A stretch of 54,753 nucleotides of DNA from Nemertoderma westbladi (taxonomy: Eukaryota > Animalia > Xenacoelomorpha). This document shows, one piece after another, positions 1 through 54,753 of this stretch. Location of the stretch: NCBI GenBank assembly GCA_032718475.1, contig JAUCBJ010001630.1, positions 1-54,753 on the forward strand. Direction: 5' to 3'. How positions within the stretch are numbered: position 1 is the stretch's first letter; each line of letters starts with the position of its first letter. The position numbers and the translations under genes were made by a program. The notes below the pieces were generated by a model that ran no database searches, was not told the origin of the DNA, and worked only from the letters and a program-made list of their open reading frames with translations.

Positions 1-2
1 GG

Positions 3-410
3 CAGCAGACACTGATTGATTCTTTGAGAAAGCTGAAAGCGTGCAGTGCCAGCGTTATATTAACAGATTCAACGGCTTCTTCCAATGGAGACACGAGACA
101 CCAACAACCAATAACCGAAAGTAACGGACCGATAATTTCTTCTTGCATGATTGCCGACGACCCATTGCCCATCCACCCCGACCTGCCGACCGAGCTCTCG
201 GTACGGGTATCCCCGCCAAAAACAACCAAGTCTCTATCCGCCTCGAGAAAACGAGAAACTCGATCGACCCAATTCGATTTAGGGCCTATCGAATTGGAAT
301 TGGACTCCCACTTTCGCGCCGCAAAGAATGTAATCCTGTCATCTGGTGCGATACACGTTGTCAGACGCAGCCGTTCAGCCCTCCCCCAAGGCGATCCGGT
401 CCGCCGCTAA
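3..410 (+). CDS. Possible 3' coding exon of a host gene (Ser/Pro/Thr-rich, unrecognised)
   Basis: GC-richer segment open from position 3 (QQTLIDSLRKLKAC...) to a stop at 410; no domain recognised. Confidence 0.2.
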   Translation, partial: QQTLIDSLRKLKACSASVILTDSTASSNGDTRHQQPITESNGPIISSCMIADDPLPIHPDLPTELSVRVSPPKTTKSLSASRKRETRSTQFDLGPIELELDSHFRAAKNVILSSGAIHVVRRSRSALPQGDPVRR

Positions 411-2228
411 ACCCAGATCGCATCGCATTCCTCGTCGACGTCGACATAAGTCTGACTCTTCCCGCCGCACTCCGTGCTCGGAGTATGGAGTAAGAAACTC
501 GGCAGCGGCCCGCATTACGATCCGACTGACCCCGTGTAGAAAATATAATCAAACATTACTGCTTTCATTGCTGCATTGAACACAACTACCGGTACGCAAA
601 ATACTGCAATCTATAAACCCAGATACCTGCTACCGGTAGGCCTACTGGTAAAAGCAGTACAGCAGTGTTTTATGTGAAGTAAATAATCTTAATTTAGCGA
701 CATCTTATAAGCAACTAAATTTATAATGTATGAAAAGACCAAATGAAATTCAATATTAATTTTCACCTGTTTGCATGGATGGTTGTTTTTAGATTATATT
801 TCATTTGGCGGTCCAGTTCGGTCCAGTTCGCCACTCTTTCGATCCAGTTCGGTCCAGATTCGAGTACAGAACTATCCGTATCAAACATTGTTGAACATTT
901 AATAAATTACATACTGAACTCATTACACTTTCTTTCAGTTACTGAAATATGACAAAACTGGTGCTAAATCGTGTAGTTTTGTAGCGAGAAGAGACTGCAC
1001 GAATTAGAAATCATATACAATCCTATCGAACTCATTCGCTAGAGTTTCTTTCTCTAATTGTCTTCTGGGTATATTCTTTGTTTTCAATTTGTTCATATTA
1101 CGCTCTATACTTGCCGCTATCTCATACATAGAAAATTGCATCTGTCAAAACTGTGTTATGTATTCCGTTTTGCTAAATAGCGGTGTTTCGCTAAGTTCAG
1201 TGACAACATTTCTTCCTCTCAAAGTTATATCGCTTATCATTATTAATTTTAATTCTATTTTTTTACGTCGATCCCGAAACTTACCCATTATTATCTGAAT
1301 AGTAGACCTATGACATCTACTGTATAGGCCCTATGATTTGAAGTATTACTAAATTACAGAAGTATTTTAAATTTTGATTTTCTTTAATGAAATTCTAATT
1401 TTATCAATTTCTAGAGTTTCAGGTTTCTAGAACAGAGTTGGCAATTATAACAATAATTTTAATTTATACTTTTTAATTTTTACTTAAAATAATGTTCAAT
1501 ATTCTTGACAATTTTTAAATGGTAGGCCTAGGCATAGCTAATGTTTTTAAAAAGACGAACATTTGTTGACAGTATACAATATAATGTTTAGTAATTAGCA
1601 ATTTGTGGTATTACAGTAATATAAAGCCTGCTCACCCCCCGCGATCAGCTGATTAAAGAAGTTAATTTTGAATAAAATATTATTATTGTTAAAAATAACA
1701 TTATTTACCGCTCAGTCAATGGGCTACCGTAAATGGGGATTATTGCACTTGAATCAGTCAACTTTGTACTGTAATAAATACTAGGCCTATTCTTAGGCAT
1801 TTTATTCATTTAATAAGTAGCTACGACTAGAAAAATGGCATAAAGTAATTAATAATCTTCAAATAATTAATTTTGTTCCAGAATATTGTGGATTTTATTA
1901 AATATAATAAATGGCCTGCCCTACAGGCTGTAACGGATGCAAATACTGTACCTACACTTTTTCAACGACCATATATCAGCTATTTCTCAATGACATTAAT
2001 AGTTATTTACAAATTTGGAATCCTTACAATGACATATTTCCTTTGGTATCAACAAATCACAATAAGCTGATAAGTACGAAGAATAAACTGTGGTGCAACT
2101 AGTGCAATGTTTAATCACTTATCAAACAAGGATACGTATATTTTAATAATTATATTACAGTAATTAGGATGATTTTCACAATAAAATAACATATTGTATG
2201 ATAAATAAAACACGTCATATACAGTACC

Positions 2229-2600
2229 AGTAGTAGGGTCTTGGCCGGCCCGGTGACAGTTAGACCTCACTGACACCCATTGGGTGTCATATAACACCCT
2301 ATTATCACCCATAGGGTGTCATTGGCGCCAGACTGTCTGGGTGAAACCTCCTAATTAGGCTAATTAGACACTAATTGACAGGTGTCATCAATTAATTAGT
2401 ACAATTTAACCCTAATAGGTGTCTTACGACTCCTAATTAGGGTTTAATTGATTATCCTAATTAATCAGACTGATTAGCGCCCTGACACACAATGGGTCAT
2501 CAGTGTTGTCTAACTGTCACCTAGAGGACCAAGAGGGTGTTATAAGTGACACCGCAGCTCTTTTATTTATTAATACCTATTTATTTGTATTTAATTTAAA
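2229..2600 (+). repeat. Maverick-like terminal block (AGTAGTAGGG start), copy 1
   Basis: Starts AGTAGTAGGGTCTTGG; ~370 bp recur in direct orientation at 23417-23790; rich in short palindromes (TGACAC/GTGTCA, TAATTA). Confidence 0.5.
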
Positions 2601-3090
2601 TTTATTTATTTGTATTTATTTAATTGTACTTTATTTTAGATTTACCAATAATTAGTTTTATATATTGGTTTCTATATGACCTCATTGACTTTCATCTCGT
2701 TATACTTAGACATAGGGTATACAACTCCATTACTGGTAACTAATTACTCTTATCTATATCCAGACAGCTTTATCGTTGACCTTTGACCCCCAATTAGCTT
2801 TAACGAAGCAACAGCTTATTAATAATAGTTGTATCCAAGCGCCCCGCCCCCCTCTCGTGACACCTCTGATTACTAATTACTCTTACCTATATCCAGCCGT
2901 CTGCAGTTCCATAGTCTGCCGCTAGAGGGCGTATTATCTGAAAATTAACATCTTCTCTAACTTTTTTATTTTCATTCGGAATAGGTTTAAACTCGGTAGG
3001 CATCTACTACGGCATAGGCCATATCTTTTGCGGAGTCATAGAGTAGTCTGAAGTTCCCTGCCTCAGTGAGGCATAGTCTATGCCTCAATG
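2565..3090 (+). repeat. Dispersed block duplicated at ~21574-22020 (that copy has internal deletions)
   Basis: Shared sequence e.g. TTGACCTTTGACCCCCAATTAGC...CTGCCGCTAGAGGGCG...GAAGTTCCCTGCCTCAG. Confidence 0.85.
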
Positions 3091-3682
3091 CTCTGAGGCA
3101 TAGACTATGCCTCACTGAGGCATAGACTATGCCTCACTGACGCATAGACTATGCCTCACTGAGGCACTGAGGCATAGACTATGCCTCACTGAGGCATTGA
3201 GGCATAGGCTATGCCTCACTGAGGCATAGACTATGCCTCACTGACGCATAGACTATGCCTCACTGAGGCACTGAGGCATAGACTATGACTCACTGAGGCA
3301 TAGACTATGCATCACTGAGGCATAGACTATGCCTCACTGAGGCAATGAGGCATAGACTATGACTCACTGAGGCATAGACTATGCCTCACTGAGGCATAGA
3401 CTATGCCTCACTGATGCCTCACTGAGGCACTGAGGCATAGACTATGACTCACTGAGGCATAGACTATGCCTCACTGAGGCATAGACTATGCCTCACTGAG
3501 GCACTGGGGCATAGACTATGCCTCACTGAGGCACTGAGGCATAGACTATGCCTCTCTGAGGCACTGAGGCATAGACTATGACTCACTGAGGCATAGACTA
3601 TGCCTCACTGAGGCACTGAGGCATAGACTATGCCTCAGTGAGGCATAGTCTATGCCTCAGTGAGGCATGGTCTATGCCTCAC
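3057..3682. repeat. Palindromic 22-bp satellite (TGAGGCATAG-A/T-CTATGCCTCA-C/G) with extra 8-bp CTGAGGCA units
   Basis: Direct reading of the tandem array. Confidence 0.95.
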
Positions 3683-3894
3683 TTCAATATACGAGCACAA
3701 AAGAGTTTACAAGCACAGGTTCAAATCCAACTAAAGCTCTATATATTTTGCATTGAAGTGGAATACTTTAGATGGTGGGGGTATCTGGTTTGCGAGGGAT
3801 ATTTGAATGGTGAGTATAACTATCCTTGAGAGTTAGATTGACGTTATCTCACCATGGATGGGCGGACGCTTTACCACTGTACTCGCATCTGCTC

Positions 3895-3997
3895 TCTCAT
3901 TGGCTGTCTAACTTTCCTCCCTCGAGTCCTGATTGGCTGCCTAACTCACCCTCGCACTCTGATTGGATAACCCATTCTAGCCTCCCTCTATAATAGC
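3895..3997 (+). promoter_or_regulatory. Putative Pol II promoter of the ZnF/acidic ORF: three inverted CCAAT boxes (ATTGG) and a TATA-like CTATAATAG
   Basis: ATTGG near 3899, 3932, 3962 at ~31-bp spacing, TATA-like element near 3988, ATG at 4137. Confidence 0.4.
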
Positions 3998-4136
3998 CCC
4001 CGTTCAACGCATCCCCAGTCATTCTCTAAGTTTTATATTAAAAAGTTGTATTTATTTTCATAAAAGTTTTATTTATTTAAATTTTTGTAAAATCATTTAG
4101 CTAAAATTCAATAATATCAATTGACATTGCTATATA

Positions 4137-5332
4137 ATGCATAGACATGAAAGTTGTTTGGTTTGTAATAAAGAAATGAGACAAGACAATTTATCTCTTC
4201 ATATGGAAACACATAGAAAGGAAAAACTAATGGCTCCGTTACCAAAAAAATGTAAAAAATCCGAAGATATTTTTAGTGAAGATGAAAAGAAAAAGAGAGA
4301 TGAGCGTGATATATTAAATATAAAACAGACAATGGAATATAAACTTCATAAAGTTATGAATATTTTGAAAGGGATACAAAAACAGTTACCCCTAGAAAAT
4401 GAGGAAAATTTGAGTGAGAAAGATGGAGAAGAAGAAGATGATGAGATGGAGAATGAAAATAGTAAGGGTCAGGATGAAGTTGAAGAGAGTGAAGTTGAGA
4501 ACGAAGAAAGTGAAGATCAGGAAGACCAGGAAGAGGATGAAGAAAGTGAAGGTCAAGAAGAGGGTGAAGATAGCGAAGGCCAGGAAGAGAATGAAGAAAG
4601 TGAAGAACAGGAAGAGGATGAAGAAAGTGAAGAACAGGAAGATGATGAAGAAAGTGAAGGTGGGGAAGAGGATGAAGAAAGTGAAGGTCAAGAAGAGGGT
4701 GGAGATAGCGAAGGTCAGGAAGAGAATGAAGAAAGTGAAGAACAGGAAGAGGATGAAGAAAGTGAAGAACAGGAAGAGGATGAAGAAAGTGAAGGCGGGG
4801 AAGAGGATGAAGAAAGTGAAGGTCAGAAAGAGGGTGAAGAAAGTGAAGATCAGGAAAGTGGAGAAGAGGATGAAAATGATGATAATGAGGAAATAAAGAG
4901 GCAATTACTTGGAAATAAGAATCAATTGCGGAAAATTATTAAACATTTGAAGGAAAATGAAGAAAATAAAGAGGCGCATTGACCCAAGTTCTAGGAAGTA
5001 AAATTAAATTACAGAAATTTATTAAACATTTAGAAGAGAATGATGAAAATAAAGAAGAGATATTGAGACAAATATTCGGAAACAAAAATCAAATGCGGAA
5101 ATTTATTAAACAAATGGAAGAAAATGAGGAAAATAGAGAAGAGATATTAAGACAGGTCCTGGGAAATAAAAGTAAATTACTGAAAATTAAAGAACAATTG
5201 AATAAAATTAAGAAACAGTTGGTTAATGAGGAAGATGAAAGTAAAGTAAATCAACCAGCTTTTACTAATTTTCGAAGACCTATGAAAAAAAACTCTCGTT
5301 CAGTATATGCCCGCGCAGGACGACGCTATTGA
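4137..5332 (+). pseudogene. C2H2-zinc-finger / Glu-Asp-rich protein, frameshifted near 4980
   Basis: CLVCNKEMRQDNLSLHMETH finger, 10-aa EEQEEDEESE repeats, ILRQxxGNK repeats; ORFs 4137-4982 and 4979-5332 together match the intact copy at 24669-25718. Confidence 0.85.
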
Positions 5333-5858
5333 CATTTGTTTGTTTGAGTTCTTTTCATAATAGTATTAGGGCTATTTATCCAAAACAATTATATTAGTAT
5401 TAGGACTATTTATCCCTAACAATTATATTAGTATTAGGACTATTCATCCATAATAATTATATTAGTATTATAAATGTATTTACCCCACAATATTTATTAC
5501 TATTAGGTCTATTTATTCAAGAAATTATATGTTTTTATAATATACTTTGGAAAATTGGTCGTCTAAGTCATAATTTTTAAAACTTTAAATAAGGGTTGAG
5601 TTATTTTATAAGGGTTGAGTTATTTTAAAAAGTTAAGAAGAGTGAATCAATGGAGGCAACCTGAAGTCTAATCTCTTGGCCTTTACTCACATTAACTCCC
5701 AAGGTTGCATACTATCACTGTAGCTGGGAGAGTCAAAGCTAGTGTACACTAGAGTCAGCCTAGAGCTAGGAAAAAGAGTAATGCTCTTCTAGGGTTCGAA
5801 CTCACGACCTTCTAATTAGAAAACTAAGCAAATGATCAGATTGAAAGCCTTAGACCCT

Positions 5859-5958
5859 TATGAGTCATAGTCTATGCATCAGTGCCTCAGTGAGGCATAG
5901 TCTATGCCTCAGTGCCTCAGTGAGGCATAGTTTAAGCCTCAGTGAGGCATAGTCTATG
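5859..5958. repeat. Palindromic 22-bp satellite, left part of the array split by the BEL insertion (continues 21343-21575)
   Basis: AGTGAGGCATAGTCTATG abuts the LTR and CTATGCCTCAG resumes at 21343. Confidence 0.9.
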
Positions 5959-7125
5959 TGTTCGCGCTTTTAAGACCTGTGGCAGTTTAACCCGCCAAAT
6001 CTATATGTCTTCTAGGTTATAAATCGACTTTAGCCTATGACAAGTATTTGACACAAATAAATCCAACATTAGCCGAAGCCAGTCTATGCGCGACCATTCA
6101 CCCGCTGGATATACACGGGAGACTGGATTCGGATGCTTTAATTTGATTGCGGTGCAGGCCTACCGTACTATTCGATTGATCGTTAATATATAATCCCTGA
6201 CAAATATCATTCACTTTCGGGAAATATTAGCAGTTCCTTTAGGACGTGGCGCTCTATCTATATAAACAGAGCTATGGCTTACACTAAACACAACGGAATG
6301 GATTATAAGTTACACATAAGGCGCATTCTTTAGGAGATGCTTTGTTACGCGGACAAGCACATACAGACTATTGCACACCGCTGCACACTGAATTGCCGAT
6401 AGTCACTGATTTTAATCATATATAAAGAGAATAGCAACCGACATTTGTAGGGCCTATAAAATAGCATTCAATTCACTACAAACCACGATAATATAAGTCG
6501 CAATTGCTATATGTAACCGGTCTCTCTAACCTTAGTGTATCAAGAAGATCGGGGTTTCTGATCGTTTATCGTTATTCTCCAAATAACAATATGTAAACAA
6601 CTGATACAATTAATAACAAACAGTAAATAGCAGTAAATAATGTGCAATACAGCAGTAGGTACCGTACCGTACCGTACCGTACCGGTAACAGTTATGTGTT
6701 CTTATAATTAAAGCCGTTCTAATGTTGGAATAATTCAGAATAATTCCATAGCCGATGTTCTAGGCTCTGGAAAAACCAACACACTGAACCCTGTGAGCTG
6801 TTGCAGGTAGCTTTCAACACAAAGAGGAAAAGCTCTCATTGGCAGAGCTCCATATTCCACAGATTCCACGAATGTCTAAATGCCGAACTATTCGGGTTTT
6901 TGCAGCCCTTAGCCAACACACAGGATGAATCACTCTGCTTGGTTGACCTTGCTCTGGTTGGTGGATCGAACAGAACAAAGAGGCCATACGTACAGCAAAT
7001 CAGCCAATCAGCCGGTAGCTTGCATCATTTGAGTTAGGGAGTTTTTCTTTAGAGTATTTGAGCGCATTGAGGGAAACTGGATTGCGAAGCAAAAGGGCCA
7101 GTTATATCCCACAAAAGCTTTTACA
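5959..7125 (-). repeat. 3' LTR of BEL element (1167 bp)
   Basis: TGTTCGCG...TTTTACA; I found only about 3 substitutions and one 1-nt indel versus 20177-21342. Confidence 0.95.
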
Positions 7126-7135
7126 CCGCTCCCAG
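7126..7135 (-). other. Short polypurine tract-like sequence (GGGAGCGG) next to the 3' LTR
   Basis: Minus strand reads CTGGGAGCGG|TGTAA. Confidence 0.55.
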
Positions 7136-7329
7136 AAAATGGGATTTAATTCTATAAAATATAAAAAATCACAGTTTCTAAAATATAAAAATACTCTAAA
7201 CAGTTAGTCTTTCTTGCGTGGACGGCGTTTACGCAGTATTTTAAAGCTAGCAAGAGTCCTTTTCTCTTTGGGGGGAGCCACTTTACTAGGAGGGCTATAA
7301 CTCCTGGGTGAAGGGTGCAATATGATTGC

Positions 7330-8747
7330 ATCAGAAGGTGTAGGATTATGGTCGGGGTATCCGCCGTTTCGATATGCTTCTCCTCGAGCTGATTTTCCTC
7401 CGCTCGTAGCTGGATACGTTCATCCAAAAACTCTTGCAGAGAATAGGGTCGTCCAAGTTCGATAACTTCTTAGAGATTCTGGATTTCACGATCGAACTGA
7501 GATAAAGTTACTTTGTTTACCGCTTGGACTTGCTAGTGCAATTTACGTTTATCTGAACAAGTGTAAGTTCCTTTTCTGATCTTTGTAGAATAGCGTCTAA
7601 CTCATTTGGTACAACGCTCTCCGCCACTTTGGTGACAGGTTATATCGTGTTAAGCCGGGACGATGGTAAGGGTTAAACGGCGATATTAAATGTCCGCGTC
7701 CCAATCCGGCTAGGTAGGATGGGCTAATATCTAGGAAGCCCACAACCGGGGTGCCACCGACTATTCAGGTAACACTAGATCTTTGAACAGTGAGTATAGC
7801 TCGGGAGGATCCGTCATACTAATAGGATCAAGAGTCTGAGGTCTCACTAGGGAATGAGGAGGTCTGATCGAGTATTCCGAAACTCTGATCATTGGTTTAT
7901 TTAAGGATTGTCTGAGTCAAACGAGCGTAGGTGATACGTCAAACAAATTTCGCTCGAAACTCCCGCAAGTATAGCGAGTAAAACCGTGTTTAGTGCAACG
8001 TCTCCGCGGATGTTTGTGTCTTTCAGTTTGTTGGTTGGGTCTAGGGCATTCATCGCAATAATACCAAAGACGCACGTCTTGTAGGGGAAACGCGAGTGAT
8101 CTTTCTCCAGCTTACAATATTCCTCCATCTGTTCGAAGCTATCCGGTACAACAGGTAGCGGTCGATCGGCGGTAAGATACATCATAGTGGAATAGAGCCG
8201 TTTGAGTTCTACCATGCGTTCATGATATATACCTTGAGGATATCGAGTTTCTAGATTCTGTTGACTGGTAATATCGAGATATGTTTCTCCCAAGAATTCC
8301 AGATATTTTAGTGAAGTCGCTGCGTTTATCCGGCTCTTCAACATCTTCACTTTCGAGTCGGTTTCGAATAGAATTTTCGTGTTCGAGTCTCAGTTTATCG
8401 TTCCGCTTCCGCTGGGTATGATATTTAAATAAAACCATTTCCCATTTGGTGTCTATATCGTTCGTATCGTGTAGGTCGATAGGATGACCAGTAGTTAAGA
8501 AGTCCATATACGTACCATTTACGACGCGCACAGCGAGCGGTGAATTTTCTACAGACCAACCCACGCGCAAGTTGCTCCCGGGACATTGGCGGTTAGATAT
8601 AACGACCATCGTCCTCCGTAGTAGTTGGACCAGCGTCGCCGCGTATCAAGCTATCAACAAACGCTTGTAAAGGTAGAGTATATCGCTCCCTGATACCAAG
8701 ATCATCTTCTATCAACTCAATCATATCTGCTATATAAGTTTATCCAT
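7330..8747 (-). pseudogene. Decayed extra ORF in the env position of the BEL element, unknown function
   Basis: Pieces 8220-8609, 7901-8350 and the 5' part of 7152-7427 join by frameshifts; homologous pieces lie at 47660-48745 in the second BEL copy. Confidence 0.65.
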
Positions 8748-9317
8748 ATTATAATGAGTTTATATTTAGGCGAGCGGGCGTCGCTGCCTACCCCTCTCTG
8801 CCCCCGGACAGTGCGAGATCCTCAGCGCTGGTGTACTTTCGCCGATGTGCCTATCGCCAACGTCGTAGCTGCACAACGACTACAACAACCAGCACGAGTC
8901 ACTCCACCATCCGTCCCAAAGGCTTAGATATACTTCAGGTTCTTACTGGAGAGTTAGGGCTACTTTCACAATTGCGACTCGCTACTGTAAACACACCTTA
9001 GTAGTAACATTCATCTACAAACGCACAAATTCCACGTAACTGTCACAAATGGTACACATTCTATCACACATTCGGGTCATTTGTCTGTTAGTCAAGTGCC
9101 TTCCAGAATGTCACGTTGTTATTATGTATCCTTGGATACTAGCGGTGTGCTATTTATTCCGTATGCTATTCAATGAGCAAGCTTTTTATTGTTCTGTTAA
9201 CTCGCTTCTAATTCTAGCGTGGTTGTTGCTATGGTGACATTATGGAAAGCTAGCGGTAGAATTAGGGTAATTCCCATGCATACAGATCTGGGATGCTATT
9301 TAATAGTAAGTCTTTAA

Positions 9318-10447
9318 GGGGGGGGGTAGCGCATTTTCTGACCAAAAAGTCGAATTTTTGAAACATATCCTATCTGATGCAGAATTTCATGCTGAATCCA
9401 AATATGGAAACCGTTTTCCTATATCTTGCTTACTTTTCGAGATATCTGGGATAGAAGATACTGGCTCCGATATATTGCGATATCGGTAAGGCGATAAAGT
9501 TTGGGGTTTGCATTCAATTTCTGCAAATTTCTGTGCTCAGTGGTGCTAATTGGATGTCTCCACGAGAAAGAGCACAAAATTTTAATTGAGAAGGTATTTT
9601 TTTTTATGATTATTGGACCTACTGATCAGTTTATAAGACAACTTCATGTCTACGGAATGAAGACGGGACTCGAATAAGCGACTCTGCGGTCTTTGCGGGA
9701 TTACACGGAATAGACTTATCGGTCATCGGAGATCTTCAAAATGTATAATCTCCAGTTCTAGTGGTCGTACGGAGTTCGTTTAGGGCTCATTCGAAAGCTC
9801 TTTTCTCAGAGACCAAAGTTACCATTTGGTTTGGCAAACTCTTGAAAGCTGCCTGAGCAATCATAACTTGAACAAAATTTGCAAGGCATATTTTACCAAA
9901 ATTTATGTTATGTTGCTTTAGAACCATTTTGTCTTAAATCAAATGGTAACTTTGTTCTCTAAGAAAAGAGCTTTCGAATGAGCCTAAAACGAACTTCGTA
10001 CGACCACTAGAACTGGAGATTATACATTTTGAAGATCTCCGATGACCGATAAGTCTATTCCGTGTAATCCCGCAAAGATCGCAGAGTCGCTTATTCGAGT
10101 CCCGTCTTCATTCCGTAGACATGAAGTTGTCTTATAAACCGATCAGTAGGTCCAATAATCATAAAAAAATACTTTCTCAATTAAAATTTTGTGCTCTTTC
10201 TCGTGGAGACATCCAATTGGCACCAATGGGCACAGAAATTTGCAGAAATTGAATGCAAACCCCAAACTTCATCGCCTTACTGATATTGCAATATATCGGA
10301 GCCAGTATCTTCTATGCCAGATATCTCGAAAACTAAGCAAGATATGGGAAAACGGTTTCCATATTTGGATTCAGCATAAAATTCTGCATCAGATAGGATA
10401 TGTTTCAAAAATTCGTCTTTTTGGTCAGAAAATGCGCTACCCCCCCC
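9318..10447. mobile_element. Foldback MITE with ~510-bp TIRs and TTAA TSD (Kolobok-like GG termini)
   Basis: TTAA|GGGGGGGGGTAGCGCATTTTCTGACC ... GGTCAGAAAATGCGCTACCCCCCCC|TTAA; arms ~9318-9830 and ~9937-10447; no transposase. Confidence 0.85.
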
Positions 10448-11498
10448 TTAATGGTCAATATCATCTTTATATATGATTTTATGAATTTTATCGGCTATTG
10501 ACTCTATATTGGAGATTCTCGCACACTAATACACTTAATAGGTGAATCTCCGCTCCCATGATCTATTAATTAATGGAATTTTGGGAATATTATAAATTGT
10601 ATAAAATAACAATTTATCAAATTCATTAAAAGATGAATTTAAATTTATTCCCGTAATTTTATTATTTAATATTAAATAGACACAATTTTATTCCAGAACA
10701 AGTCTGGGGACTGGGATCCTTGATTCTAGGGATTTGTCCTTTTAAGAGTATCGGTAAGTTAATCGATATCTTAATCGACTAGAATGTTAAAGGATCTGAA
10801 ATTTGACAGATTTTGTAAATATTAATAATTAATATTTAGGATGGGCACCGGTTTATTCCAGAACATGTCTGGGGACGTTAACCACTGATTCTAGAAATTT
10901 GTCTTTCAAGTATATCGGTGGGTGCCACGATATGTTAATCGACTAGAATTGCAGATGGTCAAAGGGTTTAACAGATTTATTTTGCGTTTTACGCTACTGT
11001 TAAAGGGACATCACGCTACTATATGTATTATTCAATATACGGTATGAGAGCAATATCGCACGAAGCAATGTCAGTGTGAAGAGGCAAGTCGTTTCCAAGG
11101 TCTACCCAGAGCTTGGTTTAGCCGAGACACGAGGATCTGAACTTTGCATTCCTAATACTCTGCTTACAAATAATACTTAAATATAGTAGGAGCTTTATTG
11201 TACTTTAATAAGTACGGATATTTCTCATCTTACTGTAGTCACGTATTTATAATATGATACGGACAGTAAGGAAAGAGAACAAGAATTATTTCTCGCCGTC
11301 GCACTAAATATAATATATAAGTAATTAAGTAATAAACACTAATATATTGCACTAATCTACTCAATAATCGCTAAATAACATTTGACTAAAAAAAATTAAA
11401 GAAAACGATTATAATAAAATTACATAATAATACATACATAATATAAAATAATAAAATAAATATAAAATAATATAGTCACAAACCCACTCCATATGTTG

Positions 11499-14400
11499 TT
11501 ACGTTATGGAGTCCCTAGATATTTGTCGGATTAGGGAAGTGGTCGTAGGAAGAGTATCTTGCCTTCCATAGTTTCCGGACAGTTTTCGGTCTCTTTCCAG
11601 TAAACATAAACGACCAGCTGGGCGATTGAGTGGTTGTGTTACTTTCTCCGCTCCCTTGGCCTGTCTAATCTTAGCCGGGGTAAGATGAGGAGGCCATTCA
11701 TCTTCTTCTTTGTAGAGGAAGTCAGGTCCGCCTAACCAGTCTGGAGTATCTACCAGTTCTTGTGGAGTAGCTCCCCTGGAGGCGATGTCTGCTGGATTGA
11801 TCGTTCCGGGGCAATGTCTCCATTGATCCATCGTTGTGCGACTGAGTATAATAGCTACTCTGTTGGTAACGAAGACGCTGAACTGACAGACTTCATTGGT
11901 TATATACTCCAACACGAGTAAAGCGTCGGTCCAATAGACAGTTTTCTCCAACGGATAATCGATCTGTTCTGTTACATTCCGGCCGATGGCTGTAGCGTAT
12001 AGAGCCGCTTTTAACTCCACTCGAGGAACTTTCAACTTGTTGTTTATCAATGCCTTAGAGGTAACCAAGGCGACCTTGATTCCATCCGGAGTTTCCACTC
12101 TTAGGTAGGCTACTATACCTATTCCCATATCGCTGGCGTCTCTAAACACATGGAGTTGATAGGAATACGTAGGGAGAACATGACCAAAATATGAACGGGA
12201 AATTATAAAGTTCTCGATGGCTGGTAGAGAATCTTCCCATTTCATCCACTTCTTTAATAATTCTCCCTTAAGTGGATCGTCCCATGAGTGGTTTTCAAGC
12301 CACATTTGTTGTACTAAACTCCGAGCAATCAATATAACTGGGCTAATAAATCCCAATGGATCGAAATAAGTGCTCAGGATACTTAAACAAATCCGTTTAG
12401 TCCGAACTGGATTATCTCGCTGTTTTAGCTGGAAAAACAGGATATCTCTCTCTGTGTCCCATTTCAAACCAAGTGTCTTGGTTTCTGGAAGATCATCTTT
12501 GATTAGATCTAGGTCTTTCGCTCCTCGATCTTCTACCGGGATCGACTCCAGAAACTCATGGGAGTTGCTGGTGAATTTAGTTAATCGAAATCCACCTCTT
12601 TTTAAGCACTCTACCGTTCCTTTAGCGACAGCAATGGCTTCTTCGACTGATGGAAGGGACTTTAGATTGTCGTCCATGTATATATCCCGTTTGATGTTGT
12701 CAATCACCTCTTTAGAGAAGACTTCTCGGTTGTCATCCGCAGTGGTGCGCACCACTGAACAGGCGTTTGAAGGGCTTGAGATTATCCCAAAAGCCTGGAT
12801 GGTCATCCAGTACTCCACTGGTTTCTGGTTGAGGTCTCCTTCAGGCCACCACAGAAATCGTAGGCTATCTCGATCCCTATCCAGCGCCTTGACCTGTAAG
12901 AACATGCCTTCTATATCTGAGGCGAAAGCGATTGAATATTGTCTTAATCTTAAGAGTATTCCCAACAAGGATTGGAGTAAGTTGGGTCCGGGTAACAATT
13001 CGGAATTAAGGGATTGGCCCATATAGAGGGCGGAGCCGTCAAACACCACTCGTACCTCATGGGGTTTACTGGGTTTGGGAACGTAATGGTGAGTTAAATA
13101 ATACATTCTCTCAGTTATAGGTGTTTCTTCCGGTACTCGCTCCACATATCCCTTGCTAATAAATTTCTTCAACTGCGTTTGATACATTTCTTTAGCTGAA
13201 GAATTTGCCGTAAGGCATTGATGTAGTTGAGCAATTCTTTTCTCCGCCAAGGGTCTGTTGTTTATGAACTTTGGTTCTCGCTTTCGGAAAGGTAGACCGA
13301 TTTCATATCTACCTTGATCTTTAAGAAAACGTGTAGTTGTCTCTTGGATCTGCTTGGCTCTTTCTTCTTCTACGGATAGGGCCTTATCGTAGGAATTGGG
13401 CTCTACAGCCTCTTGAGTAAAGAATCGTACGGCGTGTTCATCCCGAGTCTTGGCATTACAACGTTCAATGACGTCATTCAGTTCGTCGTTATAGTCGTCT
13501 CGTTCTGATGGACGGAGTAGCTGACATAAGTTCACTTGGTTTTGCCAAGTCTCGTTTTCCTTAAGGAGATCAATGGTATTCTCCTCATCGAAGAGTTGGT
13601 GGACATCGTCATTATTTGAGGAGTATGGTGTTCCCTCAGTTGGATCGTCTAACTCACTGCTCTCAACTTCCCATTCTCTTACCTGATATACCTGATCTTT
13701 CGGTAATCTTTCCATGAGAGTTCTACGGGAAGGGCCAGTAAAGTACCAACCCACTCTAGTTCTTCCCGCATAAGCTTGTAGTGGTTGCGGTTGAGCAGGC
13801 CGTTTCTCCAATGTCTCGAGCGCTTCATGTGCGTTTTGACCGATGAGTATTTGCACTCCAGGGTAATCGGTGTTGAATCTAGGTATTTCGAGCTGCTGGG
13901 TGAAATCGTCCTCATCCCAGTTATAAGGTTCCACTTGGCTGGTAGCGAAGTTCTTTATCGCAACCATTTTTACTGACCTTATACTATGTTCTCCTAGTTC
14001 ATCCTGGGGGGTGGACAACGCACCTACATAATAATCCGCTATTACTGTAGATTTCCAAACCTGCATAATTCCTGACATGTTTAGCTTAGTTCGGAACTTG
14101 GGTTGTCCAGCAAAGATGTCTTCGGCTAGTTCTTTGTCGATGAATGTTCCTGTACTACCGGAGTCAAGAAGGGCGTTCACTATATAACTCCTTTTAGGTC
14201 CGTGGACCCTTAACTGTACTACAGGAAATTCTCGGATTCCTACATTGGAAGTTGGCGCTTTCCAAGATGGTTGTCGATCAGAAGTAGTTAGGGTGAGGTC
14301 GCTGTCTGTGTCTTTTTCATACGTAAGTGCTCGATACACTGCGGTATTTATCATGTAACAGGATTCATCTTCGTCGGAGAATTCATCCGTATAGAATCCT

Positions 14401-17400
14401 TCCATCTCAGAACTTTGGTCAGTATCGTTCACATCACTGAATTGGACATGTAGTTCGGAATCACTTACCTGACTCGGGCTGTTTCGTTCGAATTCAGTGT
14501 GCAACAAGATATGATGTTTCGCACCGCACTTTGCACACCTTGTGTCGGAGTAACAGGTTCGCCGTTGGTGTCCTTGTCTGAGGCAATTATAACACAACCG
14601 CTTATCCCACATGACTTCCCGTCTCTCCGTTAATGATTTCTTCAGGAATTCATCACACATATTCAAACGGTGGGTCCCGTCACATAGCGCACATTTCGGT
14701 TTGATGTTACTTATCTTATTTTGAATAACATTGTGCACACTCGTTCTTTCTTCGGGCTTTCTCACCTGAATTCTCTTGGGAGACGTAGGAGGAGTTTTTC
14801 TTACCTGTTCTCTCCTGTCATTGGTTCGAGACTTGAATTTACTTACCTGTTCTTTAGGCGTTTTATTGACATAATAAGATCTTTCAGTGTCTTTCCCGCT
14901 ATCCTCTCCTTGAGAAGTCTGGCTTTCGCCGTCGTCTGTATAACACACTGGTGTTACCTTTCTCCTAGAAACGGGTTTCTCACTTACCTTGTTTTCCGGT
15001 GTCTTCTCTCTGGACTGCTTTAGGAGCTGTAATTTCACTTCTCCATCTAAGAATGACATGAGATCAGCCATGGTAGGGTCTCGTCGTTGTTGTTCCATCA
15101 TATATAACACTTTCTTATCCCAGCGTGTACCTACTCCACCCTTCGGTAAATTAGAAGCCACGGCTCCAATAACCATAGAACTCTGATATTCATGAGACTT
15201 ACCTAACCAATCTAATTGTCTACAGATCTCTTGAATCTCATCGGAAAACTCTATTATCCCGCTGCTAATGAACTTTCGGGGCGCTACTAATTTTGCATAT
15301 AAATATTTAGCTATGTTATTCCTATTACCATACCTGATGTTTAGTGTATCCCAAACTTGTCTTAATCCATCTGGATGTCCAATAAACTTTAACGCCATTA
15401 ACTTGGGAGATCCTTCCAAGCACTCGATGAGGAATCTAAGTTTCTCTCCATTAGATAGTACAGAGTTCTGTATGTTATCTTTGTAATATTCATTAAAAGG
15501 TAACCATTTCATCTCATCTCCATTGAACTTGACTATCTCTCCCACCTTTACCGCTTGACGGGCTTCGGTTCTAGCCATTTGCCGCGTAAAACTTTCTTGG
15601 GCCATTGTGTTATTTAATATCGAGTTATCGGTATATAAATTTCTCGGATTATTATCAAGTCTATATGGGATATCATTGTCAACAGGTTTATAATTACCCT
15701 TAATAGGGTTTACTATAGGAGTTTCCACTTCGCTAGCAGTATAGATGCGTGTAGGCTCCACACCTTGCGCATGAAATACTTCAGACCTAACAGGTTGACA
15801 CATTGTTACCGGGGTTGGTGGTATACTTCTTTGTGTATTTACTAATTTATCGCGTTCTAACGCGATACTTTGCTGCACTTCTTGCAACTCTAACCTACTT
15901 TCCCTTACTGTGCCCTTGAATTGCTGAACAGTCTCCTGCATCTGCCCGAGCAGGAGATCCATCCCCCGTCGTCTCTCATCCACCCACTCGACCGCCGAAG
16001 CGGGAGCCGCCAACGTTGTAGCGGGCCGACGAGGGACAACGGGCGACAAATCATTAATATTTCGCTCGGAGTCCAGGACATGAACATTTTCAAGGGTGGT
16101 TCTGTGTGGCACAGATAGCTTAGTGCTGTGCAGAGGGAATTTAGAGGTAGGTTCAGGGAGTACAGGTGTCTCTATCACCGAAGGGGTGGCTTCGGGAACA
16201 GGCCTAATTATTTCAGGCTCATCTACTATAGTAGGGAGTCTTTCTATTTTAATTATTTGGTCTGTGGGTTCTGTACTACCTAAGTTTGTGTTATTTAGTT
16301 GCTTTCTAACAGCTGGGGGCAAATCAGGCAATTTCTGACGGTGGGATATTCTTCTACGTCTGCTTAGACGAGATCTATTTCCTCCGCCTTCAGTATCGGT
16401 GGTATCGCCTTCCTCAGATGATGTATATCCCTGTCTTTTGGGAGTAGATCGACTCATCATCTGCATATTACTAGCTGTTAACTGTTTATTGAAGTTGTCT
16501 TGCCTCTCTTGAAGATTTTCCAACTCTAGTTGGGTTGTCTCTTCAGATGCCTTCCGTTCTGCTTCTGCCACTGCTAGCTTTCTTTCCGCTTCGGCCGCTG
16601 CCACTGCCGCTGCTGCTGTCTTTCTATCTTCTATACGTTTTTTCTTTACTTGTACTTCTTGAACCTTAGCGATGCGGATGCTTTCATTGAATTTAGCTTG
16701 GTTCGCAGCTAACCTATCCACATCGATTGAGTCCAACACAAGCTTGACTCCTTCACTATTAGGGCTAAGTCCATCTAGTCTTCTCCTCAACTCTTCATCT
16801 CCTACAAAACGTTGATAGTCCGACAGATAGATGTCAATAGCATCCCTCTTATGCGGTTTCTCCACCGCCGCTTCACTTTCCACTTGGGAAAATGTGGCGT
16901 CTGTGGATTCTCCAAGGGTTGAGCGCTCCGCTAACTGAGATTTCCACGGGGCAGTTCTTTGAACTTGGAGACTCACCCGCTGTAACCAAGTTTTTACGGC
17001 AACTTGCAACGACGTGTCCTGTTTTCTTTTCGAAGCCTCCTCAAAGGCCGATAGGATTAGTCTGATTCTTAGAATTCTTTCTCGAACTTGATAAAGTAGT
17101 TCTCCCTGCTCTTGAGGTCCTTGTGATTGTCTAAACAATTGTTCTTCTAATCGCTCCATGGAGCTGAAGAATCCCTGTACGTATCCAGCTGCGGACCTCT
17201 TCCACACAGCTGGATCGATGGTTTCCTTGATTACTCCCATCCTGTTTATGTCTTCCCAGGCAGCTTCTGATAAATCAAACGGGAGTCCGGGTCCGGGGAA
17301 GTTCCATTGCGACTCGACAATAGACTTCAGTTCTTCCCTTGTGTATCCCGCATAACTATCTTTAGTCGATCGCTTATTTCTCGCCCAATCGATCTGGTGT

Positions 17401-17795
17401 TCTTCCACCGCAATCAATAACCTAGTGAGTACGGCTGCAGGAAGGATGAGAAGGGGGTCCGAATAAACCGCATCTGTCATCTTTGCTCCGTGCTCGGGTG
17501 TCAGCTCTACAGTATCCGCACTACTGGAGCTGTCGGGCCGCTGAGAAACAAGTTCTTGGCTCGCGGGTTGTTGCTGTTCTGCTGCTTCTTGGTCCCGCTT
17601 GACCTGAGCTCTAGTGCCTATGACAGACCTACGGTGTTGGACTAGCCTAGGGTCTGATATTACTACTGGAGGGATGATCTTTCTTACAGTAGGAGGTGAG
17701 TTGAACTTCGGTCTCACACGTTCCACACTCCTGTCTGGGTCACAGATGGTTGTATCTAAGAGACTGTCTGACAGGTTTTGCTTTGTGTCAGACAT
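11499..17795 (-). CDS. gag-pol: BEL/Pao Gag-protease-RT-RNase H polyprotein lacking integrase
   Basis: Gag region (KFNGDEMKWLPF), three Cys/His knuckles (CALC..H....C, CYNCLRQGH....C, CAKCGAKHHILLH), LLDSGS protease, RVVFDGS/DIEGMFLQV/YMDD RT, HVFRDAS...ELKAA...WTD...NPADIASRG RNase H. Confidence 0.95.
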   Translation of the reverse strand: MSDTKQNLSDSLLDTTICDPDRSVERVRPKFNSPPTVRKIIPPVVISDPRLVQHRRSVIGTRAQVKRDQEAAEQQQPASQELVSQRPDSSSSADTVELTPEHGAKMTDAVYSDPLLILPAAVLTRLLIAVEEHQIDWARNKRSTKDSYAGYTREELKSIVESQWNFPGPGLPFDLSEAAWEDINRMGVIKETIDPAVWKRSAAGYVQGFFSSMERLEEQLFRQSQGPQEQGELLYQVRERILRIRLILSAFEEASKRKQDTSLQVAVKTWLQRVSLQVQRTAPWKSQLAERSTLGESTDATFSQVESEAAVEKPHKRDAIDIYLSDYQRFVGDEELRRRLDGLSPNSEGVKLVLDSIDVDRLAANQAKFNESIRIAKVQEVQVKKKRIEDRKTAAAAVAAAEAERKLAVAEAERKASEETTQLELENLQERQDNFNKQLTASNMQMMSRSTPKRQGYTSSEEGDTTDTEGGGNRSRLSRRRRISHRQKLPDLPPAVRKQLNNTNLGSTEPTDQIIKIERLPTIVDEPEIIRPVPEATPSVIETPVLPEPTSKFPLHSTKLSVPHRTTLENVHVLDSERNINDLSPVVPRRPATTLAAPASAVEWVDERRRGMDLLLGQMQETVQQFKGTVRESRLELQEVQQSIALERDKLVNTQRSIPPTPVTMCQPVRSEVFHAQGVEPTRIYTASEVETPIVNPIKGNYKPVDNDIPYRLDNNPRNLYTDNSILNNTMAQESFTRQMARTEARQAVKVGEIVKFNGDEMKWLPFNEYYKDNIQNSVLSNGEKLRFLIECLEGSPKLMALKFIGHPDGLRQVWDTLNIRYGNRNNIAKYLYAKLVAPRKFISSGIIEFSDEIQEICRQLDWLGKSHEYQSSMVIGAVASNLPKGGVGTRWDKKVLYMMEQQRRDPTMADLMSFLDGEVKLQLLKQSREKTPENKVSEKPVSRRKVTPVCYTDDGESQTSQGEDSGKDTERSYYVNKTPKEQVSKFKSRTNDRREQVRKTPPTSPKRIQVRKPEERTSVHNVIQNKISNIKPKCALCDGTHRLNMCDEFLKKSLTERREVMWDKRLCYNCLRQGHQRRTCYSDTRCAKCGAKHHILLHTEFERNSPSQVSDSELHVQFSDVNDTDQSSEMEGFYTDEFSDEDESCYMINTAVYRALTYEKDTDSDLTLTTSDRQPSWKAPTSNVGIREFPVVQLRVHGPKRSYIVNALLDSGSTGTFIDKELAEDIFAGQPKFRTKLNMSGIMQVWKSTVIADYYVGALSTPQDELGEHSIRSVKMVAIKNFATSQVEPYNWDEDDFTQQLEIPRFNTDYPGVQILIGQNAHEALETLEKRPAQPQPLQAYAGRTRVGWYFTGPSRRTLMERLPKDQVYQVREWEVESSELDDPTEGTPYSSNNDDVHQLFDEENTIDLLKENETWQNQVNLCQLLRPSERDDYNDELNDVIERCNAKTRDEHAVRFFTQEAVEPNSYDKALSVEEERAKQIQETTTRFLKDQGRYEIGLPFRKREPKFINNRPLAEKRIAQLHQCLTANSSAKEMYQTQLKKFISKGYVERVPEETPITERMYYLTHHYVPKPSKPHEVRVVFDGSALYMGQSLNSELLPGPNLLQSLLGILLRLRQYSIAFASDIEGMFLQVKALDRDRDSLRFLWWPEGDLNQKPVEYWMTIQAFGIISSPSNACSVVRTTADDNREVFSKEVIDNIKRDIYMDDNLKSLPSVEEAIAVAKGTVECLKRGGFRLTKFTSNSHEFLESIPVEDRGAKDLDLIKDDLPETKTLGLKWDTERDILFFQLKQRDNPVRTKRICLSILSTYFDPLGFISPVILIARSLVQQMWLENHSWDDPLKGELLKKWMKWEDSLPAIENFIISRSYFGHVLPTYSYQLHVFRDASDMGIGIVAYLRVETPDGIKVALVTSKALINNKLKVPRVELKAALYATAIGRNVTEQIDYPLEKTVYWTDALLVLEYITNEVCQFSVFVTNRVAIILSRTTMDQWRHCPGTINPADIASRGATPQELVDTPDWLGGPDFLYKEEDEWPPHLTPAKIRQAKGAEKVTQPLNRPAGRLCLLERDRKLSGNYGRQDTLPTTTSLIRQISRDSIT

Positions 17796-17924
17796 GTTTG
17801 TTTGTACAGTTGAATGCCTACTGCTATATTAAAGTTTAAGCAAGTCTAGTAATTCAGTATCACTGTTAGCCTAGTAATTAATTACCGATACTGCTACTCA
17901 GTGTAGCGTAATATATATATAATA

Positions 17925-18305
17925 TATTAGAATACCGGTATGCTTATAATATATATATATAAGTATTGTCACAGACTAGGTTTGTCACAGAATACCAGTA
18001 TATAATTTTAGCACAAATATATAAATATATATAATAGGCCTATCGTGAATACTGGTATACAGCTTACACTTATAGTATATATAAGTATAATTATTAACTA
18101 GAATTAATTACAGAATACCGGTATAATTTCAGCCTAAATTTATAAATATATAATAGGCCTATCGTGAATACTGGTATACAGCTTACACTTATAATGTATA
18201 TATATAAGTATAATTACAGACTAGAATTAATTACAGAATACCGGTATATAATTTAGCCTAAATTTATAGAAATAAATATAATAAGCCTATGGTAAATACC
18301 GGTAT
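17925..18305. repeat. ~120-bp degenerate tandem repeats in the BEL 5' UTR
   Basis: Recurring AGAATACCGGTAT...GGCCTATCGTGAATACTGGTATACAGCTTACAC. Confidence 0.7.
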
Positions 18306-19254
18306 GTCAATTATTTTAGAATAATTGAATTTCTGAAATTTTAGGGGTTACTTGGTTACTTTGCTTTACTTGATTACCGTTATTTAAGCAGTAGTCCAAC
18401 TGATATTTAGACCTAATTGTTGTAAGACAGGCCTACTATTTTATAAATCGGTTTGAGTTGATTTATAATATATATACCCGTTAAAATGGGTTTTTGTCAA
18501 TATTTGAAATAAATGTTATTATTTCTGGGGGGAGTCACTACACAGAAGCTGTGCGCTCTCAGTGGAGTGCTACTTGTTGGACACTAAAACAAATAATTCT
18601 AATTTACCTAAGTTACTTAATACTACAAATTACATACAATTCGGGTGAGATTACAATCTCTAAATAAACACAAAAATTACAAGTACGAATTTTTAGGGTA
18701 ATTTTACAAGAAGTCTACAAACCAGCCTAACAAAGGGTTAGAATATCTGGTTATTACAAAGGACAGGGTACTACGGTATTTGAAAATAATAAGTAGTAGT
18801 AAATATACTGCGTTGTCCAGATAGGAAAAATACCACCGTCTGACGACTTATAGCCGTATCGCTATAAGTACTACGTTATGTATCACGGAGTGTTCCTACC
18901 TAGAAGTTAATTACCGCGGTCTACCAGAACCAACGTGCCTATTAACCACTTTACAACACAAATATACTGCCCACACACTAATCACCTTCGGAAAGTACTG
19001 TACACTAAACCCTAAATTAGGTACAAGTACTTATACAACAAATAATCAGTAGTTAAAAATACTTGAACAGCTAAAAGAACCACGGTATCTGCTGGAGTGA
19101 TCGGGGCACAAAATCACCAGTCTTTACCTACGCCAAGCAGCCCTGATGTAGTACCGGGGTTAGTTTAACTATAACGGTATATATAACAAGCACAATTACT
19201 GTAGGAATAAACTTGGGGATATGAATGTTGCGAATAATCGCATAAACTCTGAAT

Positions 19255-19826
19255 AATAAATATTACGCTACGCGTACAGACTACTCAAACAAAATGCAGA
19301 CCAAATACTGACAGACTACTATCAAGCCTAAACAAACTACGGTATATGCAGACTCCGAAATGGTTAGTTAGTATGCGTTCTAACCCAGTAGTACGACTTA
19401 TTCTTTCGAGGGGGTTTACCTCACAGCTCTGGAAGCCCCTACGTTCCCAACTGGCACTTTATCGGACATACACTCTACACACACCGAAATCTCTTCAGAC
19501 CTAACAACAGCCAGACAAAATCCAGCCTACAAATTATCTAAGTAATAAATATTACGCTACCCGTACAGACTACACAAACAAAATACAGACCAAACGCTGG
19601 CAGACTACTATCAAGCCTAAATAAACTACAGTATATGCAGACTCCGAAATGGTTAGTTAGTATGCGTTCTAACCGAGTAGTACGACTTATTCTTTCGAGG
19701 GGGTTCACCTCACAGCACTGGCAGCCCCTACTTTCCTAACTAGTACTTTTTCGGACATACGCTCTACACACTCTACAGTCCCTTCAGACTTAACCACAGT
19801 CAGACAACAGTCCAGCCTACAAATTG
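19255..19826. repeat. ~290-bp tandem duplication in the BEL 5' UTR
   Basis: AATAAATATTACGCTAC...CAGCCTACAAATT starting at 19255 and again at 19544. Confidence 0.85.
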
Positions 19827-20165
19827 TCTGTACAATCTGAGCAGGCTTACACGCCTTCTGCTCAATACTGGCCTACAAATAAATAAAACTGACAGAAATA
19901 AGTAAGCTCCAAAAGAAACAAGGGGTGTACGTCAGTCCCTAATCTCTTAAACAGCCTACTGGTATACAATTTCACAATCGAATAATACTGCTGTACCTGT
20001 ACTGCTGTAGGTACCGGTCCGGGTGGTTAGGTAGTCAGGCCTACTAGGTACCGGTTGGCCGGTACTTCAGCTTTATTGCCTACTGCAATACAGAAGCTAT
20101 ATCTGTTATTGTTCTTACCAGAACAATAGTAAACTGTATTTATTGCCTACACTGCAATCAGAATT

Positions 20166-20176
20166 ATAACTGTTAC
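20166..20176 (-). other. Non-tRNA primer-binding site candidate GTAACAGTTAT
   Basis: Directly follows the 5' LTR on the minus strand, has no TGG, and is exactly complementary to ATAACTGTTAC within the LTR (20912-20902 on the minus strand). Confidence 0.55.
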
Positions 20177-21342
20177 TGTTCGCGCTTTTAAGACCTTTGG
20201 CAGTTTAACCCGCCAAATCTATATGTCTTCTAGGTTATAAATCGACTTTAGCCTATGACAAGTATTTGACACAAATAAATCCAACATTAGCCGAAGCCAG
20301 TCTATGCGCGACCATTCACCCGCTGGATATACCCGGGAGACTGGATTCGGATGCTTTAATTTGATTGCGGTGCAGGCCTACCGTACTATTCGATTGATCG
20401 TTAATATATAATCCTGACAAATATCATTCACTTTCGGGAAATATTAGCAGTTCCTTTAGGACGTGGCGCTCTATCTATATAAACAGAGCTATGGCTTACA
20501 CTAAACACAACGGAATGGATTATAAGTTACACATAAGGCGCATTCTTTAGGAGATGCTTTGTTACGCGGACAAGCACATACAGACTATTGCACACCGCTG
20601 CACACTGAATTGCCGATAGTCACTGATTTTAATCATATATAAAGAGAATAGCAACCGACATTTGTAGGGCCTATAAAATAGCATTCAATTCACTACAAAC
20701 CACGATAATATAAGTCGCAATTGCTATATGTAACCGGTCTCTCTAACCTTAGTGTATCAAGAAGATCGGGGTTTCTGATCGTTTATCGTTATTCTCCAAA
20801 TAACAATATGTAAACAACTGATACAATTAATAACAAACAGTAAATAGCAGTAAATAATGTGCAATACAGCAGTAGGTACCGTACCGTACCGTACCGTACT
20901 GGTAACAGTTATGTGTTCTTATAATTAAAGCCGTTCTAATGTTGGAATAATTCAGAATAATTCCATAGCCGATGTTCTAGGCTCTGGAAAAACCAACACA
21001 CTGAACCCTGTGAGCTGTTGCAGGTAGCTTTCAACACAAAGAGGAAAAGCTCTCATTGGCAGAGCTCCATATTCCACAGATTCCACGAATGTCTAAATGC
21101 CGAACTATTCGGGTTTTTGCAGCCCTTAGCCAACACACAGGATGAATCACTCTGCTTGGTTGACCTTGCTCTGGTTGGTGGATCGAACAGAACAAAGAGG
21201 CCATACGTACAGCAAATCAGCCAATCAGCCGGTAGCTTGCATCATTTGAGTTAGGGAGTTTTTCTTTAGAGTATTTGAGCGCATTGAGGGAAACTGGATT
21301 GCGAAGCAAAAGGGCCAGTTATATCCCACAAAAGCTTTTACA
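20177..21342 (-). repeat. 5' LTR of BEL element (1166 bp)
   Basis: Near-identical to 5959-7125, followed by TSD CTATG. Confidence 0.95.
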
Positions 21343-21575
21343 CTATGCCTCAGTGAGGCATAGTATATGCCTGAGTGAGGCATAGTCTATGCCTCAGTGA
21401 GTCATAGTCTATGCCTCAGTGCCTCAGTGAGGCATAGTCTATGCCTCAGTGCCTCAGTGAGGCATAGTCTATGCCTCAGTGCCTCAGTGAGGCCTAGTCT
21501 ATGCCTCAGTGCCTCAGTGAGGCATAGTCTATGCCTCAGTGAGGCTTAGTCTATGCCTCAGTGAGGCATAGTCTA
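21343..21575. repeat. Palindromic 22-bp satellite (another patch at ~21986-22118)
   Basis: AGTGAGGCATAGTCTATGCCTC units. Confidence 0.9.
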
Positions 21576-22624
21576 TTTATTAATACCTATTTATTTATAT
21601 TTAATTTTAATTAATTATTTGTATTTAATTTTACTTTATTTACCTATTTTTAGATTAATTAGTTTTTATATTACTCTTATCTATATCCAGAGAGCTTTAA
21701 CGTTGACCTTTGACCCCCAATTAGCTTCAACCAAGCAACAGCTTATTAATAATAGTTGTATCCAAGCGCCCCGCCCCCCTCTCGTGACACCTCTGATTAC
21801 TAATTACTCTTACCTATATCCAGCCGTCTGCAGTTCCATAGTCTGCCGCTAGAGGGCGTATGATCTGAAAATTAACATCTTCTCTAACTTTGCTATTTTC
21901 ATTCCGAATAGGTTTAAACTCGGTAGGCATCTACTACGGCATAGGCCATATCTTTTGCGGAGTCATAGAGTAGTCTGAAGTTCCCTGCCTCAGTGAGGCA
22001 TAGTCTATGCCTCAATGCCTCAGTGAGGCATAGTCTATGCCTCAGTGCCTCAGTGAGGCATAGTCTATGCCTCAGTGCCTCAGTGAGGCATAGTCTATGC
22101 CTCAGTGAGGCATAGTCTGTGTCAGGTCTTAAATGAGAGTCTTACAAATCCGAACGTCAACGAACAAATTCGAACGTTGAGGCTAACGTTCCACCTTGGT
22201 GTAGTAGTGGTTGCGTTGAATTCACATCTCCCGTATGTCATGGGTTCGATCCCTGCATGAACCAGGGCAGTTTTCGTTCGGTCAGCAATAGGCATAACGT
22301 TGCAAAATGCAGTATTATTGCCTAGTGACCACTTCATGGCTACCATATGGTTTTCACTTTGAAACATTTCGCCCTCTAGCGGCAGACTGGGAACTTCAGA
22401 ATACTCTGTGACTCTGCAAAAGATATAGCCCATATTGTAATAGATATCGATTGGGGTGTCAAAATTAAGTAATAATATATCTAAATAAGTCTCAAACATC
22501 TTGCCTCATGGCTCGCCCCTTAGAACTCTTAAGCAATATAACTTCATGTTTTGCGGATTGTAAATAATAAAGCTAGAGAAGATGTTTATTTTCAAATAAT
22601 ACGCCCTCTAGCGGCAGTATAATA

Positions 22625-22880
22625 ATATATTATAATAGGGTTACCAGTATTTCCAATATTATAATAGGGTTACCAGTATTACCAATATTATAATAGGGTT
22701 ACCAGTATTACCAATATTATAATAGGGTTAACAGTATTACCAATATTATAATAGGGTTACCAGTATTACCAATATTATAATAGGGTTACCAGTATTAGCA
22801 ATATTATAATAGGGTTACCAGTATTTCCAATATTATAATAGGGTTACCAGTATTACCAATATTATAATAGTGTTACCAGT
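22625..22880 (+). repeat. 29-bp minisatellite (AATATTATAATAGGGTTACCAGTATTACC)n, ~9 units
   Basis: Period 29 read directly. Confidence 0.9.
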
Positions 22881-23416
22881 TCTGTAAGTGTTTGTGTAGC
22901 TGCTGATCTTCAAGCATTTCTCTGCGATCATCTGGACAATGACTTTTCTGGAGTGCTGAGTGTGTAAAGGTAAACTCTATGGTAATTGGAGAAGATGCAT
23001 GGCGCCGTGTATTTCAGTAGTTTCTGATTCTTTATTTTCCATGTATATTGATTGAATTCCATCGATTTTTGAGATTTTCAATGAATCTATGGATCTTTTG
23101 TTTTATAGTGTTTATCACAAGATCACTTTGATGGTTCAAAGATCCTGGGATATATAGTTAACATATTGCTATAGAGTTTTTCTGAAAACATTTCGGAATG
23201 ACGATGATGGTTCTGTGCTTCATTATCATAAAGAAAACTTTTTATAATAAGTGATTGCTTGTTTATAAATAAGAAACAAGCTGCAATATTGAAATATTTA
23301 CTGTACGGTAAATAAAGTATTCTTTATTTACTGTTCGTCCCGAGATCTATTATTTACCGACCGAGCGCAGCGAGGGTGGTAAATAAGTCGGATCGAGGGG
23401 CGAAAGGTACTAGTAC

Positions 23417-23790
23417 AGTAATAGGGTCTTGGCCGGCTCGGTGACAGTTAGACCTCACTGACACCCATTGGGTGTCATATGACACCCTATTATCACCCAT
23501 AGGGTGTCATTGGCGCCAGACTGTCTGGGTGACACCTCCTAATTAGGCTAATTAGACCATAATTGACAGTTGTCATCAATTAATTAGTACAATTAAACCC
23601 TAATAGGTGTCTTAAGACTCCTAATTAGGGTTTAATTGATTATCCTAATTAATCAGACTGATTAGCGCCTTGACACACAATGGGTTATAGTGTTGTCTAA
23701 CTGTCACCTAGAGGACCAAGAGGGTGTCATAAGTGACACCGCAGCTCTTTTATTTATTCATACCTATTTATTTGTATTTAATTTTAATTA
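23417..23790 (+). repeat. Maverick-like terminal block, copy 2 (AGTAATAGGG start)
   Basis: Direct repeat of 2229-2600. Confidence 0.5.
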
Positions 23791-24668
23791 CCTTTACACA
23801 CTCAGCACTCCAGAAAAGTCATTGTCCAGATGATCGCAGAGAAATGCTTGAAGATCAGCAGCTACACAAACACTTACAGAACTGGTGACACTATTATAAT
23901 ATTGGTAGTAGTAAGATGAACCCATCCTCGGCGACAGTTTGGTCCTACTTCGCACCTTGGGTGTTAAGTAGGTCATTAATTAATCAACCAATTAATTAAT
24001 TGGTCGATTAAACAATTAATTAATTGTTTAATCAATCGATTTGTATCAAATAATGTTGCCAAAGGCAATTTAATTTGATACAAATCAATCAGATAGGGAC
24101 GCGAGATGAATAAATTGTACTACAACAAACGAAATATACAATACAATAGGCACTGTGCAATACAATATACAGTACATTTGTATTATTTTTGTCATACAGT
24201 AGAAGGTAAAGATAGAATTAAATAAATAGACGCAATCGAGGCCCAAAACATAAATTACCCTCACACAAAAATAAAGTGGCCCAGTTTGGCCCTGAGTCAT
24301 CCCTCAATAATCTGCGGTTGTTGGGCTCTTATTAACCGTAGCATGACTAACCCAAACATCAATGCATGAATGGGGCCTGCGTGAATGGGGCCTGCCACAG
24401 AGTTTAAATTATTCAAACCTATAGCTTCGTTATTACATCAATTCGTCCGAGAAATTATAATAAACATCTGCTCTTGCAATAGATTGCATTCTTCTTTCAC
24501 AACTCCATTCTAACCTCCCTCTATAATAGCCCCTAGTCACCGCATTCCCATTCATTCTCTAATTTTTATTTTTAAAAGTTTTATTTATTTTCATAAAAGT
24601 TTTATTTATTTAAAATTTTGTAAAATCATTCAGCGAAAATTCATAATATCAATTGACATTGCTATATA

Positions 24669-25718
24669 ATGCATAGAGATGAAAGATGTTTGGTTTGTAA
24701 TAAAGAAATGAGACAAGATAATCTATCTCGTCATATGGAAAGACATAGAAAGGATAAACTAATGGATCCATTACCAAAGAAATTTAAAAAATCCGAAGAT
24801 GTTTTTAGTGAAGATGAAAAGAAAAAGAGAGTTGAGCGTGATATTTTAAAGATAAAACAGACAATGGAAAATAAATTTCATAAAGTTATGAATATTTTGA
24901 AAGGGATACAAAAACAGTTACCCCTAGAAAATGATGAGAATTTGAGTGAGGAAGATGAAGAAGAAGAGGACGATGAGATGGAGAATGAAAATAGTGAGGG
25001 TCAAGATGAAGTTGAAGAGAGTGAAGTTGGGAACGAAGAAAGTGAAGATCAGAAAGATGACGAAGAAAGTGAAGGTCAGGAAGAGGGTGAAGATAGCGAA
25101 GGTCAGGAAGAGAATGAAGAAAGTGAAGAACAGGAAGAGGATGAAGAAAGTGAAGAACAGGAAGAGGATGAAGAAAGTGAAGAACAGGAAGAGGATGAAG
25201 AAAGTGAAGAACAGGAAGAGGATGAAGAAAGCGAAGGTCAGAAAGAGGATGAAGAAAGTGAAGGTCATGAAGAGGACGAAGAAAGTGAAGAACAGGAAGA
25301 CGACGAAGAAAGTGAAGGTCAGGAAAGTGAAGAAGATGATGAAAATGATAATAATAAGGAAATATTGAGACAATTACTTGGAAATAAGAATAAATTGCGG
25401 AAAATTATTAAACATTTAGAAGAGAATGGTGAAAATAAAGAAGAGATATTGAGACAAATATTAGGAAACAAAAATCAAATGCGGAAATTTATTAAACAAA
25501 TGGAAGAAAATGAGGAAAATAGAGAAGAGATATTAAGACAGGTTCTGGGAAATAAAAGTAAATTACTGAAAATTAATGAACAATTGAATAAAATTAAGAA
25601 ACTGTTGGTTAATGAGGAAGATGAAATTAAAGAAAATCAACCAGCTTTTACTTATTTTCGAAGACCTATGACAACAAACTCTCGTACAGTATTTGCCCGC
25701 GCAGGAGGACACTATTGA
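24669..25718 (+). CDS. C2H2-zinc-finger / acidic-repeat protein, 349 aa, intact
   Basis: CLVCNKEMRQDNLSRHMERH, basic PKKFKK patch, long E/D/S tract, C-terminal helical ILRQxxGNK repeats. Confidence 0.8.
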   Translation: MHRDERCLVCNKEMRQDNLSRHMERHRKDKLMDPLPKKFKKSEDVFSEDEKKKRVERDILKIKQTMENKFHKVMNILKGIQKQLPLENDENLSEEDEEEEDDEMENENSEGQDEVEESEVGNEESEDQKDDEESEGQEEGEDSEGQEENEESEEQEEDEESEEQEEDEESEEQEEDEESEEQEEDEESEGQKEDEESEGHEEDEESEEQEDDEESEGQESEEDDENDNNKEILRQLLGNKNKLRKIIKHLEENGENKEEILRQILGNKNQMRKFIKQMEENEENREEILRQVLGNKSKLLKINEQLNKIKKLLVNEEDEIKENQPAFTYFRRPMTTNSRTVFARAGGHY

Positions 25719-26127
25719 CATTTGTTTGTTTGAGTTCCTTTCATAATAGTATTAAAACTATTTATCCATAACAATTATATTAGTATTAGGACTATTTATC
25801 CATAACATTTATATTAGTATTAGGATTATTTATCCTTAATTATTATATTAGTATTATAAATGTATTTGCCAACAATATTTATTACTATTAGGTCTATTTA
25901 TTCAAGAAATTATATGTTTTTTATAATATATTTTGGAAAATTAGTCGACTAAGTCATAATTTTTAAAACTTTAAATAAGGGTGGAGTTATTTTATAAAGT
26001 TAAGAAGAGTGAATCAATGGAGGCAACCTGAAGTCTCATCTCTTGCCCTTTACTCATAAGACCGCACGTTAACTCCCAAGGTTGCATACTATCACTATAG
26101 CTGGGAGAGTCAAAGCTAGTGTACAGG

Positions 26128-26972
26128 AGTGAGGGAAGTGAGGCAGTGAGGAAGTGAGGGAAGTGAGGGAATGAGGGAGGCAGTGAGGCATAGTGAGGCA
26201 GTGAGGCGTAGTGAGGGAAGTGAGGGAAGTGAGGCAGTGAGGCATAGTGAGGCATAGTGAGGCATAGTGAGGCAGTGAGGCATAGTGAGGCATAGTGAGG
26301 CATAGTGAGGGAAGTGAGGGAAGTGAGGCATAGTGAGGCAGTGAGGCATAGTGAGGCAGTGAGGCATAGTGAGGCATAGTGAGGCATAGTGAGGCATAGT
26401 GAGGCATAGTGAGGCATAGTGAGGCAGTGAGGCAGTGAGGCAGTGAGGCATAGTGAGGCATAGTGAGGCATAGTGAGGCAGTGAGGCAGTGAGGCATAGT
26501 GAGGCATAGCGAGGCATATTGAGGCATAGTGAGGCATAGTGAGGCATAGTGAGGCATAGTGAGGCATAGTGAGGCATAGTGAGGCATAGTGAGGCATAGT
26601 GAGGCATAGTGAGGCAGTGAGGCAGTGAGGCATAGTGAGGCATAGTGAGGCATAGTGAGGCATAGTGAGGCAGTGAGGCAGTGAGGCATAGTGAGGCATA
26701 GTGAGGCATATTGAGGCATAGTGAGGCATAGTGAGGCAGTGAGGCAGTGAGGCATAGTGAGGCATAGCGAGGCATAGTGAGGCATAGTGAGGCATAGTGA
26801 GGCATAGTGAGGCATAGTGAGGCATAGTGAGGCATAGTGAGGCATAGTGAGGCATAGTGAGGCATAGTGAGGCATAGTGAGGCATAGTGAGGCATAGTGA
26901 GGCATAGTGAGGCATAGTGAGGCATAGTGAGGCAGTGAGGCATAGTGAGGCATAGTGAGGCATAGTGAGGCA
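26128..26972 (+). repeat. 10-bp satellite (AGTGAGGCAT)n with 8-bp AGTGAGGC and 9-bp AGTGAGGGA variants
   Basis: Direct reading of the array. Confidence 0.95.
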
Positions 26973-27035
26973 GAGCCTCACTATCTGATAGTGATGATCT
27001 CATCATCACTATCACTCAGCTTCTCTATCTCTATT

Positions 27036-27884
27036 CTATATCTTTTCTTCCATTTGTTTAATAAATTTCCGCATTTGATTTTTGTTTCCTAATATTTGTC
27101 TCAATATCTCTTCTTTATTTTCACCATTCTCTTCTAAATGTTTAATAATTTTCCGCAATTTATTCTTATTTCCAAGTAATTGTCTCAATATTTCCTTATT
27201 ATTATCATTTTCATCATCTTCTTCACTTTCCTGACCTTCACTTTCTTCGTCGTCTTCCTGTTCTTCACTTTCTTCGTCCTCTTCATGACCTTCACTTTCT
27301 TCATCCTCTTTCTGACCTTCGCTTTCTTCATCCTCTTCCTGTTCTTCACTTTCTTCATCCTCTTCCTGTTCTTCACTTTCTTCATCCTCTTCCTGTTCTT
27401 CACTTTCTTCATCCTCTTCCTGTTCTTCACTTTCTTCATTCTCTTCCTGACCTTCGCTATCTTCACCCTCTTCCTGACCTTCACTTTCTTCGTCATCTTT
27501 CTGATCTTCACTTTCTTCGTTCCCAACTTCACTCTCTTCAACTTCATCTTGACCCTCACTATTTTCATTCTCCATCTCATCGTCCTCTTCTTCTTCATCT
27601 TCCTCACTCAAATTCTCATCATTTTCTAGGGGTAACTGTTTTTGTATCCCTTTCAAAATATTCATAACTTTATGAAATTTATTTTCCATTGTCTGTTTTA
27701 TCTTTAAAATATCACGCTCAACTCTCTTTTTCTTTTCATCTTCACTAAAAACATCTTCGGATTTTTTAAATTTCTTTGGTAATGGATCCATTAGTTTATC
27801 CTTTCTATGTCTTTCCATATGACGAGATAGATTATCTTGTCTCATTTCTTTATTACAAACCAAACATCTTTCATCTCTATGCAT
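27036..27884 (-). pseudogene. Inverted, C-terminally truncated copy of the ZnF/acidic ORF
   Basis: Translation identical to 24669-25718 for ~280 aa, then ends at the arm junction. Confidence 0.85.
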
Positions 27885-28645
27885 TATATAGCAATGTCAA
27901 TTGATATTATGAATTTTCGCTGAATGATTTTACAAAATTTTAAATAAATAAAACTTTTATGAAAATAAATAAAACTTTTAAAAATAAAAATTAGAGAATG
28001 AATGGGAATGCGGTGACTAGGGGCTATTATAGAGGGAGGTTAGAATGGAGTTGTGAAAGAAGAATGCAATCTATTGCAAGAGCAGATGTTTATTATAATT
28101 TCTCGGACGAATTGATGTAATAGCGAGGCTGTGGGTTTGAATAATTTAAGCTCTATCGCAGGCCCCATTCACGCAGGCCCCATTCACGCATTGATGTTTG
28201 GGTTAGTCATGCTACGGTTAATAAGAGCCCGAGCAGCCGCAGATTATTGAGGGATGACTCGGGGCTCAAACTGGGCCACTTTATTTTTGGGTGAGGGTAA
28301 TTTATGTTTTGGGCCCCGCTCGTGTCTTTATATTTAATTCTACCTTTACCTACTGTATGGCAAAAATAATACAAATGTATTGTATATTATATTGCACAGT
28401 GCCTATTGTGTTGTATATTTCATTTGTTGTAGTACAATTTATTCATCTCGCGTCCCTATCTGATTGATTTGTATCAAATTAAATTGCCTTTGGCAACATT
28501 ATTTGATACAAATCGATTGATTAAACAATTAATTAATTGTTTAATCGACCAATTAATTAATTGGTTGATTAATTAATGACCTACTTAACACCCAAGGTGC
28601 GAAGTAGGACCAAACTGTCGCCGAGGATGGGTTCATCTTACTACT

Positions 28646-29520
28646 ATTGGTAATAGGCCTACTGGTAACACTATTAAAATATTGGTAATACCTGTAACCC
28701 TATTATAATATTGGGAATACTGGTAACCCTATTATAATATTGGTAATACTGGTAACACTATAATAATATTGGTAATACTGGTTACCCTATTATAATATTG
28801 GTAATACTGTTAACCCTATTATAATATTGGTAAAACTGGTAACCCTATTATAATATTGGTAATACTGGTAACCCTATTATAATATTGGAAATACTGGTAA
28901 CCCTATTATAATATTGGTAATACTGGTAACACTATTATAATATTGGTAATACTGGTAACACTATTATAATATTGGTAATACTGGTAACCCTATTATAATA
29001 TTGGTAATACTGGTAACCCTATTATAATATTGGTAATACTGGTAACCCTATTATAATATTGGTAATACTGGTAACCCTATTATAATATTGGAAATACTGG
29101 TAACCCTATTATAATATTGTTAATACCGGTAACCCTATTATAATATTGGTAATACTGGTAACCCTATTATAATATTGGTAATACTGGTAACACTATTATA
29201 ACAATGGTTATACAAGTAACCCTATTATAATATTGGTAATACTGGTAACACTATTATAACAATGGTAATACTGGTAACCCTATTATAATATTGTTAATAC
29301 TGGTAACCCTATTATAATATTGGTAATACTGGTAACCCTATTATAATATTGGTAATACTGGTAACACTATTATAACAATGGTAATACTGGTAACCCTATT
29401 ATAATATTGGTAATACTGGTAACCCTATTATGATATTGGTAATACTGATAACCCTATTATAATATTGGAAATACTGGTAACCCTATTATAATATAGGTAA
29501 TACTGGTAACCCTATTATAA
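28646..29520 (-). repeat. 29-bp minisatellite, ~30 units, inverted relative to 22625-22880
   Basis: GGTAATACTGGTAACCCTATTATAATATT units. Confidence 0.9.
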
Positions 29521-29579
29521 ATAATAAGGTAGGCCCCTACTACTTCGCCCCGTCGACACCCCCTGTCATATTTAATTCC

Positions 29580-31270
29580 TGTGGCAGCCCCACATACATT
29601 ATACAGTCTCAAAACTTTGTTATTATGGTTGCCTAGCAACCCTAGAGATGAAGTCTAGGCCGACCTACAGAATTGTACCACTGTACTGCAGTATGCCCTC
29701 AGCAATCACTCGAACTTGAGTTTTCATACGTTTTCGTTTCGTGGCTGGACGCCATCCCCACATTGGTGACCCAGCGTCTCAAGACGAACTCTTGAGACCG
29801 CGACTCGCAACACGATCCTGCAATCGAACAGGCTGACTGGAACAGCAACCGAAACTGTGTTGACGACAATCAGACAATGGCCGAAGCAACCGCCAACGCC
29901 GTTTCTATTAAACTGCCTCCGTTCTGGACCACCCAACCCGAGGTGTGGTTCGCCCAGGCGGAGGTGCAGTTCCACATTCGGAGCATCACCAAGGACGCTA
30001 CAAAATATTATTACGTGGTGGGGGCCCTCGAACAGGAGACAGCCGCTCGCCTCCTAAAATTCATCCGGAACCCTCCCACTACTGATAAGTACCTCAAACT
30101 CAAGCGCCAACTTCTCAAGGCCTTCGGGCTCTCCCGACGCGAGCGCGCAGCCCGACTCTGGGACCTCGACGGCCTCGGTGACCGGCGCCCCTCGCAACTC
30201 CTCGGAGAAATGTAGGCGCTCCTCGGCGACGACAACGCGGGACTCATCTTCGAGGAGGCTTTCCTCCGGCAGATGCCCACCGCAATCCACCTCCAACTCG
30301 CGGAAGAGGACTTCCACGACCTCAACAGGATTGCGGACCGGGCCGACGCGCTGTGGGAGGCCTCCCGGCAGACCTCACTCGCTGCCCACACCATCAGGAA
30401 ACCGACACCGGTCCCGCCGCAGCGAACCAGCAAGAACTCCTTGTCGGCGTCGACTCCCGCCCCGCGGGCCCCGAACTCGAACCTGGACTGGTGCTATTAT
30501 CACCAGACGTTCGGCCCCACAGCCAGGAAGTCCCGCCCGCCCTGCAGTTACCAGGGAAACGCCCCGGCCGGCCGTTTGTAGCAGCTACAACGGCCGGCCA
30601 CACCGACCTGCTGCTGTTTGCCTGGGACCGCGTTTCCGGGAAACGCATCTTGGTCGATACCGGGGCGGAGGTAAGCGTTATTCCCGCGACGACTCGCGAG
30701 GAACGTTCGGGACAGAGCGGGCCACCCCTCCTCGCCGCCAACAAAACGTACATTCGAACGTACGGCGACCACTCCGTCAAACTCGACTTCCACTCTCGCC
30801 GGTTCCAGTGGAAGTTTATCGCGGCCGACGTCGCCCAGCCTCTCCTCGGAGCCGACTTCCTCCAAGCAAACAACATCAGAACAACAGAGGCCGCCGTCTG
30901 GTCGACGCCGAGACGTTGACCTCGATCCCGTGTGGGCGGACTACGGGCCACGCCCCCCACCTCGGTTCTGTCACCGCCTCGGACGACGAGTTCGCTCGGC
31001 TCCTCGCCGAGTTCCCCGATATTACGATCCCTCGGTTCTCCGACCCCACCGCGAAACACGGGTTTGAACATTACATCCCCACCGAGGGATCCCCGGTCTA
31101 CTCCCGCGCCCGTCGTCTGCCTCCAGACAATCTCGAGATTGCGCGGGACGAGTTCCGGAAGATGGAGGAGATGGGGATCATCCGCTGGTCCAACAGTCCC
31201 TGGGCGTTACCCCTCCACATGGCCCCTAAACCCTCGGGTGGATGGCGGCCGTGTGGCGACAACCGACGCC
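29580..31270 (+). mobile_element. 5' fragment of a Gypsy LTR retrotransposon (LTR ~29580-29762, PBS TGGTGACCC at 29764, gag, protease, start of RT)
   Basis: TGTGG...CCACA LTR; gag KLPPFW...WFAQAE with premature TAG at ~30213 and WCYYH...PPC end; LVDTGAEVS protease; SPWALPLHMAPKPSGGWRPCGD RT start; truncated. Confidence 0.9.
30554..30560 (+). other. -1 ribosomal frameshift slippery site G GGA AAC at the gag/pol overlap
   Basis: XXXYYYZ heptamer just before the gag stop (30581), followed by GC-rich stem-forming sequence; the protease ORF is in the -1 frame. Confidence 0.7.
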
Positions 31271-31274
31271 ACGA

Positions 31275-31916
31275 CTCCGGACCCAAGTCTCTGATCGGAT
31301 GAGCATAAGCTCAAAGGATGGTATGCTTGAGCATGTGGACGACTTCTGTTACCTGGGATCATGGATCCGGAAGTCAGGTGAGGACCTTCGAATACGTAAG
31401 GGAAAGGCATGGGCAGCCTTGAATAGGCTTTCCAGGATTTGGAAGTCACCGAGAATTAATCAGAAACTTAAGGTCCGATTATTTAGAGCAGCACTAGTTC
31501 CAGTACTCCTCTACGGGAGTCCATGCTGGGCTCTAACTGCTGAGGACACCAAATCTCTGGATGGCACATTCACAAGAATGCTACGCCGGGTTCATAGTGT
31601 CAAGTACAATGCACACATCTCCAACCAGACACTATATAACATTGGAGGTGTCTCATTGGTTCCCCCAAGCTTGACACTAGAACAAAATCGCCTCCGCTTT
31701 GCAGGACATTGCTTTCACCGTGAGGACCAGCCAGTGCATAATCTTGTACTTTGGCAGCCTCATGGAGCGAATAAGCATGGTGGACAGCCCATGACTTTCT
31801 TGAGACGCATCTTAAAGGACACTGGCCTTAAAGATGCGGATGATCTAGCAAATGTCATGGGTGATAGGGAGTTGTGGCGGTGCAATTTTGTTGACAAGCC
31901 GGCACAGCATTCTTAA
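31275..31916 (+). mobile_element. 3' fragment of an RTE-like non-LTR retrotransposon ORF2
   Basis: LEHVDDFCYLGS...RIRKGKAW...IWKS...KVRLFRA...VLLYGS..W.L...RMLRR post-RT motifs. Confidence 0.85.
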
Positions 31917-31939
31917 AAATGCAGCTGCAATGCAGCATG

Positions 31940-32420
31940 CCGATCCTAGTAGTAGTAATTTCTTAAAAGCATTAATTAAAAATAATATTCTAGATACCTC
32001 TAATTACCCCAAGGATCACCCTCTCTACAGCGATAAAAATAAATCCAGACTCTATTACTGTAAAGATGAACTAGCCTCACGTGAAATTAAACAAGCAGTA
32101 TTTTCACGTCCAAAGAAGTTATATTCAATTTTGGAATGGAATAACAAAAATATTCATAGAGCGAAAGGAATAACAAGAGCTATCGTGGATAAAAATATTT
32201 GCCACGAAGATTATTTAAGAGCATATAAGGATAACGAAGAAATTTCCAAGGAAACGCATCAATTTCAGAGTCAATTACACAAAGTGTACACTGTAGCACG
32301 AGATAAGTTTGCTCTCAGCGCATTTGACGATAAACTTTATTGGGTTAATATAAATCATTCACTTCCCTGGGGTCACTATCAAACAAAGGTTGTAAAACCA
32401 ATTAAAAAAAAAATATACCT
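31940..32420 (+). pseudogene. polB: C-terminal remnant of protein-primed family B DNA polymerase
   Basis: DTSNYPKDHPLYS..NK....KDE...RPK..YS...RAKG...LSAFDDK...PWGHY motifs; N-terminal part missing. Confidence 0.85.
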
Positions 32421-32439
32421 ATTTATCGGGAACCAAACA

Positions 32440-32994
32440 ATGAACTATCAGATAGTTAATAAGAATGTAAGTTGCCAGCAAGTGTCAGCGATTAATTTGA
32501 AAGAATTAAAAAATCAATTATCTGGTAAACATATACTCAAACCAAATCAGTTTATATATAAGATATTTGGTGCCACATTATTAATATTTAAAAATGGTCG
32601 TATTACATTATTAGGTAGTAAGTATAATTTCCAAAAAGTAAAAAAGCATATATTTGATAAAACAAGTATTAATTTGATTTTAAAATCTGTTAATTTATGT
32701 ACTTATATTTTTAGTATTAACTCTGTAGTCTATAGGTTATTGATAAACAATACCGGGTTTTATGTTGTCTTTGATAATGTACAACTTCAAGTTATATATG
32801 AACCTGAAATTTTTAATAATTGCAAAATAAGAATAAATAATACCGTAGTCATTTGCTGCTTTCATACCGGTAAATGTACTTTAATGTGTTCACCTAGCAA
32901 ATTTCACATTTATTACCCTATATTTAGTAAACTGGTTAATTATTTATTAATGTTTGGTGTTGTGACTTTAGGTGTAGAATATATTGGTAATTAG
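32440..32994 (+). CDS. TATA-box-binding-protein (TBP)-like protein, 184 aa
   Basis: Two pseudo-repeats: IVN...S...INLKEL...ATLLIFKNGRITLLGSK and YEPEIF...RI...V.CCFHTGKCTL, matching TBP TALIFSSGKMVCTGAK and YEPELF...LLIFVSGKVVL. Confidence 0.8.
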   Translation: MNYQIVNKNVSCQQVSAINLKELKNQLSGKHILKPNQFIYKIFGATLLIFKNGRITLLGSKYNFQKVKKHIFDKTSINLILKSVNLCTYIFSINSVVYRLLINNTGFYVVFDNVQLQVIYEPEIFNNCKIRINNTVVICCFHTGKCTLMCSPSKFHIYYPIFSKLVNYLLMFGVVTLGVEYIGN

Positions 32995-33132
32995 AAGGTG
33001 AAAATTAAGTATTATTATTTTTCAATCGATCTATCGGTAGTTAGGGAAAACTAACCTCGTTTGAATAAGCATGACTCTCACAGGCTGACTGCGTGCCTAG
33101 CTGACAGTAGCTGCGAGGCTGACTGTGTGACT

Positions 33133-34019
33133 AGCTGCGAGGTTGACCACATCCCAGCAGCGTGGCTGACTGCGCACACATCTGATTGTAACTGGTTCAC
33201 GATATTGTATACATTGGCTTAGTTTGTTACTGCAGGTACTGTTACATTAATACTGTAGTACCGGTACAGCAGTACAATGCTAATAGAAGGAAATCAGTAT
33301 GCTCTACAACAACAGTGAAAGTACTGCAGTACTGTATTGTTTGGGTAGGTGATCTAATCCCTGTATGTGAGACCCATGCGTGCAATCCAGGTCATGACTG
33401 CAGTATGCTAATCAAGGTTCGGGTAGACTGCAGTATCCTTATAGGTGAAAAAAAACAAATACTATTGCATCAGATTACTGCTGTACTGATACCTGTAGGC
33501 CGCGACTACAGTGTTGGAAGAGTAAAACACTGTCGGTACTGATAAAGTGGGTGACAGTTGTGGATAGGAGCTGCGAGGTTGACTGCATCCCAGCAGCGTG
33601 GCTGACTGCGTACACATCTGATTGTAACTGGCTCACGATATTGTATACATTGGCTTAGTTTGTTACTGCAGGTACTGTTACATTAATACTGTAGTATCGG
33701 TACTGCAGTACAATGCTAATAGAAGGAAATCAGTATGCTCTATCTGACTATACTGTTACAACAACAGTGAAAGTATGGCAGTACTGTATTGTTTGGCTAG
33801 GTGATCTAATCCCTACATGTGAGACCCATGCGTGCAATCCAGGTCATGACTGCAGTATGCTAATCAAAGTTCGGGTAGACTGCAGTATCCTTATAGGTGA
33901 AAAAAACAAATACTATTGCATCAGATTACTGCTGTACTGATACCGGTAGACCACGACTACAGTGTTGGAAGAGTAAAACACTACCGGTACTGATAAAGTG
34001 GATGACAGTTGTGGATAGG
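33133..34019. repeat. Two ~440-bp tandem units in the Maverick intergenic region
   Basis: AGCTGCGAGGTTGAC...GTTGTGGATAGG starting at 33133 and 33569. Confidence 0.9.
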
Positions 34020-34396
34020 TCTATAATAAATTATTGAATTTAACAGTACCGGTACCAACAGGTTGACATTACATCCTATACAGATTATGTTGCATTTCTG
34101 ACTAATATTACTAAAGTTATATCACTAGTCAACTACTGTATGTGTTATTAGTTTGCGATGTATAGGATGTTTCGCAATACCAGTACAACTATATTAGAAT
34201 GATATCGAGAATACTTACTGTACATGTTACGTCTACATCATATTGTTAAATGTGTATGTTAACCTAGCGCAATTGATTCTTTTTTAGATAACTTGTTGTA
34301 AAAATATTATATTTATTATATTTTTATATTAACATCAAGATCATCACCAAAATAAAATTATATTATATCCCATCACATTACAAGCTTAGAGTAAAC

Positions 34397-34969
34397 CTAC
34401 TGTACATCATTCACCACAGTTATTTCTTTCTGTTTATCACCTGTCTCAGTTAATCGCTTCGTTACATACCCTCCAATCCTTTTCGCTGAGCAGTAATTCA
34501 AGCAGCTATCACCATCTTTGTGAAAACTACATTTATCTTCTACAGTAGTTAATTTATCGTGGAAGGGGCATGGAGTTAAATAATTGTAATATAGTCGAAA
34601 TATTCCCAATTTGTTCATCGATTTTGGAGCGTAAACATCAAGTTGGGTATTTAATATTGCGGCTTTCATCAACCCGAATACATATATATTATATTTATTT
34701 TTTAATTGTCTCTTCATGTACTTTTTAAAGTCATCTTGCGAAATGTCACCGTAATCCCAAGGTAAATGCGATGTAATATCATGTAAATTGTTTACGTGGG
34801 CTTCATCTAATGCTGATAAGTTAATATCAGGAGGTCCTTTAATTAAAAACGTCTTTATATTAGTTTTACTGTATTTAGAATCGAATATAGCAAATTCTTT
34901 AAATACTACCGGATATTCCTTATTGTCTATCTTATAATATTGAAAATCAACAAAAATAATATTATCCAT
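34397..34969 (-). CDS. DnaQ/DEDD-fold nuclease-like accessory protein with a Cys/His-rich C-terminus
   Basis: IIFVDFQ...KEFAI...HLPWDYG...IYVFG..K...CPFH...CSFH...C pattern. Confidence 0.6.
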   Translation of the reverse strand: MDNIIFVDFQYYKIDNKEYPVVFKEFAIFDSKYSKTNIKTFLIKGPPDINLSALDEAHVNNLHDITSHLPWDYGDISQDDFKKYMKRQLKNKYNIYVFGLMKAAILNTQLDVYAPKSMNKLGIFRLYYNYLTPCPFHDKLTTVEDKCSFHKDGDSCLNYCSAKRIGGYVTKRLTETGDKQKEITVVNDVQ

Positions 34970-35013
34970 TTTATCGAATAATATATTTAGATAAACAAAA
35001 GTTAAATGATTAA

Positions 35014-35486
35014 TTACAACGCCTGTTGGTTTATTTTATAATAATTAACAAGCCATTTATATAATATTATTTCATTTATTTCCACATTATTTGTAAACGC
35101 TCTCATTGGATAGTTTGTGTGAATTCGATTTACCAAGTAATAAAGACAGTATAACCCGCATGTGGTCTTTCTAGGGTCTTGAAATTGTTTGCGAGTAGTA
35201 CACCACCTTGCTGAATTTTTCTCAAGCCATTTTTCAATACATCTGTTTGGATATTTTGGGCCAAACAAATTAAATAATTCAGCTTCATTATCTCGTATAT
35301 ATATAGCTATCCAATGAACCCCTGGTAGATGCTCTTTATCGGTATTTACTATTACTATATTATATTATTATTTACTATATAGTCTCTTCACTTATTATTA
35401 TCTAATTTAGGTAATTTATTAGATGGAAACGTGCCCAAATAGTGACCACCCACTGGAAACATATCAAGGTCCTCTGTAGATAACAT
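35014..35486 (-). pseudogene. Adenain-like cysteine protease, disrupted (duplicate copy)
   Basis: LGTFPSN...NTD..HLPGVHWIAI...FNLFG...Q...TTCGLYC; internal TGA and frameshift near 35360-35390. Confidence 0.85.
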
Positions 35487-35488
35487 AC

Positions 35489-36270
35489 TTAATCGATATG
35501 TATTTCTTTCCTGCTATTTAAACTTAATGATTGATCATAAATATTAAAAACGATTACATTTATGGTCTCAACCAACGGTTCAGCAAATCTAAATTTTAAT
35601 TGTCCATTAGTATATATCGATGGCTGAGGATCTCTAACATAGCCGTCGGCAGTTAGGTCCCAGGATATGAGTGGGCAATTACCTAAGTAGGTTTCATGGT
35701 CTATATTATTACCTCCATAACCGTTAATATATGTATTAATGTTCTTCATTAATTGTGTATACTCAAAAATGTATGTTCCATCTGTAAAATTAGGCTCGTA
35801 TATTACACCACCTACTGGAAGACCATCTACAATCAGTTCTGCGCATCTAAGGTTAAAATGTTCAAATTTCAAGGGATTACTAGTTAATTCTCCCGAATAT
35901 GCATCATTTATTATAAAACCGATAATAACTAATTTGGGTTTTTTACCATCAAATATGTTTGTTTGGGTGTAATTTGTGGTTTGAGCGGGAATAGTAAATG
36001 TAGTAACTTTTTTTTTTGAAATTGATATTCAATATCGTAACTCTCTAAACCTTTTAGGTGACTGCTTTCTATTACTGGATTAACCTCCATTCTAGGGATT
36101 AGGATCTTTACATCATCTAATTCTAGCCGAAGATTTGTCACAGCGTTTGCGTTTGGAGTGATTTTAAAAATAAACGAATTTGATACTTTTCTAAAATGCA
36201 TTCTTAAATCATACCCGGGTTGTATTATTTTACTTTCAGTATCAAAATCAATCGTCAATCCACTTACAAA
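35489..36270 (-). pseudogene. Duplicated 3' half of the major capsid gene, frameshifted
   Basis: Near-identical to 36746-37531; 1-nt shorter T run and a 3-nt deletion. Confidence 0.9.
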
Positions 36271-36743
36271 TTACAACGCCTGTTGGTTTATTTTATAATA
36301 ATTAACAAGCCATTTATATAATATTATTTCATTTATTTCCACATTATTTGTAAACGCTCTCATTGGATAGTTTGTGTGAATTCGATTTACCAAGTAATAA
36401 AGACAGTATAACCCGCATGTGGTCTTTCTAGGGTCTTGAAATTGTTTGCGAGTAGTACACCACCTTGCTGAATTTTTCTCAAGCCATTTTTCAATACATC
36501 TGTTTGGATATTTTGGGCCAAACAAATTAAATAATTCAGCTTCATTATCTCGTATATATATAGCTATCCAATGAACCCCTGGTAGATGCTCTTTATCGGT
36601 ATTTACTATTACTATATTATATTATTATTTACTATATAGTCTCTTCACTTATTATTATCTAATTTAGGTAATTTATTAGATGGAAATGTGCCCAAATAGT
36701 GACCACCCACTGGAAACATATCAAGGTCCTCTGTAGATAACAT
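36271..36743 (-). pseudogene. Adenain-like cysteine protease, disrupted
   Basis: Same motifs and lesions as 35014-35486; ATG lies 2 nt after the capsid stop. Confidence 0.85.
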
Positions 36744-36745
36744 AC

Positions 36746-38008
36746 TTAATCGATATGTATTTCTTTCCTGCTATTTAAACTTAATGATTGATCATAAATA
36801 TTAAAAACGATTACATTTATGGTCTCAACCAACGGTTCGGCAAATCTAAATTTTAATTGTCCATTAGTATATATCGATGGCTGAGGATCTCTAACATAGC
36901 CGTCGGCAGTTAGGTCCCAGGATATGAGTGGGCAATTACCTAAGTAGGTTTCATGGTCTATATTATTACCTCCATAACCGTTAATGGTGTATGTATTAAT
37001 GTTCTTCATTAATTGTGTATACTCAAAAATGTATGTTCCATCTGTAAAATTAGGCTCGTATATTACACCACCTACTGGAAGACCATCTACAATCAGTTCT
37101 GCGCATCTAAGGTTAAAATGTTCAAATTTCAAGGGATTACTAGTTAATTCTCCCGAATATGCATCATTTATTATAAAACCGATAATAACTAATTTGGGTT
37201 TTTTACCATCAAATATGTTTGTTTGGGTGTAATTTGTGGTTTGAGCGGGAATAGTAAATGTAGTAACTTTTTTTTTTTGAAATTGATATTCAATATCGTA
37301 ACTCTCTAAACCTTTTAGGTGACTGCTTTCTATTACTGGATTAACCTCCATTCTAGGGATTAGGATCTTTACATCATCTAATTCTAGCCGAAGATTTGTC
37401 ACAGCGTTTGCGTTTGGAGTGATTTTAAAATTAAACGAATTTGATACTTTTCTAAAATGCATTCTTAAATCATACCCGGGTTGTATTATTTTACTTTCAG
37501 TATCAAAATCAATCGTCAATCCACTTACAAATTGCATTTGTTTACTAAAGGCATCGCCAATAGGATGCGCGCCGGGATTAATTTCATTTCCGTGTTCGGA
37601 TAAAGGCTGATGAAAGCCGCCTGCCCCCAGTAGCCCATTTTTTGTTTCGTATGTTATAAATAGTAAATTGGATAAGTACGACATGTAGAAATAATCGTTA
37701 TTGCTATTTTCAACCTGCTTCTCATTAAGGTCTATTTTAATATCACTCCACATAGTCCCAGAAGGGTAATTCAACATATAAATATGGGAGTTTTCAAGTC
37801 GTCTATCCCACCGTACAGTACATTTTGTAATTAATAACGCATCTTGCAGTTTCGTATAGAATTCATTGGATCTTGGTACAAGAAACGTGACTTCCCTAGA
37901 TTCGCTTCTGAGATTAGATACCGGGTAAATTGTTTCATAATGCTTTGCTTTAAATTCAGTCTGTATTGGCTGTGTAGAAAATAAATCTAATTCCTTAATA
38001 ATTGACAT
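36746..38008 (-). CDS. Double-jelly-roll major capsid protein, 420 aa, intact
   Basis: ELDLFS..PIQT...YETIYPVSNL N-terminus; PKLVIIGF...AYSG....NP..F.HFNL; DLTAD...G.L..RFAEPL C-terminus typical of Maverick MCP. Confidence 0.9.
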   Translation of the reverse strand: MSIIKELDLFSTQPIQTEFKAKHYETIYPVSNLRSESREVTFLVPRSNEFYTKLQDALLITKCTVRWDRRLENSHIYMLNYPSGTMWSDIKIDLNEKQVENSNNDYFYMSYLSNLLFITYETKNGLLGAGGFHQPLSEHGNEINPGAHPIGDAFSKQMQFVSGLTIDFDTESKIIQPGYDLRMHFRKVSNSFNFKITPNANAVTNLRLELDDVKILIPRMEVNPVIESSHLKGLESYDIEYQFQKKKVTTFTIPAQTTNYTQTNIFDGKKPKLVIIGFIINDAYSGELTSNPLKFEHFNLRCAELIVDGLPVGGVIYEPNFTDGTYIFEYTQLMKNINTYTINGYGGNNIDHETYLGNCPLISWDLTADGYVRDPQPSIYTNGQLKFRFAEPLVETINVIVFNIYDQSLSLNSRKEIHID

Positions 38009-38049
38009 TATTAAAAAATACTTTTTTCGCAGTGTTTCAGTTTGCCTTT

Positions 38050-38574
38050 TTATATTTTTCTATTTTTACTACGACGATCATGTATGTTCATAGACATTGG
38101 TTTGGTTGGTCGCTTTAAATCTCTATAAACTTTTTCTACAACCGATCTTGTTGATGGTTTCATTTTATTTAATGCTTTATTAATAACCGTATTAGCCTGC
38201 TGATGTAAGACCCGCTTACCTTTTGGTATTACATGTTGTCTCATAAATTTTGTGGTAAATGGTAAAGCTTTTTGTAAAACTTTTTTTGCTAATGGCTTTC
38301 CAAATTTTTTCAATGTAGATAAAGCGTCTGTAAATATACCTTCCCCGTGTTGATTTGCCCGCATACCTCTACGATAACGTTGAAATCGACGTTGTTTTAA
38401 ATTTGGACCAAATGCACCAATTTGTTGACCGTAAGGGTCAATATATGAACCACCTCGAAAAACAGGAACTTGCGTCGAGCCTCTCGTACTTCTACCACCT
38501 TTAAAAACAGCAAGATTAGAGTCTGCACCACCATATTGAGGTTTACTGTATCTTTGAAATAAATCGGAATCCAT
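38050..38574 (-). CDS. Basic core/membrane-lytic virion protein with adenain-type cleavage motifs
   Basis: QYGGA, FKGG, FRGGS, QHGEGIF..AL..L..FGKP, Lys/Arg-rich; sits between penton and MCP. Confidence 0.65.
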   Translation of the reverse strand: MDSDLFQRYSKPQYGGADSNLAVFKGGRSTRGSTQVPVFRGGSYIDPYGQQIGAFGPNLKQRRFQRYRRGMRANQHGEGIFTDALSTLKKFGKPLAKKVLQKALPFTTKFMRQHVIPKGKRVLHQQANTVINKALNKMKPSTRSVVEKVYRDLKRPTKPMSMNIHDRRSKNRKI

Positions 38575-38575
38575 T

Positions 38576-39421
38576 TTAATTTATTTTTTTAAAGTGTAAG
38601 GTAATAGAAGTTGTGCCGTATTCAAAATTCAAATCTTTTCCTTCTTTGTCTGTTATTTCAATATGAATGTATGTTATCTTATATGATTTTTTTACAGGGA
38701 TATAATGAATTGTATCCTTGGCAAATTCTTTATTTATTACACTACCATATTTCACGTCATCAGGTATCGCCACGCGACGAAGTAAAGCTAAACCAAAATC
38801 ATTAATATATTCATTTTCAATTATATTAGTAGTCACGTACATGTTTGACTTAGGTTCTGGAATAGAATTGGGTGGTTGAGGACATAAAAATACCATCTGG
38901 TAAGCTTTTTCTTCATTTCCGATAACCTTTATTAAATAACCCTTTATGTTATTTTTCGTCTTCAAAATAATTTTAAAATTTGGATTTAAATTTGCACCGA
39001 GATTATTTTCAGTAATTCCAAAATAATAGGCTAATTGTTGACCTATAAATAACTCTCGTACAGTTTTCCCTAAAATAAATTGCAACCTATTTTGCTGAGT
39101 ATTTTCAACTATTTGTAATTTATCTTTCAACGCCCCAGTGTTAAAATAATCTATAATGTCATTGATACTGTAGAACAAGCAGGATGGAAGTGTATCCTCA
39201 AAATTTTTTTTCCCTTTTTTTAATAAAATAACATTCTCTACATTGTTATACATGGACGGTAACGTGGCTAAGTAAAATATACTTTTTATACCTACCACCC
39301 AGTTTTCGTTTGGATTTATAGGTAAGGCACCATGGAAATTGATCTGATAATTACTACCAGTATTACGGGGAAAATCGATTGGACACGAGTTACTTGGTAG
39401 CCTAACATAGAATTCATCCAT
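38576..39421 (-). CDS. Minor capsid protein (penton) 1, intact
   Basis: FYVRLPSNS....FP.NT.SNY...W.VGI; YVTTNII....LLRRV; YIPV...I.IEITD..G..L.F..G...ITLHFKK. Confidence 0.9.
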   Translation of the reverse strand: MDEFYVRLPSNSCPIDFPRNTGSNYQINFHGALPINPNENWVVGIKSIFYLATLPSMYNNVENVILLKKGKKNFEDTLPSCLFYSINDIIDYFNTGALKDKLQIVENTQQNRLQFILGKTVRELFIGQQLAYYFGITENNLGANLNPNFKIILKTKNNIKGYLIKVIGNEEKAYQMVFLCPQPPNSIPEPKSNMYVTTNIIENEYINDFGLALLRRVAIPDDVKYGSVINKEFAKDTIHYIPVKKSYKITYIHIEITDKEGKDLNFEYGTTSITLHFKKIN

Positions 39422-40285
39422 CTCCACCGCGTATTAACTTAAGTGTTATAACAGTGCGACCACCGTTGAAATTAATTAATTCACCTTGTCCATCACGTAA
39501 AGTAATTAAGATTGTTTTTAGTTTTTTATTCAACAATGGGTAATATTGCAAATGCTCTCGTATTCGTGATTAATATATTTTCGATTTAATTGTGTTAAAG
39601 GACAGGTTCTTAAGAGCGGAGCTAAAGCGTCACCAACAAATGAGCTCTTAATAATATCTGTATATATGAAGATTGTATCTTTATTACGAGTAATATTCGT
39701 AGGATCTGGAAAATCTAAAATCCCAATTTCCGAAATTTTTGGTCCACTATAATTTAAAATTAATATCGGCTGTTCTATATTGCTTAATTCATCCACTGTA
39801 GTGGTACTGTATATATCCCAATTCGGAATACCTGGATGATTCTGATCAAATAACTGTTTTAAGCCTAGAATTTGTATTAAATCACCGCGTAGACTTAATT
39901 GTATTTTTTTCAACTTTTTAGGAAATTTAAATTAAATTCTAGAATTATTTGTATTAAAAATGAATTCGAAATCACTATATTTCGCTTCAGAATTAAACAG
40001 TTTATTTATATCATCAATAATGACTTGAATAGAGCTATGCATACCAGGAAATAAACTGTATAATTTGGCATCTTTTGCATCTACCCCGATTGACAGTGAG
40101 ATTTGAGTTTGCAAAGTAATATTTCTGTATGTTGCTTGATATTGAATCTTGGCAAGTCCAATTTTAACGTTTGAACCAATATATAATTCTTCGGCTAAAT
40201 CAACAGTAAACTCGCTAGGGTTATTATTGGGGTATGTGTTGAATGAGCTATCTGAAACTAGAGTGATATATGTATCTACAGCCAT
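39414..40285 (-). pseudogene. Minor capsid protein (penton) 2, two frameshifts
   Basis: YITLVSDSS...YPNNNPSEF.V.L; IFIYTDII....VGD..APLLR; ITLRDGQGELINFNGGRTVITL; its stop overlaps the penton 1 start. Confidence 0.85.
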
Positions 40286-40424
40286 TATTATTATTATTTA
40301 AGCTCTCTCTGCTTGACTCCATTGTACATACTGTACTGTATAATGTTAAACTATAGACATCTGTGACCACGTTCATTGTTTCTACAGTATATGCGAGAGA
40401 TCAATATTTAAAGCGAATGAACTA

Positions 40425-42343
40425 CAGTCGGGGTCTCAAAGTGCATCTGTTCTTTGAGATTTTCTCAAAGTTTTTCTAAAAGTGTCTAAAAGTCATTACA
40501 TTACTCCCAACGGCCGCTTTGAATTCTTGTAGACACTTTTAGTTGGGAATCTCAAAGTGATTTTCTGCTTTTAGGCACTTTTAATTCTTTGAATTCTTTG
40601 AGAAATGTCACTTTGAGTTAGTTTGCGGCACTTTGAATTCTTTGAGAAAATAAACGCCGAGGTATTCCTGATTGACAGCTCGTGGTAAGTTAACAGATGC
40701 AGAGCCATTCTCGGGGAACAATATCATGCAGGCAACAAAGTGATACTTGTGTGCTGGAAGCTATTCGCTTATTTGTTGCCTAGAAGCTATTCCCATTAAT
40801 TTATCATATTGAGGTTCCTGAGGTCATTACGGGATGGGTTTTAGGTCGCAAGTACAAATTGAATTTACGGCGCCCTAAAGTCTTTCTAAAAAACATTCTT
40901 AAAAATCAAATAATACATGAAACATAATTAGTGAAACAAGATTAATGCTTGACAAGATTGATTATTTTAATAACATAATACAATATCAGATTAACAATTA
41001 ATATAAGAGAAACTTCTCTGTAGTTTCTCTGTGTATACGCAGTTTCATTATAATGACCTAAAGAAGCCCTGTTGGGAGAAAGCTTGTAATAACATTTGTT
41101 ATTCATTTCATTAGTCACCTCAGGTCAAACCGTACTACCTTAACTGTTTAATTAATATGATAACTATGTTGACGAGAGCGTGAGAATTCCTTCTTAAAAA
41201 CTAAGAAAGGCTTTCAACTTTCAATTAAGATAGAACGGCTACAATCTTTTGTTGTTTTAGCCTAATAGAGATATTGAAATATCCCCTGCCCCTGGCGTTT
41301 ATATTTGAGCATAATTTAAATGTTTGCCTCATATTCAATTGATGTGTACCGCCTTCTGGCAAAGCGGCACCCAGTTTAAACTATCAATCACAGCTAGTAA
41401 GTAGCGACCCACGGTCGGCGACCTTCAAACAAACAGGTGCAGAGTCGGAAAGAACTGTCACATGCTTTGCTTGGCTTGTGGTACCATTTGATTACATAAT
41501 AGATTTTGGCAGACTGGGCGGTCGCTCTGACCATATGCACTGCGCATCTACAATGCCTAAAACATCTATGGGAACAGCCAATTAGTGCGCTTGAATCATT
41601 TATCTTTATTCCTGCCTCTATCGTTATTCTTTACTTTGTATAACACAATTTACAGTGCGGCAAAGAATGGCTGGTTGACCATTGAAATGCATTGGTAAGG
41701 GAATTCGGCTTTCACGTGGGCTAAACAAATTTAAACAGTACAGTTTTAGCACTATACATTAATATAGATAGGGCAATAGACAAACTATCTATGACACAAA
41801 TACCAACACATTCCGATTGCCCGCAATTATGGCGTCTCTAAAGAGTCAAAATATAAATTAATAAAATCCTCTATGAAACAATAAAAATACCTCCAAAAAA
41901 TACTGCTGTATTAAATATTAGTTACTGCAGTAACAAATATTTATTACTGCAATAATCAATATTAATAATTTAATAAATAATTGAATAAAATTTTATACTG
42001 CAGTGACAAATTATTTGTTATTGCAGAAAAAGACAATTTTTTATTACTGCAGTAATAATTAATTCTTACTTTCAGTAACAAATATTTATTACTGCAGTAT
42101 TTTTTGGAGGCATCTTTATTGTTTCATAGAGGTTTTTATTACTTATATTTTACCCTATAGTCAAAGTCAATATACACCATTCCATAGCCAGCTTCAGGCA
42201 GGACTGTATGAAATGACTGACAGTACTACTTTGAAATCTTTGAGGACACTTTGTCATTTTCTTAGACCACTTTTAGAACTTTGAGACACTTTTAGTTCTT
42301 TGAGAAAATCTCAAAGAACAGATGCACTTTGAGACCCCGACTG
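40425..42343. mobile_element. Non-autonomous Tc1/mariner-type TIR element, 1919 bp, TA TSD
   Basis: TIR CAGTCGGGGTCTCAAAGTGCATCTGTTCTTTGAGATTTTCTCAAAG at both ends; paralogous empty site GAACTATAGATATT near 42557. Confidence 0.9.
41837..42160. mobile_element. Small nested foldback/MITE-like element
   Basis: Imperfect inverted arms (CCTCTATGAAACAATAAA / TTTATTGTTTCATAGAGG) around TTACTGCAGT repeats. Confidence 0.6.
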
Positions 42344-42636
42344 TATAGATATTAGACTTACAGCATAGTAATATCATTCGAGTCAATATTGATTAATTAC
42401 GATCATATGTGACCATTATTCGCTTAAGCTCTCTCTACTTGACTCCTTATACATACTGTATAATGTTAAATTATAGACATCTGTCACCGCGTTCATTACC
42501 GCTTCTACAGTATATGCGAGGGATCAATATTTTACTGGCTTTATTTAAAGCGAATGAACTATAGATATTAGACTTACAGTATAGTATAGTAATATCATTC
42601 GAGTTAATATTGATTAATTACGGTCATATGTGACCA

Positions 42637-43764
42637 TTATTCACGCAATGAATTAATATACAGTATAAACCTAAACTTTTGAATATGCTGTACCCACGAC
42701 TGTTTTTTGGATCCAATGAATCGGACTAAATATTCTTTTTTCCCATTGCGCACACGTTCTTTAAGTTTGCCAATATTTTTATCAATCGGAAGATAAATAT
42801 TACTACTCGGGTGGACCTTTTGGAGTTCGTATGAATAAAATGAACCATTTATTATAGCACCAGCGCTGTCCTTAATATTGAACATTACCGCTGGTACTCT
42901 ATCCAATCTGACCCAATGAATAATAAATAATTCACGTGTCCATTGTTCTCGATAGCCTTTAGCAAAAGCAGTACGCGCGATAGATAAACGTACTGTATCT
43001 CCAACTTGAAATTTTATTTTCTTGTGATTAATCTGTCTATATTTCCCATATAATCTATTAATTAATTCAGTTTCATTAAATTTATTAACTTCAATGGGAG
43101 TCATTTGTATAGTCCTATGAAATGACCTATTATAAGCAAAAATAAGCTTCGGTAAAATTTTTATCCAAACATTATTTCCCCGTTGCGTGAAAATTTTGAA
43201 CATCTTTGTTTTTAATGTTCTATTGAATCTCTCGACAATAGCCGCCTTATTCACAGAGTACATTACGTAATAACGTACACCAATAGTATCTAAATATTTT
43301 CTTACAGATTTATTTAGAAACTCAGACCCTTGATCAGTCGCGATTCTGTTTGGTTTACCTTTCTGGAATATTTTTTGCAATATACTAATAATTTCAATAC
43401 CTGTTTTTGTCTTCATACCATAGGCAAAAGCAAGCCGGCTAAAGGCATCAATACATGTTAATATATAGTTATAATTATTATTTTGTGATTTATATTGCTG
43501 CATATCCACCAGATCTATCATATATATATCTTTTAACCCTCCCGTAAATATTTTAGATGTTGGATAATGATGTCTACGTGGTGCGTGAAGGGAGTATGTC
43601 TTTTGCCTGCTCAACCATTTCTGAGCTTGAGATGGTTTGATGTTTGCGGCTTTTGCTAATTTTGCGATACTTGCAAAACCCGCAGGCGATGAAGGATCTA
43701 AATAAATTCTTAACAGTTTTTTGTCTAAGCTTCGGCTTAAAATCGGTTTCATCTTGCGTGGCAT
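42637..43764 (-). CDS. int: Maverick retroviral-like (rve) integrase with C-terminal chromodomain-like segment, intact
   Basis: YLDPSSPAGF, DLVDM / TDQGSEF / ERFNRTLK DDE triad, KFQVGDTVR...FAKGY...WT.E.F, YLVRFIG...SWV. Confidence 0.92.
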   Translation of the reverse strand: MPRKMKPILSRSLDKKLLRIYLDPSSPAGFASIAKLAKAANIKPSQAQKWLSRQKTYSLHAPRRHHYPTSKIFTGGLKDIYMIDLVDMQQYKSQNNNYNYILTCIDAFSRLAFAYGMKTKTGIEIISILQKIFQKGKPNRIATDQGSEFLNKSVRKYLDTIGVRYYVMYSVNKAAIVERFNRTLKTKMFKIFTQRGNNVWIKILPKLIFAYNRSFHRTIQMTPIEVNKFNETELINRLYGKYRQINHKKIKFQVGDTVRLSIARTAFAKGYREQWTRELFIIHWVRLDRVPAVMFNIKDSAGAIINGSFYSYELQKVHPSSNIYLPIDKNIGKLKERVRNGKKEYLVRFIGSKKQSWVQHIQKFRFILYINSLRE

Positions 43765-43985
43765 CTTTTCGACAACCGCAAGTAATATGTATATTCAAAT
43801 CTCTTATAAAGGGCATCACCGTAAAAACAGCTGAAATTTTTTTATTTTCTTTGAAGTTGATGTTTTGAAGGGTTTTATTTTTGTAGTATTTACTCTAGGT
43901 ATATCTTGAGGTTTTAAATCAGTAGCTAACGGTTTACTCGATACTAAATATAATTTTCTAAATGTTACTCCCGTTTTAACCATTA

Positions 43986-44369
43986 TTACCGTCCGTGGTT
44001 AATTTTTTTCGCAATAGCCGCTCCAGCGGCGGTGGCACCAGCGCTCGCGGCGATTTTCGCACCATTGCCGAGTAAGGGTATTAGAAACGGTAGTATGCCT
44101 CCAGATTGATTGGTTAACTTTTTTCTGTAACTTTATATATTTTTTGTTTTGTGGTTGAGCGATTTTAATACCTTTTTATAACGACGAATATTTCTAAATG
44201 AATGAGGGGTCAATTGTACATTACCTTTTAGAACATTTAATGCGGTATTTACAATGAGCCGTATTAATTCGTTACTCGCGGTATGGTTAATAAAATAAGT
44301 TCTTTGTTGAGGGGTAGCGCTGCGTAGAAATTCCAATTTGTTACGATATTTCTGCTCAAGTCTATTCAT
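43986..44369 (-). pseudogene. Small basic Maverick core protein with QSGG cleavage site, one internal stop
   Basis: LI..IVN.ALNVLKGNV.L...YKKVLKSL...(stop)...KKLTNQSGGILPFLIPLL. Confidence 0.7.
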
Positions 44370-44402
44370 TGTTGCAACATTATTGAAAATTGTTACAAAA
44401 TA

Positions 44403-45397
44403 TTAATTATTATTATTATTATTATTATTATTTTCGCTACGTTTATAGTCAATGTAATTTTTAATATAACAATTATGATTACGAAATATATCCGATCTAA
44501 ATCTTAAATGTTCGGGTGTTTCCTGTCGTAAATCAATTAAGAAATACGAAAATGGTTTAATAGTCGCATCTTGATAGGAATCTATTAAAAATTTGGTCTG
44601 CCCTGGTAACATCTGCTTCGCGAAATTTAAAACCGATAAACTGTCTCGTGGATTTTTCATTAATACTAAGGTATTATTTGATTGATCTTGTTATTGATAT
44701 TGTTATCTTGTTATTATCTATTAATTGATCTTGTGCGGTTATGCTTCCCACCGTAAAACATGTTTTGCGTTATGAAACAAATAAATATATTGGAATGGTG
44801 AGCAACCTTAGTAAACAATACAGTTAAGGCTGTACTAGACTCAGTTTCTGTTAATAAATCTAAATTATTAAATTATAAAAATTAATAAATCTCGACTATT
44901 CACTAAACTATCTATATTTTCAGGCAAACCTTTGTAAAGGTGAGTAATACCAGGAATAGTCGGGGGATTGCTCCCGTAACAATACAATACTCGTAGTAGA
45001 GGGTCGTTGAAGCAGCTATTCTTGTGTTTAATTAAATTACCAACAAATGTAGACTTTCCGGAACCAGACGGGCCAGAAATTATCATACTCGTTCCCATTT
45101 GAAAGTTTAAATTATATGGACCTGAATTAAAGTAAAAAAAAAAGCAAACAGTCGGCCGAAGCCAGAGGCGACCCGAAGGCTCCTCTTTCGATAGCTGCTA
45201 CCCGAGGGTAGGGGTGGGCGCTACTCCTATCCCAAGATTTGCTCCCAGTTATTTAACTGGTACTCATTTTATCGACCCCAGTGGATGAAAGGCTGAGTGG
45301 ACCCTGGCGGGGCTGAACCTACAACCAATAGATTGCAGGCCCGGCTCAACCAACTGAGCTACCCCGCCTTTAATTAATGTAAATTAAAGTCAGCCAT
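44403..45397 (-). pseudogene. A32/FtsK-like genome-packaging ATPase, disrupted
   Basis: Walker A GPSGSGKS, FTKVAHH...ITQNMF, KNPRD, PFSYFLIDL; frameshifts plus SINE insertion; reconstructed start MADFNSGPYNLNFQMG. Confidence 0.9.
45134..45381 (-). mobile_element. tRNA-derived SINE with Deu/Nin-like core and RTE-like tail, 9-bp TSD
   Basis: GGCGGGGTAGCTCAGTTGG A-box, GGTTCAGCCCC B-box, CTCAGCCTTTCATCC..GGGGTCGATAAAATGAGTACC core, T-rich tail; AATTAAAGT repeated at 45125-45133 and 45382-45390. Confidence 0.8.
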
Positions 45398-45584
45398 TTA
45401 TTATTATTATTAAGATATATCAACAATACAATATAATATAATATAATATAAATATCAATAAACCATCACCATTACTATGTATATATGTAACAATTCACAA
45501 AAAAACAGCATTTTACAACAAAAAGTATGTACAACTGTAGTATTAGTATATTTATCATGGCAATCTTTCGTTCTATTTATTACC

Positions 45585-46286
45585 TTATTTGAAAAGATTG
45601 TGTAATCGTATACCTGCAATCAACAGACATTGTTTTCGATTTAAATAATGTCCATACCAAGTGAGATAGTGGTGACATCGTATAAATTCGTTATACTTCT
45701 TAGTTTGACATTTACGTTCTATACCACGTCTGTAGCATTTAGTACTGGAAATATGACTTAGAGTATGCTCCGTCAAAGTGCGAATTACTCTCATACACAA
45801 ATCATTGCAAAGAATACCTTCATCAAGTTTCAAATAATACTTTTTTGGTTTTATACCTCTTGAAGATGATTCATCTTTATATGTCTTAAAGTAAATATCA
45901 AAACTACGTAAATTCTTATTTAATTTTACTGTGATATTTTTATGTTCTTCATCAAACAACCAAGGTACCATAAAGCCGCCTTTTTTCACTATATATCGAT
46001 AAAAAATATTCTGTGATATTGTAAATAACTCGTTAGGTTCGTTACTTTTTCCTGAAATGTAAATAGAATTCCGCAGCTCTTTCCAATAATATGGATTATA
46101 TAACTTGTTTACTCTGCAAAGTGTCTGTACTCTACAAATTGGACAAATTTTAGTACAATCATTAATTTCAACATGTTGATCAATACATGTCACGCAAGTT
46201 CCATGTTTATTAACACATATGTAACAATCAAGATGTTTTAAATTAGAATAACAAATACTACAATTTGTGTTTATTAATATATCCAT
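45585..46286 (-). CDS. RING-finger (C3HC4-like) accessory protein, putative E3 ligase
   Basis: CSIC-x11-C-x3-H-x2-C-x2-C-x13-CPICR at the N-terminus. Confidence 0.75.
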   Translation of the reverse strand: MDILINTNCSICYSNLKHLDCYICVNKHGTCVTCIDQHVEINDCTKICPICRVQTLCRVNKLYNPYYWKELRNSIYISGKSNEPNELFTISQNIFYRYIVKKGGFMVPWLFDEEHKNITVKLNKNLRSFDIYFKTYKDESSSRGIKPKKYYLKLDEGILCNDLCMRVIRTLTEHTLSHISSTKCYRRGIERKCQTKKYNEFIRCHHYLTWYGHYLNRKQCLLIAGIRLHNLFK

Positions 46287-46353
46287 TTTTCTTAAATAAC
46301 CAAACCAAAATCGTTAAAATGTTGATAAAATATTTATAATATAGCTGAAAGAG

Positions 46354-46780
46354 TCAAGAATCATCTTCATTGTCATCGGTTTCATCAGTGGTTACAAGGG
46401 TTTCTTTCGAAATAATAACAATAAACAAAGCCATAATTTCATAAGCATTTTTACGATCTAATTTGATCTCAAACTTTTCACATTTATTGCTCGCTATATT
46501 ACCACTATATTGAGTAATAACAATAAAGTTATCTGACATTGATAAAATTGTGAATTTATCTAAATCATCTTCTTCTTTGTAATCTAAAAGGTAATTAGTA
46601 GAATCTACCTCACCGAAAATATCAATAGATTGCAGTTCTTCTCTTGCTTGTTCAGAAATGTCTACTTTAAAATTAGGTTTTGAAGGACAATAAATAGTGT
46701 TACCAATAACAATACAAGTAAGATTGTCTACAGTATTAAATGTATGTCTTATTACAGGCGCAGGTGTATCAGAAGACATT
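46354..46780 (-). CDS. Hypothetical acidic Maverick accessory protein
   Basis: Open frame from MSSDTPAP; co-oriented with the viral cluster; no motif recognised. Confidence 0.5.
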
Positions 46781-46877
46781 ATTATTATTATTATTATTAT
46801 TTTATGTAATAACAATTAAATAACAGCGACAAGACAGATAAATAAATATTAATGATATTTTTTTCTATTCTATTCAT

Positions 46878-46945
46878 ATATTTATATAGATCATGTTATA
46901 TATACAACCAATCAAATAAGAACACGTGTCACATGTAACCAATAG
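46878..46945 (-). promoter_or_regulatory. TATA box (TATATAAATA) with two upstream CCAAT boxes at the head of the minus-strand Maverick cluster
   Basis: TATA at ~46878-46888; CCAAT at ~46908 and ~46939. Confidence 0.4.
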
Positions 46946-47659
46946 AAAGTAAATAATAACAGTAAATGAAGCAAAATAGGTCAGGCTACAGTATAACTCC
47001 GATATTTATCGCCTTTTTCTCTCGAGGTTGGATGGAAGAGTGAGTGGTGAATTGTGAGGAGTTATAACAGTCCCGAGTTCGAACCCAGTTGAATATTTTG
47101 TTATCTGAAAAATTGCGAAATTAAATTTAGTTACTGGTGAAAAATAGTAGAAGTTACCTGTAGACACCTCTAGCGCCTGTAAAATAAAGGTTGGTGAATA
47201 TGGAAATACTGGTTGGTGAAAAATTGCGATTTGAAAAATAGTAGAAGTTACCTGATGCTAAGTGTAGACACCCGAGCACCTGTAAAATAAAGGTTGGTGA
47301 TTGGATGGAGTACTAGCGTTGGGTGACTAATAACGCCTCTAGCAGAAGATGCGGGAACTTGAGAAGTTGCCATGGTTACGGTTGAAATGCTGGCATCTGA
47401 TTGGATGAAATAATAACGACCACTGGTAAAGGTTGAAATGTTGGCTTCTGATTGGATGGGGTACTAAAATTGGACGGTAATGCTGGGCTATGGGTGACCA
47501 TGGCGCCGTGTCATACAATTGTATACTACTACCGTGGCGAAGAGTTTGTCTCTGAAATGGGGAACCATCGAAGGATGAATAATGGTTTTGGAATAGAGAT
47601 CAGTCATAAGGATTTGAGCTTCTGGCTGGGCTAAAGCTGCTTCTTCTCTCTCGCCCATT

Positions 47660-48745
47660 TTGATGTGCTTCTCCTCAAGCTGATTTTCCTCCGCTTGTCG
47701 TTGGAAGCATTCGTCCAAAAACTCTTGCAGAGAGTAGGTTCATCCGAGTTCGATATCTTCTTCGAGATTCTGGATTTCCCGATCGAACTGTGGTAAAGCT
47801 AATTCTTTTACCGCTTGGACTTGCTGCTGCAATTTACGTTTATCTAAACAATCGTAGGTTCCTTTTCCGAACTTTTGTCGAATAGCGTCTAATGCGTTTC
47901 GTACAACGCTCTCCTCCACCTCGGTGACGGGTTGTATCGGGGTTAAACCGGGACGATTATACGGGTTGAACGGCGATATTAAATGTCTGCGTCCCAATCC
48001 GGCTAGGTAGGATGGGCGAATATCTAGAGAGCCCACTACCGGAGTGCCACCGACTAATTGTTCGGGTAACACTAGATCTTTGAACAATGAGTACAGTTCA
48101 GGAGGATCCGTCATACTATTAGGATGAAGAGTCTGAGGTCTCACCTGGGAATGAGGAGGTCTGACCGAGTATTCCGGAACTCTGATCATCGGTTTATTTA
48201 AGGATCGTTTGAGTCGAGCGAGCGCGGGTGATACGTCGAACAAGTTTCGCTCGAAACTCCCGTAAGTATAGCGAGTAAACTGTGTTTAGCACAACGTCTC
48301 CGCGGATGTTTATGTCTTTCCGTTTGTTGGTTGGGCCTAGGGCATTCATCGCAATAATACCAAAGACGCACGTCTTGTAGGGGAAACGCTGGTGCTCTTT
48401 CTCCAGTTTTACAATATTCCTCCATCTGTTCGAATCTATCCGGTACAACAGGTAGCGGTCGATCGGCGGTGAGATACATCATAGTAAAATAGAGTCATTT
48501 GAGTTCGATCATAGGGTTATGATGTATACCTTGAGGATATCGCGTTTCTAGATTTTGTTGACTGGCAACATTGAGATATGTTTCTCTCAAGAATTCCAAA
48601 TATTCGTTGAAGTCACTGCGTTTTTCCGGTTGTTCAACGTCTTCTCTTTCGAGTTGGTTTCGAATAGAATTCTCATGTTCGATTCTCAGTTTATCGTTCC
48701 GACTCCGCTGGGTATGATATTTAAATAGGATCATTTCCCTTTCGG
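47660..48745 (-). pseudogene. Decayed env-position ORF of BEL copy 2
   Basis: Fragments 48495-48770, 48194-48482 and 47740-48243 homologous to 7330-8445. Confidence 0.65.
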
Positions 48746-49659
48746 TGAGTAGATGAATACAACAGAGCATGTCTGGGGACTAGGATCCTTAATTCTAGGA
48801 AATTTGTCCTTTTAAGAGTATCGGTAAGTGCTACGATATCTTAATCGACTAGAATTTTAAAGGATCTGAATTTTAACAGATTTTGGATTTCTAGATTTTC
48901 TTGGTTTACAAACTCCTTAGAGTTTATTTGTCTGCATTTACTCTATTATAACATTTGTTTTAATAGATTTTTGTAAATATTAAATAGTTAATATTTAAGA
49001 TGGGCACAGATTTATTCCAGAACTTGTCTGGGGACGTTAACTACTGATTCTAGAATTTTGTCTTTCAAGTATATTGGTGGGTGCCGCGATATCTTAATCG
49101 ACTAGAATTACAGATGGTCAAAGGGTTTAACAGATTTATTTTGCGTTTTACGCTACTGTTAAAGGGACATCACGCTACTATATGTATTATTTAATATACG
49201 GTATGAGAGCAATATTGCAAGGAGCAATGTCAGTGAGAAGAGGCAAGTCGTTTCCAAGGTCTACCCAGAGCTTGGTTTAGCCGAGACACGAGGATCTCAA
49301 CTTTGCATTCCTAATACTCTACTTACCAATAATACTTGAGTATAGTAGGAGCTTTATTGTACTTTAATAAGTACGGACATTTCATCTTACTGTAGTCACG
49401 TATTTTTAATATGATACGGACAGTAAGGAAAGAGAAAATAATTATTTCTCGCCGTTACACTAAATATAATGATAAGTAATTAAGTAATAAACACGAATAT
49501 ATATTGCACTAATCTACTAAATAATCGCTAAAATAACATTCTACTAAATAAAATTAAAGAAAACGATTATAATAAAATTACATAATAATACATACATAAA
49601 TATAAAAATAATAAAAACAGATATAAAATAATGTAGTCACACACCCACTCCAGAAGCTG

Positions 49660-52600
49660 TTACGTTGGGGAGTCCCTAGATGTTCGTTGGATTAGGGAGT
49701 TGGTTGTGGGAAGAGTATCTTGCCTTCCATAGTTTCCGGATAGCTCTCTGTCTCTTTTCAGTAAACATAAACGACCAACTGGGCGATTGAGTTGCTGTGT
49801 TTCGAATACAATTCCAGGTTTCTTAAAGTTACGTCGCATGACGACGAGTTCTACCGATCGCACTAAACCATCATCGGATATATGAGTCTCGATGATACGA
49901 CCTGTCTGCCACCGCTTACGTGGAAGATCTGATTCCACAATAAGGACCATGTCTCCGGCGCTGACGTTTTCTTGCTGCGCAAACCACTTGGTTCAAAGTT
50001 GTAGCGTAGGCAGATAGTGTTTTTCGAAATGGTCAGCGAAACGACGGGATAATAACTGCATGAGGTGCCAAGTTTGTCGGCAGTATTCGTCTCCATCCGT
50101 GATTTCCGATTGTGGGAGCATGGCTACAGGTTTCTTCAGTAGGAAATGCGCGGGTGTTAGCGCTTCTAGGGAGTCGGGACTCGATGAGACTGGCATAAGC
50201 GGTCTCTCGTTAAGATAGGCGGCGATTTCTTCCATTAACGTCCGCAAAAGTTCGTCGGTGAGATATGCGCGGAACGGCACTATAAAGTGAAATGCGGTCT
50301 TCACGCTCCGTATTAATCTCTCCCAACTTCCTCCCCACCAAGGGGCGTTGGCGGCGTTGAAGGTCCAGCTAGATGCTGTTACCCTTAGCTGATCGTCCAC
50401 CTGGCTTTGGTTCAAATCTTTAACGTAAGCTTTGATCCCATTATTGGCGTCAATAAAGTTCGTTCCCTTATCAGATCTCATCGTGTTGCTAGTTCCAAAG
50501 CAAACGATCTGTCGGCGTAAACTCAGTATGAAGCTGTTGGTAGATAGATCGTTCACCATATCTAGATGGATCGCTCTACAAGTCATACAGACAAAGATGA
50601 CACACCATCGCTTGACTATAGTCCTAGCACGATATACTTCAATAGGGCCAAATAAATCCACACCCGTATTAGTAAAAGGGGGTTCATAGAAGCTTACTCG
50701 TTCCCTAGGTAATTCTGCCTCTCGCTGTGTTAAAGGCCTACTGAATGCTTTCCTACAGGGTATACAGTACCTAAGAACTTGGTTCAGAGCTCTACGGGGG
50801 TTATGGAAATAATAGCGAGTTCGAATTTCGCTAAGAACTCGTTCTCTACCAGCATGGTAAAGCCTACTGTGAACATCTACAATCATCTTGATTTGTATTT
50901 CAAGATTTCTAATGAGTATGGGATTAGTTAGTCTCCCTCCAACACTTATTAACCCATCTATCATTGTGCTAGAGAAACGATCCCTTAAGCGCATCTGTGG
51001 ATTTCTCAACAACAGGAAATACTTATCGGAATCTTCATAGCATTGCAGGAGTCTCAGTATCTGCTTATTGGTTTCTTCATGCTCTTGATAGCTGATCTTC
51101 TCCGTCAGAAACCTATCCGACACTTTATATTTGGGAAGATCTTTAATAGCATGGACCTGCTCGGATGTCAGTGGAGCAGTATCACTAGCGATCTTCGTCC
51201 TGGAGTAGTGATAATGGAAGCATCGCTTCAAATACACGACGGCCTTACAAAGCCGATTCCAGGAGCTATAGTGATTTATCGCTCTCTGCAGGAGAGGTGA
51301 GAGTCCCTGCGAGACGTCTGGTGTTCCAGATTTCCAGTCTCTTTCTCTGATGTCTATAACAGATTTATTTGTGGCGGGGGAGTTTAGATCCACAGCGTCG
51401 TCCCCAGAGATGTGTAGTACAGACAGACCTATCATGGGTTTAAATAACTTTGATTTACTCGTCCGGGTTTTAGGTTTGACTTTCTCCGCTCCCTTGGCTT
51501 GTCTAATCTCAGCTGTGGTGAGATGAGGAGGCCATTCATCCTCTTCTTTACTTAGGAAGTCGGGTCCACCTAACCAGTCTGGAGTATCTATCAGTTCTTG
51601 AGGAGTTGCTCCTCTGGAGGCGATGTCGGCTGGATTAATCGTCCCAGGGCAATGTCTCCATTGATCTACAGTAGAGCGACTAAGTATAATGGCTACTCTG
51701 TTGGTAACAAAGACGCTGAACTGACAGACTTCATTGGTTATGTACTCCAAAACGAGTAAAGCATCGGTCCAATAGACAGTTTTCTCCAGTGGATAGTCGA
51801 TCTGTTCTGTTACATTCCGGCCGATGGCTGTAGTGTATAGAGCCGCCTTTAACTCCGCTCGAGGAACTCGTAGTTTGTTGTTTATCAAGGCCTTAGAGGT
51901 AACCAAGGCAACTTTAATTCCATCAGGAGTTTCAACACTTAGGTAGGCTACTATACCTATTCCCATATCGCTGGCGTCTCCAAACACATGTAGTTGATAG
52001 GAATACGTGGGGAGAACGTGACCAAAATATGAACGGGAAATCGTAAAGTTCTCGATGGATGGTAGAGAATCTTCCCATTTCATCCACTTCTTTAGTAGTT
52101 CTCCCTTAAGTGGATCCTCCCACGAGTGGTTTTCAAGCCACATTTGTTGCACTAAGCTCCGAGCAACCAATATAACTGGGCTAATAAATAAGTCGAAATA
52201 AGTGCTCAGGATACTTAGACAAATCCGTTTAGTTCGAACTGGATTATCTCGCTGTTTTAGCTGGAAAAACAATATATCTCTCTCCGTGTCCCATTTCAAA
52301 CCAAGCGTCTTGGTTTCCGGAAGATCGTCCTTGATAAGGTCCAGATCTTTAACACCTCGGTCTTCTACCGGGATCGATTCCAGAAACTCACGGGAGTTAC
52401 TAGTGAATTTGGTTAGTCGAAATCCACCGCGTTTCAAGCACTCTACCGTTCCCTTGGCAACATCAATGGCTTCTTCCACCGATGGGAGGGACTTTAAATT
52501 GTTGTCCATGTATATATCCCGTTTGATGTTGTCGATAACCGCTTTAGAGAAGGCGTCTCGGTTGTCATCAGCAGTGGTACGCACTACTGAACAAGCGTTC

Positions 52601-54753
52601 GAGGGGCTCGAGATGATCCCGAAAGCCTGGATGGTCATCCAGTACTCCACCAGTTTTAGGTTGAGATCTCCTTCAGGCCACCACAGAAGTCGTAGGCTGT
52701 CTCGATCCCTATCCAGCGCCTTGACTTGTAAGAACATGCCTTCTATATCCGAAGCGAAAGCGATAGAATATTGCCGTAATCTTAATAGTATTCCCAACAA
52801 GGATTGGAGTAAGTTGGGTCCCGGCAACAATTCGGAGTTCAGGGATTGGCCCATGTAAAGGGCGGAGCCGTCGAACACTACCCGGACTTCGTTGGGTTTA
52901 CCGGGTTTGGGAACGTAGTGATGTGTTAGATAATACGTTCTCTCTGTGATGGGTGTTTCTTCCGGTACTCGCTCCGCGTATCCCTTATCGATAAATTTCT
53001 TCAGCTGGGTCTTATACATCTCTTTAGCTGAAGCATTGGCCGTAAGACGCCGATGTAGTTGCGCGATTCTCTTCTCCGCTAAGGGTCGGTTATTTATAAA
53101 GTTGGGTTCTCGCCGTCGGAACGGAAGACCAATCTCATAGCGACCTTGATCTTTAAGAAAACGGGTAGTCGTTTCCTGAATCTGCTTGGCTCTCTCCTCC
53201 TCGACGGACAAGGCCTTGTCGTAGGAATTGGGCTCTACGGCTTCTTGAGTAAAGAATCGTACGGCGTGTTCATCGCGAATCTTATTGTTGTATCGATCTA
53301 TCACCTCGTTTAATTCATCGTTGTAGTTGAATTGTCCGCCATGATTGATGAGATGGCACAGGTTTACTTGGTTTCGCCAAGTTTCATTTTCGGTGAGGAG
53401 ATCGATTGTATTTTCCTCGTCGAATAATTGGTTAATATCGTCATTATCTGAGGAGTATGGGGTTCCCTCAGTTGTGGTTTCTCCTTCACTAATTTCTTCT
53501 TCCCATTCACTCACTTGATGTATCCTTTCTGGAGGAAGTCTTTCCATCAGTGTTCTACGGAAGATCAAGTGAAGTACCAACCTACTCTCATTCTTCCCGC
53601 ATATGTTTGTAATGGTTGCAGTCGAGCAGGCCGTTTTTCTAATGTCTCTAGCGCCTCGTGCGCATTTTGGCCGATCAGTATCTGTACCCCTGGGTAGTCG
53701 GTGTTGAATCTAGGGATATCATGCTGCTGGGTAAAATGGTCTTCATCCCAGTTGTAAGGTTCCACTTGGCTGGTAGCAAAGTTCTTTATCGCCACCATTT
53801 TTACTGACCTTATGCTATGTTCTCCTATTTCATCCTGGGGAGTGGACAACGCGCCTACATAGTAATCTGTAGCTACTGTGGATTTCCAAACCTGCATAAT
53901 TCCTGAAAGGTTCAACTTAGTTTGGAACTTGGGTTATCCAGCAAAGATGTCTTCGGCTAGTTCTTTGTCGATGAATGTACCTGTGCTGCCGGAGTCAAGG
54001 AGGGCGTTTACTATAAAACTCTTACCTAGCCCGTGGACTCTCAGCTGCACTACTGGGAATTCCCGAATTCCGACGTTGGAAGTTGGCGCTTTCCAAGATG
54101 GTTGTCGGTCCGGAATAGTCGGTTGCGCTTCGTTAGCGGTTTCAGTCTCATACGTAAGCGCTCGATACACTGCGGTGTTTATCATATAACAGGATTCGTT
54201 TTCGTCGGAGAATTCGTCCGTGTAGAATCCTTCCATCTCTGAGCTGTGGTCAGGTCGTTCACATCACTGAATTGGACATGTAGTTCGGACTCACTTACCT
54301 GACTCGTGCAGGTTCTTTCAAATTCTGTGTGCAGCAAGATATGATGTTTCGCGCCGCACTTAGCACACCTCGCGTCGGAGTAACAGGTCCGCCATTGGTG
54401 TCCTTGTCTGAGACAATTATAACACAACCGCTTATCCCACATGACATCATGTCTATCCTTTAGGGATTTCTTCAAGAATTCATCACATCCACTCAAACGA
54501 TGGGGCCCGTCGCACAATGCACATTTGGGTTTGATGTTACTTACTTTACCCTGGGTTGTGTTGTGCACACGTGTTCTTTCCTCGGGCTTTCTTCCAGGAA
54601 TTCTCTTAGGAGACGTAGGAGGAGTTGTTGTTACCTGTTCTCTCCTGTCACTGGTTCGAGGCTTAAATTTACTTATGTCCTTACGTGTTTTGTTGACATA
54701 ATAAGATCTTTCGGTGTCTTTCCCGCTGTTCTCCTCGTGGGAGGTCTGGCTTT
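49660..54753 (-). pseudogene. gag-pol: BEL gag-pol pseudogene including integrase
   Basis: RT with YMDN, RNase H, HHCC (HSRLYHAG...CIPC), GVDLFGP / SDKGTNF / WERLIRSVK; TGA at 49993; frameshifts near 53575, 53930 and 54240. Confidence 0.92.

Follow-up and report, generated by a model that had tools for sequence, protein, structure and literature searches.

The window analysed here, a contig of 54,753 nucleotides from the xenacoelomorph Nemertoderma westbladi (GenBank assembly GCA_032718475.1, contig JAUCBJ010001630.1), harbors an LTR retrotransposon on its minus strand together with a second, partial copy of the same family. The two LTRs were delimited by self-comparison, and the LTR pair and the 5-bp target-site duplication CATAG fix the ends of the 5' LTR.

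21343..21347, minus strand, upstream target-site duplication CATAG, within a tandem array
20177..21342, minus strand, 5' LTR of 1166 nt, beginning with TG and ending with CA
11499..17795, minus strand, Gag-PR-RT-RNase H frame (PF03564, PF05380)
7126..7133, minus strand, polypurine tract GGGAGCGG
5959..7125, minus strand, 3' LTR of 1167 nt, with TG and CA ends as well
5954..5958, minus strand, downstream target-site duplication CATAG
47655..54753, minus strand, second family copy, truncated where the window ends, carrying the integrase domain PF17921 and showing no LTR

The element is of BEL/Pao type, being classified so by its proteins only. A domain search returned PF05380 (E 6.6e-36) and PF03564 (E 8.8e-11), and inspection of the frame at 17795-11499 revealed the YMDD motif and the acidic motifs of RNase H, whose activity is predicted. 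A protein search with the RT-RH region gave 687 matches, the best of which were BEL/Pao polyproteins of 41-44% identity; PF05380 was present in all of the best 120 that were listed, and the named matches further down came from cnidarians, molluscs, echinoderms and fish. These results confirm the BEL/Pao assignment of an earlier note on this DNA, which had been made from the letters and their translations. The polypurine tracts of the relatives are of the GGGGCCGG type. Compared with the second copy, in which PF17921 follows PF05380 in the family order PR-RT-RH-IN, approximately 1.7 kb holding the integrase is missing from the window copy, which is therefore non-autonomous. Its two LTRs are separated by four differences in 1167 nt, as befits the young element that the earlier note had proposed, with the caveat that this copy has lost its integrase.

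The leader (17796-20165) extends over 2.37 kb with only five ATG triplets and contains a 290-nt tandem duplication (19248-19829); the arm of the leader stem described below is duplicated near 20092, and some copies are without one unit, as seen from a 77-nt skip. Within the 3' region of the element, a nearly palindromic, non-coding insert (9314-10451, 91% self-inverted) carries G/C-run ends and TTAA flanks and is MITE-like.

Elsewhere in the window, a Polinton/Maverick-like gene set at 34397-46313, partly duplicated at a spacing of 1257 nt, includes an rve integrase (42637-43794, PF00665) and, by eye, a P-loop ATPase fragment (~44400-45200) as well as frames resembling an adenovirus-type protease and a capsid protein. 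A frame of 381 aa at 31849-32994 with a TBP domain (PF00352, E 2.7e-9) sits behind a sequence that by eye resembles the end of a B-family polymerase, and adjoins LINE and Gypsy-like fragments at 29770-31916. At 45300-45370 (minus strand) a tRNA-like A/B-box was noticed by eye, possibly the head of a SINE, for which ARAGORN made no call, and inverted repeats of 1203 nt, 99% complementary, flank a 10-nt tandem array at 24323-28230.

The junction of the 5' LTR with the leader and its counterparts in both LTRs are the features around which the present analysis revolves.

20166..20176, minus strand, primer-binding site (PBS) GTAACAGTTAT, immediately behind the 5' LTR (offset 0) and lacking TGG
20902..20912, minus strand, predicted self-primer core ATAACTGTTAC in the 5' LTR
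6685..6695, minus strand, the same 11-mer ATAACTGTTAC in the 3' LTR, predicted by analogy with Tf1 to be the template regenerating the primer sequence

The earlier note had remarked that no TGG follows the 5' LTR, that the exact 11-nt complement of the sequence found there instead lies inside both LTRs, and that the pairing ends at 11 nt on both sides; all of this holds for the window copy, in which 20912-20902 and 6695-6685 are each complementary to 20176-20166. Its chance estimate of about one in thousands is likewise close to the result of dinucleotide shuffling, in which the exact 11-mer was held by 4 of 5000 shuffled LTRs and any 11-nt complement at offsets 0-5 by 27 of 5000. The 11-mer and its complement have three matches in the window against 0.07 expected, with the caveat that the two LTR matches amount to a single event, and none of 100 shuffles reached three. 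Pairing beyond the 11 nt did not rise above shuffles in the window copy (231/500). No canonical donor/acceptor pair at the primer site yielded a duplex, so no intron is placed there. ARAGORN found no tRNA in the window, an Rfam scan of 17800-21400 gave one chance match (E 0.51), and a scan of viral contigs confirmed nothing.

Priming of this kind is described for the fission yeast element Tf1, which, according to the accessible part of PMC7175516, primes from its own first 11 bases after RNase H cleavage and whose three-duplex "pretzel" has been described (bioRxiv 10.1101/2022.12.06.519325 and PMC7175516, both in partial text). As in Tf1, Tf2 and Tj1 of the Tf1/sushi group, the window element has no tRNA site and an LTR-adjacent PBS that complements 11 nt of its own LTR, and, as far as the sections at hand describe Tf1/sushi, a second duplex between the PBS-adjacent leader and the LTR is also predicted here. 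However, Tf1/sushi elements are Ty3/gypsy chromoviruses, whereas the window element has BEL/Pao proteins and is therefore not a member of that group. The resemblance to the Tf1 primer suggested in the earlier note turned out to be reversed, because in Tf1 it is the PBS, lying downstream of the LTR, that opens with the five bases ATAAC (PMC11042837, accessible portion), while in the window element ATAAC begins the primer, on the opposite strand. The window element further differs from Tf1 in the 725 nt between primer core and LTR end and in that its start site and cleavage are predictions, and the splice-built primers predicted below for its relatives are not described for Tf1/sushi in the available parts of the sources.

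In the ICTV profile, Belpaoviridae replicate by tRNA priming, with a PBS of 18 nt that is directed at tRNA-Arg or tRNA-Gly of the host (PMC8742986). The window element resembles them in the Gag-PR-RT-RH-IN order of its family, an LTR within 0.2-1.2 kb, the polypurine tract and an animal host, but a TGG site is missing from it as from 13 of the 17 relatives. Self-priming has been predicted for Tcn1 and for the Copia TAR lineage in the consulted part of PMC6317226; the rule applied there to TAR (Houba, Osr-1), a complement of at least 10 bp to the own LTR located 0-5 nt from the LTR end, also picks out the window element, TAR being a plant Copia lineage of independent origin. Fungal GalEa Copia elements are similar in that a tRNA PBS was lost in a lineage whose relatives keep one, but they possess a local hairpin, and a complement in the LTR was not found in the text available from PMC5445492. 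The statement of the earlier note that no self-priming BEL/Pao element is known agrees with a literature search outside subscription papers, Repbase/GyDB entries, figures and bioRxiv supplements: none is named in the accessible parts of PMC3601003, PMC13524379, PMC5341516, PMC2864245, PMC4600332, PMC8220671, PMC5443660 and PMC5445492, and a term search of the available text of PMC3118150 and PMC554778 gave no mention of PBS or tRNA.

DNA contigs reveal that the family is very high-copy. In the seven leader variants listed (7 of 26), the sequence rejoins at 20166-20170 with at least seven PBS bases kept and never shows TGG, so the non-TGG site is not a local deletion. An extra base disrupts the clean 11-bp register in six of these seven, and in two the leader would reach 20928-20920 by pairing past a loop of 9 nt, a hint that the RNA may begin upstream of 20912. 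On the LTR side, no substitution is listed for 20901-20957 in four DNA runs from three studies, and a block at 20903..20943 (minus strand), which terminates at the primer core, is common to diverged LTR families that carry one and the same organism label. In three X4 contigs, 239-376 nt long, the match is confined to the stretch from 20903 to 20942-20947, and the diverged families have a different base at 20902.

Folding of the RNA provides the features that would flank the central duplex.

20362..20377, minus strand, LTR arm of a predicted U5/leader stem, 15/16 pairs, -25.9 kcal/mol
20145..20160, minus strand, leader arm of this stem, 5 nt behind the PBS
20306..20314, minus strand, possible weak, U5-IR-like arm that would pair at 8/9 positions with the end of the LTR (20185-20177)

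Of the three duplexes of the Tf1 pretzel, the central and the leader-side ones have predicted counterparts, the LTR/leader stem of 15/16 bp being equalled by none of 200 shuffles, and the LTR-end one (20314-20306 with 20185-20177) was equalled by 27 of 200, no better than chance. Among 12 relatives no leader stem reached 0/200, the best standing at 16/200. In local folding, a duplex gain of 11.7 kcal/mol is set against opening costs of 3.0-5.6 kcal/mol for the PBS and 3.5 kcal/mol for the 5' 11-mer; in global folding, with a model that excludes pseudoknots, the primer:PBS pairs had a probability of about zero and the forced form lay 7-9 kcal/mol above the minimum. An X4 contig carries four changes in the LTR stem arm, three of which by eye keep or restore pairing with the window leader and one of which breaks a pair, with the caveat that C-to-T and G-to-A changes readily keep wobble pairs.

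Two signals bear on the ends of the transcript.

20918..20923, minus strand, TATAAG, resembling a TATA box, which begins only 11 nt before the 11-mer
20628..20633, minus strand, ATTAAA, candidate poly(A) signal, with a second ATTAAA at 20360-20355

A TATA box is spaced 25-31 nt from the start of transcription, so that TATAAG at 20923 does not fit a start at 20912 and predicts one near 20893, past the 11-mer; C-A at -1/+1 of 20912 fits an initiator. An RNA start exactly at 20912, as the earlier note had supposed, can be proposed from these signals only tentatively and is somewhat doubtful. The set X5, tentatively taken as RNA, gives no coverage of 20897-20953, a gap that counts neither for nor against such a start.

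Relatives were surveyed at 94 loci and 9 further regions, from which a main count of 17 elements was drawn, one per family, in each of which the LTR pair determines where the 5' LTR ends. Same-family duplicates (L004, L025, L086, L090), L023, whose repeat spans coding sequence, L115, whose LTR pair does not enclose the BEL match, and all loci without both LTR ends stayed out of this count. Four of the 17 (L064, L091, L092, L114) have TGG sites and match their own LTR over at most 6 nt. All 13 non-TGG relatives, against none of these four, match their own LTR: in ten (L003, L005, L015, L017, L020, L040, L052, L063, L080, L081) the PBS complements, perfectly and over 10-15 nt, the junction of two exons that would arise from the predicted splicing of an intron inside the LTR (GT(A/G)AG...YAG, 71-451 nt); in L122 it matches a predicted intron junction with one mismatch, as judged by eye; and L045 (10 nt) and L057 (12 nt, low complexity) possess contiguous matches like that of the window element. 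Such a junction was also recognized at 12 loci without a fixed LTR end (L001, L007, L016, L024, L027, L043, L047, L053, L042, L049, L088, L084), three of which duplicate counted families and all of which lie outside the main count. Blind searches without a fixed LTR end were rejected and kept from the main count on account of false matches, with hairpins in L002, L082 and L084.

When 13 LTRs were swapped against 13 PBSs, foreign spliced matches were at most 8 nt long, except within the related trio L017/L040/L052, and the window LTR matched 12 foreign PBSs over at most 7 nt. The observed length was reached in 0/300 PBS shuffles for 11 elements, in 1/300 for L020 and in 259/300 for the TGG control. 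Pairing beyond the core among 11 relatives was best in L003 (0/500 shuffles), L015 (8/500) and L045 (35/500). L080 and L081 share the donor position and differ in three exon bases, as they do in the three partner bases of the PBS. Covariation of PBS and LTR, which the earlier note had named as a check, is seen between these two and in each relative's PBS tracking its own LTR; within the window family, PBS and LTR variants come from DNA contigs that do not link them to one copy.

Several of these loci (L080, L081, L084, L086, L090-L092, L114 and L122) are animal-type BEL/Pao elements in bacterial MAG assemblies, most likely owing to host contamination. The TGG element L064 carries TGGTAGCAGAGC at 406-420, a site assigned to tRNA-Met in the accessible part of PMC5445492, and is placed among non-TGG lineages, which implies that the priming mode was switched more than once or that TGG priming was retained there.

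RT-RH trees were computed with FastTree (115 rows) and IQ-TREE (38 rows), leaving out the 7 of 95 loci without one segment of 330 aa. The window family is long-branched and falls, at weak support (85/87, 82/92), between a large clade and the outgroups with TGG, outside the clade of informative relatives, so that their evidence bears on the window lineage indirectly. L045 and L057 branch off separately within the spliced clade, so the intron may have been lost there more than once.

Since the 13 non-TGG relatives match their own LTR and the four TGG elements do not, the primer is very probably made by the element itself, of whatever kind it may be. For the window element, the probable form is self-priming in cis, with the leading portion of the RNA serving as primer in the manner of Tf1. 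The RNA would start at, or up to ~30 nt upstream of, 20912 and fold back, bringing 20912-20902 into a duplex with the PBS, which side stems would keep accessible; a cut after 20902, by RNase H in analogy with Tf1, would yield the new 3' end that primes minus-strand DNA, and the primer sequence would be restored from the 3' LTR copy. The integrase would be supplied in trans by other copies, for example that at 47.6-54.7 kb, and most relatives would obtain the same primer by splicing out the LTR intron. The interpretation of the earlier note is supported in part as a whole; its claim that self-priming takes the place of tRNA priming is supported by the flanking stem, the non-TGG copies and the 13 of 13 relatives.

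Among the alternatives, the best placed, albeit unlikely, is a primer acting in trans, in which a short LTR RNA would run from the start to the LTR poly(A) signal, with its intron removed in those relatives that have one. This RNA would anneal to the PBS of a genomic RNA that is itself unspliced, and cleavage would then create the priming 3' end. Such a primer would account for the survival of the intron, given that a genome RNA spliced at both ends loses its intron in one cycle, and intron-less LTR copies, sought for 17 junctions, were absent from the loci examined; nine of the ten spliced relatives have a poly(A) signal 8-104 nt behind the acceptor, and in so high-copy a family LTR transcripts could be plentiful. 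Yet the intron could persist as well if only the 3' copy stays unspliced, and for the intron-less window element pairing in cis is simpler and has the precedent of Tf1.

Priming by a host RNA (a tRNA half, a spliced leader or another small RNA), with the LTR match being incidental, is improbable. The PBS would presumably pair in part with a GUU anticodon loop, which counts in its favor. A use of spliced-leader RNA as primer by Oikopleura Tor elements, a further lead, was not confirmed by a literature search. Half-tRNA priming exists in Copia lineages, according to the available text of PMC6317226. Nevertheless, a mature tRNA requires TGG, the exact LTR complement would be left unexplained, and the PBSs vary among the 13 relatives, each tracking its own LTR.

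Still less credible is priming from the 3' end, in which polyadenylation would take place at the 11-mer of the 3' LTR and the tail of the RNA, once trimmed, would act as primer: the end of the shared LTR block at the 11-mer, an AT-rich hexamer ~18 nt upstream and the U-rich sequence that follows would suit it, but neither AATAAA nor ATTAAA precedes the 11-mer, the two copies of ATTAAA follow it at distances of 269 and 542 nt, and in the relatives the poly(A) signal comes after the primer site. Equally remote is the reading of the two sites as copies of a near-palindromic protein-binding motif, or as chance, without a role in priming, for although they are identical at 8 of 11 positions as direct repeats, an 8-nt copy recurs at 21323-21316 and 1 of 156 foreign LTR/PBS pairs reached 10 contiguous nt, each of the three positions that differ agrees with the complement, the match sets in precisely where the LTR ends, further copies of the core TAACWGTTA are absent from the 54.7 kb, the relatives follow the same logic with unrelated sequences, and the element would be left with no primer site.

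With the element-made primer as the preferred reading, a broader picture is slightly favored on the whole, in which a large BEL/Pao clade of aquatic animals would have swapped tRNA priming for a primer assembled by the spliceosome from two LTR exons, making reverse transcription dependent on splicing; the intron-less window element, L045 and L057 would then hold ready-made primers, through repeated intron loss or independently, and the window lineage would have converged on a Tf1-like pretzel. What is new here is a deep-branching, intron-less BEL/Pao lineage with a Tf1-like side stem.

A BEL/Pao case would place self-priming in all three LTR superfamilies and explain why PBS finders leave many BEL/Pao elements blank, and such priming would free the elements from the tRNA supply and from silencing by tRNA fragments. 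The splice-built primer, if true, would connect reverse transcription with splicing in a novel way, and it raises the puzzle of how an intron survives through copying.

Follow-up and report, generated by a model that had tools for sequence, protein, structure and literature searches.

The open reading frame at positions 32440–32994, on the forward strand of the window (the whole 54,753-nucleotide stretch that was analysed), is, judged from its sequence, the TBP gene of a Maverick. The predicted product is a two-lobed TBP homologue of 184 amino acids that retains F38, F50, F125 and F141 as well as E121 and E123, and it is novel only as a variant of the viral TBP class.

Identification of the TBP gene

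The frame runs through 184 codons without a stop; at a GC content of 25%, an open frame as long as this would arise by chance with a probability of around 2e-8. The motifs LIFKNG, YEPEIF and CCFHTG fall at residues 48–53, 120–125 and 139–144, respectively. A first-pass annotation of this DNA had described a 184-aa ORF with two TBP-like half-repeats, which was confirmed by translation and by the Pfam TBP family (PF00352), matched in two stretches with E = 3e-10 and 40.2 bits, the curated cut-off being 22.9 bits. A profile of 76 TBPs, from which the query was left out, matched the ORF over profile positions 6–171 of 188 (E = 9e-10), and the ATG of the ORF coincides with the start of the TBP profile. 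TBP clusters also ranked first in the ESM Atlas (0.95), with a recognition score under the threshold of the tool, and this result is taken as supporting only.

A BLASTP comparison of the two halves against each other gave no alignment (E = 2.0), and a PDB sequence search returned nothing significant, the best TBP having E = 0.06. PrfA was among the weak PDB matches, which were taken as chance. A protein homologue search of a 5.8-billion set (lengths 101–322) yielded no close relative among 45 candidates, and no relatives were found in viral contigs (0/31 and 0/41 stretches). Among 1.84 billion representatives there was a single match (P0002; 31%, E = 5e-4), located on a 1-kb contig without context, and a two-sequence profile search retrieved 725 generic TBPs.

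Predicted fold and conserved residues

AlphaFold gave no usable fold without an alignment (pLDDT 36). When supplied with a 77-row TBP alignment it gave a model (pLDDT 76) in which the strand and helix order of TBP is present twice. The best Foldseek match of this model was the archaeal TBP 1mp9 (E = 6e-10), and the rows listed to rank 44 were all TBP-containing entries. VIA-align placed the model on 1mp9 with Z = 12.9 and an rmsd of 4.3 over 170 residues; TBPs were the best structural matches (Z 10–13), and the first entry outside the TBP family had Z = 6.2. A TBP saddle fold, taken as five strands and two helices per lobe, is thereby predicted, as the first-pass annotation had suggested checking. 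Because the input alignment consisted of TBPs, the model indicates that the ORF is compatible with the two-lobed TBP saddle and is not independent proof of it.

The alignment with the 76 TBPs contains seven invariant columns (F50, G53, G59, E123, F125, F141 and G144) and six that are nearly invariant (F38, L48, Y120, E121, P122 and K145). The columns of F38, F50, F125 and F141 are those that we take to be the DNA-intercalating Phe positions of TBP. Since the last three of these columns are invariant and that of F38 is nearly so, all four positions are retained, where the earlier annotation had counted at least three.

Both glutamates of the C-lobe, E121 and E123, are likewise retained, and the single variant at E121 among the listed copy differences is still acidic. 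In the part of PMC7221094 that treats these surfaces, the two C-lobe glutamates of TBP are the contact for TFIIB, TFB and Brf, and the first of them is conserved in around 40% of viral TBPs, which mostly bring their own TFIIB. The same passages describe this glutamate as contacted by Brf1 and Brf2, both of which also need the basic patch of the N-lobe; that patch serves TFIIA, TAF1, Mot1/BTAF1 and Brf, and viral N-lobes are described as being without a regulator patch (PMC7221094). The N-lobe of the Maverick ORF has a changed loop 2 and a deletion of five residues after strand 3, and its helix-2 motif is not recognisable, although the register may be off by one or two residues and helix 2 still contains lysines. 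Conserved residues near the DNA face have also changed, with Asn-Asn in place of the Pro-Gly after F125, Cys in place of the Gly of the second strand-5 motif, and Asn-Gln in place of the N-lobe basic residues before F38. With these substitutions, the protein may bind DNA weakly or in an altered way.

Relationship to cellular and viral TBPs

The ORF is 20–27% identical to each of the 76 aligned TBPs; for comparison, slime-mould and rotifer TBP are 66% identical. The earlier judgement that the gene is too diverged for a recent host retrocopy is therefore upheld. A quick-method tree covering 66 of 121 proteins, for which the careful search was incomplete and in which no sequence was labelled TRF2 or TRF3, placed the ORF outside the eukaryotic TBP clade, although its placement is unsure and its branch is the longest (∼10 changes per column); no donor for the gene is nameable from this tree. 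The ORF has neither the high identity nor the grouping within the clade that would mark a eukaryotic cellular TBP orthologue. Its likeness to cellular TBPs (PF00352; PDB 1mp9, 1ytb, 1cdw) lies in the predicted two-lobed saddle, the four Phe, the YEPExF stirrup and the strand-5 Gly of lobe 1. It differs from them, however, in having no N-terminal extension, a deletion in an N-lobe loop, an altered regulator surface and a replacement of the Pro-Gly after the third Phe, besides its low identity.

The TBP-like proteins of Nucleocytoviricota, as covered in part of PMC7221094 and among BFVD matches, are similarly virus-encoded, with the DNA-contact Phe and without the eukaryotic N-lobe signature. 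Their TBP is mostly paired with an own TFIIB and their stirrup glutamates have diverged (about 40% conserved), whereas the Maverick protein retains both glutamates and the surviving part of its element shows no TFIIB or RNA polymerase gene. According to the sections of PMC12529657 on the TBP mimic of beta- and gammaherpesviruses, KSHV ORF24 brings host Pol II to late promoters of the virus. ORF24 also has a viral TBP fold, and we regard it as the likely functional parallel of the Maverick protein. Yet ORF24 is described in PMC12529657 as having extra domains, as pre-assembling with Pol II and viral partners, and as predicted not to bind TFIIB, whilst the Maverick protein is a bare 184-aa core with a TFIIB stirrup. 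Neither the large multidomain layout nor the TATT promoters of the herpesvirus late mimics (ORF24/UL87) are found here, TATT-type words not being enriched. As far as can be read from the residues, what sets this protein apart among viral TBPs is that its TFIIB stirrup is intact and that it belongs to a small element whose surviving part shows no RNA polymerase.

The novelty of a Maverick with its own TBP was overstated at first pass, as the legend to Figure 5 of Starrett et al. (2021; PMC8502044) already uses TBP as a gene name for MELD viruses whose PolB is adintovirus-like. As in the present case, a polinton-type virus of medium size has a TBP-like gene. The portion of the text on MELD viruses gives the label only, leaving its bearer, residues, selection and function untreated, and the part of the supplement that was searched holds no match for TBP or TATA. 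Section 3.4 of the same paper, as far as its text was available, deals mostly with non-animal datasets, whereas the element here is an integrase-bearing animal Maverick. The word “polinton” does not occur in the main text of PMC7221094 on viral TBPs, in the version available, and sporadic TBP genes are reported in part of PMC10675990 for mirusvirus-like algal elements. The literature searched, which lay largely outside subscription journals, contained no paper characterising a Maverick TBP and no established account of how animal Mavericks switch on their capsid genes.

A TBP was found at E < 0.09 in none of 81 distant Maverick loci, seven of which reach the pPolB end. These loci, mostly partial and with capsid identities of 22–29%, are the best-ranking 80 of 443 found in an incomplete scan of metagenomes, plus one viral contig. 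Mavericks in general therefore manage without a TBP gene, and the gene is lineage-specific Maverick cargo. Other transcription-related cargo was seen in one distant Maverick (L074:5023-5700), which encodes a PC4 (transcriptional coactivator p15) domain in the interval from pPolB to the ATPase (E = 1e-9).

The Maverick element and its surroundings

The genes expected of a Maverick/Polinton are present around the ORF, in the form of a pPolB remnant, an RVE integrase, an ATPase, an adenovirus-type protease and capsid genes. Directly upstream, positions 31957–32439 (+) hold the C-terminal pPolB remnant and the spacer to the TBP start, the rest of pPolB being absent from the window. The stretch 31975–32379 aligned with the C-terminal ∼135 residues of pPolB proteins from Mavericks (34–37% identity, E ∼1e-14), and one of these proteins (L077) matches Pfam DNA_pol_B_2 at 3e-18. 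The first-pass statement that the ORF comes right after pPolB stands in so far as the two adjoin, but what adjoins it is only a C-terminal remnant, in frame with the ORF. At ∼31956 pPolB is cut off by the tail of a high-copy LINE-like element, whose 3′ end occupies 31242–31956 (+; DUF6451, E = 7e-4) with an (AGT)n tail at 31948–31956, and many contigs begin or end at this LINE-like element. It is preceded by a Gypsy-like gag/protease fragment at about 29796–31200 (DUF7041 and aspartyl protease).

Convergent with pPolB and the TBP gene is a block, on the reverse strand, of ATPase, integrase, minor capsids, basic protein, major capsid and protease. At the head of this block are two accessory ORFs (45585–46779, −), one of 233 aa with a RING-like Cys/His start and one of 141 aa that is acidic, which gave zf-RING_2 at E = 0.04 at best and have homologues in 0/81 loci. 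The packaging ATPase (44463–45098, −) is in pieces, recognised by P-loop matches and by three tblastn segments to the ATPase of L001, which has Pox_A32 and IVa2 matches. The retroviral-type integrase (42637–43764, −) is an open frame of 375 aa (rve, E = 1.1e-10) with homologues in 38/81 loci. Putative minor capsid gene 1 (39530–40285, −) is interrupted by a stop, and putative minor capsid gene 2 (38576–39421, −), named from its position, is an open frame of 281 aa with homologues in 42/81 related loci. The basic 174-aa ORF at 38050–38574 (−) matches no family at E ≤ 0.01; its position and composition make it likely to be a virion core protein. The major capsid protein (36746–38008, −) is an open frame of 420 aa with 52 homologues at E ≤ 1e-5, two of which are named capsid protein by UniRef, and the relatives have the same gene order.

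The adenovirus-type cysteine protease (36271–36743, −; Peptidase_C5, E = 4e-6) is split across frames, and a second copy of it at ∼35014–35486 lies inside a tandem duplication of 1268 bp, 99.3% identical. This duplication (35012–37536) takes in the protease together with the 3′ portion of the capsid gene, and is either very recent or an assembly artefact. The block ends with a 190-aa ORF (34397–34969, −), convergent with the TBP gene, for which the Atlas gave unnamed arthropod clusters (0.96) and, weakly and as a lead only, Maelstrom (0.88); a nuclease-fold protein linked to piRNA defence is possible. Between the TBP gene and the capsid block is a non-coding tandem duplication of 452 bases (33133–34019, 92%), and a GC-richer stretch with a tRNA-like head (45130–45370), resembling a SINE insertion, is found between the RING-like ORF and the ATPase.

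The first-pass annotation had contrasted an intact ORF with broken core genes. Four genes are indeed broken (pPolB, ATPase, protease and one minor capsid), but three core frames (major capsid, integrase and the second minor capsid) are open too. Since the capsid and integrase genes are open as well, the intactness of a 555-base gene says little. The Maverick copy in the window is a dead relic. No inverted-repeat pair flanks it within the window, and its termini have probably been lost, as both ends abut retroelements. A Pfam scan of the ORFs of the element found no TFIIB and no polymerase subunit; the stretch upstream of pPolB, which is missing from the window, might possibly have encoded TFIIB.

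Other repeats make up part of the surroundings. BEL/Pao retrotransposon ORFs (Peptidase_A17) are present at 11499–17795 and 49993–53547, the second abutting the right side of the Maverick, and their flanks are alike (48959–49801 versus 10802–11640, 92%; 47655–48747 versus 7364–8451, 88%). A large nested inverted repeat at 22627–29520 has arms of 1203 bases with 99% complementarity, each bordered on its outer side by 29-base tandem arrays, and a central 10-base satellite of ∼89 copies. It also carries an acidic-repeat ORF with a weak C2H2 finger (24669–25718), which is mirrored in the other arm and has a related ORF at 4137–4982.

Other copies, selection and the pPolB junction

Contigs from four of seven public runs were mapped on the region, with runs X1, X3 and X4 belonging to organism A and X5, possibly an RNA run, to organism B. 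Contig depth, which is not the same as copy number, was 3,204 in X1 and 2,245–11,383 in X3 inside the TBP gene, and 10–55 at the LINE junctions. These depths point to a multicopy Maverick family, likely numbering about a hundred copies or more. The summed depth of the Maverick relative to the adjoining LINE (31780–33120), an unreliable measure, was ∼10-fold lower in X4 than in X1 and X3, which may reflect copy-number differences or free viral DNA.

Contigs joining the pPolB end to the TBP gene were found in X1 and X4 of organism A and in X5 of organism B. A second subfamily, with 46 differences in 293 letters (about 84% alike), another spacer and another gene start, is represented by such a joining contig in both X4 and X5. 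The ORF is thus present in other copies, beside pPolB in two subfamilies, which was one of the checks set out at first pass. A further check, of the dN/dS kind, gave a strong silent excess. The differences listed (40 of 141 rows united with 40 of 76) include 35 in the ORF, of which 24 are at third positions, 21 are silent, 14 are replacing and none is a stop. The silent share of 21/35 compares with 19–27% expected (p = 1e-7 to 3e-5 across nulls), and pN/pS is about 0.16, a value from counts against one copy with two subfamilies mixed, and not a phylogenetic dN/dS. In the pPolB remnant, 9 of the 12 listed differences are silent. The silent excess in the ORF shows that the TBP gene has been kept by purifying selection across copies. 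We propose that this signal dates from a time when the family was active, or comes from copies that are active elsewhere. At 32975–32983, close to the 3′ end of the gene, the window copy is nine bases longer than the dominant X1/X3 copies, with the frame kept.

In the window copy, the pPolB remnant and the ORF make up one frame of 380 aa (31852–32994). In all three of the junction-crossing contigs listed for the window subfamily, the junction differs in length from that of the window copy by a number of bases not divisible by three, and the same applies to the joint of the second subfamily in two of four runs. Given these differing junction frames, the in-frame join is most likely a private accident of the window copy.

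Promoters

An unbiased scan of 13 upstream regions with 12,492 patterns yielded none that survives correction (best p = 7e-5). The word TATAA occurs within 110 bases upstream of 9/13 gene starts, compared with 26% of random windows (composition-shuffle p = 0.04), at positions scattered from −29 to −109. Seven TATA-type patterns were tried post hoc, and shuffle p < 0.05 was obtained only for TATAA, TATAAA and TATAA[AGC], the last of these, at p = 0.0035, having been picked after looking. TATT[AT]A lies upstream of 4/13 genes against a background of 38%, which is no excess. The promoters of this Maverick family therefore show no private box and, with TATAA only weakly enriched, at most a canonical-type word. 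Host TBP could itself recognise a canonical TATA word, so that such promoters need not require a TBP gene of the element.

Possible roles of the Maverick TBP

The reading that we favour, with modest confidence, is that the TBP of this family would bind TATA-type promoters, recruit host TFIIB and RNA polymerase II, and so drive the genes of the element. It builds on the TBP sequence over both lobes, the retention of the Phe and glutamate residues, the linkage to pPolB and the silent excess, and from these we infer binding, partners and timing. The four Phe would wedge into the minor groove and bend the DNA, and E121 and E123 would dock TFIIB, presumably that of the host, as neither a TFIIB nor an RNA polymerase gene is seen in what survives of the element. 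With its altered N-lobe, the protein would escape control by TFIIA, TAF1 (TFIID) and BTAF1/Mot1. Being co-oriented with the polymerase gene, the TBP gene would be expressed early, and its product would then drive the convergent block of capsid, integrase and ATPase genes, with its TATAA words upstream of 9/13 genes.

It is rather unlikely that the protein is instead a DNA-bending helper, and not a transcription factor, acting at A/T-rich element ends in protein-primed replication or packaging. Host NFI and Oct-1 play such a role in adenovirus replication. In both subfamilies the gene immediately follows pPolB and has the same orientation, which is consistent with this role, as are the lack of a private promoter motif and the occurrence of TBP-like sheets in replication initiators (RepDE, Z about 6), which may be only a common arrangement. 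Pure bending would, however, have no need of the TFIIB-contact glutamates, which are kept or acidic, and the best structural matches are TBPs, at Z 10–13.

A decoy or dominant-negative TBP, sitting on host TATA boxes or sequestering TFIIB or Brf and thereby dampening host transcription or defence genes, is an unlikely role. The kept DNA face and TFIIB stirrup, together with a changed N-lobe partner surface, form the layout expected of a competitor. Nevertheless, an integrated and vertically passed element without a polymerase among its scanned ORFs relies on host Pol II, so that a general block of transcription would harm the Maverick itself, and there was no sign of a specific host target. 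Steering of Pol III to an element-encoded small RNA is very unlikely; Brf1 and Brf2 do contact the same glutamate, but both need the N-lobe basic patch, according to the part of PMC7221094 cited above, and this is not clearly recognisable in the ORF.

That the true product is a pPolB–TBP fusion protein is hard to credit, as the single open frame seen in the window is broken by the junction lengths of the listed contigs (3/3 for the window subfamily, two of four runs for the second) and the ORF starts with an ATG of its own at the beginning of the TBP profile. Equally improbable, and largely refuted, is the reading of the gene as a retrocopy captured from the host or a passenger of no use to the element. 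This would suit an intronless gene absent from 81 distant loci; against it stand the pN/pS of about 0.16, the lack of stops in the 35 differences listed, identities of 20–27% to cellular TBPs and retention beside pPolB in two subfamilies about 84% alike.

Implications

The single window is of limited value, since the copy is dead and the gene class has already been labelled in print. A wider proposal, possible though leaning towards doubtful, is that some animal Mavericks have a one-gene switch, in which a bare viral TBP uses host TFIIB and Pol II and escapes TFIID, TFIIA and BTAF1. If true, this would add a third viral strategy to the TBP–TFIIB pair of NCLDV and the ORF24 complex of herpesviruses, and it could allow capsid expression in cells with little host TBP or with paralogues in its place, for example in the germline. 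The protein would also offer a natural minimal TBP for asking which surfaces Pol II initiation needs. For the Mavericks themselves, a small selected TBP whose TFIIB stirrup is intact and whose regulator face has changed is a candidate for the activation of capsid genes, which supports the view that these elements had a real virus-like expression programme.
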